Part shown: piece by piece, positions 1-46,543 of the stretch
Position numbering within the stretch: the first letter of the stretch is position 1
How the letters are laid out: every line of letters starts with the position of its first letter
Virus record (IMG/VR): IMGVR_UViG_3300009702_000003
Span: 1 to 46,543 of that record
Reading direction: 5' to 3' (one strand)
From: a virus
Length of the DNA stretch: 46,543 bases
The notes under the pieces: generated by a model
Databases searched by the model: none
The model's input: only the letters and a program-made list of their open reading frames with translations
Told to the model about the DNA's origin: nothing
Program-made: the position numbers and the translations under genes

Positions 1-123
1 AGGACTAAACCGTGCTACTGCACTTTCTTTTGACTTCTTTTCCAGCCAACTTCAGCTATATCTGTCATGCTACGCATGACTAAACTGCTGGAAAGTCTGT
101 CCCTTGACAGCTACTAAAAAAGG
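1..123. repeat. Terminal direct repeat, left copy
   Basis: Nt 1..123 (AGGACTAAACCGTGCTACTG...CTACTAAAAAAGG) recur base-for-base as nt 46421..46543. This indicates a complete genome, either with a true DTR or as a circular-assembly overlap. Confidence 0.9.
38..95 (+). repeat. Nested inverted repeats inside the terminal repeat
   Basis: TTTCCAGC (39..46) pairs with GCTGGAAA (87..94) and encloses a perfect GTCATGC-TAC-GCATGAC hairpin (64..80). The same element is present at 46458..46515. Confidence 0.6.
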
Positions 124-137
124 CAGTGAGGTCGGGG

Positions 138-302
138 ATGCGACACACAGAAAACCAGAAAGCACGGAGGCACGGAACACCGCCAAGACACGCCCGGCAG
201 GCCACCAACAGGACCGCTCAAGCGCTGGAACTCAAACGCCAGTGTGTGCAGATCAAGAAGCACAGTCTGAACAACGTCAGTCGCCAACAGGCGCAGCCGT
301 AA
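138..302 (+). CDS. Candidate small Arg/Lys/Gln-rich ORF (54 aa), below the ORF-track cutoff
   Basis: ATG at 138 is preceded by GAGG 6 nt upstream, and the TAA stop is at 300..302. Translation: MRHTENQKARRHGTPPRHARQATNRTAQALELKRQCVQIKKHSLNNVSRQQAQP. Composition is low-complexity, so coding status is uncertain. Confidence 0.25.
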   Translation: MRHTENQKARRHGTPPRHARQATNRTAQALELKRQCVQIKKHSLNNVSRQQAQP

Positions 303-345
303 CAACACGAGAAACCTTGCAAACACACCCAAGGAGATACAGCAC

Positions 346-861
346 ATGATCATTACAGGAATCGGACACAGCGTGAATTTACTCCCGGGTAGTTTCTACG
401 TCCGGGAAGACATGAGACGAATAAAGCACCTCTGCCAGATCCTTAACGGACTCAAGCCGAGCTTGATCCGCACAGACGCCAGTCTGGGTTTTGGCCACAA
501 CCTACTCGAAGCAGCAATCAGCCTAGACATACCCTATGAACTGTACGTACCCCCAGCACTGCCAGATAGCAGACCCGCCAACCATTGGTCAAACCTTAGA
601 GAATGCTTCATCGACTCACTCAAAGACCAAGCAACCTCAATCGTTGAAGCCCCAACACTCAACAAAGACGCCACACCAAGAGACGTCAGAGAGGCAATCC
701 ACAAGCAGAATGAGACAATGGTCTGCGGCGCAGACCTGCTAGTCACCCTCTGGAACATCAAAAACCGCTTGTGGTCCCGAACAGGCGATGCAATAGAGCA
801 CGCCAAAAGTCTGGGTATCCCCTGGGTCAACCTCTGGGATACGCTCTACGCAGTAATCTAG
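346..861 (+). CDS. SLOG-superfamily protein, YpsA/DUF1273-like
   Basis: AAGGAG lies 8 nt upstream of the ATG. The blocks MIITGIGH, TDASLGFGHNLLEAAISL, P..ANHW and QNETMVCGADLLVTLW...GDAIEHAKSLGIPWVNLWD occur in the same order as the DUF1273/YpsA pattern (ITG..., G.LG.D.WAAE, PF..W, RN.fmv..aD.ll.vyd...G). Confidence 0.6.
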   Translation: MIITGIGHSVNLLPGSFYVREDMRRIKHLCQILNGLKPSLIRTDASLGFGHNLLEAAISLDIPYELYVPPALPDSRPANHWSNLRECFIDSLKDQATSIVEAPTLNKDATPRDVREAIHKQNETMVCGADLLVTLWNIKNRLWSRTGDAIEHAKSLGIPWVNLWDTLYAVI

Positions 862-935
862 CGCAACACAGCCAAAGCGTGGTCCGTCGCGATATGTTGG
901 ACGACGGACCACGCACCTACATCGGAGTACAACCA

Positions 936-1223
936 ATGCCCAAGCAAAGCAAGCGAGGCAAGAGCAGCGACACCAGGCCGGCCCGCAAACGCTATTGGCA
1001 TCAGCAGCACCTTGTACGGAACAAGGTCCGCGCCATGATGAGACAGCGTGTATACGTCCGCCTCAGTGACGGATCCATCCAACTCGGCATTATCCCGCCA
1101 ACGAGTGAAGACGACCTCAACACATACTACAAGCCAGTTACCGAAGCGAGGTACAAGACAATCCAAGAGGCGCGGAAGGCTTGGCTCGCAGCCCGCAAGC
1201 GCAACCGTGACCAGATCGCCTAG
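936..1223 (+). CDS. Hypothetical basic protein (95 aa)
   Basis: GGAG lies 8-9 nt upstream of the ATG at 936, and there is an in-frame alternative ATG at 894. The N-terminus is very basic (KQSKRGKSSDTRPARKRYWHQQH). No family recognised. Confidence 0.55.
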   Translation: MPKQSKRGKSSDTRPARKRYWHQQHLVRNKVRAMMRQRVYVRLSDGSIQLGIIPPTSEDDLNTYYKPVTEARYKTIQEARKAWLAARKRNRDQIA

Positions 1224-1227
1224 CACA

Positions 1228-1689
1228 ATGACAGACGACATACTGCTAGCATACGAAGAGCTAGCAACCGAGCACAGCATCGCCAGAGTGGACCCGAGCG
1301 ATTACGCCCGAATGTCAACTGCCATTATCTGCCCAGACTGCTACAAGGAGTTACAGCCCGAGCCAGACCGCGAGAATGAATGGTCCTGTCCCTGTGGTGC
1401 TACCACATGGACACCAGAGTACCTCGTGATCCTCAGTGAGCACTACGCAACACACTACACCAGGACCAGCCAGGACACACGCACACGCCCGCCATACGAC
1501 GGGTACACCTATGGCACAGATCCAACACTCGACCCACCAACCAGGGAGACATGGCCCAACGCAGCAGCAGTCACACTAACGTCCCATGAGTCTATGCTTT
1601 GCCTCTTTCACTTGAGTGTAGAGCAGCCTCAAACACTGTCCTGGTACGACCAGACAGCACGACAACTACTCAGCAACATTCTCGGGTAA
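1228..1689 (+). CDS. Hypothetical zinc-ribbon-like protein
   Basis: The ATG lies 4 nt after the previous stop. There is a Cys4 arrangement, ICPDCYKEL...EWSCPCGAT. The upstream part of ORF 1048..1689 overlaps the previous gene. Confidence 0.6.
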   Translation: MTDDILLAYEELATEHSIARVDPSDYARMSTAIICPDCYKELQPEPDRENEWSCPCGATTWTPEYLVILSEHYATHYTRTSQDTRTRPPYDGYTYGTDPTLDPPTRETWPNAAAVTLTSHESMLCLFHLSVEQPQTLSWYDQTARQLLSNILG

Positions 1690-1707
1690 CACAAGGAGAC
1701 GCAGACA

Positions 1708-2181
1708 ATGGCAAAGAAGAACACGACGCCCAAGCTGGAGATGCCTCCCGCCGACACAAACTTGGTCATCATGGTAGGCCAAGTCAGCAAAACCGGAATC
1801 AAGGTACGCAACACAAGCTCCGGAGACCGCAAGGTTGCAAGCTTCAGCGTATACACTCGAAGCCATGGCCGGCAGGCGCTAAGCCCATTCGGGGCTTGCG
1901 TGTCACCGTCCGATGCCTTCGAAACCATCAAGAAGCACGGGCTCAAGGAAGGAGACAAGGTCCTAGTAATTGGCAGCTTGCGAACTCGTAGGGTCGGGCA
2001 GCCCGGAGCGTACAAGTACTACGACAACTTGTACATCAATCTCGTCCTGCCCCTGTCCACGCCGGCGGCCACGATGCAGGCTTGGGCCGAGTACAACCAG
2101 AGCGACGTAACCGACATGGCAACCGACGTATTCAGCGTCAGTCGCCTCGTAACCTCACTCATCAACAACGAAGCCAGCTAG
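1708..2181 (+). CDS. SSB-like OB-fold protein (putative ssDNA-binding)
   Basis: AAGGAG is upstream. The pattern NLVIMVGQVSK...GDRKVASFSV...LKEGDKVLVIGSLRTRR matches the SSB OB-fold strand pattern. There is no acidic C-terminal tip. Confidence 0.5.
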   Translation: MAKKNTTPKLEMPPADTNLVIMVGQVSKTGIKVRNTSSGDRKVASFSVYTRSHGRQALSPFGACVSPSDAFETIKKHGLKEGDKVLVIGSLRTRRVGQPGAYKYYDNLYINLVLPLSTPAATMQAWAEYNQSDVTDMATDVFSVSRLVTSLINNEAS

Positions 2182-2198
2182 CTCCGGCTCAGGAAATA

Positions 2199-2243
2199 GG
2201 CCCGTGCTCAGCCAGAAAGACCGGTTGGGCACGGGCCTTTTTC
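2199..2243 (+). terminator. Rho-independent terminator ending the first (G+C-rich) operon
   Basis: GGCCCGTGC (2199..2207) pairs with GCACGGGCC (2229..2237) and is followed by TTTTTCT. It starts 18 nt after the stop at 2181. Confidence 0.75.
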
Positions 2244-2282
2244 TATGCACGCCCACTTTGTATTGCAAAGTAAAAAAATTTT

Positions 2283-2326
2283 CCAGGCTGGCGCCTGGAC
2301 TTTCTTTGACAGGCTTCGCCTGACAG
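2283..2326 (+). promoter_or_regulatory. Two CAGGC..GCCTG hairpins/palindromes in the leader of the second operon
   Basis: The elements are CCAGGC-TGGC-GCCTGG (2283..2298) and TGACAGGC-TTC-GCCTGACAG (2307..2326). The second is a shorter relative of the 22-nt units at 46233..46289. Confidence 0.55.
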
Positions 2327-2333
2327 TGTTTCT

Positions 2334-2362
2334 TTTACATGGAACTATCTTGCTGCTAACAA
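2334..2362 (+). promoter_or_regulatory. Weak sigma70-like promoter candidate
   Basis: TTTACA-N17-TAACAA with TGC immediately before the -10, the same spacer ending as the stronger promoters in this genome. The -10 is poor because it lacks the final T. Confidence 0.25.
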
Positions 2363-2552
2363 CCTTTTGTAGTGGGGCAGGACAGAAAGGACAAGAGAAG
2401 TGCTTTCGAGACCTGTAGCTAGGGTAGGCAGAAGGGGCAGCACAGCAGCTTTCAGGGCCTATAACTACCCGACAGCAGAAACAATACTGCGATCGAACAG
2501 CTTCTAGAGTCCGGATGAGCCCTGCCCGGGGAAGTACAAGGATGGTGTCCAA

Positions 2553-3131
2553 ATGCTGAAACAACTCTTCTTTCTAGTAGTTACTGTACTAGGCATTCTA
2601 CTTACAATGACCTTAGTACAAAACCAACACTATGTCCAAGCATCACTAATGTACATAGGAACGCTTCTAGTACTTTTCCTCACAGCCATATCCTTGACAG
2701 ACAACAGGAAAGGACAAAACTTCATTGCAAAAAGACTCCTCAGATACAAAAATAGATACAAAAAATGGAGACTAACCTACATGAAAATATTAGTTTGTGG
2801 CGGAAGAAACTTCATGGACATAACTCTTATGAATAAAGTGCTTAGAGAATACCCAATTGGCACAATTATTGAAGGTGGTGCTAAAGGTGCTGACACCTTA
2901 GCCTACCTCTGGGGTAATAAACATGATGTAGAAGTCATAACTTATCCACCAGAATGGAACAAATATGGTAAAGCAGCCGGTCCTATCAGAAACCAGACCA
3001 TGCTGGACCAAGAATCACCAGATTTGGTAATTGCCTTTCCTGGCGGAAGGGGCACAGAAGACATGATAGCAAGAGCCAAGAAAGCAAATATTCCAACACG
3101 AGTTGTTAAACTCGAAGAGAAGGAAGACTAA
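2553..3131 (+). CDS. DUF2493 (SLOG-superfamily) protein with N-terminal two-TM extension
   Basis: The C-terminal 117 aa (MKILVCGGRNF...IIEGGAKGADTLA...WNKYGKAAGPIRNQTML...DLVIAFPGGRGTEDMIARAKKANIP) match the DUF2493 signature closely. The in-frame N-terminal 76 aa contain two hydrophobic helices followed by a basic stretch. An internal start at 2781 (GGAG upstream) is also possible. Confidence 0.85.
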   Translation: MLKQLFFLVVTVLGILLTMTLVQNQHYVQASLMYIGTLLVLFLTAISLTDNRKGQNFIAKRLLRYKNRYKKWRLTYMKILVCGGRNFMDITLMNKVLREYPIGTIIEGGAKGADTLAYLWGNKHDVEVITYPPEWNKYGKAAGPIRNQTMLDQESPDLVIAFPGGRGTEDMIARAKKANIPTRVVKLEEKED

Positions 3132-3535
3132 TGCAAAAGCAGAGAGGGAATGAAATCAGCTTAAGTACATTTCTCAGGCTACTAGAAAGAGTAAAAGATA
3201 GCTACACCTGGGAGGACGAGGATGGTGCCATTCGAGGCAGACGAGGCACTACAGTAGTATGCCCAATCACCGCTGTAGCAAACAGTGTTACAGACAGACA
3301 CTTCAGTCTAGTCTACACTATGGATGCAGCCCTTTCACTTTCCCCAAACAGTAGAGAGGGAATCAAAGATCTACATGATCTAGTTGCTGCATCCGACCCA
3401 GAACATGAGGTTCTGGATACAAACAGTTCTGGAATCAGATGGGAGGTCAAGAAAAGAACCAAAGCACAAAAGATTATAAGAGAACTTCTACTAAAAACAC
3501 TAGGCTTACAGCTAGTGAGAAAGGAAATGCAATAA
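3131..3535 (+). CDS. Hypothetical protein (134 aa)
   Basis: TAATG overlap with the upstream gene. Clean ORF in the operon frame pattern. No family recognised. Confidence 0.7.
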   Translation: MQKQRGNEISLSTFLRLLERVKDSYTWEDEDGAIRGRRGTTVVCPITAVANSVTDRHFSLVYTMDAALSLSPNSREGIKDLHDLVAASDPEHEVLDTNSSGIRWEVKKRTKAQKIIRELLLKTLGLQLVRKEMQ

Positions 3536-3888
3536 TGAGCACCACAAATACAAAAGAATCCCTGCAACACTGGATCAGAGTAGTACAAGAACTCAACAGA
3601 AACCTAGACAGAATTGAAAAGAGTTGCACCAAGATCCTAAATAACAAACCAGATGATCCAGAAATCAACCTACTAGTTTACTACATCAAAAGTCTGGGAA
3701 GATCAGCAGTAATTGGAGACATCACAGCTGCATGTGCACTCCACCAACTCAGTACAGAACAAGAAGACACATACGGCTCAGAGCACACCTTTGTACCCAC
3801 TGAACTGAAAGACATTATGGAGTACCTGGAAGAAGAATACAAGGATCTGGACACTATTAATACTATACTTAACGAATTTGGAGACTAA
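3535..3888 (+). CDS. Hypothetical acidic protein (117 aa)
   Basis: The ATG at 3535 shares its A with the upstream TAA. The upstream part of ORF 3439..3888 overlaps the previous gene. Confidence 0.65.
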   Translation: MSTTNTKESLQHWIRVVQELNRNLDRIEKSCTKILNNKPDDPEINLLVYYIKSLGRSAVIGDITAACALHQLSTEQEDTYGSEHTFVPTELKDIMEYLEEEYKDLDTINTILNEFGD

Positions 3889-3898
3889 GTAAACAAAC

Positions 3899-4378
3899 AT
3901 GTCCAAAGAAGACAAGGACCTGGAAAGCAAGAACCCATTCCTTAAAAAAGAGGTTAGCTTAACCGACATCACAGAACTTTATTACCAACATGTAGCCCTA
4001 CCAATAAAGCATCTAGAAGACACTGGGAAACACAAATCTATCATAGGTCAACTTAAAGAAACTCAAGAGATCTACAAGAACTTTGCAGAAGTATTAGGAA
4101 TCCCAGTACCAACTCAAGAATTACAAGATGCATTAGTATTTGACTGGGACCTAAACCAAACAGAAGAGGACCTTCTAAAACTAGAAGTAAAGCAAGGAGT
4201 ATATCTTTTCTTTGTCCTACAAACTCTTTTCAAGGGCATCCTAATGTTTAGTAACAGAGCTATGCAAACTGGTCTTAAACTGTACATCCAGAAGGAGCTA
4301 TTCTCACAAAAGAGAGTAGAACTAAGAAATGGTAAAGAACAAGACATGCCTGAAGAAGAGAAAGAAACAATTCACTAA
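3899..4378 (+). CDS. Hypothetical protein (159 aa)
   Basis: ORF with a short intergenic gap. It has one hydrophobic segment (VYLFFVLQTLFKGILMF). No family recognised. Confidence 0.7.
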   Translation: MSKEDKDLESKNPFLKKEVSLTDITELYYQHVALPIKHLEDTGKHKSIIGQLKETQEIYKNFAEVLGIPVPTQELQDALVFDWDLNQTEEDLLKLEVKQGVYLFFVLQTLFKGILMFSNRAMQTGLKLYIQKELFSQKRVELRNGKEQDMPEEEKETIH

Positions 4379-4393
4379 GACTAGGAACAGACT

Positions 4394-5767
4394 ATGCCTG
4401 TAAAGCTAATACAGCTTAATAAGAAAGAAACAAAAGAGGAGCCAGCAAAGTATACTCTTGACCAATCAAGCACAACTATGGGGTCTTCAAACAGTACAAG
4501 TAAAATAAAGACAGCAAAGAAAATTGAGGCACCAGCATTCAAAGCAAAGTATGATGGACATTGCATAAAAAAGGACTGCAGATTAGGTGGTAAAATAAAA
4601 CCCGGAGATGATATCACTTGGGTTAGAAGAGGACCACACAAGGGTGGGTACTACCATAAGAAATGTGCAGACTTACCTTTTGAAGACAAAGAGGACAACC
4701 AGGAAAAAGAAGAAAAGGAAAAGAAGAATACACAAGCAAAGAAAAAGTCAGCTAAGAAAACACAGCCTAACATAGCTAAAGAAGAAATACAGGAGCTAGT
4801 TCAAGATCAGACTGACCCCTTAAATGAAAAGCTAAAGAACCTTAGTAAGCAACTAGAGTCACTGCAGAATAAGCTAGGCAAGGCTATGCAGGTTACCAGG
4901 ACTCTAGAAATTTCCAACCAAGCTGACAAGCAAGTAAAACAGTTTAAGGAACTGCACCACTTCCAGTTTCCACAACTGCTTAAACTAATCAGCTTGGGAT
5001 TTCAGGTATACATCTGGGGTGGGCCTGGAAGTGGCAAGACTACCGCTGCAATGCAAGTAGCAAAGGTTAGAAAGCAACCCTTTGGCCTACTTAGCCTCAA
5101 CCCTATGTCACCTGCCAGTAAACTAGAGGGGTATGGTACTGCAGATGGGACATACATTCCAAGTATTGCCTACAAGATGTATTCTAGTGAAGGCAAGGGT
5201 GGTCTACTTTGCATAGATGAGTTTGATAATGCAAATGGTGCCTTGCTTACTAGCTTCAATTCAGCCTTAGCAAATGGGGTGGGATCCTGGCCTCTAGGGA
5301 TCATTACAGAACAACATAAAGACTTTGCTCTAGTAACTACAGGAAATACACCTGGCTTTGGGGGAACACCTGCACATCCAGACAGACGCAAGCTAGATAG
5401 TGCTACCAGAGACCGCTTTGTAGTCTTGGACTGGGAATATGACAAGGATCTGGAAAGAGCATTAGCTTTGCAAGAGTGTGAAGAAGCAGAGCCTTGGATT
5501 ACATGGTGCCAGACCACAAGAAAGTGGGCAGAAGAGAATGCACCTAGAGTCATGGTAACTCCAAGATCCTGTATATTCGGAGCAAGGCTACTCAAGAACA
5601 CAGACTTGCCCATGAATGAGATCTATAAACTAACTGTAGCTAGAGGAATCACAGAAGACTACAGAACTAAGACCCTAAAGAACTGTCCATTACCAAAGCT
5701 ACAGGGTCTTGGTAAGCCAACAGAAACAAGAACAGAACTGGTACCTCAAGAAAAGACTAAGCCATGA
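4394..5767 (+). CDS. AAA+ ATPase, AAA_5 (MoxR/CobS-like) with Lys/Glu-rich N-terminal region
   Basis: Walker A is YIWGGPGSGKTTAA and Walker B is GLLCIDEFDNA. The downstream blocks FALVTTGNTP and SATRDRFVVL follow the AAA_5 order. The N-terminal region carries an H-C-x4-C...H-x2-C cluster. Confidence 0.8.
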   Translation: MPVKLIQLNKKETKEEPAKYTLDQSSTTMGSSNSTSKIKTAKKIEAPAFKAKYDGHCIKKDCRLGGKIKPGDDITWVRRGPHKGGYYHKKCADLPFEDKEDNQEKEEKEKKNTQAKKKSAKKTQPNIAKEEIQELVQDQTDPLNEKLKNLSKQLESLQNKLGKAMQVTRTLEISNQADKQVKQFKELHHFQFPQLLKLISLGFQVYIWGGPGSGKTTAAMQVAKVRKQPFGLLSLNPMSPASKLEGYGTADGTYIPSIAYKMYSSEGKGGLLCIDEFDNANGALLTSFNSALANGVGSWPLGIITEQHKDFALVTTGNTPGFGGTPAHPDRRKLDSATRDRFVVLDWEYDKDLERALALQECEEAEPWITWCQTTRKWAEENAPRVMVTPRSCIFGARLLKNTDLPMNEIYKLTVARGITEDYRTKTLKNCPLPKLQGLGKPTETRTELVPQEKTKP

Positions 5768-6732
5768 TCTTAGAAAAAGAACCAGGACACTACAAACAAA
5801 TGTTCCAAACATGGGGAGAATACGTAGAATATGCAAAACAAGCCAAGGCAACGCAATGGGACAAAAGTAACATAATTGAAACAAAGAAACGACATAGTAG
5901 AAGAAAACGTGATGGAAGTACATTTAAACATACTACAGAAGTCTTAGCTATACAAGGGTGGCCAGAAGGAAGCAAGTATGCAGATGTATATGGGTCCTGG
6001 CTGTTTGACAAATGCTCTAGTATCATAGAAAGAGAAGACTACTTCTTTGAAGTAACAGGTGCTGATATAGACATGGCAGCATACACAACAGGCATTCCAG
6101 AGTGTTTCATAGAACAAAGAATGACATGTGTAGAAGAAGAAGGACAGAAGATCTTCCACCTAATCTTTGGAAATGGAGCTACTTCAGGAGTTAGTACCCA
6201 GATGGTAGCAAAAAGAGGAGCAGTTGTAGTAGCATTAATACAGTTACTAGAGTATGCAGGATACAGCATGGTTGTAGATCTCATGTCTAGTACACGTAAC
6301 TTTAAACAAGACAGACAAGACTACTCACAAGGAGACAATAATCCACTCTGGTTACCTAGAGGTACTAAACTACATTCCTCTGATAGGCATCACACAGGCT
6401 GGCACCCACATGTAGAAACCTGGGTTCCATTAAAAAGAGCTGGGGAACCTATAGACACAGACAGACTACTCTTTGCCCTAGCCCACAGAGGTAGCTTTGC
6501 ACAAATAGCCTTTGCAATCTGGGAAGCACTGCCACAATGGCTTGGGAAAGAATGTCGCTTTGGTGTTAATACAAATTGTGGAGCACCAATAAAAGTTAAA
6601 GAATGGTCAACTAGAGGAGACTTAAACTTCCCAGAAGCTACACACTTTGACTCTACCTGGAAGTCAGACGAAGATGCCATTAAATGGATTCTAGACCACT
6701 TAAAGAGAGCAGGACTTAAAGTCCGTGCATAA
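5764..6732 (+). CDS. Partner of the AAA+ ATPase, possibly a vWA-like fold with a degenerate MIDAS
   Basis: An ATGA overlap links it to the AAA+ gene. The segment IFHLIFGNGATSGVSTQMVAKRGAVVVALIQLLEYAGYSMVV resembles vWA beta1-MIDAS loop-alpha1-beta2, but DxSxS is replaced by GNGATS. The fold call is weak. Confidence 0.45.
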   Translation: MILEKEPGHYKQMFQTWGEYVEYAKQAKATQWDKSNIIETKKRHSRRKRDGSTFKHTTEVLAIQGWPEGSKYADVYGSWLFDKCSSIIEREDYFFEVTGADIDMAAYTTGIPECFIEQRMTCVEEEGQKIFHLIFGNGATSGVSTQMVAKRGAVVVALIQLLEYAGYSMVVDLMSSTRNFKQDRQDYSQGDNNPLWLPRGTKLHSSDRHHTGWHPHVETWVPLKRAGEPIDTDRLLFALAHRGSFAQIAFAIWEALPQWLGKECRFGVNTNCGAPIKVKEWSTRGDLNFPEATHFDSTWKSDEDAIKWILDHLKRAGLKVRA

Positions 6733-6795
6733 CCTCGGATAAGTTAGAAAGAAATACTGTAACTATCCGGTATAATCTAAGAAAGGATCTAATAC

Positions 6796-7206
6796 ATGAT
6801 TTCAGAAATTAATGTTCCACAAACCTTGCATGGTATTGCAAGAACACTACACCTGAACAACCCCCTAGTTGCTATGTCAAAGAAGGCTTTGCAGAAGAGG
6901 TCAAAGTACTGGCAACATGTGGCAGAAGAGGTATGTAGACGAGACTTTGACACTACCAAGCTTCTGTACAAAACTAGAAGGAAGTTAAGAGCTGTCAGAA
7001 AGGCACAACGAGACCTGCAGCAAGCATATCTAAGAAATGATAGACTCCTTAGAAAGCTAAGGGGAGACCTAGAAATTGAAAGAATGAGAACCGAGGACTT
7101 AAGAGACAGGCTAGACACTGCAATGGCAGAAGCAGACTACTATGCAGACGCACACCAATATAGATACAAGGACAACGCAGAGAAGGTTACTAATGCCCAA
7201 AATTAA
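6796..7206 (+). CDS. Hypothetical basic coiled-coil protein
   Basis: AAGGA is upstream. The sequence has Arg/Lys-rich heptad-like stretches (RKLRAVRKAQRDLQQAYLRNDRLLRKLRGDLEIERMR). Confidence 0.7.
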   Translation: MISEINVPQTLHGIARTLHLNNPLVAMSKKALQKRSKYWQHVAEEVCRRDFDTTKLLYKTRRKLRAVRKAQRDLQQAYLRNDRLLRKLRGDLEIERMRTEDLRDRLDTAMAEADYYADAHQYRYKDNAEKVTNAQN

Positions 7207-7363
7207 GCTACTAAAACATTTAACAGATGGCATAGCTTTCATGATAGTAATACCTCTCTTTGTTCTAGCAGGTCTTTTAGAAATAAGCTACAAAATCTTC
7301 CAGTCCTTGTTCTTAACAGTACTGTTTCTTACTAGATTTGTCAGACAAATCTTTAGGACTTGA
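7193..7363 (+). CDS. Small membrane protein (56 aa)
   Basis: The ATG at 7193 overlaps the end of the upstream gene by 14 nt. There are two hydrophobic segments (IAFMIVIPLFVLAGLL, IFQSLFLTVLFL). Confidence 0.45.
   Translation: MPKIKLLKHLTDGIAFMIVIPLFVLAGLLEISYKIFQSLFLTVLFLTRFVRQIFRT
7334..7352. repeat. Perfect 19-bp palindrome AGATTTGTC-A-GACAAATCT
   Basis: Seen directly. It lies at the 3-prime end of the small membrane ORF and is followed by TTT. It could be a weak terminator or a protein-binding site. Confidence 0.4.
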
Positions 7364-7384
7364 TAGAAACCTGCAAAGAGCTGC

Positions 7385-7403
7385 CTGACAGGAACTGACA
7401 GGA
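7385..7403 (+). promoter_or_regulatory. Tandem CTGACAGGA direct repeats (10-bp register) upstream of the Zn-ribbon/HTH gene
   Basis: CTGACAGGA occurs at 7385..7393 and again at 7395..7403, ending 14 nt before the ATG at 7417. The same TGACAGGA 8-mer also occurs at 17275, 45388 and 45442. Confidence 0.55.
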
Positions 7404-7416
7404 GTGTGTTACTACT

Positions 7417-7785
7417 ATGCCTATACCTACCAGCCCCCACACCCATGTCCTATACTGTGAGATATGCAAGGCACCTGCAAAAAAGCCAAAGGATTGCATA
7501 TCATATGTCTGTGGGTTATGCAATCTAAAGAAACATATCCTTGCAACAGAAAGTGAGGAAAAGTACTATAACCCAGAACTAGTAAGGAAACTCATTCAAG
7601 AATATGGTGGCATTACACACATTGCTGCCAAGCTAAGACTATCCGCCTCAAGTATCTACTCCTACCTGAAAGGAAAAACAAAATGCCCATCAGTTCTGTT
7701 TACCTGGGTAAAGGAACTCCACCCAAGGAGTATCAAGATCTTACCAAAGCAATTGAAGACCTTGAAAAGACCTGGACAGACCTAG
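7417..7785 (+). CDS. Zinc-ribbon plus helix-turn-helix protein (putative transcription regulator)
   Basis: A Cys4 motif (CEIC...C-x2-C) is followed by an HTH-like segment, GGITHIAAKLRLSASSIYSYLKG. The last 103 nt overlap the next ORF. Confidence 0.55.
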   Translation: MPIPTSPHTHVLYCEICKAPAKKPKDCISYVCGLCNLKKHILATESEEKYYNPELVRKLIQEYGGITHIAAKLRLSASSIYSYLKGKTKCPSVLFTWVKELHPRSIKILPKQLKTLKRPGQT

Positions 7786-8015
7786 ATCATAAGGAATCCC
7801 TTGATGCTGCAGCAGACCTACTAGGTTTAGCTCTAAGTCTGGATGTATCTATCAGACTTACTTTTCATGACAAAGATACAGAGATTACCATTGACCCAGA
7901 AAAGAATAACTTTACTTGTGAAGACACCTTTACAGGAGAACAGTATGTCCTGCCTATTACTCACATACTAAAAGAAGCTTTGAACCCCAAAGTAAAACCC
8001 GAAGTAGAGGAATAA
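7683..8015 (+). CDS. Hypothetical acidic protein (110 aa)
   Basis: AAGGA lies 8 nt upstream of the ATG at 7683. Composition is protein-like and acidic. Confidence 0.65.
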   Translation: MPISSVYLGKGTPPKEYQDLTKAIEDLEKTWTDLDHKESLDAAADLLGLALSLDVSIRLTFHDKDTEITIDPEKNNFTCEDTFTGEQYVLPITHILKEALNPKVKPEVEE

Positions 8016-8023
8016 ACCTCAAC

Positions 8024-8052
8024 TTGACAAAGCACGGATAAGTGTGTATGCT
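8024..8052 (+). promoter_or_regulatory. Sigma70-type promoter TTGACA-N17-TATGCT
   Basis: TTGACA is at 8024..8029 and TATGCT at 8047..8052, with an exact 17-nt spacer. The predicted start site coincides with the in-frame ATG at 8059. Confidence 0.5.
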
Positions 8053-8985
8053 GTACAAATGCTTGCCGACAATACTCAACTAAATCCAGTCTTTTCACAA
8101 ATGTTCCAAGACATCCGTGAAGCAGTAGGTAGCACACAACCTATTGAAGTTGCCTACAAAGATAATGTTCCAGAAGAAGGAACTGTTAGGGGCTTCAGGT
8201 TGTCTGGAGCAGGGGACAAGGCACGCAAGCAAGCTTTCCACACATACACAAAAGCCTATGACAGCACAGACCAAGAAGAGCCTAATGCTAACAGCAGGAA
8301 TAGCATACAGCTAGCAGTTGGGAAATTTTTGCATGACTACATTAGACTCAAGATAAGTGCCGACCCCAGGTTTAAGCTAACACATGTAGAAGGGGATGTA
8401 ACATGGCGTGGGATTCCTGGTCATATAGATATGGTACTGGAATACCAAGGCTTAAAGTTCCTAGTAGACATAAAAACTACAGGGCACTATTCATACTGTA
8501 ATACAGATCCTGGAAACCCAGAGAAGGGTTACTGGCGAAGAGCTAGGTGTTGGAAAGGAAGGTATTACTTATTCAACGCTTGGTCATTTGAGGACTCACC
8601 TTTTTCAAAGAAGTACATCAATCAGATACTGACCTATAAAAGAGCAGTATACAAGACCTATGGTCTAAAAGTAAATGGTGTCCTATTCTACTTAGTAAGC
8701 AGAGATACAGGACATCAAGCTCTAGGTGTACTGGTGACTAACCCAGAGAAAGAAATACAGTTTTTACAGGAGTCAGCAGAATCCTTCAGAGAAGGACAGA
8801 AAGCTAAATCTCCTTATGATCTTCCACAGTGTTATGAAAATACTGTGGGAAAACCGTTGGCTTTAGTCTGTCAATATTGTGCCTACAGGGGTCTATGTTA
8901 TGAAACAAGACCTGGGGCAAAAGCTCCTATTGTGACTAGGATCTTAACAGACTGGCCAACAGAACAGCAAGCAAAGGAAAAGTAA
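8044..8985 (+). CDS. Cas4-like PD-(D/E)XK (RecB-family) exonuclease with a C-terminal Cys cluster
   Basis: The nuclease core is GHIDMVLEY...FLVDIKT (D...D-x-K), with QILTY as the QxxxY motif. The C-terminal C-x13-C-x2-C-x5-C (CYENT...CQYCAYRGLC) resembles the Cas4/AddB Fe-S motif. The true start may be the ATG at 8059 rather than the GTG at 8044. Confidence 0.8.
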   Translation: MYAVQMLADNTQLNPVFSQMFQDIREAVGSTQPIEVAYKDNVPEEGTVRGFRLSGAGDKARKQAFHTYTKAYDSTDQEEPNANSRNSIQLAVGKFLHDYIRLKISADPRFKLTHVEGDVTWRGIPGHIDMVLEYQGLKFLVDIKTTGHYSYCNTDPGNPEKGYWRRARCWKGRYYLFNAWSFEDSPFSKKYINQILTYKRAVYKTYGLKVNGVLFYLVSRDTGHQALGVLVTNPEKEIQFLQESAESFREGQKAKSPYDLPQCYENTVGKPLALVCQYCAYRGLCYETRPGAKAPIVTRILTDWPTEQQAKEK

Positions 8986-9266
8986 TGGCAACCAGACGAC
9001 GAGGAAATACCAATAACTCCGGTGGAACACATAAGCCTAATCCTAATAAGATTGGAGTTGCCTGGATCAATGCACCAAAGAACAGTTCAGCAGACTTAGA
9101 AGGTTACTTTTCAGACATGAAGGATGACAAGATTGCTCTTTCAATCCGAGTGGACAGAGATGTAAGTCTAAGTGAGGGACAAAGACTAATCATGTTCATG
9201 AACGATTTCAGGGAGTCAGGAAGCAAGGCCCCCGCATTGAACATGTATCTATCTAAACAGCAGTAG
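8985..9266 (+). CDS. Hypothetical protein (93 aa)
   Basis: TAATG overlap with the nuclease gene. No family recognised. Confidence 0.65.
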   Translation: MATRRRGNTNNSGGTHKPNPNKIGVAWINAPKNSSADLEGYFSDMKDDKIALSIRVDRDVSLSEGQRLIMFMNDFRESGSKAPALNMYLSKQQ

Positions 9267-9285
9267 CAGAGATAGATACTTGGTG

Positions 9286-9335
9286 GGCAGGCTCTATTAT
9301 AGCTTGTGGCCTGGTAGAGCCTGCCTTACTTTATT
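9286..9335 (+). terminator. Candidate terminator hairpin
   Basis: GGCAGGCTCT (9286..9295) pairs with AGAGCCTGCC (9316..9325) and is followed by TTACTTTATT. The 20-nt loop is large and the U-tract is interrupted. Confidence 0.4.
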
Positions 9336-10124
9336 ATGACAAAAACAACATACTTTTCCAGTATACAAGCAAAGAATAATGAAATCACTCTTGTTCCCTT
9401 TGGAGATGTGCATAGAGGCTTCCCCTCTGTAGAAACAAAGGAAACACTAGAAGCCCTACAAGATCTCCAACAGTGGGTACTAAAGACACCTAATGTTTAT
9501 GTCTTAGGCATGGGTGATTACATGGAGAACAGTACTAGAACTTCTGTAGGAACAGGAGTGTATGACCAACTAATGACCCCAGCAGAACAGTTTGAAGTAG
9601 CTACAGAGTACCTAAAACCAATTGCAGATGCAGGGTTACTACTTGGTTTGCTAACAGGCAATCATGAAGAAAGGACACGTAAGGCTTCTGGTATAGATCC
9701 AAGTAAACAAATGGCTTCCTTGCTTTCAGTTCCATACTACCAATACTCTGCTTACATAAGAGTACAGTTTCCAGGATGCAAACACAGTCATAAAATATAC
9801 GCAGAACATGGTTCTGGCGGAGCATCCCTTACGAGAACTAGAATGGCTAAGGCAGAGAAACTAGCAAGAACTGCTGATGCTGACATATACCTGATGGGAC
9901 ATGTACATGACTTGTTTGCTTGGGAAGTACCACTTGAGAGGTTTGATTTCAGAAACAAAAGAATAGTAACAGTACCCCAATACTTTGGTCTGACAGGCCA
10001 TTGGCTGGAAAGAAAAGGGAGCTATGCTGAAATGATGTCTTACCCCCCAACAAGGCCAGGCTACATGAAAATCCATATTAGACCTGACCTTACTGAAACT
10101 GAATTTGAACTCATAAGGATTTAA
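9336..10124 (+). CDS. Calcineurin-like metallophosphoesterase (Mre11/SbcD-type motifs)
   Basis: The motifs occur in canonical order: GDVHRG, GMGDYMEN, GNHEE, EHGSGG, GHVHD. Confidence 0.85.
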   Translation: MTKTTYFSSIQAKNNEITLVPFGDVHRGFPSVETKETLEALQDLQQWVLKTPNVYVLGMGDYMENSTRTSVGTGVYDQLMTPAEQFEVATEYLKPIADAGLLLGLLTGNHEERTRKASGIDPSKQMASLLSVPYYQYSAYIRVQFPGCKHSHKIYAEHGSGGASLTRTRMAKAEKLARTADADIYLMGHVHDLFAWEVPLERFDFRNKRIVTVPQYFGLTGHWLERKGSYAEMMSYPPTRPGYMKIHIRPDLTETEFELIRI

Positions 10125-10126
10125 GT

Positions 10127-10324
10127 ATGCAGACCTTAAGTGAAAAGATAGAAAATGCAATTGGTAACACACTTTTCAATGCAGATCTAGAAAGAGCACC
10201 GATTGCTTACCTATCTAAAGTCCTAACTCAAACCGTACTAGAGGTCATACGTAATGAACTCAGCAGCTATAACCCCACCAGTAGAACAGTGCAAGGAATG
10301 CACAAAAAGACAGGAACAGTATAA
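10127..10324 (+). CDS. Hypothetical small protein (65 aa)
   Basis: The start lies 2 nt after the upstream stop. The 3-prime 71 nt overlap the polymerase ORF. Confidence 0.45.
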   Translation: MQTLSEKIENAIGNTLFNADLERAPIAYLSKVLTQTVLEVIRNELSSYNPTSRTVQGMHKKTGTV

Positions 10325-12845
10325 CTACAAATATGTCTACGGTGAAAATTTAAAGCTTAAAAGGACATTCCTGTTTGTTGGAGAAGCACCTGGGAGGGTA
10401 GAAAATGAACAGGGCAAAGTCTTTGTTGGTAAGTCAGGACAACTATTGCGAGATTCACTTGCAAACCTAAACTTTCCAAAGAATCAATGTGCTTTTACTA
10501 ATGCAGTACACGTTAGACCAGATGAGTACAACTCAACCCCAAGCTTTTCCTGGGGCCAGGATTGCCTAAACATCTGTAAACCTAAGCTACTAGATATTGT
10601 AGACCCAGCTCTTATCATTTGTTTGGGTAATACAGCCTGGAAACAATTCACACGAAATAGCTCTGCATCTGTCTTTAAAGACAGGCGCAGAGTTTTGTCT
10701 TACAAGCATACTTATGCCCCAGATTCAGCAGGTAGAGTATACACAAGAGAAATACCAATTGTCTGCACTTGGCATCCTGCCTACATTCTAAGAATGGAAG
10801 GAAGAGAAAAAGAGTGGTGGGAAGCAGACTTAGATTCTTACGTCTTAGGAGAATGGGACAGAAGGGAATTAGTACCTAACCTAACTGTTAGAAAGATCTT
10901 TCCAAAAGAGTTGAACAAATCTACTTACTTCTGCTTGGACGTAGAAACAACAGGACTACACCCGTGGCGAGGAGATACCCTACGATGTGTTGGTATTACA
11001 GGTAATCCTACGTACCACACCAATGAATCACAGAGAGTGTATGTAATTAAAGATGAGAAAGGCTTTGCAGCTATACAAAGGAAAGTCTACAAGAAACCAA
11101 AAGACCCTGGTGAGATTTTATACATAGAAGGAGCTAATACACATTTTGACCTAATGTGGTTTCTAAAGCCAGGTAAATTTCCTTACTGCAGAACAAGAGA
11201 CATTCAGTTCAAGCACTATCTAGTTGATGAGGAGTATCCTATCAGGAGATTAGACCACTTAGCATTACTGTACACACCATACAAAGAGTGGAAGCTTCCT
11301 GAACATGGTGCAAATGAAACAAACCTTGCAAAACTATACGAGTACAACGCCAGAGATGTTCTACAAACACAACTAATTAGCAAGGAAATAGGGGCACAAG
11401 AGACAATAGATATTGCACAAGCAGAACCAGTAAGTAAGGTCATGGAAAGAGTACAGCCAATCCTAGCTGCTATGACCAGAACAGTAATTATGGTAGATCC
11501 TGCAGAATTACAGGGAGTAGATGAAGCTTGCAAAGAAATTATAGCAACCAAGCTATGGTCTCTTAATCTAATTCACTTAAACTATGCTACAATTACTACA
11601 AAGACTAATGCAGGTGGAACATTTTCTGGAATAGCACCAGGCAAGATTACTGAAAAATGCCTGAACACACCTACCAGAGTAAGCAAGATCATCTTCCAAG
11701 ATTTGTATGCAATACCTCCAGAAGGTAACCAGTACCTAATGAAGTCAGGTTTACCTAGAACTGATACCAAAACATTACGAGCTACAAACGATACAACAGG
11801 CTTTGTTATTGAGCTAGAAAAGTACAAGAGGGAAAGAGACAACTACAGGAAATATGTAACGAACCTGTATGATTACATTGACCAAGACCCAGATTGGGGA
11901 GAACAATTATCAGATGATCCTGTCTGGACTATGCACCCAACTGTAAACATTGCAAGTGGTTGGACTAGTAGATCTAAGTCTAAAACAGGAGGAACTACAT
12001 CATCGAGGTTCAGTTACAAAAACCCACCACTGCATAACATCCCAAGAGGACACCCAATCAGACGAATATTCATCCCGCACAAACAAGCAGGACATAGATA
12101 TCTTGCTCAAACAGATATGAAACAAGCAGAGCTAAGATGCCTTGCACAGGAGAGCAAAGACCCCCAGTTAATTGAAGCAATCAAAATTCATGAAGACTTA
12201 CACTTATCTCTGGCTGATAAACTACAAGAACAGGGAATACACTTAGGAACAGATCCAAGAAATGTTGCAAAGACAATCAACTTTGCAATCTTGTATGGTG
12301 TAAGCGCAAAGGGTTTAGCAGACCAAACACCTTTGTCAGTAGATGAGGCAAAGCTAGCAATTAAGTTGTGGTTTGAGAGATTCAAACGAGTTAAGTTCTT
12401 GTGGTATAAAACACGACAGGATATACTTAACCGAGGTTACGTCCAGACTAGTTTTGGACTAAAGAGAAGATTCAGAACAGGACTTAACAAGTTTGATCCA
12501 ATTCTATTCAAGTCACAAAGACAGGGATTTAATCACCTGTTCCAATCTGCTGCTCACCAAATCAATCTTCTAATCCTCTTAGCAATACAAGATGCTACTA
12601 ATAACTTTAAGCACCACTGGCCACTAGGTCTGATTCATGATGCTATTCTCTTCTCAACACCAGATGCAGAAGATTTGAAAGGTAGGATACAGCTTGCTTA
12701 TGATATCCTAGGAGAGAATTACCTACCTGACTTCTTTGGACAGGACATGATAATACCTATTGAGGGTGACTACAAATCAGGCCCTAATTGGTATGACATG
12801 GCAGGAGATAAAACTACATTTACAACCAAGAGTGTGACAAAGTAG
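10254..12845 (+). CDS. polA: Family A DNA polymerase with 3-5 exonuclease and an N-terminal family-4 UDG-like domain
   Basis: UDG domain: CKEC, GEAPGRVENEQGKVFVGKSGQLL and WHPAYILR. Exonuclease: FCLDVETTGL, NTHFDLMW and YNARDV. Polymerase: DMKQAELRCLA (motif A), RNVAKTINFAILYG (motif B) and LIHDAILF (motif C). Confidence 0.93.
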   Translation: MNSAAITPPVEQCKECTKRQEQYNYKYVYGENLKLKRTFLFVGEAPGRVENEQGKVFVGKSGQLLRDSLANLNFPKNQCAFTNAVHVRPDEYNSTPSFSWGQDCLNICKPKLLDIVDPALIICLGNTAWKQFTRNSSASVFKDRRRVLSYKHTYAPDSAGRVYTREIPIVCTWHPAYILRMEGREKEWWEADLDSYVLGEWDRRELVPNLTVRKIFPKELNKSTYFCLDVETTGLHPWRGDTLRCVGITGNPTYHTNESQRVYVIKDEKGFAAIQRKVYKKPKDPGEILYIEGANTHFDLMWFLKPGKFPYCRTRDIQFKHYLVDEEYPIRRLDHLALLYTPYKEWKLPEHGANETNLAKLYEYNARDVLQTQLISKEIGAQETIDIAQAEPVSKVMERVQPILAAMTRTVIMVDPAELQGVDEACKEIIATKLWSLNLIHLNYATITTKTNAGGTFSGIAPGKITEKCLNTPTRVSKIIFQDLYAIPPEGNQYLMKSGLPRTDTKTLRATNDTTGFVIELEKYKRERDNYRKYVTNLYDYIDQDPDWGEQLSDDPVWTMHPTVNIASGWTSRSKSKTGGTTSSRFSYKNPPLHNIPRGHPIRRIFIPHKQAGHRYLAQTDMKQAELRCLAQESKDPQLIEAIKIHEDLHLSLADKLQEQGIHLGTDPRNVAKTINFAILYGVSAKGLADQTPLSVDEAKLAIKLWFERFKRVKFLWYKTRQDILNRGYVQTSFGLKRRFRTGLNKFDPILFKSQRQGFNHLFQSAAHQINLLILLAIQDATNNFKHHWPLGLIHDAILFSTPDAEDLKGRIQLAYDILGENYLPDFFGQDMIIPIEGDYKSGPNWYDMAGDKTTFTTKSVTK

Positions 12846-12846
12846 C

Positions 12847-13677
12847 ATGGAGATCCAAACCTTACTCAAGAAGCTCCACTGGACTGAAAACTCAGAGCCT
12901 AAACCTGTGTGGGGTGGAATCAAAACTCCTTGGCATATGCTAACTCAAGTCCTATATGGGGGGTTCAAGCCACACTTGATACTAGTTGCAGGTAGGCCAG
13001 GAATGGGCAAGAGCAGCTTCATAAAGCAGCTTGTAGCGCACATGGCCTTGGACCAGGACCTATCAGTAGCATGGTTCAGTTTGAAATCCCCAGCAGTGGA
13101 GGGATTAGCCAGGATAAATGCAGAAAGAATGTGTGACAAGTGTGCAGAGAAGAACAAATGGTGCAACCAAGTCAGGCAACACTTAGAACAAGCGAAGCTC
13201 TATATCTCAGAAGGAGCACAGCAAAACGTAGCAGAGATGTTTGGGGGCATGGATGAGGCTGGATTTAAACCAGATATAATCTTCATAGATCACTTAGAAT
13301 GGATCCGGCTGCCAGCAGAACAGAAGTACTCTGCAAACAAGTCAGACCTTATTGGTATTGTAACAAAGCAATTAGTAGCAGAAGCTAAAGAAAGGAATAT
13401 ACCTATTGTCTTAGCAGTACAGCTTAACAGAGACTGTGAGAAACAACTGCCTTGGTCAGGACATGCAAGACCAAACCTGTCTCACTTGAGAGACAGTGGT
13501 AACTTGGAACAAGATGCACAAGAAATACTGTTTCTATACAGACATGAAGTGTACGAACCAAACTCTAAGCACTACAAGGGTAAGGCAGAAATCATAGTAG
13601 CAAAGCATAGGAACGGACCAGTAGGAACTGTACCCCTAACTTGGGAAGGAGAATACTATGGATTCTATGATGACTAA
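12847..13677 (+). CDS. DnaB-family replicative helicase, RecA-like C-terminal domain only
   Basis: The blocks are GRPGMGKSSF (H1), IIFIDHLEWI (H2), AVQLNRDCE (H3), RPNLSHLRDSGNLEQDAQEILFLYR (H4) and AKHRNGPVGTV. At 276 aa it lacks the N-terminal primase-interaction domain. Confidence 0.9.
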   Translation: MEIQTLLKKLHWTENSEPKPVWGGIKTPWHMLTQVLYGGFKPHLILVAGRPGMGKSSFIKQLVAHMALDQDLSVAWFSLKSPAVEGLARINAERMCDKCAEKNKWCNQVRQHLEQAKLYISEGAQQNVAEMFGGMDEAGFKPDIIFIDHLEWIRLPAEQKYSANKSDLIGIVTKQLVAEAKERNIPIVLAVQLNRDCEKQLPWSGHARPNLSHLRDSGNLEQDAQEILFLYRHEVYEPNSKHYKGKAEIIVAKHRNGPVGTVPLTWEGEYYGFYDD

Positions 13678-13954
13678 TACTGAAAGGCAACAAGAGTTTT
13701 ATGACCAGACCCTGTACCATCTAGCCAGGAGAATTTGCTTCGAACGAATCATGCTTGATTGGACACAAGAAGACCTTGCTAAGCATGCAGGTGTGTCACC
13801 AAATACAGTAACTAATCTGGAAAGGGGAAGTGCTGTTTCCTTGGAAGTACTTTGCAAGATATGCCTAGCACTAGGCTTAGGCGTAGAGGTAGCTTTCAAG
13901 GATGTATCACAAGCAAAACTAGATCGTTACAAGAACTTCAAGGAGGATAACTAA
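13658..13954 (+). CDS. XRE-family helix-turn-helix regulator
   Basis: LDWTQEDLAKHAGVSPNTVTNLERG is a classic HTH_3/XRE signature. The start overlaps the helicase gene by 20 nt, and alternative in-frame ATGs lie a few codons downstream. Confidence 0.8.
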   Translation: MDSMMTNTERQQEFYDQTLYHLARRICFERIMLDWTQEDLAKHAGVSPNTVTNLERGSAVSLEVLCKICLALGLGVEVAFKDVSQAKLDRYKNFKEDN

Positions 13955-14247
13955 TGGCCTACATGCCCATTGAAATACAAGAAGCATGTGACTGCATAAA
14001 AAAGTATGGGGATAAAAAACAAAATAAAGCTCTGTATAAGATACAGCTTGGAAACAATCATACTTATAATGTATTATCTTATGGTCCTCTTAGTGCTTTA
14101 ACAGACTGCATTGACCACATAAACCAAATAGAAGGGAATGACTATTATATCTTAAACAGAGCACTTTTATACACTGATATTAAGATCACCCTTGTATCAC
14201 ATGACCCACCAATTGACTCACCCGAGACTGGAGAAAGAAATGATTAA
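13954..14247 (+). CDS. Hypothetical protein (97 aa)
   Basis: TAATG overlap with the upstream gene. No family recognised. Confidence 0.65.
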   Translation: MAYMPIEIQEACDCIKKYGDKKQNKALYKIQLGNNHTYNVLSYGPLSALTDCIDHINQIEGNDYYILNRALLYTDIKITLVSHDPPIDSPETGERND

Positions 14248-14599
14248 GAAGTATGACCTCTACACTGTAAATGCAGGAAACATTACGGAATACATTAGAG
14301 CTAAAAACCCTGTACAAGCTCTAGATATCTTCTGCCAAAACGTTATGAGCAGCGCCACAGCAACAAATTTTGTAATACGTAAGCTGGGTACTCTTTTAGA
14401 AAAATCAAGCAAGGTGAGTACACAAAAGAACTGGAGTAATCATCAGGCAGAAGTTGACAAAACAGCTGATAAGCCAAAAGAAAGAATTGGTATGGGTCCC
14501 TTTGAATATCCTGAAAGTGGTACTTACAATCCAAGAAGGCCCTTGAATGAAAGAGTTATTAGAGCAAAGGCTACAGACCCAATTCGAGAAGGGATCTAA
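14240..14599 (+). CDS. Hypothetical protein (119 aa)
   Basis: The ATG at 14240 is preceded by GGAGAAAG. The upstream part of ORF 14192..14599 overlaps the previous gene. Confidence 0.6.
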   Translation: MIKKYDLYTVNAGNITEYIRAKNPVQALDIFCQNVMSSATATNFVIRKLGTLLEKSSKVSTQKNWSNHQAEVDKTADKPKERIGMGPFEYPESGTYNPRRPLNERVIRAKATDPIREGI

Positions 14600-14601
14600 C
14601 A

Positions 14602-14808
14602 ATGAGCCACACGGATAGTAATAAGAAAACACTATTCCGGGTAAGGAATGCAGGAAGTCCGGAAAAGGTTGATGACGCTGGAATGCACAAGTTCCTAACC
14701 TGGTTCAATGCTATGCTACGCCTTGAACGGACAGCAGACATTACCTTGGATGAAAGGGGAGTCATTACTGTTTGGGATACCACAGAGACTGAGAGTGAAA
14801 CAGTATGA
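14602..14808 (+). CDS. Hypothetical protein (68 aa)
   Basis: GAAGGGA is upstream and there is a 2-nt gap after the previous stop. Confidence 0.6.
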   Translation: MSHTDSNKKTLFRVRNAGSPEKVDDAGMHKFLTWFNAMLRLERTADITLDERGVITVWDTTETESETV

Positions 14809-15113
14809 AAAATGATACGAAGAATGTGCACACAGGAAGATGTTTCTATGCTGGTGGTACGGGCATACCCATGGTCGTTGAACTGCACACAGCAGAACAC
14901 AGGGGAGATCACAGCGCAGAAGTATGCCTGCCTTACACAATTGACCCGGCCACGCCAATTGGTGACGTTGTGGAGTGGCTACTAACACATCGCACTAAAA
15001 GCTTCGACGGAACTAGCATAATAGGCATACGTCACCAAGACTGGATAGTATTACGCGCAGGCATACCAGTACAAAAACACACGGGCAGAGAAAAGGATCA
15101 GACAGAGGTTTAA
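14805..15113 (+). CDS. Hypothetical protein (102 aa)
   Basis: ATGA overlap with the upstream gene. G+C is moderately elevated relative to the flanks. Confidence 0.6.
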   Translation: MKNDTKNVHTGRCFYAGGTGIPMVVELHTAEHRGDHSAEVCLPYTIDPATPIGDVVEWLLTHRTKSFDGTSIIGIRHQDWIVLRAGIPVQKHTGREKDQTEV

Positions 15114-15114
15114 G

Positions 15115-15564
15115 ATGAAACAAAATGAAAGGCCAGAACGTGTTATCTTCTTAGGTGTTACAGGGGTTCTACACACTGACAGATCATACCAAAAGAGAGA
15201 AAGATCAGGAATTATAAAACCCAAATTAGTAAACTTACTGGACGAGCTAGTTACAAGAACAGGAGCTAAGATAGTCTTAACATCTTTTTGGCGGAACTCA
15301 GATATGCTAATCAACACTCTAAAGTCTGCAGGAGTACAAATTGATGACATGATTGGTGTAAGGTTCAATACACTAATTAGAACTAAACAAGACTGGATAT
15401 TGGAGTGGCTGTACGTACACCCAGGCACAACATGCCCTGTGGTTCTAGATGCAAATATAATCAGTAAGCCAGAATATCCATACCAAGTAGTACATGTAGA
15501 CAAAAATGTAGGACTAACCCAGGAAAACATAGAAGAAGCAGAACAACTACTAACAAATGAGTAG
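15115..15564 (+). CDS. HAD-like (HAD_SAK-type) protein with a degenerate catalytic motif
   Basis: VIFLGVTGVL...KIVLTSFWR...DWILEWL...VVLDAN...GLTQENIEEAEQLL follows the pattern of the small phage HAD family (IFLDIDGVL...IVLSSSWR...WL...ILDD...GLT). The DxD nucleophile position reads GVT. Confidence 0.55.
   Translation: MKQNERPERVIFLGVTGVLHTDRSYQKRERSGIIKPKLVNLLDELVTRTGAKIVLTSFWRNSDMLINTLKSAGVQIDDMIGVRFNTLIRTKQDWILEWLYVHPGTTCPVVLDANIISKPEYPYQVVHVDKNVGLTQENIEEAEQLLTNE
15545..15564 (+). repeat. 20-nt gene-boundary direct repeat, copy 1 (AACTACTAACAAATGAGTAG)
   Basis: Identical 20-mer at 15795..15814. It encodes the C-terminal LLTNE* of the upstream gene and contains the ATG of the next gene. 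Confidence 0.9.
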
Positions 15565-15814
15565 GATATCCAAAATGTATGTTGTCATCGGTGAAGACTG
15601 GGTTGGCAAAGAAGATATAGTCTATACACATAATGAGATGGTAGCAAAGAAAATAGTCAAAGAAATCACTGAAAGAATAAACAGAGGGTACCAACATTAT
15701 CCCTGCTACTTCTCTAATGTGTCCTACAGACCAGTAAAGAAACCTATTATTTGTGATACTATAAAAGACATTACAGACTTCTTTGGCTGGAAAAAACTAC
15801 TAACAAATGAGTAG
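15557..15814 (+). CDS. Hypothetical protein (85 aa) bracketed by the 20-nt boundary repeats
   Basis: It starts at the ATG inside repeat copy 1 and ends LLTNE* inside copy 2. Confidence 0.6.
   Translation: MSRISKMYVVIGEDWVGKEDIVYTHNEMVAKKIVKEITERINRGYQHYPCYFSNVSYRPVKKPIICDTIKDITDFFGWKKLLTNE
15795..15814 (+). repeat. 20-nt gene-boundary direct repeat, copy 2
   Basis: Identical to 15545..15564. Here the embedded ATG opens only a 5-codon ORF (MSRVR*) before the real ATG at 15821. Confidence 0.9.
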
Positions 15815-15820
15815 AGTCAG

Positions 15821-16165
15821 ATGACAACTGATAGGGAAAGAGCATGGGAGGAATTTCATACTATTGTCTGTCCAATAAATGAAAGCATTGCAGGCAACTA
15901 TACAGACCAAAATGATCTATCAGTTTGGATTACTAAGCCTCTAACGCCAGTAGAAATAGATAAGAAAATCCTAGCTGCAGCTCAGAGAGCATTTGATTAC
16001 TACTACCCAAAGATTGCTAAACGCAATGCACAGATCGAAGAACGCGATGCCGAGATCCGCAGTCTGAAACAACCAAGGATCAAGATGATAAATAGCTATG
16101 AGTCAGACCTGCACAAACGTGATGCTATCATTGCTACTTTAAAGAAACTAAGGGTGAAGTCATGA
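15821..16165 (+). CDS. Hypothetical coiled-coil protein (114 aa)
   Basis: The ORF has a C-terminal heptad-like region (NAQIEERDAEIRSLK...). It ends in an ATGA overlap with the next gene. Confidence 0.65.
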   Translation: MTTDRERAWEEFHTIVCPINESIAGNYTDQNDLSVWITKPLTPVEIDKKILAAAQRAFDYYYPKIAKRNAQIEERDAEIRSLKQPRIKMINSYESDLHKRDAIIATLKKLRVKS

Positions 16166-17178
16166 GATTTAGAAAGAAACCAATTGTGATAGAAGCTATT
16201 CAGTGGACCGGTGGAAACTGGTCCGAGATAGACGGATTCACTCAAGGCTGGGCCAGGTTGTGTGTCAACAACGGGCTTGTTATTGACACGATCGGAGGCT
16301 CCCTCCACGTAGCCCCTGGAGACTGGATCGTTCGTGGGGTCGTTGGAGAGTTCTATCCGTGCAGTCCCGACATCTTCGATGCGACCTATGAACCTTGTGG
16401 CGGACCTGGAGGTGTAATCGTGAGTGAGCCCATTCTCGGCCATGGGGTAAACGATGGCGGTGAGTTCTACGAAGTAACCGAAGGCGACCAGGGTGGTCAG
16501 GGGGCAAGGCATTTGGACGACCCTGGTCAAGGAGCGGGCAGCGAGCCCCCGGCTGCCCCGCCTTCGGTTGAGTTGACCTCGGCCGGCGAGCGTCCAACCC
16601 TGGTTATTGCCGAGGACGACCTGAGCGTTAGCGCCTCGGACCACCTAGAGCTAGAGGCCAAGCTGCGGGAGACCGAAGCGGCTCTAGACACCATGACCTC
16701 GGAACGCAACGTGTGGCGAGAGTCACACGATGAAGCCTGCCCTAACCTGGGCGAGACAATCGACCTACGCGAGACGTTGGCCGAGCGTGATGCCGAGATT
16801 GAACGACTGCTGAAGGTGGAGAAGATCAAGCTCCAGCAACAGGCGCCGCAACGAGGGGTTCGCCACGGCGCTCAAAAGGCTGTCTGTGGACCCGGCGTGT
16901 CAAGCCGAGATCAACAGGCTAGAAGCCAAGATCGAGCGCCTACAGCACGATCTGGAGGAACAATGAATGCAGTAGTAGGTCGAGCAGTCACTTGCCGTGT
17001 TTGCGGGCTTAGGAAAAAGCCCTGGGGTCGCTCCGCACCGCTCGCGATGGCGAACAGCCTGTGCGACCGGGAGTGTCCGGGGTGGTTACTGCCTCCGCAT
17101 GCAGGAGACCTTTGGCCCGGCGAGACCGCCGAGGAATTTGGCTACCCCTGTGCTGGACCAGACTGCGAAGCAAACTAA
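16162..17178 (+). CDS. Composite G+C-rich ORF: small conserved phage N-domain, acidic/coiled-coil region, and an apparently frameshift-fused Cys-rich C-terminus
   Basis: The N-terminus (MRFRKKPIVIEAIQW...GDWIVRGVVGEFYPCSPDIFDATYEP) matches a small stand-alone phage protein family as I recall it. From about 16845 the residues look out-of-frame (APQRGVRHGAQKAVCGPGVSSRDQQARSQDRAPTARSGG), while the +1 frame reads a plausible coiled coil ending at the TGA at 16964..16966. Confidence 0.55.
   Translation: MRFRKKPIVIEAIQWTGGNWSEIDGFTQGWARLCVNNGLVIDTIGGSLHVAPGDWIVRGVVGEFYPCSPDIFDATYEPCGGPGGVIVSEPILGHGVNDGGEFYEVTEGDQGGQGARHLDDPGQGAGSEPPAAPPSVELTSAGERPTLVIAEDDLSVSASDHLELEAKLRETEAALDTMTSERNVWRESHDEACPNLGETIDLRETLAERDAEIERLLKVEKIKLQQQAPQRGVRHGAQKAVCGPGVSSRDQQARSQDRAPTARSGGTMNAVVGRAVTCRVCGLRKKPWGRSAPLAMANSLCDRECPGWLLPPHAGDLWPGETAEEFGYPCAGPDCEAN
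16963..17178 (+). CDS. Possible originally separate Cys-rich small gene (71 aa) now in frame with the upstream ORF
   Basis: The ATG at 16963 overlaps the TGA at 16964..16966 of the alternative frame, which is the classic ATGA gene junction. Translation: MNAVVGRAVTCRVCGLRKKPW...CDRECPGW...YPCAGPDCEAN. Confidence 0.4.
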   Translation: MNAVVGRAVTCRVCGLRKKPWGRSAPLAMANSLCDRECPGWLLPPHAGDLWPGETAEEFGYPCAGPDCEAN

Positions 17179-17227
17179 CTCACTTGCAAAAAGTTATGCA
17201 TCAAGTTACCTTTTGCTAACACTATCC

Positions 17228-17256
17228 TTGACAAACCTAACAAGATATGCTACACT
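17228..17256 (+). promoter_or_regulatory. Sigma70-type promoter TTGACA-N17-TACACT with a TGC extended -10
   Basis: TTGACA is at 17228..17233 and TACACT at 17251..17256, with TGC directly upstream of the -10. It lies in the 293-nt gap after 17178. Confidence 0.6.
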
Positions 17257-17257
17257 A

Positions 17258-17288
17258 GTCCAATCCTGTTAAGGTGACAGGATTGGAC
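17258..17288. promoter_or_regulatory. Perfect 12-bp inverted repeat overlapping the predicted start site (operator-like)
   Basis: GTCCAATCCTGT-TAAGGTG-ACAGGATTGGAC. It begins 2 nt after the -10 hexamer and contains the TGACAGGA 8-mer (17275..17282). Confidence 0.6.
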
Positions 17289-17450
17289 CTCATATATTGG
17301 GCGTAAATATTGACAACGAGTTTCCTGGTATAGCCTTTTCAGTATTAGTGAACAGTTTGTACACTGTGTTGATCTAGTACTTTGAGAGGCTATACCAGGC
17401 CGGGGGCATTTGGGGGAGAGCAACTGTCATGGTTGCTCTCCTCTTTTATT
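17263..17450 (+). ncRNA. Candidate structured leader (attenuator/riboswitch-like) or about 185-nt sRNA
   Basis: A promoter at 17228..17256 and an intrinsic terminator at 17415..17450 have no ORF between them. Internal pairings are CCTGGTATAGCC (17324..17335) with GGCTATACCAGG (17388..17399), and ACAGT (17352..17356) with ACTGT (17363..17367). Confidence 0.3.
17415..17450 (+). terminator. Rho-independent terminator 22 nt upstream of the deaminase start codon
   Basis: GGAGAGCAAC (17415..17424) pairs with GTTGCTCTCC (17432..17441) across a 7-nt loop, followed by TCTTTTATT. Confidence 0.7.
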
Positions 17451-17471
17451 CCAATACAAAGGAATTATCAC

Positions 17472-17882
17472 ATGACTTCTTTTAGAGCAGGAACTGATAG
17501 AACAGGGGTCCACTTGTTCTGGCTTGACAAGATGTTTGAGCTAGCACAAAATGTACACCAGGTTCAATCTGCCAGATTAGCAGCAGGATTGGTTTACAAG
17601 AATCATCTCATTGCTGTAGGGATCAACCAAAGAAAGTCACACCCACTGCAGGCCAAGTATTCTAAAAATGAAAGCTCTATTTTCTTACATGCTGAAATCT
17701 CCTGCTTAGTTAGTGCACAAGGTTTGGCCAAAGAATACTTCCCTAAGTCTATTATGTACATCAGCAGGGCTAAGTACGACCTAGACAAACAAGGTGATAT
17801 CAAGGCTCTAGCAAAACCCTGTGCAGGCTGTGAAAAAGCATTGCAAGACTTTAGGATAGGCAAGGTTATCTGGACTGTATGA
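17472..17882 (+). CDS. Cytidine/deoxycytidylate deaminase family enzyme (dCMP deaminase-like)
   Basis: The zinc-binding motifs are FLHAEISCL (HAE) and KPCAGCEKAL (PCxxC). The ATG at 17472 is preceded by AAGGA 8 nt upstream. The listed TTG start at 17382 lies inside the leader structure. Confidence 0.85.
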   Translation: MTSFRAGTDRTGVHLFWLDKMFELAQNVHQVQSARLAAGLVYKNHLIAVGINQRKSHPLQAKYSKNESSIFLHAEISCLVSAQGLAKEYFPKSIMYISRAKYDLDKQGDIKALAKPCAGCEKALQDFRIGKVIWTV

Positions 17883-18220
17883 CCCCACAACAGAGAAGTA
17901 GAAAATACGTAAAAGATTTGGGAGGCATACCATGGACAGTAGAACAATGGATAGCCCCCATAAAACTGAAAAGAGACTTGTACAACCTGTTCGACTTGTT
18001 CGTCCTTTGGCCAGAGAATGGAACAGCAGAGGGTATACAGGTTACAACAGCCAGTAACAAGTCAAGTCACAAAAAGAAAATGCTAGCCAATGCTACTCTA
18101 CCCATCTGGCTAGACTGTGGCTTAAAAGCCAGCTTACATTCCTGGAAGAAAACCAAGAACAGGTGGAGACTAACAATAGACAAGCTAGAACATGAACAGG
18201 ACAATGACAGAAAAAGTTAA
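17879..18220 (+). CDS. Hypothetical protein, possibly a PD-(D/E)XK-fold nuclease/resolvase-like protein (weak)
   Basis: ATGA overlap with the deaminase gene. GGIPWTVEQW...RDLYNLFDLFVLW...GIQVTT loosely resembles a restriction-endonuclease-like core. Confidence 0.5.
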   Translation: MTPQQRSRKYVKDLGGIPWTVEQWIAPIKLKRDLYNLFDLFVLWPENGTAEGIQVTTASNKSSHKKKMLANATLPIWLDCGLKASLHSWKKTKNRWRLTIDKLEHEQDNDRKS

Positions 18221-18395
18221 AAACATGCTTAGGTTTGAAGGACCACAGAAAGAACAAGTAATACAGAATCTTCTACTACTGTTAAACCCACGGACTTGTG
18301 CAGAAGGACAGAGAAAGCTATACAGACTTGTGCACAAACCAAGCCAATGTCAAGGAGTAAAGACCCATGCACCAAAAGAAAGGTCAACTCTTTAA
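18192..18395 (+). CDS. Hypothetical small protein
   Basis: The ORF overlaps both neighbours by 29 nt each. The start is uncertain (alternative ATG at 18204). Confidence 0.35.
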   Translation: MNRTMTEKVKNMLRFEGPQKEQVIQNLLLLLNPRTCAEGQRKLYRLVHKPSQCQGVKTHAPKERSTL

Positions 18396-18837
18396 GATAA
18401 CAGTAAACACAACCTTTGAACAGATTGCTAACACTTACTTAGAAACAAGACCTTGGTATTCTGCTGAACTTATGACTGTCAAAAGACTTTCTGCTTTGAG
18501 TAAGCGAAGGCATGTTAAGAAACTGATTAATCTAAGCACTTGGGATTTTCCAACAACAGCACTTGTCTGCTTATGCCTGGGAGTTACTAACTGCTTTGAT
18601 GCTAAATCGTTATTAGATGACTATACCCTGTATAGGAAAGAAAATTCTAAGAATACTGCTTTCGGGTTTATAAAAGAAAACCTTGCTGATATTGCTGAAT
18701 ACACTATCAGCAAAACTGCACGTTATCAGTTCTTAGAAAAGATTCATCAAAAGTACAGAACTCACAGACCGTACATGTTCTCTAAAGAGAGATGGCAAAT
18801 GTTCCAAGAACTAGTAAGGATGCTCTGCAGGAGATAG
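18367..18837 (+). CDS. Hypothetical protein (156 aa)
   Basis: Clean ORF. No family recognised. Confidence 0.65.
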   Translation: MHQKKGQLFKITVNTTFEQIANTYLETRPWYSAELMTVKRLSALSKRRHVKKLINLSTWDFPTTALVCLCLGVTNCFDAKSLLDDYTLYRKENSKNTAFGFIKENLADIAEYTISKTARYQFLEKIHQKYRTHRPYMFSKERWQMFQELVRMLCRR

Positions 18838-18839
18838 CA

Positions 18840-19037
18840 ATGCCAAGACTTAAAAAAGACCAAAACATAGCTGGAGTCTTACTAGAAAAGTACAGACATA
18901 TTGACATGTGGAAGCTAGTACAGTTTCTAAACAAGAGTCAGCTAAGTAAAGCTTATGTCACACACTTGTTCAGAATTGCTAAAAAGAAAAAGAAGACTAT
19001 ACAAGTCTGCTTGAGGAGACAGCACCATGGGTGTTAA
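18840..19037 (+). CDS. Hypothetical small basic protein (65 aa)
   Basis: The ATG at 18840 is preceded by AGGAG. The upstream part of ORF 18792..19037 overlaps the previous gene. Confidence 0.5.
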   Translation: MPRLKKDQNIAGVLLEKYRHIDMWKLVQFLNKSQLSKAYVTHLFRIAKKKKKTIQVCLRRQHHGC

Positions 19038-19983
19038 AAGACAGATCAGGATTATAACAGAAGCAATAGAAATTCTAGAACAGGAGCTGTCTAGACTCAA
19101 GAAAAAGGCAGATAGGAGAGTAATACAACAAGCTATACAAGCCCTGCAAGATACTATAACAGAACTCAACGATACTAGTATCTCTTACAGGGGATCTAAT
19201 ACTGAGAGACTTACCCCAAGAGGAGACTTTCTATTTACAGGAAGGACAGATACTACCAAGTTTAGCTTAAGCTCTGCCTATGCAGCGCTGTCACGACCAG
19301 AAAAAGAATACCTTGAAGATGTTATGGCACAGAAAGAATATACCCACTGGTGGCTGGATGCAATTGGTGCTCCAAATAAGTTCTGGCCACTCAAGAAAGC
19401 TTTTGACCTCAGAAGTGGTAAGGGCCTTGAGAGACTAAAGAAGGCTTTAGAAACCCTAGTGTCAAAAGGCTTTCATCCTATTCTTACAGCTCATTACCCA
19501 GATGAGGTATCAGTAGCAGATACCATACTGGTAGAGCGTTGGAAGAACCTGTTTGGTGAGGTAGGACACTTACTCAGCTCTGTAGTCTTCATGTTAGAAC
19601 ATGATGAACACTACTCTATCAATGAAACCAATCACAGGCTAGGTCTTCTTAGATCAGTTCTTAGTCCAGAAATTCCTATCTGGGTTCATATGACACAAGG
19701 TAAGGTATTTAACTTCCCAGATGCCAGTGGAATTGCTTACCAGTACAGAACAGGCACTAGTTTAGTAGAAGCTTCTAATGAGTTGAGAAAGGTCATCTCA
19801 TTAATAGACACTTACCCTGGTTCATACAGACTATGGTCTTGTGAATACAACCAGGAGTTTGACTACAGTGGTTCGGGTAAGACTGTATTCAACAGTGGTG
19901 TAGTCCGTGGAACAAGCTTAGCAGAAATACAAAAAGAACTCATGGGTTACTATACCTATGGCTGTGGAGGTATAGACGTTTAG
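19027..19983 (+). CDS. Hypothetical protein (318 aa)
   Basis: Long clean ORF with an N-terminal coiled coil. No family recognised by eye. Confidence 0.75.
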   Translation: MGVKRQIRIITEAIEILEQELSRLKKKADRRVIQQAIQALQDTITELNDTSISYRGSNTERLTPRGDFLFTGRTDTTKFSLSSAYAALSRPEKEYLEDVMAQKEYTHWWLDAIGAPNKFWPLKKAFDLRSGKGLERLKKALETLVSKGFHPILTAHYPDEVSVADTILVERWKNLFGEVGHLLSSVVFMLEHDEHYSINETNHRLGLLRSVLSPEIPIWVHMTQGKVFNFPDASGIAYQYRTGTSLVEASNELRKVISLIDTYPGSYRLWSCEYNQEFDYSGSGKTVFNSGVVRGTSLAEIQKELMGYYTYGCGGIDV

Positions 19984-19994
19984 TATGCTATGAA

Positions 19995-20067
19995 CGGCCC
20001 GTAGCTCAATAGGTTAGAGCCCTGTTCTTATAAAGCAGAGACTCCGGTTCAAATCCGGACGGGCCTA
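19995..20067 (+). tRNA. tRNA-Ile: tRNA with anticodon UAU (Ile, reads AUA)
   Basis: A cloverleaf was folded by hand: acceptor CGGCCCG/CGGGCCT, U8, D-arm GCTC-AATAGGTTA-GAGC (A14, G18G19), anticodon arm CTGTT-CTTATAA-AGCAG (U33, TAT, A37) and T-arm TCCGG-TTCAAAT-CCGGA. The discriminator is A, followed by CC. Position 1-72 is a C-U mismatch. Confidence 0.85.
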
Positions 20068-20098
20068 CCTTTTCTTATCTCTTAAAGGACTGAAACAA

Positions 20099-20398
20099 AT
20101 GCTTAGACAAGATCTAATTGGTACTGCCAAACAATTGTTAACCTATTCTCAGTGGGATGAGGAGGTACTACGGGCACACTGGGAAAAGTATGAAAGTACC
20201 GAACAAGCAGTTAAACTAGATGTAAACTCTCTAAAAACTAAGATGGCTAGATTAGCTGTTGACTACATTGATTTAGCACTGAAGACAGCAGAGGAAGAGG
20301 AAATACTTAACAAAAGGCTGGAACACTACAGGATACTATTTGGTACTCCTATAAGGCATCTGCTTAGTACTCCCTCAGAGAGGACTAATCTAATATGA
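20099..20398 (+). CDS. Hypothetical protein (99 aa)
   Basis: Clean ORF after the tRNA. No family recognised. Confidence 0.7.
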   Translation: MLRQDLIGTAKQLLTYSQWDEEVLRAHWEKYESTEQAVKLDVNSLKTKMARLAVDYIDLALKTAEEEEILNKRLEHYRILFGTPIRHLLSTPSERTNLI

Positions 20399-20574
20399 TC
20401 CTGATAATTCTAGCACTTACTTACCTTTACATATGGGTGTATAACCTGCAAGAGGAAATCAAATACTGGAAACATGTTTGTGTAGAACTAAGAAGTAGTT
20501 TAATAACAGTACAGCTAAGGGCTAAGTTTAACACAGAAGCCATAGCTAAAGTAGAGGAAGAACTAGAGAACTAG
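20395..20574 (+). CDS. Small membrane-anchored coiled-coil protein (59 aa), below the ORF-track cutoff
   Basis: ATGA overlap with the upstream gene. Translation: MILIILALTYLYIWVYNLQEEIKYWKHVCVELRSSLITVQLRAKFNTEAIAKVEEELEN. Its TAG stop (20572..20574) overlaps the stop of the convergent gene. Confidence 0.5.
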   Translation: MILIILALTYLYIWVYNLQEEIKYWKHVCVELRSSLITVQLRAKFNTEAIAKVEEELEN

Positions 20575-20921
20575 CCTTGTGGGTCATCCTCTGGGAAGTG
20601 ATCTTCTGGGTGTGTACTAAAATGTCTGACAAAAGCTGTGACCCACCACTTGTCAGACTCTCTAAACTGGTTCGTAATAGTCTCGCCCTGCTCACCCCAG
20701 AATATTTCCTGTAGCTTCACATCTACCATGTACAAGAATGTCAGTACACCTTCTGCCCAGGACCACTTCTTAGGTAACTTCCCAGTCCACCTACCATGCC
20801 AAGGCACTGTCATCCACCGGGTTATGCCGATCAAGGGCATGATAAGAAATAGTTCTATTCTATTACCTAGCCCCCGTACTCTCTTCTGTCCAGGAAATGG
20901 TTGTCTAAAAGTGCTCTTCAT
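20571..20921 (-). CDS. Hypothetical Trp-rich protein (116 aa), last gene of the late arm
   Basis: The ORF overlaps the upstream peptidase gene by 17 nt. No family recognised. Confidence 0.55.
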   Translation of the reverse strand: MKSTFRQPFPGQKRVRGLGNRIELFLIMPLIGITRWMTVPWHGRWTGKLPKKWSWAEGVLTFLYMVDVKLQEIFWGEQGETITNQFRESDKWWVTAFVRHFSTHPEDHFPEDDPQG

Positions 20922-21426
20922 GCTTAAGCCAATCCTTGTAGTATTTCGTGCCCAAGTAATGCAGGCTTAGGTTTTCTACCAGTTGCTCAGAATGCACTTT
21001 GCCTATTGGTGTACAGTAAGCTATAAACCAATGAAATAGCTCATGAGCAACGGTCCTGTCTGTAATGTTTTGAGCAAACAGGTTTATGACCAAATTGTCT
21101 CTGTCTTTCAACTCACTATATGCCCAAACGATTATGCCATCCCCTCGCAAGGAAAATGCCTCCCGACTTGCGGGGGGAAGTGTTCTTAGCACTTTGTCCT
21201 GAAACTCTTTGTACCGGTATATCTCCAAACTAATCTTATCTGGTCCGGAACAAGACATGTCAGGATGTGCAAAGAACAGGGTTATGAATTTAGTCAGCCT
21301 GGTAGTGTCTACAGCAGTTTCATGCTGCTTAACCTGGAACTCAATTGCCTTCTCTGGAGCTTGTACAAACCCCAAAGTCGGCATGAGTATTGCCATTAGC
21401 ACTACCAGAACTAACTTTTTCAACAT
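20905..21426 (-). CDS. Secreted zinc-metallopeptidase-like protein (HExxH)
   Basis: The ATG at 21426 is preceded by AGGAG 9 nt upstream. It has a signal-peptide-like N-terminus (MLKKLVLVVLMAILMPTLGFVQA) and the motif VAHELFHW. The listed start at 21453 overlaps the hydrolase gene. Confidence 0.6.
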   Translation of the reverse strand: MLKKLVLVVLMAILMPTLGFVQAPEKAIEFQVKQHETAVDTTRLTKFITLFFAHPDMSCSGPDKISLEIYRYKEFQDKVLRTLPPASREAFSLRGDGIIVWAYSELKDRDNLVINLFAQNITDRTVAHELFHWFIAYCTPIGKVHSEQLVENLSLHYLGTKYYKDWLKHEEHF

Positions 21427-21430
21427 TGTC

Positions 21431-21874
21431 TTAGTCTCCTGGACCTGCCTCATAGTAAAATGTGTGATTACCCCAGGTTCCTCTAAATCTCATGTTAGAA
21501 GAATCTGCCCAATCTGGGTTAGCTTGTCGTATATTTAGGTAGTGTGTAGCTCCAAGAGTGGGGTCAGGAACGACGTCGAGTAAAGCACCTAGCCCTACAT
21601 ATAGGGACTTCAAAAATACAGGGTCTGTGAGGTTCAGATCTTGTATCTTCATCCTGTTTGGGTCATTCTCATTCCATACAGAGAATTGCTTTTTCTCCAT
21701 GCAAACCTTTGCTAAGCTGTCTGGCCATCTTGGGTCTTTTATCCTGTTAAGTATAACATGGGCTACTGCAGCTTGGCCAAGCTCTGGTTCTCCTCTTGCT
21801 TCTCCATATATAGTTTTAGAGTAAACAAGTAGGTCCCAGAAAGTTAGCTTAATCAGTAAGGCTAGAATGTGCAT
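21431..21874 (-). CDS. SleB-type cell-wall hydrolase (Hydrolase_2 family), probable endolysin
   Basis: YGEARGEP...AVAHVILNR...FSVWN...GATHY match the SleB/CwlJ catalytic-domain signature. The N-terminus is hydrophobic (MHILALLIKLTFWDLLVY). Confidence 0.85.
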   Translation of the reverse strand: MHILALLIKLTFWDLLVYSKTIYGEARGEPELGQAAVAHVILNRIKDPRWPDSLAKVCMEKKQFSVWNENDPNRMKIQDLNLTDPVFLKSLYVGLGALLDVVPDPTLGATHYLNIRQANPDWADSSNMRFRGTWGNHTFYYEAGPGD

Positions 21875-21884
21875 AACACATCTC

Positions 21885-22151
21885 CTAAAGAACTGTTAGG
21901 GTGTAGAGTACAATACCAAACAGGAGTGTAACTAGAGCAGACCATACTGTACGTTCAAACCAGGTATACCTTTTCAGAATATGTTCTAGTTTGCTCACTC
22001 GTGTTGTAAGGCCCTCCTGTCCATTTCCACGCAGGAGGGCCTTTATCTCATGCATCTCTTCTTTCTGGTTTGCAAAGTATTCCTTAGCTAAGATACAGTG
22101 GTCTCGTAACTCTGTCTGTAATACTGCTATAGACACCTTAGTCTCTTCCAC
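21885..22151 (-). CDS. Coiled-coil protein with a C-terminal TM helix (holin/spanin-like candidate)
   Basis: The C-terminal TM is VWSALVTLLFGIVLYTLTVL. It lies immediately upstream of the hydrolase gene. Confidence 0.45.
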   Translation of the reverse strand: MEETKVSIAVLQTELRDHCILAKEYFANQKEEMHEIKALLRGNGQEGLTTRVSKLEHILKRYTWFERTVWSALVTLLFGIVLYTLTVL

Positions 22152-22153
22152 TG

Positions 22154-22453
22154 TTAACTGCCCATGTCAAAGGTTAGTCGAGTACTTGCCTTATTAGGAT
22201 CACGTCCAGAAACTGACGCCAATGGTGTGTCTTTCCAGGGGTCTTCATCTATGACTACAGACTGCACACCTGTCCTGGGATTAGTGTGTACCATTCTTTC
22301 AGGTCTAGAGTATGGTGCCTGTAACCAGACCAGGACAGCTTCCTTACCACAGTTTGGGCATGTAACAGAATGCCTGTCTTCATACCTTACCGACTTGTCA
22401 AACACTACATGACATTTTTCATTTGTACATTCAAAGTCATATAGGATACTCAT
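22154..22453 (-). CDS. FmdB-family (CxxC_CxxC_SSSS) zinc-ribbon protein
   Basis: The N-terminus is YDFECTNEKCHVVFDKSV...VTCPNCG. AGGAG lies 9 nt upstream of the ATG. Confidence 0.7.
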   Translation of the reverse strand: MSILYDFECTNEKCHVVFDKSVRYEDRHSVTCPNCGKEAVLVWLQAPYSRPERMVHTNPRTGVQSVVIDEDPWKDTPLASVSGRDPNKASTRLTFDMGS

Positions 22454-22530
22454 TGTGCATTGCTCCTGTTTCTTAACTACTCATAAGTCATCATTTAGAC
22501 ACCTGTTAACCAGGTAATTAATCAGACTTG

Positions 22531-25500
22531 TTATTTAAGTGATCCAAGGCTGCCCAAGCCTCCAGAACCTCCAGTTACTCTAGAGGACCTTTGTGCTCTA
22601 TTCTTGGGTAGTACACTAGTCTTACCAGCTAATATTGCTCCGATAGCTTTCTGGCTGTAGCCCTGTGCTGCTAGCTCTCTTGCTACTTCTAAGTTAACAG
22701 CACCATTAAACCCAGGCACTGGTGTCATGAGCATAACAGCAGCATCCCAGGCTTTAGAGACCTTGTTAACATCATACTGGCTTACCTGTCCACTGGTTAA
22801 GGCATTTCCAGCAATCTTAGTAGCAGCAACTGCACCACCAACTACATCTGTCCCAGCAGAGGGGCCAAATGCACTGGTAATAACAGGACCAAAGAAGAAG
22901 TAATTACTGATGTCTGCACCCAAAAGTGTTTTAGCAGCAACCACAGATAAGACAGAACCAACAACATACCGGGAAACATTAGCTTTAAAGGGTGTCTTGG
23001 GAATGTTCTGCAATGGTTTAGAAAGCTGACGTTTGGTGCCACCTATGAACAAGTCGGTATAGTTAGCTCCCCAAGTAGTAAACATGTTAACAAAGTCACT
23101 TTGCTTCATAAGGTCTGGTCTGTTAAACCTACTGTATTGCCAGTTGGTAGTAATGTTGGAACCAATGGCATCTAACATTGCAGCAGACTCTATATCGCCT
23201 TTTGCTACCATGTCAGCTACATGGTCATTAAACCCTGCATGAGAAGAATTAGGTACATAGTTTTTACCTTCCTCCATAACCTGTAGGTATTTGCCCAGAC
23301 CAACCTTGATTCTATTTATTCTGTCAGCAAGTCCAAAAGCAGTTAGGAATGAATTGACTATGTGCTCTACCTTAGTAAGGCCACTGTTAGACACCCCTGC
23401 AAATTCTGTTGAGTCCAAAGTTACAGGTTCAAGGGGCTTGGCTGTTGACAGACCCAAGTCTCTGGCAAGGGCCTTTCCTTCTGGAGTCTTGAAATACTCC
23501 AAGCCTCTCTGTTGCCATTTCAGGGGAGTTGCTGTAGAACCAAGAGTTGGTGCCTGTAACAGGTTCTTAACAACAGGAGAAATGGCAGGCAAGCCAAGGA
23601 ACTTAGCAAAGAGTGCAGACATGTGCAAAGAGGAGATTCTAGTAGCAAGCTCGTCTGACATCTGTACCCCAAACTGCTCACCTACCTTCTTGATGCTTCT
23701 TGCAAAGAACCTTATAGGTTGATTACTCCTAGTTAGATTGTACTCCACCAAGTTTCTGACAGCCTGTGCTACCTGAACAGTTGGCTTTACTCTGAACTGC
23801 TGCAAAATGTTTGTTCTGACCTCTGGTGTTTCAAACTCAATTGTTACAGGGCCACCTGTTTTAACCTTGGGTATAGGTACTCCAAGGCTACCTTCTGGTT
23901 TTGTAGGATCTGGTACAAAATTGTCAACTGCATCTTGGGTAACCAGCTTTTGCACTGCCTCTGCATCTGCTTTTATTTCCCCAGTTCTGGCAGGTTTCTT
24001 TACAGGACTGAGAGTTATGGACTCATCTGAAATCTTTTCTATCATGAACAAAGCACCAGGGGCAGTAGAGTTTCCTTCCTGGGAAAGAAGACTGCTCACA
24101 GCATTTCCTGCTTTGGACATACCCGCAACATCTGATGCACTGGACAAAGATGGAGTGCCTGGAGTAGATTCAGCAACAATGGTTGGCTGGGGCTCAAAAG
24201 ATATCTGAACTCCCTCTGTCAAGCCTGTGTGAAAACCTTGTTTTCTAATCTTGCCCTTTGTAGCATCTTGTATGAATGCTCTGTCTGCTGTAACACCCTC
24301 TGTGAATTGTCGGACCAGAGCCATGCCCATTGCTTCAGCTCTGGAATCAAACAATTTATGAGCGATAGAATTTACATAGAATAGGTCCATTCTAAAAGGA
24401 TCTCTATGAATCTTTTTAAGCTCGTTTAGGGAAAGGTTCTTTTTGCGTGACATGTCAAAGAACCAAGACCTTGGTCCTGCAACTGCTGGGTTTACTTTTG
24501 CTTCATCAAATGTAAAGTCAAAACCATTGCTCACAGCCCTGGTGACATAATCAGGTACAAACTGTTCATAGGACAAACCATCTGCACCACCAGTTTCTGC
24601 AAGTACCTGATGTAAGCTATCCATGACATAAGCACGTTTGGATAATCTAGTAGTAAGGTCAGCTACAGGATCTTGTACATCTATACCATTATCCTTATAG
24701 TAGTTTTCTATAGAAGTCCTCTTATACTCTGCAGCTATGCGAACTTTAGCTTCGACTGGTAACTGTGACAACTGTTTTTCAGTAAGAGGAATACCAGACT
24801 GTAGAGTTTGTTCTCTAAGGAACCTATTGTGTTCTATAATGTCCTTGACACTTGACCTGAAAAAGAATGAAACATTTGCAGCCTCTGGAGTCTTGGGCTC
24901 ATTAGTGAAAAGACCTAGGTCACCATACACTTCTGTATCCAGGAAGCCCCGGACACTTGTTGTAAACCTCTTGCTAGCACTTCCAGTCAAAGCCATAATT
25001 TCTGGTAGACCGGTACTTTCTAGCTTTGCAAACTGTACACGTAGACTTCCCAGTAATCCTGTAGTTACCCTTGGCCTTTGTAAATCGTGATAGTTGAACA
25101 AATCAGGGCTCTTGTAGATGTCATATCTTTCTAGTAACTTGAAGAATTTACTAGCCCAAGGCATTACGCTTTCAATATTCATACGCATAATACCAAGCTT
25201 CTTAGCAGTAACAGGCTTAGGCAGTTTTGGTACAAGAGAACTATCAGTCAGCTGTTCTGGAGTCAAGTCTAGGTTTCCAGGGGCACCTGTTGTAGACTCT
25301 TTTGCACCAACTAAATCTATTGTTGAAAGTACTTCTTTAGGAACCTCTGTTGCAAGATTCTCAAACAGTGCTGTACTAGACTGTGTGTGGTAGTTAAAAG
25401 CAACTGCCTCTGGGTACTCATTTAGTGCAGGATCTGGAGCAGGAAAAGAGTCAGATGGAGTATCAACTGGCTTTTTAGAAACTACAACCTTGACACCGTT

Positions 25501-26856
25501 TGGCTGCCTTGCAACTGCAGAGTCTCCAGGAACTGTAGTACTAGCCTTGTCAAAGACAACAGGCCCAACAGTACTAACCTTGACTTCTGGCACAACCAAA
25601 GTTTCTGGACCTACAAGATCAGGTTTAGCAACGTTTACTTTAGACCCCTCAGTAAGTATGACACTAGTTGCAGGTTCTTCTACACGGCCTAGCATTTCTC
25701 TTGCTACAGGACCAAGCTTGCCAACGTTATTTATAGCATCTGACCAGAACTTGGGTAGCTTCTGTACAGCAGACTTGATATTACCCGTTTCTGGGTCGAG
25801 ACCTGTAACACGTCCCGGTGCAACTACCTCACTATAGGCTGGATTGGGATGCAAAACTTCTGGAGAATCAAGTGTAAAGAGTTCTCTGACAAAGCCTGTC
25901 TTGCCAAAGAGTTTACCCATACCCTTTGTAACGAAACTAGCACCACCCTTAGCAAGTGTTATGTTTAACACTGTACCAGGTATATCATACTTGATAGTCT
26001 GTACAGGGTGTATAACAGCCCGTGTAAGGCCCCCCAAGACTGAAATAGGTATACCAACCAGGAGTTTACCACCTTCACCTATAGTACCAAGTGGAGTCCT
26101 GGGACCATCTCCTTTACCCTTACCTGTTATTCTCAGTTTGTCATCATAAGAAGTCAGGAGCTTTGCTACATCCTTGCCAATGCCGGGGAGGCTAGACATT
26201 CTCTCTACCTCATCATCTAGCATTGCCCTGACATTAGTAAATCCATTGGCCTTAGCCTCAAACTCCAGTAGGCTTGCCTGTTGAGATTCTGGCATAACGA
26301 TTGCTGAGCCTAGACGACCTAGATTGTTCAAGAACCCAGCAAAACCTATACCAAGATCAACAGCAGAGCCTACAAATGATCCAAAGTTTCTAGGATCTGT
26401 CACATCCAAGAAGATCCTATTGAACCAGTTAGCTACATTATTGCCCTTGAAAGGCATAAGCTTTTGGTAGAGAGCAGGATCATTTTGCTTTAGAATGTCC
26501 CAGATAGGTGTTCTGGGATTAACAATCATAGCATTGATTGTAGCATCATTGAACTTAGAAGGAGCATTCTTCAAGACAAGAGAATTAGTAGCAAGTTCTA
26601 CAAAGGAACCACTAGCAGTCCGTGGATTGAACCCTGGTGGAAGCTTACTATAATCCTTCTGCAATGATTGAATATCAAGAGCTGGGGGTAGGAAAGATTT
26701 ACTTGTGAAGTCGGGGGAGAAGCCTTGTGGTAGATTTGCAGGACCACCCTTGTCCTGATTAAACTGGGCTTGGGTTATGTCCTGGACATCCTTCTTAAAC
26801 TTCTTACCTACCTGACCACCTAGTAATGATCCAATAGGGGGTATTCCTAATGGCAT
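22531..26856 (-). CDS. Giant internal virion / ejection-type protein (1441 aa)
   Basis: It is the largest and last of four consecutive virion-type genes. Size and position are analogous to T7 gp16-class core proteins. No catalytic motif recognised by eye. Confidence 0.5.
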   Translation of the reverse strand: MPLGIPPIGSLLGGQVGKKFKKDVQDITQAQFNQDKGGPANLPQGFSPDFTSKSFLPPALDIQSLQKDYSKLPPGFNPRTASGSFVELATNSLVLKNAPSKFNDATINAMIVNPRTPIWDILKQNDPALYQKLMPFKGNNVANWFNRIFLDVTDPRNFGSFVGSAVDLGIGFAGFLNNLGRLGSAIVMPESQQASLLEFEAKANGFTNVRAMLDDEVERMSSLPGIGKDVAKLLTSYDDKLRITGKGKGDGPRTPLGTIGEGGKLLVGIPISVLGGLTRAVIHPVQTIKYDIPGTVLNITLAKGGASFVTKGMGKLFGKTGFVRELFTLDSPEVLHPNPAYSEVVAPGRVTGLDPETGNIKSAVQKLPKFWSDAINNVGKLGPVAREMLGRVEEPATSVILTEGSKVNVAKPDLVGPETLVVPEVKVSTVGPVVFDKASTTVPGDSAVARQPNGVKVVVSKKPVDTPSDSFPAPDPALNEYPEAVAFNYHTQSSTALFENLATEVPKEVLSTIDLVGAKESTTGAPGNLDLTPEQLTDSSLVPKLPKPVTAKKLGIMRMNIESVMPWASKFFKLLERYDIYKSPDLFNYHDLQRPRVTTGLLGSLRVQFAKLESTGLPEIMALTGSASKRFTTSVRGFLDTEVYGDLGLFTNEPKTPEAANVSFFFRSSVKDIIEHNRFLREQTLQSGIPLTEKQLSQLPVEAKVRIAAEYKRTSIENYYKDNGIDVQDPVADLTTRLSKRAYVMDSLHQVLAETGGADGLSYEQFVPDYVTRAVSNGFDFTFDEAKVNPAVAGPRSWFFDMSRKKNLSLNELKKIHRDPFRMDLFYVNSIAHKLFDSRAEAMGMALVRQFTEGVTADRAFIQDATKGKIRKQGFHTGLTEGVQISFEPQPTIVAESTPGTPSLSSASDVAGMSKAGNAVSSLLSQEGNSTAPGALFMIEKISDESITLSPVKKPARTGEIKADAEAVQKLVTQDAVDNFVPDPTKPEGSLGVPIPKVKTGGPVTIEFETPEVRTNILQQFRVKPTVQVAQAVRNLVEYNLTRSNQPIRFFARSIKKVGEQFGVQMSDELATRISSLHMSALFAKFLGLPAISPVVKNLLQAPTLGSTATPLKWQQRGLEYFKTPEGKALARDLGLSTAKPLEPVTLDSTEFAGVSNSGLTKVEHIVNSFLTAFGLADRINRIKVGLGKYLQVMEEGKNYVPNSSHAGFNDHVADMVAKGDIESAAMLDAIGSNITTNWQYSRFNRPDLMKQSDFVNMFTTWGANYTDLFIGGTKRQLSKPLQNIPKTPFKANVSRYVVGSVLSVVAAKTLLGADISNYFFFGPVITSAFGPSAGTDVVGGAVAATKIAGNALTSGQVSQYDVNKVSKAWDAAVMLMTPVPGFNGAVNLEVARELAAQGYSQKAIGAILAGKTSVLPKNRAQRSSRVTGGSGGLGSLGSLK

Positions 26857-28466
26857 TATTGGTTAGCTCCCTGCTGAATCATTTGTAACAACTGGTTAGC
26901 ATACTCTTCCAAAGACAGCCCAGCCTGTTGTGCAGCCTGGTTCAAGTTAGCAACAAAGACTTGTACTTCCTGTTGTGCAGCTTGTATCTGACTTGGGTCT
27001 ATCTTGCTAAACTGTGCAGCATATGCAGAAGTAGAACTTGTGGGGTCTTGTAAAAGAGCCTTACTATTGGGCTGTCCTTGATCATCTACAGAAAATGCTC
27101 CCTCAGCTACAGTCTTAAGAATGATGTCTGGAGATGTGGACAATCCCAAGGCTTTCATTAGAGGACTTTGCAAAGCAGGGAAGGTACTACCATCAAACAC
27201 ATTATTCCTGAATGCTGGGCCACCCTTATCAAACTCTTTGTCTGTAGAATCTGGTAAGATACCAGCACTGACAGAAGCACTCATTTGTTCTAAGGCTGCA
27301 GACTCTGTTGTCTTAAGCTGCTTAAGAATCTCGTCTTGTCCAGTCTCTTTCAGTAATCTGTTGAACTCGTCTTTCACACTAGTAAGCTCTTCTCCAGAAA
27401 CAGCTCTTCCTATCTTCCCAGACAAGAAGTCTAATGCTTTCTGTCTAGTTTCATTATCATCTTGGAAGAAGAAGTCAAAGCTAGTTCCAGTAAAACCTAC
27501 ACTAGTTGATCCGGCAGTTACAGCTGTCATAAGAAGTTTCAGTTCATTAGACACTTCAGAACCTCTGAGGTCTAGAACACTCTTCATTATGTCAGAAATG
27601 GCTAACCTTGTTTCTTTAAACACAGCTGTAGCAGTGTCTGCCGTAGCTTGTGCAGCCCTTGTTGCTAGAAGTGAAGCATTGGCTTGCTGATAATTAAGCT
27701 GTGCTTCCAAAAGGTTTTGTTTAACCCTTCTGTTTTCATTCTCTGTAAGGTTCTGGCTATTCAACAGTATAGTTTGTGCTCTTGCAAGGGCTATGTCCCC
27801 TCTTTTAACTGGTGCATCAAACTCTCTTGATACAGCTAAATTATGCAAAGCCTGGTTACCTTGTGTCTCTAGTATTCTTCTCCTGGTGTTAAACGTAGAC
27901 TGTAGAAAAGACGTGTCTACACCTTCCTTGGTAGCTCTAGCTATGACCTCTTTCTCTTGTGCACCTAAGAGTCCTATCTGTCCTTGCATCTGTTCAGTGG
28001 TCAGAGAACCACTCTGCAGTATTCTATCCTTAACTGTAGCTTTAGAAACTGTTGCAGTATCTTGAGTTATAGATGCAGTACCAGAAGCAGTCTGGGTCTC
28101 TGCTCTCTTTCTCTTTAGAGCTAATCTGTTGTTTCTAGCTATTGTTTGGGAAACACTACCTATCTGCTCAGAAGTAAAAGTTCCTGGGAATCTGTCTTCT
28201 AAAAGACCTTGTATAATTCCAGGATCTGTCTCAAGGTTTAGGACATCGTCTTGTGTTTGAACCTTACTCTTGGCAGCAGCCTGTGCACCAGCTACTCTAG
28301 TTTGTGCATCTGCCTGGGCATTAGCAGCAGCTGTCTGAATCTGTATTTGATTATCCCTAGCCAAATTGGCAAAGAATCTCTGCTTTTCCAAATCCAGCTT
28401 TGCCCTGGTATTATCAGATGTAGCCTGACCAAGGCTTTTTAGAAGAAATGCTAGACCTAATGACAT
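26856..28466 (-). CDS. Internal virion-like coiled-coil protein (536 aa)
   Basis: The sequence is Gln/Ala-rich with long helical stretches. It shares 1 nt with the start of the next gene. Confidence 0.5.
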   Translation of the reverse strand: MSLGLAFLLKSLGQATSDNTRAKLDLEKQRFFANLARDNQIQIQTAAANAQADAQTRVAGAQAAAKSKVQTQDDVLNLETDPGIIQGLLEDRFPGTFTSEQIGSVSQTIARNNRLALKRKRAETQTASGTASITQDTATVSKATVKDRILQSGSLTTEQMQGQIGLLGAQEKEVIARATKEGVDTSFLQSTFNTRRRILETQGNQALHNLAVSREFDAPVKRGDIALARAQTILLNSQNLTENENRRVKQNLLEAQLNYQQANASLLATRAAQATADTATAVFKETRLAISDIMKSVLDLRGSEVSNELKLLMTAVTAGSTSVGFTGTSFDFFFQDDNETRQKALDFLSGKIGRAVSGEELTSVKDEFNRLLKETGQDEILKQLKTTESAALEQMSASVSAGILPDSTDKEFDKGGPAFRNNVFDGSTFPALQSPLMKALGLSTSPDIILKTVAEGAFSVDDQGQPNSKALLQDPTSSTSAYAAQFSKIDPSQIQAAQQEVQVFVANLNQAAQQAGLSLEEYANQLLQMIQQGANQ

Positions 28467-28476
28467 ATAGTAATCC

Positions 28477-30114
28477 CTAGCCTATCTGTGGGTTCAATCC
28501 TGTAGTGAGGAATAGGTTTAGCAAGAACTCTTGCAAACCCTGTTGAAAGAATGTTCCCTCCCTAGCAAGATCTAGCTTACCCTGCTCTATACCAAGTCCA
28601 CCAAGACCAAGTACTTTTCTTAGAGCCTGATCTTGTTGCTGGACACCTAGAGTTCCCCTGCCAAGCAAGTCTTGTAGGTCTATACCAGCAGAACCAAGTA
28701 TCTCCCTAAGCCTTATGTCTGCCAAACCAGTATCTCTGTTGGTAAGAGCACCAATAGCATTTGTTGCATTCTGTTCAGCAGCAGCCCTGTCTTGTATAGC
28801 AAACTGTGCTGCACTAATCTGTAGTCCTGTCAAAGCATTTAACAGGTTAGTCTCACTACCAGAAGCAAGGTTTGACAAGAACTTGGCATGTCTGCCTGAC
28901 CCAACATTACCACTGACATTCAACTGGCTTGCAGCAGTCTGTGCAGCCCTTCTACGTGCTATAGCAGAAGCTTCTGTCAACTGATCTACATTAGCCTGCA
29001 GTACATCAGCGGGTATGCCAAAGTCACCTGATAAGAGCCTATCAGCTGCAAACTTGGAGAGAACCTGTACCAACTCATTGTTTGTATCAGCAGTACCACT
29101 AGCATTTAAGACAGAGCTTTTAGTGTCAGTATTAGGAACATCCTGGTTAGGTCCTGGATTTAGTGTGTCTATAATTACTTGGGCAGGCTTTGCAGTACCT
29201 GATAAGATACTGTTCACAACAGAGACAGAATCTACGCTGTTGGGGGCTATAGTATCTCCACCTAGAGATCCTGTACTACCAGACCCTGTACTGCCAGAAC
29301 CGGTATTGTCACCATTTCCCTGATTACCAGTTCCGCCATTGTCTGTATTAGTAACCTGATTAAAGTTACCTGACAGGACATCTTGTAAGAACTGAACAAC
29401 TCCAGGGTTTAGGAACTTGTTATCTCCTGTACTTGCATCTAGTAAAGCTTGTATCTGGCTAAGACCAATATCAGCATTAGGATTACCAGATATTTCCTGT
29501 GGTGATAGAACACGACCAAAGATAGCCTTTTGCAGTCCAAGGTTCTGGTTAGTAGACAGACGAAGCAATAGGTTTGCTAATCTTGTCTGGCCTTGGTCAT
29601 TCAATGTAGATGTTAAGTCAGAGCCCAGGCTAGCTGTAATATTGCCCTTACCAGTACCGCCCCCACCAATGTCTAGCAAACGCTGTATAAGGGTACGCTG
29701 TGTGTCTCTTTCAAAAGATGACAGGTCAAGACCTTGCAAGAAGGGTAAGTCTACAGTAAAGTCCCCAGGCCCAAGTACTCCAAGTAATGCTTTGCGTAGC
29801 CTGTCAGGAGCATTCTGCCCAATGTTACCACTTGCAAAAATCTTACCAAGGTCATCACCAAAGGTAATGAGAGGCTTGTTTAGTACAGGGTCTTGGTTAC
29901 CCACAAGGTCTTGCTGTGTCAAGTTGTCCAATACAGATTGTGTTGTACCTCCAGAACTGTCTACTGTCTTGGTACCAAACAATTGTCTAGCAAGCTGTCT
30001 TTGTTCCCCTGCTGAAAAGAAACTGAAGTCTCCAGCCTTACCCGCAGCCCTAGCATTACGTCTGTCTTGCCCTGCTGTAAACTGGCTTAAGAGTGGTGTA
30101 AAAATACTGGGCAT
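28477..30114 (-). CDS. Internal virion-like protein (545 aa) with a Gly/Ser/Asn low-complexity linker
   Basis: Central tract GGTGNQGNGDNTGSGSTGSGSTGSLGG. The call rests on its position in the virion-protein block. Confidence 0.5.
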   Translation of the reverse strand: MPSIFTPLLSQFTAGQDRRNARAAGKAGDFSFFSAGEQRQLARQLFGTKTVDSSGGTTQSVLDNLTQQDLVGNQDPVLNKPLITFGDDLGKIFASGNIGQNAPDRLRKALLGVLGPGDFTVDLPFLQGLDLSSFERDTQRTLIQRLLDIGGGGTGKGNITASLGSDLTSTLNDQGQTRLANLLLRLSTNQNLGLQKAIFGRVLSPQEISGNPNADIGLSQIQALLDASTGDNKFLNPGVVQFLQDVLSGNFNQVTNTDNGGTGNQGNGDNTGSGSTGSGSTGSLGGDTIAPNSVDSVSVVNSILSGTAKPAQVIIDTLNPGPNQDVPNTDTKSSVLNASGTADTNNELVQVLSKFAADRLLSGDFGIPADVLQANVDQLTEASAIARRRAAQTAASQLNVSGNVGSGRHAKFLSNLASGSETNLLNALTGLQISAAQFAIQDRAAAEQNATNAIGALTNRDTGLADIRLREILGSAGIDLQDLLGRGTLGVQQQDQALRKVLGLGGLGIEQGKLDLAREGTFFQQGLQEFLLNLFLTTGLNPQIG

Positions 30115-30119
30115 TCTAT

Positions 30120-30629
30120 TTATCCTCCACCAGTGCTACCAGAACCTATAGTTTGTAGCAAAGTGTTTAGAGAGTTGTTTTGCAAAAGACTGTTTAAGAA
30201 TAGTCCTGCAGCCCCACCAAAGCCTTGTGCAGCAAGCAAGTTTCTTTGCTGCCCTAGACCTGCATTCTGGGATGGAGCCTGTCCTGCTCCGAAACCACCA
30301 ACAGTTCCCAGAAGGCTCTGCAAGATAGACAATCTTTGCAAAATTGGTAAAGCAGAGCCCTCTACATTCTTAAACTGTTTTCTTGAAGACTTACCCTTAC
30401 CTGCTTTCTTACCATTGAAGAGACCTATTTGGCCAAGAGCCTGTGATAGGAAATCTGACAGGAAGGTTTTGTCACTTAGAACATTGTCTAGTAATTGCCC
30501 AAAGCGAATACTAGCTTCTGTCTGTGCTCTTGATTGGTCTTCTAGTAAACTGTTCTTGCCTCCACCACTGAACAGTGAACCAAGGAGAGAAGCACCAAGA
30601 CCAGCTATTTGTAAACCCGATGATGGCAT
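30120..30629 (-). CDS. Small Gly-rich virion-like protein (169 aa)
   Basis: Gly/Leu/Gln-rich sequence. It is the first of the four-gene internal-protein block. Confidence 0.45.
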   Translation of the reverse strand: MPSSGLQIAGLGASLLGSLFSGGGKNSLLEDQSRAQTEASIRFGQLLDNVLSDKTFLSDFLSQALGQIGLFNGKKAGKGKSSRKQFKNVEGSALPILQRLSILQSLLGTVGGFGAGQAPSQNAGLGQQRNLLAAQGFGGAAGLFLNSLLQNNSLNTLLQTIGSGSTGGG

Positions 30630-30632
30630 TCC

Positions 30633-31175
30633 CTATACTCTCTTTCTCATTAGTTTCTTCCATTCTGGTAAAGTTAGTCTCCACAAAGTCTGGTCTTGTG
30701 GACCATCCGGTGTCCAAGCACTTGCTTTCTTTACCGTTTCTTTTACAAAGCCTGCTGCTTTAGCTATGCTGTTTGCTGGCTTATTCCATTTCATAGGTTG
30801 GAATTCTAACCTGTAAGCACCCTCTGAGAAAAGATACGCTTGTATCAATTCCAGGGCTTTAGTGCCATAACCCTGACCTTGGTATGCAGGCCCTAATGTT
30901 AAATGCACATCTACTACCCTATTCTTAGTATTTGGCAGATAGAACAAAGTATAGCCTATTGGTGTCTTTAGAACCTCTTGCTCATCTGCTAACCATATAG
31001 CTAAGAGTAATAGGTCCTTACCTTTGTATGTTGCCAAACTTTCTAGCATATTCTTAGCTGTAAGGATTGGCAAACTTCCTCTACCAAAACCTGTCTTGTG
31101 ATTTAAGTCTTCATCCTCATGCCATACTTTGGCTACTTCTATAAAGGCTGTACTAGGCTTTCGTAAGATTAACAC
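30633..31175 (-). CDS. GNAT-family N-acetyltransferase (RimJ/RimL-like)
   Basis: The acetyl-CoA motif A is QGQGYGTKALE, followed by RLEFQPMKWNKPANSIAKAAGF, typical of Acetyltransf_3 proteins. A GTG start lies 8 nt after the tail-fibre stop. Confidence 0.8.
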   Translation of the reverse strand: MLILRKPSTAFIEVAKVWHEDEDLNHKTGFGRGSLPILTAKNMLESLATYKGKDLLLLAIWLADEQEVLKTPIGYTLFYLPNTKNRVVDVHLTLGPAYQGQGYGTKALELIQAYLFSEGAYRLEFQPMKWNKPANSIAKAAGFVKETVKKASAWTPDGPQDQTLWRLTLPEWKKLMRKRV

Positions 31176-31183
31176 TTGTATGC

Positions 31184-32329
31184 CTACGTTTCTGCGTTAC
31201 CACCTGTTACTGGTTTGTTAGGTGTCCAAGGAGAACCAGAAGTACCCAGATTGTCCATGTCTGATACTTTGGTCTGGAGTTCATCTATAGCATTTTGAAG
31301 TCTACCAAAACTGTCATTACCGTTGGGTGTCCAACCATTGAACCCACTGGTTGCTAGCTTATTTTTACTTACTGCAGTATTGCTAATCTTAGAACTTGTT
31401 ACAGCGCTTGGAGCTATTTCACTTGATGTTACAGCCTGGTTAGCAATCTTAGCAGTTGTCACTGCTGAGGCAGCAAGCTCTGCACTAGTGACAGCACCAG
31501 TGCTGATCTTTGCAGTTGTTACAGCTGCTGTATCTATGTCTGCTGTTGCTACAGAACTTTTAGTAGCTAATGCCCCTTGTCCTGTAATCGCTGAAGCAGT
31601 ATGGCCCGAAGTAATGTCCGCCCCACTTTCCGATGCCCATTTTCGTGTAATAGTTTCTCCAATTTGGTCTGCTGTCTTGTTTGTGACTTCGGCAGTAGCC
31701 AAGTCAACAGAGTTTTTAGTAGCAAGCGTGCCTTGACCAGTAATGGCTGCTGCTGTCTTACCACTGGTAACGTCTGCTCCTGTTTCTCCTGCCCACTTCC
31801 TGGTAATGCTCTCCGGGATATCATCTGCATCTCCACTTAATTGTGCTAATGTTTTGTTAGTAACTTCTCCTGTCGCAAGGTCTACATTGTTCTTAGTAGC
31901 TAGAGAGCCCTGTCCTACTATAGAAGCAGCAGTGTTTGAACCTGTAACATCTGCACCAGCTTCTCCAGGCTTTAGAGACTCGACAGAACTAGAATCTGCA
32001 TACTTAACAGAACTAGCACCAAGAGTACTAATGCCTTCTCCTCCCACATTGTCTGTAACTTCTTCTGCAGTAACAACCTGGCTCTTTCCTGTGCTTGTAA
32101 GTTTCTTAGTATGCTTGGCAAGTGTGCCCCTGAAAGTCCCTCTGCTTTCATCTATCTGCAACTGATAAGAATTTAGAACAGTGTTTAGTGTGTTTGACAT
32201 CCTTGTCAGTTCCAGGGTAAGCATTTGGGCTAGCTCCTGAACTGTACCTGCACTAGTAAGAAGAGTTGGGGGCTGTATCTTTACTACAGGTAGTCTTGAA
32301 GTCTGTCGTAAATTAGTAAGCCTTGACAT
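31184..32329 (-). CDS. Tail fibre protein with internal tandem repeats
   Basis: There are three copies of about 50 aa of the form GAD(V/I)T.G.TA..I.GQG.LATK..V(D)LAT.EVTNKT, then repeated xAVT..KI units typical of fibre shafts. Confidence 0.7.
   Translation of the reverse strand: MSRLTNLRQTSRLPVVKIQPPTLLTSAGTVQELAQMLTLELTRMSNTLNTVLNSYQLQIDESRGTFRGTLAKHTKKLTSTGKSQVVTAEEVTDNVGGEGISTLGASSVKYADSSSVESLKPGEAGADVTGSNTAASIVGQGSLATKNNVDLATGEVTNKTLAQLSGDADDIPESITRKWAGETGADVTSGKTAAAITGQGTLATKNSVDLATAEVTNKTADQIGETITRKWASESGADITSGHTASAITGQGALATKSSVATADIDTAAVTTAKISTGAVTSAELAASAVTTAKIANQAVTSSEIAPSAVTSSKISNTAVSKNKLATSGFNGWTPNGNDSFGRLQNAIDELQTKVSDMDNLGTSGSPWTPNKPVTGGNAET
31367..31528 (-). repeat. Short AVT-x2-(K/E)-I shaft repeats within the tail fibre gene
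   Basis: AAVTTAKISTGAVTSAELAASAVTTAKIANQAVTSSEIAPSAVTSSKISNTAV. Confidence 0.7.
31547..31957 (-). repeat. About 150-bp tandem coding repeats (2.5 units) within the tail fibre gene
   Basis: Protein residues 125-183, 184-235 and 236-261 are mutually similar (GADVTGSNTAASIVGQGSLATKNNVDLATGEVTNKT / GADVTSGKTAAAITGQGTLATKNSVDLATAEVTNKT / GADITSGHTASAITGQGALATKSSV). Confidence 0.8.
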
Positions 32330-34161
32330 TAGTTCCTCTCCAAATGCAGTCTCTGTCCAAGTACAGAGATGGTGTAGATTTTAGGCTGTGCAGTACCAGA
32401 GTATGAAAGCTTTATAGTAATACTGTTGCCTACAGAACCTATACCAACACTCCTGGTCCATTGGGAAACCCCAGCCTGTGTTATAAGTATAGAGGCTGTT
32501 TGCCATGTTGTCTGACCATCTATCTTCCAAGAGACTGTTAGACTTTCTCCTGACAAAGGTTCAAACGTTACAAGGATTTGCATGAACCTGGACTTATGAT
32601 GTGGACTTCCAAAGAACAAAGGGTTTGTCTGAGCAGTAGCAGTTTTTGTAACACCTGCCCAGTCTCCTGTAGAATTATCTCTCAGAAGATGTACCTTGCC
32701 ATCTGGAACAGCTTTTGTTCTAGCTCCCCATAGTGCTGTTCCTGTGCTAGCCTGCAGGTCAGTACCCAGTTCGTGTTCTACAAATGCTGTAAAGCCCTGG
32801 TCTAGTCTCCTCCAGGAGAAGTCACTAACCTTAAACTTGTAAGTTCTCTGTAGACTTCCGTACCCAGAACCAGTAGTTGGTACTGAAACCCAGACAGTAT
32901 CTTGTGATGCAAAGTATCTTGCTGTTATCTTACTCTCTTCTGCTGAAAGAATATCTGTCCTAAGCTCATCTTCTATCTCCTTGGACAAGTACTGCAGCTT
33001 ACCAGTCTTGTCAATAAGATAGAAACCGTTTCGATAGTAAAAGAACACACCAACACTTGTCTGGGTAACAGACTTTTCGGCACTGCAGCCTATGTTATAG
33101 CTTTGCTGGTCTGCTAAAGATAACTGAACAATGTTTATGACCTCTGCTTCTGGATCCTTCCCCTGTAACAGGTATATGTGATTCTTCTTGAAAGCTACAA
33201 TGCCTTGTGGATGTGCTGCTAATGCAATGCCTCTGTCCCCATCATTAGCCCAGACAACATGCCTGTTGATACTAGTTTCCCAAGATTCTGGCTGTAGCAG
33301 ATCAGAGTAAAGAATGTCCGAGGCTCCTGACCAACCATATACTCTGTTGTAAAAGACTAGAGGACTTCTCAGATCAACTGGTGGGTTCTGTCCCTTGGTA
33401 GGAGCAATGTCTCCCAACTCTTCACTAGACAATGCAATATCAACACTGGTAGTAACATTGTCAGTTATAGTTACAGCATAGAAAGGCTCATCTCTGTTTC
33501 TGATAGACATGTAGATTTTTCTAGCAGTAGTTCCACCTGGACCTACAGGTAAGCTTGACAAGGTTATTGTACTACCATTGCCGGCGTCTATGGTCCCAAA
33601 TGAATCTGACAGAGGGCCTTCAGTTGTACTTGTGACATAACTTACCCAGAACTTTACAGTTTGTTCTACAGAGCCAAGACTATCCTTTATTGCAGAAGAA
33701 GATAAGGTAACATCAGGTTGCGTAAGTCCTATATTAGACACAGCACTACTTGTCTTGCTTGTGAAATCATACTTCCAGGGAGTGTCTATACCGTTAAAGA
33801 ACAGTACAAGATCACCATATGTGACAGAAGACATGGGTGTGTCTGCTGTAAGACCTGACTTAATCAGATGTGTAGTCCCGTCTTGGTCTATGATATAAGC
33901 AGATGTTCCTGCTGTTGCAAAGACTCTTCTGGTCTGGTCTGACTTTTCACCATAGCCTAGATAAGTAACATGATTAGCCGATAGACCTGTTGCAGTCTTT
34001 TCAGTACAACCAGGCTCTACCTTGAGTGCACCAAAATCATCAGGGTCAGGTTCCCATGACTCAAGAAGTGCCCAATCAAGACTATTGAACTTAGTCTTGT
34101 TAGTCACCATCTTGGTAGGCAATGGATTGAAGTTTATACCTGAAATTCTTGGTGTAATCAT
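32329..34161 (-). CDS. Large tail structural protein (tubular B / nozzle-like by position)
   Basis: This 610-aa gene follows a 243-aa gene, an order that resembles T7 gp11/gp12. No motif-level support. Confidence 0.4.
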   Translation of the reverse strand: MITPRISGINFNPLPTKMVTNKTKFNSLDWALLESWEPDPDDFGALKVEPGCTEKTATGLSANHVTYLGYGEKSDQTRRVFATAGTSAYIIDQDGTTHLIKSGLTADTPMSSVTYGDLVLFFNGIDTPWKYDFTSKTSSAVSNIGLTQPDVTLSSSAIKDSLGSVEQTVKFWVSYVTSTTEGPLSDSFGTIDAGNGSTITLSSLPVGPGGTTARKIYMSIRNRDEPFYAVTITDNVTTSVDIALSSEELGDIAPTKGQNPPVDLRSPLVFYNRVYGWSGASDILYSDLLQPESWETSINRHVVWANDGDRGIALAAHPQGIVAFKKNHIYLLQGKDPEAEVINIVQLSLADQQSYNIGCSAEKSVTQTSVGVFFYYRNGFYLIDKTGKLQYLSKEIEDELRTDILSAEESKITARYFASQDTVWVSVPTTGSGYGSLQRTYKFKVSDFSWRRLDQGFTAFVEHELGTDLQASTGTALWGARTKAVPDGKVHLLRDNSTGDWAGVTKTATAQTNPLFFGSPHHKSRFMQILVTFEPLSGESLTVSWKIDGQTTWQTASILITQAGVSQWTRSVGIGSVGNSITIKLSYSGTAQPKIYTISVLGQRLHLERN

Positions 34162-34166
34162 TTTAC

Positions 34167-34898
34167 TTAAGCAGTAATCCTGCCTATCCTATTCACATGT
34201 GTATCCTGCCAGGTACCTATGTCTGTACCTAGGCTTTCTCTCTGTTCTAGAACTCTAAGATGTGCATGTACTAGAATTTCTCTAGTCAGAAGTATGTTCT
34301 TTTGCTGTAATAGCCTTGTGTCAAGATCTCTGCTGGTCTTGAGACTTATAGCTGCTCTAACAGGAATAACCTCATGATATTGTGCTGGTATAACAGGTGT
34401 GTCTGTATCAGCAACTAAAGGTTGTGGCAGACCCTCGTATACAAGTCGCATACTATTGACACCTGCTGTGACAGTTGTTGGGGTAGGGTACACTACCAGA
34501 TGTTCTGACTCTATAGACCAAACATATGCATTACTAGTAGCATTTCTCCTAATCTGTGAGAAGATTTCCAAAGGTTTGAACTCATAGTCTTTTGATCCAG
34601 TACCCTCAACAGTAGTACTAAGGTCTGCACCATCTTGATCTATCACAAGCTGTACTGATCTGTTAAATCCTGCAGGCAGTTTATAGTATGAAACACCTGC
34701 CTCTGTATCCCTGAATGATTCAAACACAAAATAGCCAGGCCAATTCTGTTCTATTGCTGTGGCAACTTCCAAATATGCGAGGTTTAGGACATCTGTAATC
34801 TGCTGGGTAGTCCAGATCTGGTTAGCAGTTGTAGTCTCGTCATTCACAAGGAATCTTGTATGCCCTATGAGATTTGGATTACCTGTGTTTAGCTGCAT
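34167..34898 (-). CDS. Tail structural protein (adaptor / tubular A-like by position)
   Basis: 243 aa. Called on position only. Confidence 0.4.
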   Translation of the reverse strand: MQLNTGNPNLIGHTRFLVNDETTTANQIWTTQQITDVLNLAYLEVATAIEQNWPGYFVFESFRDTEAGVSYYKLPAGFNRSVQLVIDQDGADLSTTVEGTGSKDYEFKPLEIFSQIRRNATSNAYVWSIESEHLVVYPTPTTVTAGVNSMRLVYEGLPQPLVADTDTPVIPAQYHEVIPVRAAISLKTSRDLDTRLLQQKNILLTREILVHAHLRVLEQRESLGTDIGTWQDTHVNRIGRITA

Positions 34899-35394
34899 GA
34901 TTCTTAATCCTTTCCCTAAGCCTGTCTATTCTTCTTTTTAGTTTCTTGACCTGTTTAAGAATAAACTGCAAAACACTGTCATCTGCATCTCTACCTGGTT
35001 CTCCCATAGGACCTGTAGGCCCCTGCAATCCCATAGGACCTGGAGCACCACTAATACCGGGTATAACTATGTGCATTTGACCATCTTCAGGATAGGCCCA
35101 GAAGATTAGATCCTTGTCACTAAAGTCCTTGCCATACCCTGAACTAGTGGCAGCAGCAAATACCTTTACTTCTATCCCATTGCCTAGATCTCTGACAAGT
35201 GCAAGAGCAGCTTCTAGTTGGCCACCATTTCCTGAATCTATGTTAAATGAGATTGCACCAAGTACCTCACCAGGCTGGCCCACAAGGCGAACCTTAGCCG
35301 GGTCAGTAATTTTAGACCCTATTGTAACCTCGTTCTGTCTATCTGGATGTGCTGCCTCGATCCACATATCAGGTGTGTCAAATCGTTCAGTCAT
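34879..35394 (-). CDS. Structural protein with a short collagen-like triple-helix segment
   Basis: There are eight consecutive G-X-Y triplets (GISGAPGPMGLQGPTGPMGEPGRD), then a basic helical tail (KKLKRRIDRLRERIK). Confidence 0.6.
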   Translation of the reverse strand: MTERFDTPDMWIEAAHPDRQNEVTIGSKITDPAKVRLVGQPGEVLGAISFNIDSGNGGQLEAALALVRDLGNGIEVKVFAAATSSGYGKDFSDKDLIFWAYPEDGQMHIVIPGISGAPGPMGLQGPTGPMGEPGRDADDSVLQFILKQVKKLKRRIDRLRERIKNHAAKHR

Positions 35395-35449
35395 TAGAGG
35401 ACACCAGTTTCTTGAACTTTCTTAGGGTAAGAGGCAACAGCGCTAATCA

Positions 35450-36643
35450 CTATGCCACCTTCCACCCGTAGATGGTCACGACGCCGGAGGAGATCGTGCC
35501 CGATGACACGACGAGCACGACGCTTGTGAGCGGCCCCGTTACAGACGTTGCCCGGCCAACAATCGAGCCTCCCTTGGGGTCTAGCGTCGTGGCCTCGATG
35601 TATGTTCCAAATCCCCTGGTCATGAAGTTGGTCTGATTCTCAAGCCACAGTGTCCACGCGCCACCCTCTACGTTCGATCCCATGTTCGATGCAAGCTCGA
35701 TGTAGGTGCCCGCGTTGGATGCCGAGCCCTGATACGTGGCTGTGGACGAGTCGTTGTCGCCGTGGTGGTAGTGGTAGTTATTATTGGAGGAGCCGTTGTA
35801 TTGGATGCCTACGGCAACGCCGTTCGTCCCAACCTTGAGCTTCTCGATCAGCACGACCAGCGTGTCGTATCCAGTAGTCGTTACGTTCAGGGTCGTGCCG
35901 GGCGTGGTCGTGGTTGCGATCTGCTTCAAGACACCGCTACCACCGAGTAGGGTCTCTACTCCCGCGCTGTCGAGCAGGGCAAGTTTCGTCGTGCCGGCGT
36001 CATCCTTGGCGTACACACGCCCTACGTTCACCCCAGGATTTGCGGGTGTCGCGATCTCGTCCAGGTCGTAGTAGCTGCTCTTGAGCACATTCTCCGGAGA
36101 GACGAACTCGTAGCCTGTTACTCCGCTGTTGAGTCGAACAAGCTGCAACCCGGTGCCCACAGGGAGCCTCCCGAACTGGGAAGCCCCAGAGGCATAGACA
36201 AAATCAAGTGCTGCCTGGGATGCAATAGCTATCCCACCTGACTCTACAGCAGCTATTCTAGCATCTACAGTAGCAGAAGAACCAGAAGGACTAATACCTA
36301 GTTCTGACTCTATGTTAGCAACTTCTTGTACTAGCTGATCTTGTACCTTACCTGTTGGCACTGCTACAACATTGTCTCCATCATTATGTGCTGCAGCAGT
36401 ACCTGCCCAACCTCTAGTACAACCTGTAAAGGTAGTGCTTGTAGTACCCGTGTAGTATATCTGTTCACCACCAATGACAATAGTTCCATTAGTACTTGCA
36501 AAACCTGTGGTTGAGGCAACAGTTATGGTAGTTACAACAGAGGTATGTGCACCTGTTAGGGTTGTTCTCTGGTCTATTCCATCCCCCACTCTTGGTAGGT
36601 CTGCATCAGTTACCAGAGCTGTTGGGTATTTAACAGTAGCCAT
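35450..36643 (-). CDS. Tail fibre/spike protein with a compositionally foreign C-terminal domain
   Basis: The N-terminal block IVIGGEQIYYTG...FTGCTRGWAGTAAAHNDGDNV is a common fibre/spike anchor motif. G+C jumps at about 36200, and the C-terminal part (about 250 aa) is G+C-rich. Confidence 0.65.
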   Translation of the reverse strand: MATVKYPTALVTDADLPRVGDGIDQRTTLTGAHTSVVTTITVASTTGFASTNGTIVIGGEQIYYTGTTSTTFTGCTRGWAGTAAAHNDGDNVVAVPTGKVQDQLVQEVANIESELGISPSGSSATVDARIAAVESGGIAIASQAALDFVYASGASQFGRLPVGTGLQLVRLNSGVTGYEFVSPENVLKSSYYDLDEIATPANPGVNVGRVYAKDDAGTTKLALLDSAGVETLLGGSGVLKQIATTTTPGTTLNVTTTGYDTLVVLIEKLKVGTNGVAVGIQYNGSSNNNYHYHHGDNDSSTATYQGSASNAGTYIELASNMGSNVEGGAWTLWLENQTNFMTRGFGTYIEATTLDPKGGSIVGRATSVTGPLTSVVLVVSSGTISSGVVTIYGWKVA

Positions 36644-36654
36644 AGTCTATTCTC

Positions 36655-37155
36655 TTATGGACTGGGGTAGTTCTTTTGTACCCAGTCATCAATTACTGAA
36701 AGTGTCTTGCTAGTCCAAGAATCAACACCAGATAGTGTCTTATTCAAGTTCTCCCAGACATATCTTAGGTTGGCCTGTACTTGGCTAGAACCAAGTATAG
36801 CTGTTGGTGCTAGCAGGAGTATTAATGTAATGCCACCTTGGACTGCTGAAGTAGCAGACACAGGATCAGGTAGTAGAGACATGATGTGTTGCACACTACC
36901 TACAAAGGTAGAGTCACCAGCAATTCCTGTAGGATCCAGAACAATTACTTCTTGGACAGAACCAGTTACAGCAGAGGTTGCAGAGACACTGTTTAGTCCG
37001 GGAGTGTAGACTGCAAACACTGCTCCTGAAACTAGACTGTCACCAACTATAGACCCTGATAGAACATATTGCTGGGCAGCAGAGTTTGCACCCCAAGCCC
37101 AGTTGTCACTACCAAAGCCTATTTCTGTTGATCCAAACCCTACAGGAATTGACAT
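36655..37155 (-). CDS. Hypothetical virion-module protein (166 aa)
   Basis: Clean ORF, Ser/Val/Gly-rich, located in the structural block. Confidence 0.5.
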   Translation of the reverse strand: MSIPVGFGSTEIGFGSDNWAWGANSAAQQYVLSGSIVGDSLVSGAVFAVYTPGLNSVSATSAVTGSVQEVIVLDPTGIAGDSTFVGSVQHIMSLLPDPVSATSAVQGGITLILLLAPTAILGSSQVQANLRYVWENLNKTLSGVDSWTSKTLSVIDDWVQKNYPSP

Positions 37156-37164
37156 AGTTTTGTA

Positions 37165-37551
37165 TTACGTTTGAGTTACTGTAAGAGAACCTGCAGAAAA
37201 CTTTACAATGTCATTTGTATTCACAACACGAGAGGTAGTCAATGCAGACCACATTAGCATGTTTCCAGCTGTGGATGCATCAAACAGAGCAAAGTGTGTT
37301 ATAGTTCCCCAGTTAGCAGTAGCTGTTGGAAAAGTTACAACTGCGGAGTTATTAGTAGTACCAGCTGCAGCAGCAGAGAAAGTTATTGCTTGCCGAGCAT
37401 ATGCCCCACCAGAAACCTCTGTACCACCCCCACTGTCTGATGGGGCTGCTGTGTACAGCCCCACATAGACAGTAGCAGGCATGGTAAAAGCAGTTGTCCC
37501 TAGTACATGGTCTAGGACTTTATTCTCTAAATAGTCACTATAGGACGACAT
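37165..37551 (-). CDS. Hypothetical virion-module protein (128 aa)
   Basis: The pattern YLENKVLDHVLG...VYVGLYT...EVSGGAYARQAITF...WGTITHFALFDA..GNML recurs in small phage structural-module proteins as I recall. The family name is not known to me. Confidence 0.55.
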   Translation of the reverse strand: MSSYSDYLENKVLDHVLGTTAFTMPATVYVGLYTAAPSDSGGGTEVSGGAYARQAITFSAAAAGTTNNSAVVTFPTATANWGTITHFALFDASTAGNMLMWSALTTSRVVNTNDIVKFSAGSLTVTQT

Positions 37552-37564
37552 GCTTTAGTACTCC

Positions 37565-37987
37565 CTACACTGAGCGGTCAGTAGAAACCCACTTGACTTC
37601 AGAACCAAAGGTCATGTCTGAGTTAAGCCCCCAGACCATCTTCAGGCGTACTCTTGAGTTTGGAGGGAATACACCCTCAAACCACTTGTAGACAATACCA
37701 GCAGCAGTAATCTGGGTTAGTGAAGCAGCTGTCTGACTGTTGGCAGCACCAGGCATATCAGCCCAAGTGACTCCCTTATCTGTTGAGTACTGGAAACTTA
37801 TGTCTAGTGTACCTGCAGCTACAGTTGCTACATTTGCAAATAGACCTACAAGTTTAGACCCAGCAGGATCAAACGCTGAGCTGAAAGTAGTGCTGCTACT
37901 TTCTGTTAGGTTCTGAGAAGCAAGCTTACTTCCTGCAGCATCAAGAACGTTTGTGTTGTCACCCCATAGTGAGTTACCAAAGGCCAT
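37565..37987 (-). CDS. Hypothetical virion-module protein (140 aa), possible capsid accessory protein
   Basis: Clean ORF, beta-rich in appearance, near the capsid gene. Called on position only. Confidence 0.45.
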   Translation of the reverse strand: MAFGNSLWGDNTNVLDAAGSKLASQNLTESSSTTFSSAFDPAGSKLVGLFANVATVAAGTLDISFQYSTDKGVTWADMPGAANSQTAASLTQITAAGIVYKWFEGVFPPNSRVRLKMVWGLNSDMTFGSEVKWVSTDRSV

Positions 37988-38046
37988 TTTATTTTCCTAT
38001 TTCTGTTAGTTTCACCTAAGAACACTGGGTTCGCAGCCCAGAAAGG

Positions 38047-38526
38047 TTATATTCCTAGAGTGGCCCTTGCAAGGTTTGATTCTTGCTTGGATGTAAGAAC
38101 CTTACTTGCAAAGGTATTATTAGCATCTGCTACATTCTGTTTATGAACAGCAGATCTTTTGTGACCTGACATGCCCTGTGCATTCTTTGCTACAACGTCA
38201 CAAACGCTGCAGTAGTACATACCATCAGAACGTGCTTCTATGATTTCATCTGGATCTAGAGAGACAGTGTGGTCCTCTTCAATACCAATGAAATCAAGTC
38301 CATACGCTGGGTGGTGTAACACAAAGTCAATTCTGTCAGGGTCAGTTAAGTCAACCCTACCACGCCAGACCCTACCCTTGTAGGTAAGGTCTGGAATGGC
38401 AGAGAATTCAATCCTATCACCCATCACAGGGACAAAAGAAGTAATGCCCTGTGCGTCCGTAACTGGCTTCATATGGCTAGGCAGCCTAACCACCTTGCCA
38501 TTACGATACTTGTGTAGGAATAACAT
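38047..38526 (-). CDS. Hypothetical protein with a C2H2-type zinc-finger-like motif
   Basis: The motif is YYCSVCDVVAKNAQGMSGHKRSAVH (C-x2-C-x12-H-x5-H). AAGGAG is upstream. The gene lies immediately downstream of the capsid gene. Confidence 0.5.
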   Translation of the reverse strand: MLFLHKYRNGKVVRLPSHMKPVTDAQGITSFVPVMGDRIEFSAIPDLTYKGRVWRGRVDLTDPDRIDFVLHHPAYGLDFIGIEEDHTVSLDPDEIIEARSDGMYYCSVCDVVAKNAQGMSGHKRSAVHKQNVADANNTFASKVLTSKQESNLARATLGI

Positions 38527-38559
38527 TCTAATTATTAGCTCCTTGTCAATCCGGTTAGA

Positions 38560-39720
38560 TTAGACAGGAAGTGTCACACCCTTCAGAAGTCCTGAAGTTT
38601 CCTGACGTCCTCGCCAGACACCACCTTCTGTAAGGTACTCGTCCTTACGACCGTCTACGCCTGGGTTTTGGACATTGGTGCGAAGCATGGTATCACGTCC
38701 CTGTAGGAACCTCCACCCGTACTGGGTGAAGTCAATGATATAGCCTCGCTGTTTCAGAAAATCATTATCTGAAAGAATTGGGTGTGGTACTATATCTAGT
38801 ACACCATTGGCTGACTGGAAACGATTGGCAGCAATACCAATAGTTTTATCACCAGGGACATACTCTAAACCACCTGCTAGGAGACCAATAGCGTCTAGAA
38901 CCTCTCGTGAAGCAATCATCACTCGATGGTCACTATCACCGAAACGTGTAACGTCACGGATAAGAGACATAAGTTCTAGACTGGTCAAGTTACCACTCAC
39001 ATCCAGCACATGCTGTGTTAGATGTTCATGAATCCCACCAGTAGTCCGACGTCCAGAAGCACCCGAAGTAGTGTTACTACGAGTACCTAGGAGACAGGAA
39101 AGCTCCATCTTGCGCTGATGCTCAATAGCACGCTTGCGTGCCTGGTAATCCATATCTGAACCACCATAGAGCTTCTGTGCAGCTAGAGTTCCATCAATCT
39201 CCCAGGGTGTGCGGTAGATCTGAGTATAGTTGAAGTCAGTTGTGACAACAGTTGATACACCAGAACCAACATCAGCACCGTCTAGATTACTGTCCCCAAT
39301 GTTCAGAACCTGAGCACCAGAAGAAATAGCAGCAGCAGTACTGTCACCAAATCCTCGGGTTAGCGAACTGATAGTTGTGCTACCATCAGAAGCACCGACA
39401 AAGATTATTTCATCGGTCTCAGGAACGTATGCCAGATCACCAGCCTGGAAGTACCCAGCCTCACCAGCACCAAGAACAATGCTAGTAGCAGAGTTCGAAT
39501 AGCTTGTGCTAGTATTAGCTTGGTAGGCAACTAGGTCATCCTTTTGTACATCGAACTTGTAGTTGTCTACAGACTCTCTGTCCAATCGGGTTATGATGTT
39601 GACAATTGGGTTTGCGCTTGGCTGTAGAAGCAGGATTGCTTCCCACATAGACACAACACGACGGAACTGGGCAATACCCTGTGTTCCTTGTGTTGAGCGC
39701 ATTCCAGAAATTTGTGCCAT
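38560..39720 (-). CDS. Major capsid protein (HK97-fold, N4 gp56/SU10-like as recalled)
   Basis: 386 aa, directly after the scaffold-like gene. The blocks NYTQIYRTPWEIDGT, KLYGGSDMDYQARKRAIEHQRKMELSCLLG and DEYLTEGGV resemble that capsid family. G+C is locally elevated. Confidence 0.7.
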   Translation of the reverse strand: MAQISGMRSTQGTQGIAQFRRVVSMWEAILLLQPSANPIVNIITRLDRESVDNYKFDVQKDDLVAYQANTSTSYSNSATSIVLGAGEAGYFQAGDLAYVPETDEIIFVGASDGSTTISSLTRGFGDSTAAAISSGAQVLNIGDSNLDGADVGSGVSTVVTTDFNYTQIYRTPWEIDGTLAAQKLYGGSDMDYQARKRAIEHQRKMELSCLLGTRSNTTSGASGRRTTGGIHEHLTQHVLDVSGNLTSLELMSLIRDVTRFGDSDHRVMIASREVLDAIGLLAGGLEYVPGDKTIGIAANRFQSANGVLDIVPHPILSDNDFLKQRGYIIDFTQYGWRFLQGRDTMLRTNVQNPGVDGRKDEYLTEGGVWRGRQETSGLLKGVTLPV

Positions 39721-39746
39721 CTTCTTTATTACCTTCTGTTATAACC

Positions 39747-40655
39747 CTAGTAGTTAAACATCTCCCTTAGTTTGTCTTCTTTACCGCTAGCAGTCAATAC
39801 ACTACGTCGGATAGACTCTTCAGGGGTTATCTGTTCTTTAGTACCACTAAGGTCTTGGGAACGTGCCCCTGCTCTTATAGTCCCATCTGATTGTGACTGT
39901 ATCTGATCCTGAGAGGTCCCAGAACCATCTTGTTCAGAAGTTATATACTTACCAACAAGCATTGCAAGATAACCAGGTGCCTGCAAAACTGTATCCCCTA
40001 TGCTTCTTATTTCAGCAACTAGTGGTGAGTTGTTAGGATCCTGTATCATTTGTGCCAATACAGGCTTAGCAGCATCACCATACGTATTCAGGGCAGTTTG
40101 CATCTCACGCCTTAATGCGCTTTCTAGAACCTGTCTCTCTTGTTGCAACTTCTGTTCTTCCCGAGCAGGAGCTTGCAAATCCTCAATCTTTTTCAGGATT
40201 TGCTTTGTCTGAACCTCACCGGCCATTTGCAGTAACTGTACTGTAGTACCGGCAGGGTCTTTCTCCATACGCTCTGATAACAATGCCATTTCTTCATCAG
40301 TGAAGCTAAGGGCAGTCACTTTCTCTTCTTCATCCACCTTTGCCTCTTCCGGGGGGTGGAGTGTCATAGTCTTCTCTATGCCCTGTATCTGGCCTTCTAG
40401 AGAAGAAATGTGTCTGTCCTTGTCAGCTAATTGTTGTCTAAGCTTCTGGATTTCGCTCCCATCACCGTCAGGTACTTTTATACCCTGGTCTGGTTGCACA
40501 TTTTGAACAGTCTGGTTAGATTCGTTCCCTACGTCCTGAGTCTCTGTAGAGTCGAAGCTAGTTATCGCAGTTAGATCATCGTAGCCTGCAACGATCACTT
40601 GCGGGTCATTAACATCTGACTCTACATGCTCTGTCTGTGTTGGGTTGTCAGCCAT
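39747..40655 (-). CDS. Scaffolding protein candidate
   Basis: Acidic, Gln/Glu-rich and helical, 302 aa, immediately upstream of the capsid gene. Confidence 0.55.
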   Translation of the reverse strand: MADNPTQTEHVESDVNDPQVIVAGYDDLTAITSFDSTETQDVGNESNQTVQNVQPDQGIKVPDGDGSEIQKLRQQLADKDRHISSLEGQIQGIEKTMTLHPPEEAKVDEEEKVTALSFTDEEMALLSERMEKDPAGTTVQLLQMAGEVQTKQILKKIEDLQAPAREEQKLQQERQVLESALRREMQTALNTYGDAAKPVLAQMIQDPNNSPLVAEIRSIGDTVLQAPGYLAMLVGKYITSEQDGSGTSQDQIQSQSDGTIRAGARSQDLSGTKEQITPEESIRRSVLTASGKEDKLREMFNY

Positions 40656-40680
40656 CTCTGTTTTCTATCAGTCTTGTCTA

Positions 40681-40854
40681 TTATGGAAGTTTCTTTGCAG
40701 GACTTACGCCTGGCTTAAAATTTCCCACAGGATAATTGGGCTTAGGGTCTAGGGAACGGTGTCCCTTCATACCTGCTACCGCAGAGCCCTTTGTTGAAAC
40801 TGGTTCACCCTGGGAAGGAATACTACCCTTGGGTGGGTGGAATGATCCGGCCAT
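40681..40854 (-). CDS. Small Pro/Gly/Lys-rich ORF (57 aa), below the ORF-track cutoff
   Basis: ATG at 40854..40852 in a TAATG overlap with the preceding small ORF. Translation: MAGSFHPPKGSIPSQGEPVSTKGSAVAGMKGHRSLDPKPNYPVGNFKPGVSPAKKLP. Confidence 0.4.
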   Translation of the reverse strand: MAGSFHPPKGSIPSQGEPVSTKGSAVAGMKGHRSLDPKPNYPVGNFKPGVSPAKKLP

Positions 40855-41000
40855 TACTCTTCACCACCTTCGTCTGGAAATAGTTCGTCTACTAGAGCAA
40901 GGACTCTGCCCTTTATCATAGGCCAGAGCTGGTCTATTACCTCTAGTGCTATCTTTCGTGCATTCTTACGTACTAGATTCATCAGGAGTTTAGATAACAT
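40854..41000 (-). CDS. Small ORF (48 aa), below the ORF-track cutoff
   Basis: The ATG at 41000 is preceded by GAAAGGTG 7 nt upstream. Translation: MLSKLLMNLVRKNARKIALEVIDQLWPMIKGRVLALVDELFPDEGGEE. It fills an otherwise empty 364-nt gap. Confidence 0.45.
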   Translation of the reverse strand: MLSKLLMNLVRKNARKIALEVIDQLWPMIKGRVLALVDELFPDEGGEE

Positions 41001-41019
41001 GTGTTGCACCTTTCATTAG

Positions 41020-41331
41020 TTACTGTGGTAGTTCCTGTAAAGTTTCGTCCTGTAAAGCCTTTTCAAACAGAAGCCATAGTTCCTCTGCACCTAAGAGACA
41101 GCCTCTTGTAACATTGTGTGCATTCTCTGTTAGAGAGGGCAGTGGCTGAGCTAATGAGTTCATTTTCAACATCTTGTAGGTTAGGAACCAAGACTTAACA
41201 TACTTCCCAGCATCTGTTAACAAGAACCTCTTGATATGCCTCAAAATATCTGGTGGGACATCTCCTATGTTTAGGATCTCTGGAGGTTTCTCTGTCATTA
41301 CTACTTTTAGTTCAATTCCGTCTTCCATCAC
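41020..41331 (-). CDS. Hypothetical protein (103 aa)
   Basis: Clean ORF between the portal and scaffold genes. Confidence 0.6.
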   Translation of the reverse strand: MMEDGIELKVVMTEKPPEILNIGDVPPDILRHIKRFLLTDAGKYVKSWFLTYKMLKMNSLAQPLPSLTENAHNVTRGCLLGAEELWLLFEKALQDETLQELPQ

Positions 41332-41353
41332 TTACCTTGATTGGACATCTGCA

Positions 41354-43165
41354 TTATCCTGCAGTGCCTTCATTTGCGCCACCCCTGGGATTTATAGCAT
41401 CTGCTACAGCTCCTATCGGTGACTGGTTACTTTGGTTTGGTGCTGAACCTTGTGCTGGGCCTTCTGTATCAGCGGGTGTAAGACTAGTTTGGTTCTGTGC
41501 AGGTGTCTGTGGTGTAACTGGTAGGTCAAGAGACTCCATTAGTCTAGTTATCAATATGCTGATTATTGGGTCTGTCCTTACCTGTGGAGGAATTTGTGCT
41601 ATAACCCCTATAGCCTCTTCTGTCTTTCGTAGACTAACTTCCTTATTAATAGGATCTGTCTGTCCCACGTCTACTCTGACATCTAGAATTGCTCCACCAG
41701 TTGCTAGTAGGTCTGGGTCTAGTGTGGCCTCCTGCGCTTCTGGTCCTACTATTTCAATCCTTCTTTCCTTGTCAATCTTTTGCTCGTTCAGTGATATAAG
41801 CATTTCTCCCATTGGCTTGATTACACTTTCAACTAGCTTATGGAATTTGAGACCTACTCTAGAATTTGCAGCTTGTGCAAGAATAGTTGCAGCAGTAGCA
41901 GTTTCAGAACCTGCATTGGTACCCAAGCCCTTGAAGTTATCATTAGCCCCTGATACCTCCTGTAGAAGAATCCTTATTGCATCTTCTTCTCTGTAGCCTG
42001 GTGCAAACTGCCCACCAGGGTATAGTGCCTTAATATCTCGGTCAATGTCTCCAGCCCAGATAATCTTCTGTGGACCCCACTGTACAGCCTTTTGAGTTAT
42101 TGGAGAGCCTAACCTTGCTACAAAAGTTGGGAATACTCCTCTCTTTGCAGCTTCTAGTCTAAGGTTATGTATCTCATTAAGCTCCATTGTCAAAGCATCT
42201 AGAATTTGAGGCTCACCCATTGCTTGCAGCTTGAAGGGAAGGGGATTATCCTTTGCTAGGAGGAATGGAATTCTCTGGTGCCAGTATGGGTTAGGGCCTT
42301 GGAACAGAAACATTTCTGGTTCTAGAACTACTATAGCTCTACGAGTTGGCTCCCAATACTCAAGAACGTCAAACTCCCACATTCTCGCCTTATCTCTATA
42401 ACCCCCGTCAAACACACTAGTCCCAGCTAATGCCTCCCTGTTTCTTTCAACTTTCTCCGCCTGTGCATCTAGCTCTGACTTTCTTTGCTTTCTGAGCTTA
42501 TTTACTGTCTCTTGTCTTCCAGGTACTTGTAGATCTTGTAGTAACTGATCTATCTCATGTAGCTGTAACTTACTGCGGTGTATGAGCCAACCCATGTCTG
42601 TCATATCTACAGCAGTAGGATCAGGGTATATATCTTCTGGAGGGACTAGATCTAGAAATGGGTCATCCTTGACTACTACTTCTCTAGTACCTGTTCCTCC
42701 TCCTGGAATTCTAAACTTCCTGGTTTGCCTTACCGTTTCCCAACCAAGCTTCATCCAGCCATAGCCATACACTAAAACTCCTCTGCAGAAATCTTCTAGT
42801 TTCAGTGGCATCTTTAGCAGTTCCCACTGGTAGTCTATTAACTGTTTATGAGTCTGTGCTTTAGCAGTATCTTCTGGGTTTCTTGCTACAATTGCTATAG
42901 CAGGTCTCTGTGTTACTATCCTGGGAAGGAAAGCTTCTACTGTACTAAAGATAACTGGAATAGACAGGGACGTTGCATAGGGCCAGTCCTTAACTGGAGC
43001 TTGGCTTGTGTACAGTGCATCCCACCTTTGCCACATATCTTCCTGTGGCTGTCTCCAATCTCTACTAGCTTTGAACCTGTCTATAACTATAGACAGCATA
43101 TCCTTGTCAGTAGCCGTAATCCTTGGGTCAGGATCTACACTCTTGCTTGAAACATTTGTAGCCAT
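41354..43165 (-). CDS. Portal protein
   Basis: 603 aa, immediately downstream of terL. It has a C-terminal low-complexity tail (PAQNQTSLTPADTEGPAQGSAPNQSNQSPIG). Called on size and synteny. Confidence 0.65.
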   Translation of the reverse strand: MATNVSSKSVDPDPRITATDKDMLSIVIDRFKASRDWRQPQEDMWQRWDALYTSQAPVKDWPYATSLSIPVIFSTVEAFLPRIVTQRPAIAIVARNPEDTAKAQTHKQLIDYQWELLKMPLKLEDFCRGVLVYGYGWMKLGWETVRQTRKFRIPGGGTGTREVVVKDDPFLDLVPPEDIYPDPTAVDMTDMGWLIHRSKLQLHEIDQLLQDLQVPGRQETVNKLRKQRKSELDAQAEKVERNREALAGTSVFDGGYRDKARMWEFDVLEYWEPTRRAIVVLEPEMFLFQGPNPYWHQRIPFLLAKDNPLPFKLQAMGEPQILDALTMELNEIHNLRLEAAKRGVFPTFVARLGSPITQKAVQWGPQKIIWAGDIDRDIKALYPGGQFAPGYREEDAIRILLQEVSGANDNFKGLGTNAGSETATAATILAQAANSRVGLKFHKLVESVIKPMGEMLISLNEQKIDKERRIEIVGPEAQEATLDPDLLATGGAILDVRVDVGQTDPINKEVSLRKTEEAIGVIAQIPPQVRTDPIISILITRLMESLDLPVTPQTPAQNQTSLTPADTEGPAQGSAPNQSNQSPIGAVADAINPRGGANEGTAG

Positions 43166-43172
43166 AATCTTA

Positions 43173-44681
43173 TTAGATTCCTACAGTAGACCTTCCCTCA
43201 AAGCCTATTTGTCTAGTATCCCAAGGATTTCCAGACATACTAATTTGTTCAGAAGTAGTCTCATCATCCTGGAACTGTCTCTGTTGCTCAGCAATAGCAT
43301 GAGATGGTATGTATATAGGCTTTGAAGCTAGAAGGTATCGCAAGGCATCTGGCAAATGGTCTTTATACTTTCTTGGTTTGTCTGGAGCATTCTTGTCATG
43401 ATAGCTTCTATTGCTGTCCCACTGATATTGATTGAGATACCTTATTAGTTTTGGACATTTAGTCGCATGTATGTATACCTTAGGTAATTCACTACTATGC
43501 TCAAGTGTAGCTCGCAAGTACTCTGATACTACCTGATACCCATATTGTACATTGTTAAGAGCATCCTGTGTATAAATACCATAGTACTCATACAAATCCT
43601 TTGTAGACCGACCAGTTTCATCATTTCTAGAATTAGCCTTTGGGTCAATAACAGTAGTGCAGATTGGATAAGATGTCTTAGCATTAATGGCTAGAGCATG
43701 ATCTCTAACAAGTGTGCTCCTTGCTTCATACTCATCATAGACCCAGACATCATTCTTAGTATCTACTGCAGCCCAGATACATGCTGTTGGGTTATTACTA
43801 CCAGGATCTATAGCCCTGTAGTGTGTCCACCCAGGCTGTATCAAAAGCATATCATCATTGTACAGATGAGCTGGACTCTCTCTAGTCCAAAGTCTGTCTT
43901 TAAAGTCTGGGTAAATAACACCCCTCTTTGCAACGAACTGTGCTTTATATTCCTGTAAGAAGATCAGGTGTGGAGTTCTACGCTTCTTGTCTTCTATCCA
44001 CTGCCTGTCTAGGTAGGGATTGTCTGCAGACTCTATCTGGCTAGATCTCCAACCCTGTTTGTAACCTTCCCCTTCTGGATCTCTACCCTCTTCCCAAAGA
44101 TCGTATATCCAGTCATACCCTTCTGGAGTAGTAATGAAAAGTGCTCTGCCTTTTCTGTCAAGTAATGTTGGTTCTAAGTACTCATCCCAGATATCAGATG
44201 GTGCTTCTGCAGCCTCGTCAAAGATTAGTAAGTCTAAACCTTCTCCTAGTAATCCCTTTGGCTTTTCTGCTGACTTACCTTCTATCCATGAGCCCCATTT
44301 CATCTCAATGTATCTAGAATCTCTGGAATTACTACACTTTACTACAGAACCTGGTCCATAAATTTCATCGTCTACTACTGCTTTCCAGATCAGCCTGAAT
44401 ACCTTGTGTGTCAAGTTATGCGTAGGAGCTACAATCCATGTCCTGGTATTGGGAATACCTAACATGATTAGCCCTTCACCGGCTGCTGCCTGTGTCTTGC
44501 CCCCTCTTCGCCCCCAAACTGCTACATGATTCTGCCAATACTCAAAATGTATCTTTGCCTGTCCTGGGTGTGGTGTGTAGCACTCCCCATTTTCTAAGAT
44601 CCACTGTGAGAATAGTGCTTTCTTAATCTGTGTAAGAAGCTCAGGTTTAGTGTATAGATCCTGTAACCTCAGCCTCTTCAT
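43173..44681 (-). CDS. terL: Terminase large subunit
   Basis: Walker A-like VWGRRGGKTQAAAGE and Walker B LDLLIFDEAAE. The C-terminal nuclease-like region carries acidic motifs (AIDPG, VIDPKAN, DALRY). Confidence 0.9.
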   Translation of the reverse strand: MKRLRLQDLYTKPELLTQIKKALFSQWILENGECYTPHPGQAKIHFEYWQNHVAVWGRRGGKTQAAAGEGLIMLGIPNTRTWIVAPTHNLTHKVFRLIWKAVVDDEIYGPGSVVKCSNSRDSRYIEMKWGSWIEGKSAEKPKGLLGEGLDLLIFDEAAEAPSDIWDEYLEPTLLDRKGRALFITTPEGYDWIYDLWEEGRDPEGEGYKQGWRSSQIESADNPYLDRQWIEDKKRRTPHLIFLQEYKAQFVAKRGVIYPDFKDRLWTRESPAHLYNDDMLLIQPGWTHYRAIDPGSNNPTACIWAAVDTKNDVWVYDEYEARSTLVRDHALAINAKTSYPICTTVIDPKANSRNDETGRSTKDLYEYYGIYTQDALNNVQYGYQVVSEYLRATLEHSSELPKVYIHATKCPKLIRYLNQYQWDSNRSYHDKNAPDKPRKYKDHLPDALRYLLASKPIYIPSHAIAEQQRQFQDDETTSEQISMSGNPWDTRQIGFEGRSTVGI

Positions 44682-45153
44682 TACTTTCTTTCTTCTTGTC
44701 TAGGATGTTTTCTAAAGCCTCTTCAATTGGAGACTTTGTAGCAGTCTGGAATGTAATCTTGCTACCCTGATCCTCAACATTTAGTAGCTTTAGGTAGTTT
44801 CTATACTCTGCAGATACTCCCATGTACTCTTCATCTGTTGGATCCAGTGGAGCCAATGTATCTCTTAGTTTAGAAGCTTCCACAGCTATAGCCTTCATCC
44901 TACTAGTCTGCTCAACTAAAGGCATATTGCGCCAAGTCTTGCGTAACTTCTGGTGTTCTTCCTCTACAAGCTCCTGACCAGACATACTTTCAAAGAAATA
45001 GCCTATGGTCTGTGTTGTGGCAGAGATACCAAAGTCTTCCAGAATCATGTCTTTAATTCTAGAATAGGTAGCTCCAGAGAGCCTAGCCTGGCAAACCAGT
45101 CTCTTTTGGTCTGTTGTTAACTTTGTGAGGTATGTTCCAAATTTACTAGCCAT
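44647..45153 (-). CDS. terS: Terminase small subunit-like DNA-binding protein
   Basis: The N-terminal HTH-like segment is TTDQKRLVCQARLSGATYSRIKDMI. It overlaps terL by 35 nt and is the first gene of the late arm. Confidence 0.55.
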   Translation of the reverse strand: MASKFGTYLTKLTTDQKRLVCQARLSGATYSRIKDMILEDFGISATTQTIGYFFESMSGQELVEEEHQKLRKTWRNMPLVEQTSRMKAIAVEASKLRDTLAPLDPTDEEYMGVSAEYRNYLKLLNVEDQGSKITFQTATKSPIEEALENILDKKKESNEEAEVTGSIH

Positions 45154-45192
45154 TACCAGACTTTCCCTATGCTAAGCTACCAAATCTTAGTG

Positions 45193-45221
45193 AGTATTGC
45201 ACACTTTAGATAGTTTGTCAA
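45193..45221 (-). promoter_or_regulatory. Proximal late promoter candidate TTGACA-N17-AATACT (TGC before the -10)
   Basis: The minus strand reads TTGACAAACTATCTAAAGTGTGCAATACT. The -35 is at 45221..45216 and the -10 at 45198..45193, about 35 nt upstream of the terS-like ATG. Confidence 0.45.
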
Positions 45222-45416
45222 GTCCTTACCACAAGTTCTTGTGGGTGCATTGTCCTGGTGTGGACCTATAAATGGGTGTATATGACAGTAACAGAACAGG
45301 TATTGTTTTAGAATAGTCTTAATAAGATCTGTTATGACCCAATAGCAAGGTCTTGCATGTCTGGCAATGCCTTTGTTCGGGGGGTTATGACAGGATAATG
45401 CATTAGCATAGTGCCA

Positions 45417-45456
45417 GGACATGTACATGTCCAGTACTGCTTGACAGGACCTGTCA
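45417..45456. promoter_or_regulatory. Two perfect palindromes just downstream of the distal late promoter (operator-like)
   Basis: TGACAGG-A-CCTGTCA (45442..45456) starts 3 nt downstream of the -10 of the minus-strand promoter. GGACATGTACATGTCC (45417..45432) follows. A further TGACAGGA lies at 45388..45395. Confidence 0.55.
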
Positions 45457-45459
45457 GGT

Positions 45460-45488
45460 GTTATAGCACATTTTGTAATAGTTGTCAA
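45460..45488 (-). promoter_or_regulatory. Distal late promoter TTGACA-N17-TATAAC with a TGC extended -10
   Basis: The minus strand reads TTGACAACTATTACAAAATGTGCTATAAC. The -35 is at 45488..45483 and the -10 at 45465..45460. This is the best sigma70 match in the window. Confidence 0.6.
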
Positions 45489-45553
45489 GTCTATGGCCCC
45501 TAACTAAAGGGGGAGGTCTGTAATAGCTTAGTAGAGGCCCTGCAGTCTAGTTT

Positions 45554-45782
45554 TAGTTCTAAAAATTCTAAAATAATGAGGGGGAAAACGCCTAGAATAA
45601 TAACTGTATTCTATAAATTCTTAGAAATAGGGGCAATTAAAGGGCAATTAAAGGGGGTAATAACTGCCTATGACAATACTTTACCAAAATGTTAGTAATA
45701 AGTCCAATAATACCAAGTATTTAGAGTTCTAAAAATTCTAAAGAATTACTAACATTTGCAGGTATTGTTTAAAATTCTAAAG
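45554..45782. repeat. AT-rich iteron-like repeats (TTCTAAA units)
   Basis: AGTTCTAAAAATTCTAAA occurs at 45555..45572 and again at 45725..45742. AAAATTCTAAAG also occurs at 45771..45782. TTCTAAA heptamers start at 45558, 45567, 45728, 45737 and 45775. Confidence 0.7.
45598..45666. repeat. TAATAACTG repeats flanking a tandem GGGCAATTAAA duplication
   Basis: TAATAACTG is at 45598..45606 and 45658..45666. GGGCAATTAAA is at 45631..45641 and 45642..45652, followed by GGGGG. Confidence 0.7.
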
Positions 45783-45885
45783 TAGTTATTACTTACTAAA
45801 AATTTATAGAACTACTGAGTATTTGGTTTGACAGTATTATCTTACTTTTAGGATTTACTTGGTAAAGCCAAACTGGTGCTAAAAC

Positions 45886-45915
45886 TTGAGTGGGTATGCA
45901 TGTGCTATCTATAAA
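45886..45915 (+). promoter_or_regulatory. Candidate rightward (early) promoter TTGAGT-N18-TATAAA
   Basis: TTGAGT is at 45886..45891 and TATAAA at 45910..45915. An AT-rich block lies upstream. It faces the G+C-rich leader and the early genes. Confidence 0.35.
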
Positions 45916-46232
45916 CTGGGAGGAGAAGAAGGCCGTGCTGGGTCCCACGACAGGGGGCTACCCCCCGGCATGCTCTGTCAGGAACAGCATTGCAACCCCC
46001 TGCCTCTGCCTAAAACATGCCACAGGGCAGCACAGTCCACCTTTGCCAGGGAGGCAAAGCTTGACAGTGCTCAGGAACACCCGACGTGCTTGGACTTGCA
46101 AATAGCCGGGACATTGTGTGTGGATATGTACCTTAGCAGAACCAGGTAATACTCTCAGTGCCCACGAGACACGTCCAAGCACTTGAACTGCTAACATTTC
46201 ACCCTAGCCAAGGAGTACCTGTAACATCAAGC

Positions 46233-46289
46233 GGACAGGCGAAGCGCCTGACAGCACAGTCCCATAGGGACAGGTGAAGCACCTGACAG
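46233..46289 (+). repeat. Two 22-nt hairpin units, GGACAGG(C/T)GAAGC(G/A)CCTGACAG
   Basis: The units are at 46233..46254 and 46268..46289. They differ only at two positions, which are the partners of one stem base pair (C46240:G46246 versus T46275:A46281). Confidence 0.8.
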
Positions 46290-46383
46290 TATTGTGTCAG
46301 CACCCCGACTCTCTCACAGCCTAAAGTAGCTGTAAAGGGCAAGCTGTAAAACAACTCAAAACAAAGTGCTCAAACTAGCCTCT

Positions 46384-46415
46384 AGGGCATTGGTCCCAGG
46401 TTGAGCCAATGCCCT
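46384..46415 (+). repeat. 10-bp stem hairpin ending 5 nt before the terminal repeat
   Basis: AGGGCATTGG (46384..46393) pairs with CCAATGCCCT (46406..46415) across a 12-nt loop. Confidence 0.6.
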
Positions 46416-46420
46416 GTCCA

Positions 46421-46543
46421 AGGACTAAACCGTGCTACTGCACTTTCTTTTGACTTCTTTTCCAGCCAACTTCAGCTATATCTGTCATGCTACGCATGAC
46501 TAAACTGCTGGAAAGTCTGTCCCTTGACAGCTACTAAAAAAGG
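46421..46543. repeat. Terminal direct repeat, right copy
   Basis: Identical to nt 1..123. Confidence 0.9.

Follow-up and report, generated by a model that had tools for sequence, protein, structure and literature searches.

A phage YAcAr protein that may be held at the membrane by a recently fused two-helix extension, encoded apart from a divergent YpsA-like SLOG protein in a novel tailed phage

The novel phage described here carries SLOG-superfamily proteins in two independent accessory units, and the second of them, ORF2, may be a membrane-tethered YAcAr protein that arose by recent fusion and would bind or cleave a host immune signal, a reading to which we assign a probability of about 0.5. 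Neither SLOG domain is remarkable in phages, as both are common accessory genes: of 50,697 phage records, 1557 contain YAcAr and at least 280 a member of the YpsA-like clade. The putative membrane anchor, in turn, appears to be a new arrangement for the YAcAr family.

The window, i.e., the whole stretch of 46,543 nt that was analyzed, spans the genome of a novel tailed phage. The genome was assembled circularly to about 46.4 kb and a 123-bp direct repeat occupies the ends of the window; coordinate 1 is consequently arbitrary. A search for relatives of the phage returned none, and as a singleton it permits no conservation comparison. Among the scanned genes no integrase was found, and the same holds for lysogeny genes. 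Packaging genes on the minus strand and a replication arm on the plus strand diverge from a non-coding junction, and both SLOG genes lie in a variable accessory stretch between this junction and a conserved AAA_5/DUF7192 replication module, in agreement with the earlier note, which had placed them at the start of the early arm. Their accessory character is supported by their absence in distant phages having the same module. That they are the first genes to be expressed, as the note supposed, is a conjecture; a search of 1..3300 for sigma-70-like promoters returned none. The motif CAAGGA(G) stands before many of the phage's genes.

The two proteins had been regarded as a pair of SLOG paralogues, but the organization of the locus contradicts a functional pair or close paralogues. 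ORF1 belongs to a four-gene cassette of 53–56% G+C that is closed by a strong terminator, while ORF2 opens a separate transcription unit of 37–42% G+C; thus they do not constitute a functional pair. The intrinsic terminator between them (2193..2245, plus strand), recognized by folding and as an inverted repeat, consists of 21-nt arms (2193–2213 and 2223–2243) with a perfect 16-bp core followed by UUUUUCU. Its region folds with a dG of −59.6 kcal/mol (z = −6.4), and none of 200 shuffles was equally stable.

As read from the sequence, ORF2 (2553..3131, plus strand) encodes 192 aa in which a membrane hairpin of two helices is followed by a basic linker and then by a YAcAr SLOG domain; its stop codon shares position 3131 with the start ATG of the gene behind it. 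The C-terminal 116 residues (2781..3131, plus strand) form an intact canonical YAcAr domain. Residues 77–138 match PF10686 (YAcAr, formerly DUF2493) over profile positions 1–66 of 66 with E = 5e-17 and 61.9 bits, the cut-off being 28.2, so that the close resemblance to DUF2493 previously noted for this part of the protein is borne out, with all listed motifs (VCGGR, GGAKGAD, GKAAGPIRN, FPGGRGT) present. In addition, phrog_289 matches ORF2 with E = 2.8e-27, the protein conserves each of the 23 residues found invariant when 54 sequences were aligned, the AlphaFold2 (AF2) model of the domain reaches a pLDDT of about 98, and its structure matches in BFVD are viral YAcAr proteins, with E-values down to 1.9e-12. 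Comparison of the YAcAr and YpsA-like families by hhalign gave 97.4% with E = 1.3e-11 over 95 aligned columns. Judged by Pfam for ORF2, by family profile and Foldseek for ORF1 and by this alignment between the families, both proteins are members of the SLOG superfamily, as had been proposed.

The 76 codons preceding the domain (2553–2780) are very probably coding. From ATG 2553 the frame is open throughout these codons (91 open codons altogether), and a Shine-Dalgarno-like CAAGGA (2537..2542, plus strand) lies 10 nt before this start. Kyte-Doolittle hydropathy in 19-residue windows peaks at 2.40 (aa 4–22) and 2.08 (aa 30–48), corresponding to a first hydrophobic helix at aa 4–22 (QLFFLVVTVLGILLTMTLV; 2562..2618; AF2 helix 2–23) and a second at aa 29–48 (2637..2696; AF2 helix 25–50), both on the plus strand. 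The neutral six-residue loop NQHYVQ precedes helix 2, and a predicted basic linker helix follows at aa 49–76 (TDNRKGQNFIAKRLLRYKNRYKKWRLTY; 2697..2780, plus strand; AF2 helix 52–73) with 10 K/R within 27 residues. Based on this linker and the positive-inside rule, we infer an N-in/C-in topology with the SLOG domain in the cytoplasm. Chance offers a poor account of the frame: only about 1.1% of shuffles of 2245–2780 contained at least 76 open codons, while 0.65% of shuffles of 2553–2780 stayed open and none of the 1937 open ones held two TM-like windows. Codon-position base composition is non-uniform in 2553–2696 (p = 3.4e-5 by chi-square; 28 of the 48 codons have T as their second base) and uniform just upstream in 2247–2552 (p = 0.82). 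Less favorably, the codon-usage likelihood of 2553–2780 is intermediate: at −0.02 per codon it does not reach the 5th percentile of real genes (0.13), although it greatly exceeds the mean for off-frame sequence (−0.61). If the extension were not coding, a 600-nt gap devoid of genes would result. A second assembly is identical over 2200–3140, and the ENA gene caller predicts 192 aa there; the JGI caller gives 160 aa from ATG 2649, a start that has no ribosome-binding site. Codon-position bias, the rarity of open and two-TM shuffles, the CAAGGA motif, the otherwise empty gap, the AF2 helices and the second assembly together argue for translation of the extension, and the two hydrophobic helices and positively charged linker described earlier from the open frame are confirmed as features of the sequence. 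A search for homologues of the 76-codon extension found none.

The architecture had also been called unusual for DUF2493 proteins, and indeed none of the 261 nearest ORF2 homologues possesses the two-helix extension: their N-termini all fall on or close to M[RK][VI]LVCGGR, at a position matching ATG 2781 of ORF2. Stand-alone phage YAcAr proteins, such as Klebsiella phage KpV52 gp52, Vibrio phage KVP40 and the mycobacteriophage D29 gp61-like proteins, are 44–63% identical to the C-terminal 116 aa and share the invariant motifs, the predicted fold and an accessory replication-side context. However, they are soluble proteins of 109–130 aa, whereas ORF2 with its 76-aa extension comprises 192 aa and would have the usual architecture only if translation started at 2781.

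Whether ORF2 is a fusion turns on one base within a stretch of six consecutive A's (A6, 2760–2765), which is followed by TGGAGACTAA (together 2760..2775, plus strand). In the +1 frame after A6 the codons AAA AAT GGA GAC TAA (KNGD-stop) end at 2773–2775, and a hypothetical A5 would give a 74-aa 2TM gene and a separate 116-aa YAcAr gene. The same 10-mer recurs at 3879–3888, where it forms a true gene junction composed of a stop and the Shine-Dalgarno sequence of the next gene. Since the A6 run is followed by an out-of-frame TAA within an element that serves as a real junction elsewhere, we propose that the anchor is most likely recent and that it arose when a small 2TM gene was fused by read-through to a YAcAr gene. 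Two further exact matches to TGGAGACTAA are both located within genes; thus the element is not solely a junction signal. Furthermore, GGAG (2767–2770) stands 10 nt before ATG 2781 (2767..2783, plus strand), the retained canonical YAcAr start MKILVCGGR, which may act as an internal initiation site yielding a soluble 116-aa form.

These observations also feed a rival account that we consider rather doubtful yet worth serious attention: ORF2 would be untethered, a soluble 116-aa YAcAr protein starting at ATG 2781, and the hydrophobic part would be either a separate 74-aa two-TM protein (if A5 is true, or A6 is very recent or a minority variant) or an inconsequential translated leader. The uniform start of the 261 homologues, the GGAG 10 nt before this ATG and the KNGD-stop within a known junction element all fit such an account, as does the singleton status of the phage. 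However, A6 is present in two assemblies from different pipelines, which may share reads, and Illumina errors are rare in homopolymers of six bases. Moreover, as sequenced, ribosomes starting at 2553 must continue into the YAcAr domain, and the copies of TGGAGACTAA within genes are no junctions. The membrane tether suggested in the earlier note therefore stands in part: the hairpin is very probably coding, but the canonical start is kept and the fusion hinges on one base. Should the tether prove spurious, nothing more than two accessory genes of an ordinary kind would remain at this locus of a novel phage.

ORF1 (346..861, plus strand; 171 aa, with AAGGAG 9 nt upstream) is, at the level of remote homology, a divergent YpsA-like SLOG protein according to its homologues, family profile and AF2 model. 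The YpsA/DUF1273 pattern attributed to it holds at this remote level and not as a direct Pfam match: scanning ORF1 with PF06908 gave nothing even at E ≤ 10, hence below the gathering score, and in a word-indexed search of 5.8 billion proteins ORF1 matched only itself. Scanning 1.8 billion representatives in full with phmmer yielded 23 relatives (E = 1.6e-7 to 5e-4), the nearest being 22–33% identical to ORF1. PF06908 is matched by 17 of the 20 aligned members of this family, and the family profile matches B. subtilis YpsA (PDB 2nx2) with E = 1.7e-11. The AF2 model (pLDDT 88.9) likewise finds 2nx2 as its best PDB match in Foldseek (E = 5.9e-7, TM 0.74/0.71). ORF1 keeps the family motifs GxGH, PF..W and N.W. 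At the GxD/E ligand signature, which reads GwD in the family and GvE (G53/E55) in YpsA, it has GFG (G48-F49-G50), and two near-invariant family positions are changed (G44 to D, R121 to Q). Because the acidic residue of the signature is missing, ORF1 is probably a non-catalytic or re-specified binder with a SLOG fold.

The unit that ORF1 opens (346–2245) is a G+C-rich cassette, probably acquired horizontally. Its second gene (936..1223, plus strand) encodes a very basic protein of 95 aa for which Pfam and PHROG gave no match; the third-position profile (C3 0.44, T3 0.11) resembles that of ORF1 and the SSB-like gene, unlike that of the antisense ORF 858..1280. A zinc-ribbon-like protein of 153 aa with a CPDC...CPCG motif follows (1228..1689, plus strand; no match in Pfam, PHROG or PADLOC). 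The final gene (1708..2181, plus strand) encodes a weakly SSB-like (OB-fold) protein of 157 aa, matched by PF00436 with E = 3.7e-4, which is under the gathering score; tblastn of the phage collection found no match to it.

As an alternative, ORF1, which shares its operon with this weak SSB match, could be a DprA-like mediator of ssDNA binding or recombination that acts with the SSB-like protein, rather than a protein of nucleotide signaling. PF02481 (DprA) is matched by 10 of 20 family members (best E = 1.5e-7), the next-best structural matches of ORF1 are DprA and the DprA-like ShosA, the acidic residue of GxD/E is lost, and the annotation 'putative ssDNA binding protein' is attached to a homologue from Pectobacterium phage PP99. 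Nevertheless we regard this as unlikely: YpsA matches clearly better than DprA in both sequence and fold, the G-x-D motif absent from ORF1 is present in DprA itself, and the SSB match that the argument draws on does not reach the Pfam threshold.

Returning to the membrane-held YAcAr domain of ORF2, the main predicted product would keep this domain close to the inner membrane, on its cytoplasmic side, and the retained Shine-Dalgarno sequence and ATG 2781 may additionally yield a soluble form. By family, the domain would bind or cleave a host immune molecule derived from adenine nucleotides or ADP-ribose, a role we infer from its likeness to other viral YpsA-clade SLOG domains. The anchor would then concentrate this activity where many signal-activated effectors (TM-Macro, SLATT, TM-CARF) sit. 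In type I Thoeris, the SLOG domain of ThsA binds 3'cADPR. Phage SLOG domains are abundant, yet none has a function shown by experiment, and for phage YAcAr proteins the literature describes neither a ligand nor an enzymatic activity nor a phenotype. Current prediction has phage SLOG domains sensing or destroying immune signals derived from ADP-ribose. The earlier statement that no function was described for such a pair in phages needs amending, as a survey from 2022 already predicts that viral SLOG domains sense or degrade cADPR-type immune signals; it reports them in 7% of small phages, 19% of medium ones and 31% of jumbo phages (PMC9503650). PADLOC gave no match for the SLOG genes, as expected for genes of a phage, and no companion Macro, NADAR or Nudix gene was found among the approximately 38 phage proteins scanned. 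If the tether is true, either SLOG activity would seem to depend on where the protein sits, or phages would seem to make sensor-plus-pore proteins of the type found in host defense; a tethered version would also make a family that is hard to study more accessible to assays of localization, toxicity and ligands. Quite unlikely in our estimate is the furthest-reaching version, in which ORF2 is the first phage-encoded membrane-anchored SLOG protein, its newly acquired 2TM hairpin serves to intercept ADPr- or cyclic-nucleotide-type signals or to turn sensing into a permeability change, and the A6/TAA junction marks the birth of the fusion by one base.

Fusions as such are known: those reported by Iyer et al. 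(2022) join phage SLOG domains to HTH, HNH, exonuclease, SF1 helicase (ICP1 HelB), guanylate kinase, Macro, NADAR or DUF4326 modules. Like ORF2, they combine a YpsA-clade SLOG domain with another module and were interpreted as sensor-regulated activities. A membrane-anchor fusion, or the word 'transmembrane', was not found in the available text of PMC9503650.

Host defense effectors resemble ORF2 in combining a small TM module with a cytoplasm-facing, Rossmann-like nucleotide-binding domain, and one might speculate that ORF2 is itself a ligand-gated membrane effector comparable to SLATT, Cam1 or TM-Macro ThsA. Signal binding would then cause the hairpin to oligomerize and the membrane to be permeabilized or depolarized, for superinfection exclusion, lysis timing or host shut-off. 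Sensor-plus-TM designs are established in hosts (SLATT, type II and type VII Thoeris, Cam1), and the name SLATT itself stands for 'SMODS and SLOG-associating 2TM'. The ORF2 fold weakly matches the CARF domain of Cam1 (8t64_B, E = 6.6e-4), and the hairpin with its highly basic tail recalls in outline a class II holin, a small 2-TM protein with a charged C-terminus whose gene adjoins that of the endolysin. However, the Cam1 match reflects generic Rossmann-fold similarity (TM 0.40). With SLATT, ORF2 shares two TM helices and a SLOG/SMODS partner, yet this is a likeness of design only: a Pfam scan of aa 1–80 at E ≤ 10 returned none of SLATT_1 to SLATT_6 but only weak generic TM families, and SLATT domains are roughly twice as long as the 76-aa extension. 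Host effectors moreover act in defense and have larger, conserved TM domains, whereas ORF2 is encoded by a phage and its SLOG domain is of the phage-typical YAcAr family. No holin profile matches the extension either, and the endolysin gene (21431..21874), with its adjoining TM proteins, lies about 18 kb from ORF2, which belongs to an early replication-side operon of a phage in which no lysogeny genes were found. An effector of this kind is hence decidedly improbable.

That ORF1 arrests host division, as the earlier note had considered, is highly improbable. Its best structural match is indeed YpsA, and in both B. subtilis and S. aureus FtsZ fails to assemble when YpsA is overproduced (PMC6459960). 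According to alignments, however, ORF1 retains equivalents of only G53 and W87 among the seven mutation-tested YpsA residues and has G in place of E55, where E55Q abolishes YpsA function. The same study notes that linkage of ypsA to gpsB is confined to Firmicutes and that residues related to division are missing from YoqJ, a prophage paralogue.

Among YpsA/DUF1273 proteins, 2nx2, Klebsiella phage KB2 gp27 and the protein of Sphingomonas phage Carli share fold and motifs with ORF1, from which the family differs in that ORF1 falls under Pfam detection and carries GFG for GxD/E, D for G44 and Q for R121. KB2 gp27 and ORF1 are alike in position, each being the first gene past a divergent junction. 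Within the Jedunavirus phages, in keeping with an accessory character of both genes, KB2 carries only this YpsA-like gene, and KpV52, in the 16-kb stretch examined, only a YAcAr gene, which lies beside the polymerase.

ORF2 (2553–3131, + strand; 192 aa as read) carries a YAcAr/DUF2493 domain (2781–3131) behind an extension of 76 codons (2553–2780). The earlier note had described this extension as an open frame with two hydrophobic helices and a basic linker, and hydropathy, shuffled sequences and an AlphaFold model all agree with that description. Reading back from 2781, 91 codons of this frame are free of stops, while at least 76 open codons were found in about 1.1% of shuffles of 2245–2780. 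When 2553–2780 itself was shuffled 300,000 times, 1937 products stayed open, of which five contained one transmembrane (TM)-like window and none contained two. The hydropathy peaks (2.40 and 2.08) lie on either side of a neutral loop of six residues, the linker after the second peak comprises 10 K/R in 27 residues, and the AlphaFold helices of the extension span residues 2–23, 25–50 and 52–73. By the positive-inside rule, both termini would lie inside, and the SLOG domain would be cytoplasmic. No start codon of the extension frame precedes ATG 2553, which follows a CAAGGA motif at a distance of 10 nt. CAAGGA(G) recurs before genes of this phage; no site of this type was found upstream of ATG 2607 or of ATG 2649, the JGI call. 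Base composition differs by codon position within 2553–2696 (p = 3.4e-5), where 28 of the 48 codons have T as their second base; this structure is absent from the 306 nt just upstream of 2553 (p = 0.82). The codon-usage likelihood of 2553–2780 fell between the values of real genes and of off-frame sequence; its scoring model, trained on soluble proteins, is probably defeated by the hydrophobic composition of the extension. Taken together, translation of the hydrophobic segment is very probable.

Such an architecture was suspected to be unusual for the family, and the comparison bears this out. With a threshold of KD ≥ 1.6 and the longest possible ORF allowed, a TM-like N-terminus was found in none of the best 119 YAcAr homologues from databases, none of 72 YAcAr loci from IMG/VR and none of 70 bacterial or archaeal loci. 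These 261 sequences are the nearest relatives out of about 7700 PF10686 matches, and thus TM-bearing YAcAr proteins may exist in more distant branches. The extension alone gave no match in a tblastn search of the phage collection. Long tblastn alignments that seemed to run into the extension in Salmonella phage TR2 and mycobacteriophage Jsquared turned out to be read-through of stops or non-hydrophobic sequence, and those in the IMG/VR loci L008, L014, L023 and L048 and in Alcanivorax loci were discarded for stop codons or non-hydrophobic sequence. An assignment of the extension as SLATT or holin was dismissed, as it matched neither profile.

Whether the extension and the domain form one protein depends on a run of six A's at 2760–2765. 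As sequenced, the junction reads TAC AAA AAA TGG AGA CTA ACC TAC ATG, which keeps the extension in frame with the domain. With five A's it would read AAA AAT GGA GAC TAA, giving a 74-aa protein with two TM helices that ends 5 nt before the YAcAr start. The canonical N-terminus of the family, MKILVCGGR, is intact at 2781 and preceded at 10 nt by GGAG, so that a soluble form of 116 aa may be made also, or instead. Furthermore, the junction 10-mer TGGAGACTAA is a copy of 3879–3888, where the TAA is a real stop and the GGAG serves as the Shine-Dalgarno sequence of the next gene. This 10-mer occurs four times in the window (0.30 expected; four copies were reached in 0 of 100 shuffles), at 2766 (+), 3879 (+), 18164 (+) and 30674 (-), and a longer form, GGAGACTAAC, is present in three copies. 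Of the four exact copies, two immediately precede start codons and the other two are located within genes, which weakens the idea of a pure gene-junction signal. In a second public assembly (ENA, 46,561 bp), which is a circular permutation of the same genome, 2200–3140 is identical to the window. On balance we favor the tethered product, in which the extension is joined to the YAcAr domain, with a probability of roughly 55–60%. Its simplest history would be a recent one-base fusion of two neighboring genes.

The assignment of 2781–3131 to DUF2493 was correct: the domain is a canonical YAcAr (PF10686, E = 5e-17; phrog_289) that keeps every invariant residue and is modeled with a pLDDT of about 98. 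Homologues are present in 1557 of 50,697 phage records, the protein search returned more than 7700 proteins at E ≤ 1e-3, and the many viral structural matches include giant viruses. Against the PDB, a fold search delivered generic Rossmann folds only, among them a weak and generic match to the CARF domain of Cam1; thus the YAcAr structure is apparently unsolved. ORF1 (346–861, + strand; 171 aa) is more divergent. Direct searches of Pfam, NCBIfam and PHROG gave nothing but a chance match to Lipoprotein_6, phmmer against PDB sequences gave noise only, and a word-indexed search of 5.8 billion proteins found only ORF1 itself. A full phmmer search of 1.8 billion representatives retrieved 23 relatives (E 1.6e-7 to 5e-4), and tblastn found Sphingomonas phage Carli, the protein of which scores 31.7 bits with PF06908, above the cut-off of 27.7. 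Among the aligned family members, 17 of 20 match PF06908, and the family profile matches Bacillus subtilis YpsA (2nx2) with E = 1.7e-11. The same structure is the top PDB match (TM 0.74/0.71) of the AlphaFold model of ORF1 (pLDDT 88.9). Consequently, the proposed membership of ORF1 in the YpsA family holds, at the level of remote homology. Profile searches and a profile-profile comparison of the two families (97.4%, E = 1.3e-11) also agree in placing both ORF1 and ORF2 in the SLOG superfamily; the two share this superfamily but are not close paralogues.

Several residues set ORF1 apart from its relatives. Where the family reads SGmaLGwD and YpsA reads GvE (G53/E55), ORF1 has TDASLGFG, and it carries a Q at the near-invariant R of the family's RN motif. 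Judged by these motifs, ORF1 is an aberrant family member. The GxD/E signature of YpsA (G53/E55) is said to bind substrate, and E55Q inactivates the protein (PMC6459960). Out of seven residues probed in YpsA, ORF1 keeps the equivalents of G53 and W87 only, and the proposal that it arrests cell division thus finds little support. A fair rival is a DprA-like role on ssDNA together with the neighboring SSB-like protein: ten of the aligned family members match DprA as well, and the PDB matches of ORF1 that follow YpsA are the DprA-like antitoxin ShosA, DprA and a LOG-like protein, while the best match by both profile and fold remains YpsA.

The genomic setting of both genes is that of accessory DNA. 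Positions 1–2200 have a G+C content of 53–56%, compared to about 42% for the genome, and ORF1 shares one third-position base profile (+ strand) with genes for a 95-aa basic, a 153-aa zinc-ribbon-like and a weakly SSB-like protein. Their stretch ends in a hairpin at 2193–2245 with a perfect core of 16 bp followed by a U-run (z = -6.4); the terminator scan missed this hairpin (2193–2243), which was recovered by folding and a repeat search. Given its G+C content, common base profile and end hairpin, the ORF1 cassette looks self-contained and of foreign composition. Eight early proteins gave no match in PADLOC. Downstream, an AAA_5 (MoxR-like) ATPase gene and a DUF7192 gene form a conserved two-gene module (4394–6732), which also heads the replication arm of three distantly related phage contigs (L004, L005 and L006; 30–42% identity). 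L006 encodes an Acb3-family gene as well. In the distant phages the module directly follows the divergent junction and SLOG genes are absent, which places ORF1 and ORF2 in a variable accessory stretch. A typical member of the YpsA-like clade matched 280 phage records when used as query, and the family is thus an ordinary phage accessory gene. Two Jedunaviruses illustrate this: Klebsiella phage KB2 has a YpsA-like gene (gp27) first after the divergent junction and lacks YAcAr, whereas KpV52 has a YAcAr gene (gp52) beside the polymerase and, over the syntenic 16 kb, lacks a YpsA-like gene. Different SLOG families occupy different variable slots in these genomes, and KB2 has an unrelated gene at the gp52 slot; our guess that its polymerase neighbor gp16 is a YAcAr protein was wrong. 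Phage YpsA-like and YAcAr genes are swappable accessory genes.

With regard to function, the earlier note knew of no described role for such a SLOG pair in phages, yet most of its signal-countering idea is already in print. In a published survey (PMC9503650), SLOG domains occur in 7% of small, 19% of medium and 31% of jumbo phages, mostly from the YpsA-like clade and typically as stand-alone proteins, and are predicted to sense or degrade cADPR-type immune signals; the fusion partners it names are HTH, HNH, exonuclease, helicase and kinase domains, as in HelB of ICP1. Our literature search found no experimental function for phage YAcAr proteins. The observation was confirmed and its interpretation partly supported: neither domain is out of the ordinary and the functional idea has been published, leaving the membrane anchor as the sole new element, which is seen in a single genome and whose fusion to the YAcAr domain hinges on one base. 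Hosts are well known to couple membrane modules to nucleotide sensors (SLATT, TM-Macro ThsA, ThsH, Cam1), and a ligand-gated membrane effector is an alternative for ORF2, of lower probability. The preferred reading of ORF2 is that it binds or hydrolyzes a signal while anchored in the membrane.

The phage itself is without close relative. Megablast of its genome against the 50,697 phage records gave no match, its large terminase (TerL) shares at most 30% identity with known phages, and the closest homologue of the AAA_5 protein is 37% identical. Searches of IMG/VR with AAA_5 and TerL revealed no relatives, and both JGI metagenome scans were empty. An exact direct repeat of 123 bp (1–123 and 46421–46543) identifies the window as a circular assembly of about 46,420 bp (or one with a direct terminal repeat), so that coordinate 1 is arbitrary. 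In the ENA assembly, the genes directly upstream of ORF1 are those for the large terminase and portal, across about 1.6 kb that is free of genes. In the window, about 1.3 kb without a convincing ORF (45489–46420 plus 1–345) separates ORF1 from the - strand packaging genes. This region has AT-rich direct repeats, namely three copies of AAAATTCTAAA and 25-nt repeats spaced by 170 nt, along with inverted repeats and four weak sigma-70-like sites, all four on the - strand; it could serve as an origin, a pac site or a regulatory region. No sigma-70 promoter was found in a scan of 1–3300.

Genes of the + strand extend from about 346 to 20,400, those for structure and lysis on the - strand from about 20,500 to 45,500. 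Among the products of the + arm are a PD-(D/E)XK nuclease, a metallophosphatase, a DnaB-type helicase, an HTH protein, a dCMP/cytidine deaminase (17382–17882), a HAD domain of the "Swiss Army Knife" RNA-repair type (15115–15564; PF18143, E = 1.8e-15) and a DNA polymerase A (10254–12845) whose ORF of 863 aa includes, at the N-terminus, a domain of the uracil-DNA-glycosylase superfamily (PF03167, E = 9e-23). No integrase was found among the proteins scanned. The sole Rfam match is a tRNA-Ile with anticodon TAT (19996–20066; ARAGORN and Rfam, 62.4 bits). In the lysis cassette (20571–22453, - strand), the endolysin (21431–21874; phrog_938) has on one side the gene at 20905–21453, whose 182-aa product carries a signal or TM segment at its N-terminus, and on the other the gene at 21885–22151, whose 88-aa product carries a TM helix at its C-terminus. 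A 73-aa ORF at 7142–7363 (+) has a strongly hydrophobic segment (KD 2.46) and may add a further small membrane protein to the early arm. Two further G+C-rich islands, 16001–17000 (56%) and 35001–36000 (54%), stand out from the genome (about 42%). The former coincides with an ORF (16162–17178) whose N-terminus matches MazG-like pyrophosphohydrolase PHROGs, the latter with an ORF at 35450–36643, and their composition suggests further mosaic acquisitions.

Follow-up and report, generated by a model that had tools for sequence, protein, structure and literature searches.

Three copies of one short stem-loop lie in the control DNA of this uncultured phage, all on the + strand and co-oriented with the genes downstream, and they share a constant hairpin base and an unpaired 3' tail beneath a variable top. 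We tentatively read these units as sequence-specific RNA stem-loops in operon leaders that may control the fate of transcripts at t_E1, the strong terminator behind the first gene block. This is the reading that we favor, as a possibility still short of an even chance, and the evidence for it comes from the form of the units, from their positions and from the unusual distribution of promoters in the genome.

The window, which is the whole stretch of 46,543 nt analyzed here, represents one complete phage genome whose circular map measures 46,420 nt. Bases 1-123 recur at 46421-46543, and this is the repeat to which the original prediction refers. Because a Logan contig (SRR6056608) crosses the end junction uninterrupted with identical sequence, and because a JGI contig with the same terminase measures 46,561 nt, or 46,420 + 141, the repeat is best read as an overlap left by the assembler, a step that we infer; on this ground we rejected a genuine terminal repeat or packaging signal at the ends of the window. 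Genes on the + strand span ~138 to 20,400 and encode an SSB-like protein, two SLOG-like proteins, an AAA ATPase, a PD-(D/E)XK nuclease, a UDG-PolA fusion, a DnaB-type helicase, a dCMP deaminase, a tRNA-Ile and an HTH_3 regulator with a Cro/CI-type HTH (13658-13954). On the - strand, genes extend from 45,153 to 20,571 and encode a terS-like protein, TerL, tail proteins, internal virion proteins and a lysin, together with a portal and an adaptor that match Pfam SU10-phage families. The two divergent arms are ~1.4 kb apart with no credible genes between them (45154-46420 plus 1-137); a 103-aa "ORF" at 45177-45488 begins within a promoter and is probably spurious. A Pfam/PHROG-type family search of the scanned ORFs revealed neither a phage RNA polymerase nor a sigma factor. 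The 1441-aa virion ORF is without Pfam, PHROG or PDB matches and without homologues, and T7-type and two-barrel catalytic motifs are absent from it and from the other large ORFs. The early ORFs have no Pfam or PHROG match even at E<=5, and the 171-aa early protein adjoining the units is an orphan without homologues. Two basic ORFs, at 138-302 and 936-1223, are likewise without detectable homology, and the smaller, at 138-302, may be only an effect of A/C-rich composition.

The two 22-mers at the heart of the original prediction, GGACAGGCGAAGCGCCTGACAG and GGACAGGTGAAGCACCTGACAG, are present and differ at two positions only, unit positions 8 and 14. These are stem partners, paired as C:G in unit 1 and as T:A in unit 2. 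The units form an adjacent pair 35 bp apart, their common motif has two matches in the window and none in 100 shuffles, and an independent Logan assembly carries the identical sequence for both. Each unit alone is predicted to fold as CAGG(C/T)G-AAG-C(G/A)CCTG, so that the hairpins are real as predicted folds, in the form of a 6-bp stem and AAG triloop in place of the 5-bp stem and GAAGC loop first proposed. For the isolated units 1 and 2, the folding energies are -9.0 and -7.5 kcal/mol as RNA and -6.6 and -5.1 kcal/mol as DNA. Past the stem of unit 1 come an A·A mismatch and then one more G-C pair, with the ACAG tail left unpaired. Within the + strand RNA context, unit 1 is predicted to form with p~0.98 and unit 2 only with p~0.1-0.2, because hairpins B and D (Table 1) compete with the latter.

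Table 1. Units, neighboring hairpins, promoters, terminators and other features of the window.
Feature	Sequence or form	Position	Strand	Remarks
Unit 1	GGACAGGCGAAGCGCCTGACAG	46233..46254	+	stem 46236-46241/46245-46250, AAG loop
Unit 2	GGACAGGTGAAGCACCTGACAG	46268..46289	+	unit 1 with the C:G pair changed to T:A
Unit 3	TTGACAGGC-TTC-GCCTGACAG	2306..2326	+	covariance model 29.2 bits, E 4e-6
Hairpin B	GTCCC-ATA-GGGAC	46259..46271	+	overlaps 5' edge of unit 2
Hairpin D	CTGACA-GTATTG-TGTCAG	46283..46300	+	overlaps 3' arm and tail of unit 2, competes
Long imperfect hairpin	210 nt; 15-bp, 27-bp and 10-12-bp helices	46325..46535	+	-79.8 kcal/mol, z -6.6
t_E1, strong intrinsic terminator	16-bp GC-rich stem, then UUUUUCU	2198..2246	+	-37.7 kcal/mol, z -7.3
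Hairpin before unit 3	TCCAGGC-TGGC-GCCTGGA	2282..2299	.	A run before, T run after; just before unit 3
P1(-)	TTGACA-17-TGcTATAAC	45460..45488	-	11/12 match; terS/TerL/portal operon
Candidate promoter	TTGAGT-18-TATAAA	45886..45915	+	9/12 match; at the switch to GC-rich, T-poor composition; weak candidate
Palindrome, late leader	TGACAGG-A-CCTGTCA	45442..45456	.	~+1 to +15 of P1(-); overlaps + strand TTGACA
Palindrome, late leader	GGACATGTACATGTCC	45417..45432	.	second in late leader
Palindrome near position 1	GTCATGC-TAC-GCATGAC	64..80 (also 46484-46500)	.	weak relative of the units, covariance model E~2
Copy of 1-123		46421..46543	.	assembly overlap of circular map

The shorter relative TGACAGGC-TTC-GCCTGACAG at 2307-2326 lies behind the terminator of the first operon, as had been predicted, and so does the hairpin CCAGGC-TGGC-GCCTGG at 2283-2298. 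This third unit has the basal stem, A·A mismatch and ACAG tail of units 1 and 2, is 1 bp shorter, carries a TTC loop and is followed by TGTTTCTTTT, which starts 4 nt past the stem. A covariance model of the three units recovers only those three above noise in 46.5 kb (41.8, 39.1 and 29.2 bits); the next matches are units 1 and 2 on the opposite strand, at <=14 bits. Constant in all three are the G-C pair, the A·A mismatch, the CAGG/CCTG pairs and the unpaired 3' ACAG tail. Variation is found in the hairpin top, which shows a swapped pair, the loss of a pair from both arms and two kinds of loop, AAG and TTC, so that the distance from CAGG to CCTG is 7, 7 and 5 nt in units 1, 2 and 3. Unit 3, ~2.5 kb away, retains 16 of 20 nt, the mismatch and the unpaired tail among them. 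The flanks outside the 22 nt are unrelated between units 1 and 2, and conservation is thus confined to the 22-nt unit. The description of the pair as a duplicated unit therefore stands as to the two copies and fails as to a simple tandem duplication. Units 1 and 2 are not intrinsic terminators, being followed by CACAGTCC and TATTGTGT, and terminator scans flagged none of the three units; unit 3, with TGTTTCTTTT behind its stem, is marginal.

Is the stem under selection? All seven stem pairs are standard in all three units wherever both sides have letters, and one pair changes on both sides in a compensatory manner (n=3 sequences). The chance that two random substitutions in a 22-mer hit one of the 7 pairs and restore pairing is ~0.01-0.03, and the symmetric loss of 1 bp in unit 3 adds a second change that leaves pairing intact. 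The argument for selection made in the original prediction is sound in that the double difference keeps the pairing. It is weakened in that it involves one pair in three sequences, in that the structure-pair count on the three units is not significant (179 of 500 shuffles reach the observed values), and in that template switching offers an alternative. Judged from the sequences, selection on the stem is suggestive and statistically thin. Since the pairs are all Watson-Crick, with no G-U, RNA and DNA are indistinguishable from the units themselves.

The surroundings of the units change abruptly in composition. The segment 45489-45900 is AT-rich and holds four TTCTAAAAATTCTAAA-like 20-mers and a tandem GGGCAATTAAA. 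At ~45920, composition shifts to 53-56% GC with a T-poor + strand and stays so through five orphan ORFs to 2250; the strand skews in this leader have the same sign as those in the + strand genes. The GC-rich leader contains 11 short perfect hairpins against 2.4 expected, and GACAG is its most over-represented 5-mer (7 vs 1.0 expected). Likeness between the first and second leaders beyond the unit extends to short words only. Two other candidate signals were rejected: a CsrA sponge, with 12 GGA motifs observed against 8.4 expected (P=0.14), and TGACAGGA as a genome-wide motif, with an enrichment no greater than that of many other 8-mers. A strong terminator had been placed at 46384-46415; this proves to be the apex of the 210-nt imperfect hairpin at the end of the leader, it lacks a U tract, and the scan for terminators did not pick it up. 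The first five-ORF block ends instead at t_E1, behind which follow, in order, the 2282-2299 hairpin, which looks like a bidirectional terminator, unit 3 and TGTTTCTTTT.

Promoters are distributed in an equally distinctive way. Convincing sigma-70 promoters are found at 45488(-), 45221(-), 8024(+) and 17228(+), with CTTGACAA and a TGn extended -10 in common, and no near-consensus sigma-70 promoter is found upstream of the genes from 138 to 8015. Five + strand TTGACAG sites (104, 2306, 45441, 45828 and 46061) were tried as -35 elements and rejected, having no usable -10 at 16-18 nt. One weak candidate lies at 45441(+), where the spacer is 15 nt long and a TGn motif is present, and another at 45886 (Table 1). 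The placement of the units in an early leader, as originally claimed, is thus unproven: units 1 and 2 lie upstream of t_E1, with no convincing, near-consensus + strand sigma-70 promoter found upstream of them, and unit 3 lies downstream of it. Strand composition and the two weak candidates suggest that units 1 and 2 may be transcribed.

Relatives of this phage are few and distant. A search of 5.8 billion proteins gave a best TerL homologue with 53% identity; cultured phages fall below 30%. Nothing was found with TerL peptide patterns in IMG/VR or with a TerL alignment search of GTDB genomes, and the region had no blastn match among 50,697 phage records. Scans for the unit motif returned no match in IMG/VR, 7 single-copy matches in unrelated contexts in JGI metagenomes (most without the complementary pair and one beside a Nextera adaptor) and 8 single-copy matches in unrelated taxa in GTDB genomes, counts that by our own estimate are about those expected by chance. 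Every match in these collections being single copy, a host or mobile repeat family (REP-like, CRISPR), which would have many copies in a genome or array, was set aside. Rfam yielded nothing at gathering scores or at E<=10. The contigs of three relatives (L003, L006 and L007) have the divergent layout and a 0.9-1.4 kb gap in common, and they carry iterons of their own at the same map position. Between their non-coding DNA and that of this phage no alignment is possible, and the units are absent from the former; a block noticed by eye as common to L006, GGGTCCCAC..GGGGG, is not above shuffles. In L003, an early promoter, TTGACA-17-TACAAT, lies ~120 nt upstream of the first early gene.

How might the units act? 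According to the RNA stem-loop reading, the three would be copies of one cis-acting element that is recognized as a single strand of + orientation. That strand would most likely be RNA, within the long untranslated leaders that precede the first two + strand gene blocks. The recognized part would be the hairpin base, comprising the G-C pair, the A·A mismatch, CAGG/CCTG and the 3' ACAG tail, and the top would need only to pair. A phage or host factor would bind this base on the nascent transcript and set the fate of that transcript. The likeliest effect would be read-through by RNA polymerase of t_E1 and of the two weaker hairpin-plus-T-run sites behind it, and processing or stabilization of the transcript would be an alternative outcome. 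Read-through would turn on genes 2553-8015, because these have no sigma-70 promoter of their own, and the host polymerase would have to be steered, because no phage RNA polymerase was found. Transcription of the region, binding of a factor and read-through are three steps that we infer.

Several properties of the units argue for this reading. A variable top, a constant base and tail, a single orientation and a varied half-site spacing together fit a folded single strand better than a rigid duplex dimer. The same conclusion follows from unit 3, which is shortened and has a new loop, keeps the tail and the mismatch, and changes the 7, 7 spacing of the other units to 5. The positions before the first two + strand blocks and around t_E1, in a stretch of 8 kb with no consensus promoter, point to the control of transcripts. 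Against it stand the weakness of the + strand promoter candidates (a 15-nt spacer at 45441, a 9/12 match at 45886) and the equilibrium RNA folding, in which unit 2 is outcompeted by the neighboring hairpins. The non-significant covariation counts against it as well, and so does the place of unit 3, which follows the terminators instead of preceding them. An early promoter just before the first gene, as in L003, could leave units 1 and 2 upstream of it. No unit-binding protein was identified, the early ORFs being orphans in family and homologue searches.

The original prediction likened the units to lambdoid boxB elements. They resemble a lambdoid nut site in being small GC-rich stem-loops in an early-operon leader upstream of a strong terminator, and their loop, like the GAAGA loop of lambda nutL boxB, begins with GAAG. 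A long hairpin also separates units 1 and 2 from the first ORF here, an arrangement like that of the lambda N leader. They differ in that two tandem copies are present rather than one, and in that the third has a UUC loop and comes after the terminators, a position that suits a start-of-unit signal better than a nut-like one. Moreover, boxB conserves its loop, whereas the units conserve the stem base and the tail. Lambda N requires a GNRNA pentaloop, which adopts a GNRA-tetraloop-like fold, and a U-A closing pair (PMC12027372). The loop GAAGC is not GNRNA, its G-C pair leaves an AAG triloop, and unit 3 has UUC; read as a pentaloop, unit 2 closes with U-A and units 1 and 3 with C-G. No boxA (CGCTCTTA / YGCTCTTTAACA) occurs on the + strand in 46150-46330 or 2250-2340 at <=1/8 mismatches; allowing <=3/12 mismatches adds a single nearby match, CTTTCTTTGACA at 2300-2311, with an overall count at chance level. 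Nor was an N-family arginine-rich antiterminator found among the early ORFs (Pfam, PHROG, E<=5). The likeness to boxB is therefore not borne out, and the units may work like a nut site but outside that family. That they belong to a novel antitermination or transcript-control system, present in uncultured podophages with SU10-type virion proteins and served by a factor unrelated to lambda N, is quite improbable as a specific proposal. In such a system, recognition would proceed through the base, the A·A mismatch and the ACAG tail, and the host polymerase would pass t_E1 into the promoterless replication genes.

Stem-loops between genes are familiar from other lytic phages, as the RNase III sites of the T7 early leader and the promoter-stem-loop cassettes of T4-type phages illustrate. 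The units share with these that they are short, conserved, early intergenic hairpins co-oriented with transcription. They differ in being, at 22 nt, too short for RNase III, in having no early promoter attached and in numbering three copies only. The units are probably one more instance of the repeated regulatory stem-loops of phage intergenic regions, in a lineage without cultured relatives.

Could the units be recognized as duplex DNA instead? Together with the other G(A/T)CA(G/T)G inverted repeats of the genome, they might be operators for a phage regulator, such as the HTH_3 protein, which would shut the late promoter and block or tune transcription of the + strand. We consider this rather unlikely. 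The units are palindromic and of operator size, and two of them are neighbors at a distance of 35 bp; the phage encodes a Cro/CI-type HTH protein, and the strong sigma-70 promoter before the structural genes needs some repression. Two related palindromes do lie at that promoter, together at ~+1 to +36 of P1(-). The claim that the late palindrome uses the same arms as the units is right for the GACAGG half and for the CAGG/CCTG core, but the late palindrome is a true inverted repeat and the units read GACAGG...CCTGAC, with the A·A mismatch. A looser set, G(A/T)CA(G/T)G-N1-9-C(A/C)TG(A/T)C, has 8 members in the genome against 0.44 expected, of which 6, the three units included, fall in control DNA (3.8% of the genome); because the pattern was defined after most members had been seen, these figures are indicative only. 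Besides the units, those six comprise the two late palindromes and the palindrome near position 1 (64-80), which reads GTCATGC-GTA-GCATGAC-AG on the - strand. What argues against operators is the spacing of the half-sites, which at 1, 2, 5, 5, 7 and 7 nt across the looser set is unsuited to one rigid dimer. A Cro/CI-type site was rejected on the same count, since the units have half-site distances of 7, 7 and 5 nt and the late-promoter palindromes of 1-2 nt, and units 1-3 overlap no identifiable promoter. The units are also asymmetric, with the A·A position and the one-sided ACAG tail kept in one orientation, and a site for a dimer needs no matched changes in both halves.

A second alternative is that the units have no function and represent a small quasipalindrome copied by local duplication or gene conversion, its pairing kept by template switching during replication. 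Quasipalindromes are hotspots of template-switch mutation in which one arm is copied from the other, yielding just such complementary double changes without selection (PMC7202029). The single compensatory pair and its non-significant formal test would be accounted for, the region is generally rich in short palindromes, and conservation beyond this genome cannot be shown. Conservation that ends sharply at the edges of the 22 nt is harder to explain in this way. All three units retain the tail and the A·A mismatch, and template switching would tend to perfect a mismatch. Local copying also accords poorly with a unit 2.5 kb away that keeps 16 of 20 nt, where the proteins adjacent to the copies have at most trace similarity, and with the location of all three in control DNA in one orientation. 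Functionless copies are unlikely in our view.

Single-stranded DNA is a third possibility: the units might be hairpins for replication or packaging, used for priming or initiation beside an AT-rich, iteron-bearing origin or placed near genome ends. The GCGAAGC mini-hairpin has been described at phage origins, at ssiA and at N4 promoters (PMC13037366). As at the d(GCGAAGC) origins of the G4 type and ssiA, the exact heptamer occurs in two of the three units, in unit 1 on the + strand and in unit 3 on the - strand, beside an AT-rich, repeat-bearing segment. The units lie ~350 nt from the four TTCTAAAAATTCTAAA-like repeats, the relatives have iterons of their own at the same map position, and the region is upstream of the terS-like and TerL genes. 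The difference from those origins lies in the heptamer itself, which is not enriched (5 vs ~5.7 expected) and differs in strand between the units, whereas the orientation of the tail is constant. It is out of register in unit 1, where it conflicts with the 6-bp stem backed by the compensatory change. Unit 2 has GTGAAGC and so lacks the wider form GCGNAGC, whose register agrees with the hairpin in unit 3 alone. Neither a primase nor an initiator was identified, and the 123-nt "repeat" at the ends is an assembly overlap. We regard a role as single-stranded DNA as improbable.

Far less credible is that the units are N4-type hairpin promoters, read by an unrecognized virion-delivered RNA polymerase and starting two operons that have no sigma-70 promoters. 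N4 early promoters have a 5-7 bp stem and a 3-nt loop, with a purine at -11 and G at both -10 and -8 of the template (PMC4496689), and the predicted folds, with 5-6 bp and a 3-nt loop, fall within that form. As in N4, a GC-rich heptamer (GCGAAGC here, GCGGAGC in N4) sits within inverted repeats ahead of successive early operons separated by terminators, with units 1 and 2 before operon 1 and unit 3 after two terminators and before operon 2, all co-oriented. By eye, the - (template) strand of unit 3, CAGGC-GAA-GCCTG, supplies G -8, C -9, G -10 and A -11 (PMC4496689), but units 1 and 2 show a CTT loop there and fail these determinants, so that only unit 3 has the required bases. No virion RNA polymerase is detectable, the 1441-aa virion ORF being without matches, homologues or catalytic motifs as described above, and the relative L003 uses a plain sigma-70 early promoter.

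What would an RNA stem-loop of this kind mean for the phage? The layout is unusual, with near-consensus sigma-70 promoters before the structural genes and none before the first 8 kb of the replication arm, and this layout calls for a non-standard switch. The hairpin units are the only repeated, oriented signal at the right places for such a switch. At present this is a well-documented repeat known from one genome, and its value is modest. If the units are a real control signal, they would provide a handle on how gene timing is achieved with the host polymerase alone in a phage that has no cultured relatives and whose closest cultured terminase is <30% identical.

The 123 nt that stand at both termini of the window (1-123 and 46421-46543) are best read as an assembly overlap of the circular map. 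Across this junction, 45920-46420 + 1-2250 form a compositional island, with a GC content of 53-56% versus ~42% elsewhere in the window and a + strand poor in T. Within it lie the leader and a block of five orphan ORFs together with its terminator. The island looks like a module with separate acquisition or separate constraint; two smaller islands rich in GC occur at 16001-17000 and 35001-36000. The long hairpin listed in the table is built of 15-bp, 27-bp, and 10-12-bp helices and ends just ahead of the first ORF's A run and Shine-Dalgarno sequence. Possible roles are RNase III-type processing of the RNA, control of translation, and cruciform formation in the DNA.

Coordinates of features in the window, with strand in brackets where it applies
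Feature	Position	Remarks
Imperfect long hairpin, 210 nt	46325-46535 (= 46325-46420 + 1-115)	-79.8 kcal/mol, z -6.6
Overlapping divergent promoter pair	45440-45489	P1(-) and one + strand candidate
Near-consensus sigma-70 promoters (n = 4)	45488 (-), 45221 (-), 8024 (+), 17228 (+)	
19-nt motif CTTGACA(A/G)CTA(T/C)TA(C/A)AAAA	45471-45489 and 46523-46541 (= 103-121)	Copies mutually inverted
DNA polymerase	10254-12845	UDG-PolA fusion
tRNA-Ile, anticodon TAT	19996-20066	End of the + arm

Repeats occur in the gap between the arms and in the leaders of the first two + strand gene blocks. In the AT-rich half of the gap (45489-45900) there are four 20-mers resembling TTCTAAAAATTCTAAA and a tandem GGGCAATTAAA; this stretch may serve as an origin or as a regulator array. 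Distant relatives with this divergent layout (L003, 7665-8027; L006, 8121-8250) have, at the corresponding place on the map, iterons of their own that are unrelated to these: 11-nt AAATCACC repeats, TATGTACATA repeats, and CCATGGTAATACCA were found in the relatives' gaps. The first leader holds two exact copies of the 11-mer CAGCACAGTCC (46028-46038 and 46252-46262), the second of which adjoins the 3' side of unit 1, the first of the three hairpin-forming repeats; GGGCAGCACAG is seen again in the second leader, at 2435-2445.

Two of the listed ORFs, 138-302 and 45177-45488, are doubtful genes. The former, small and basic, reads like the translation of A/C-rich sequence, which would yield Q, T, H, P, R, and K; the latter, Cys/His-rich and of 103 aa, has its start within P1(-), the promoter of the terS/TerL/portal operon. 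A YAcAr/SLOG protein gene (2553-3131) lies downstream of unit 3, and an orphan 171-aa ORF (346-861) lies downstream of units 1 and 2. Since a single comparison detected a trace of the YAcAr/SLOG motif GAD..LW..W..G.A in the latter (E 0.11), sequence likeness suggests that SLOG-like genes may follow both unit-bearing leaders.

All four near-consensus promoters have CTTGACAA and a TGn extended -10 in common. Two serve the structural-gene arm, and the genes at 138-8015 have none of the four upstream. Each arm has one copy of the 19-nt motif a short way ahead of its first gene. The - strand copy provides P1(-) with its -35 element and spacer; no -10 follows the + strand copy. The transcripts of the two strongest promoters would open with TGACAGG(A)-containing hairpins (17228-17300 and 45417-45456), namely CCAATCCTG-N9-CAGGATTGG after the promoter at 17228 and TGACAGG-T-CCTGTCA after P1(-), which could be 5' stabilisers or operators at +1. 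In the divergent pair, P1(-) (TTGACA-17-TGcTATAAC) and the + strand candidate (TTGACA-15-TGtTATAGC) have the -10 region in common; an inverted CTTGACA...TGTCAAG frames the pair, and the palindrome TGACAGGACCTGTCA overlaps it. The pair could act as a switch that turns on either one arm or the other.
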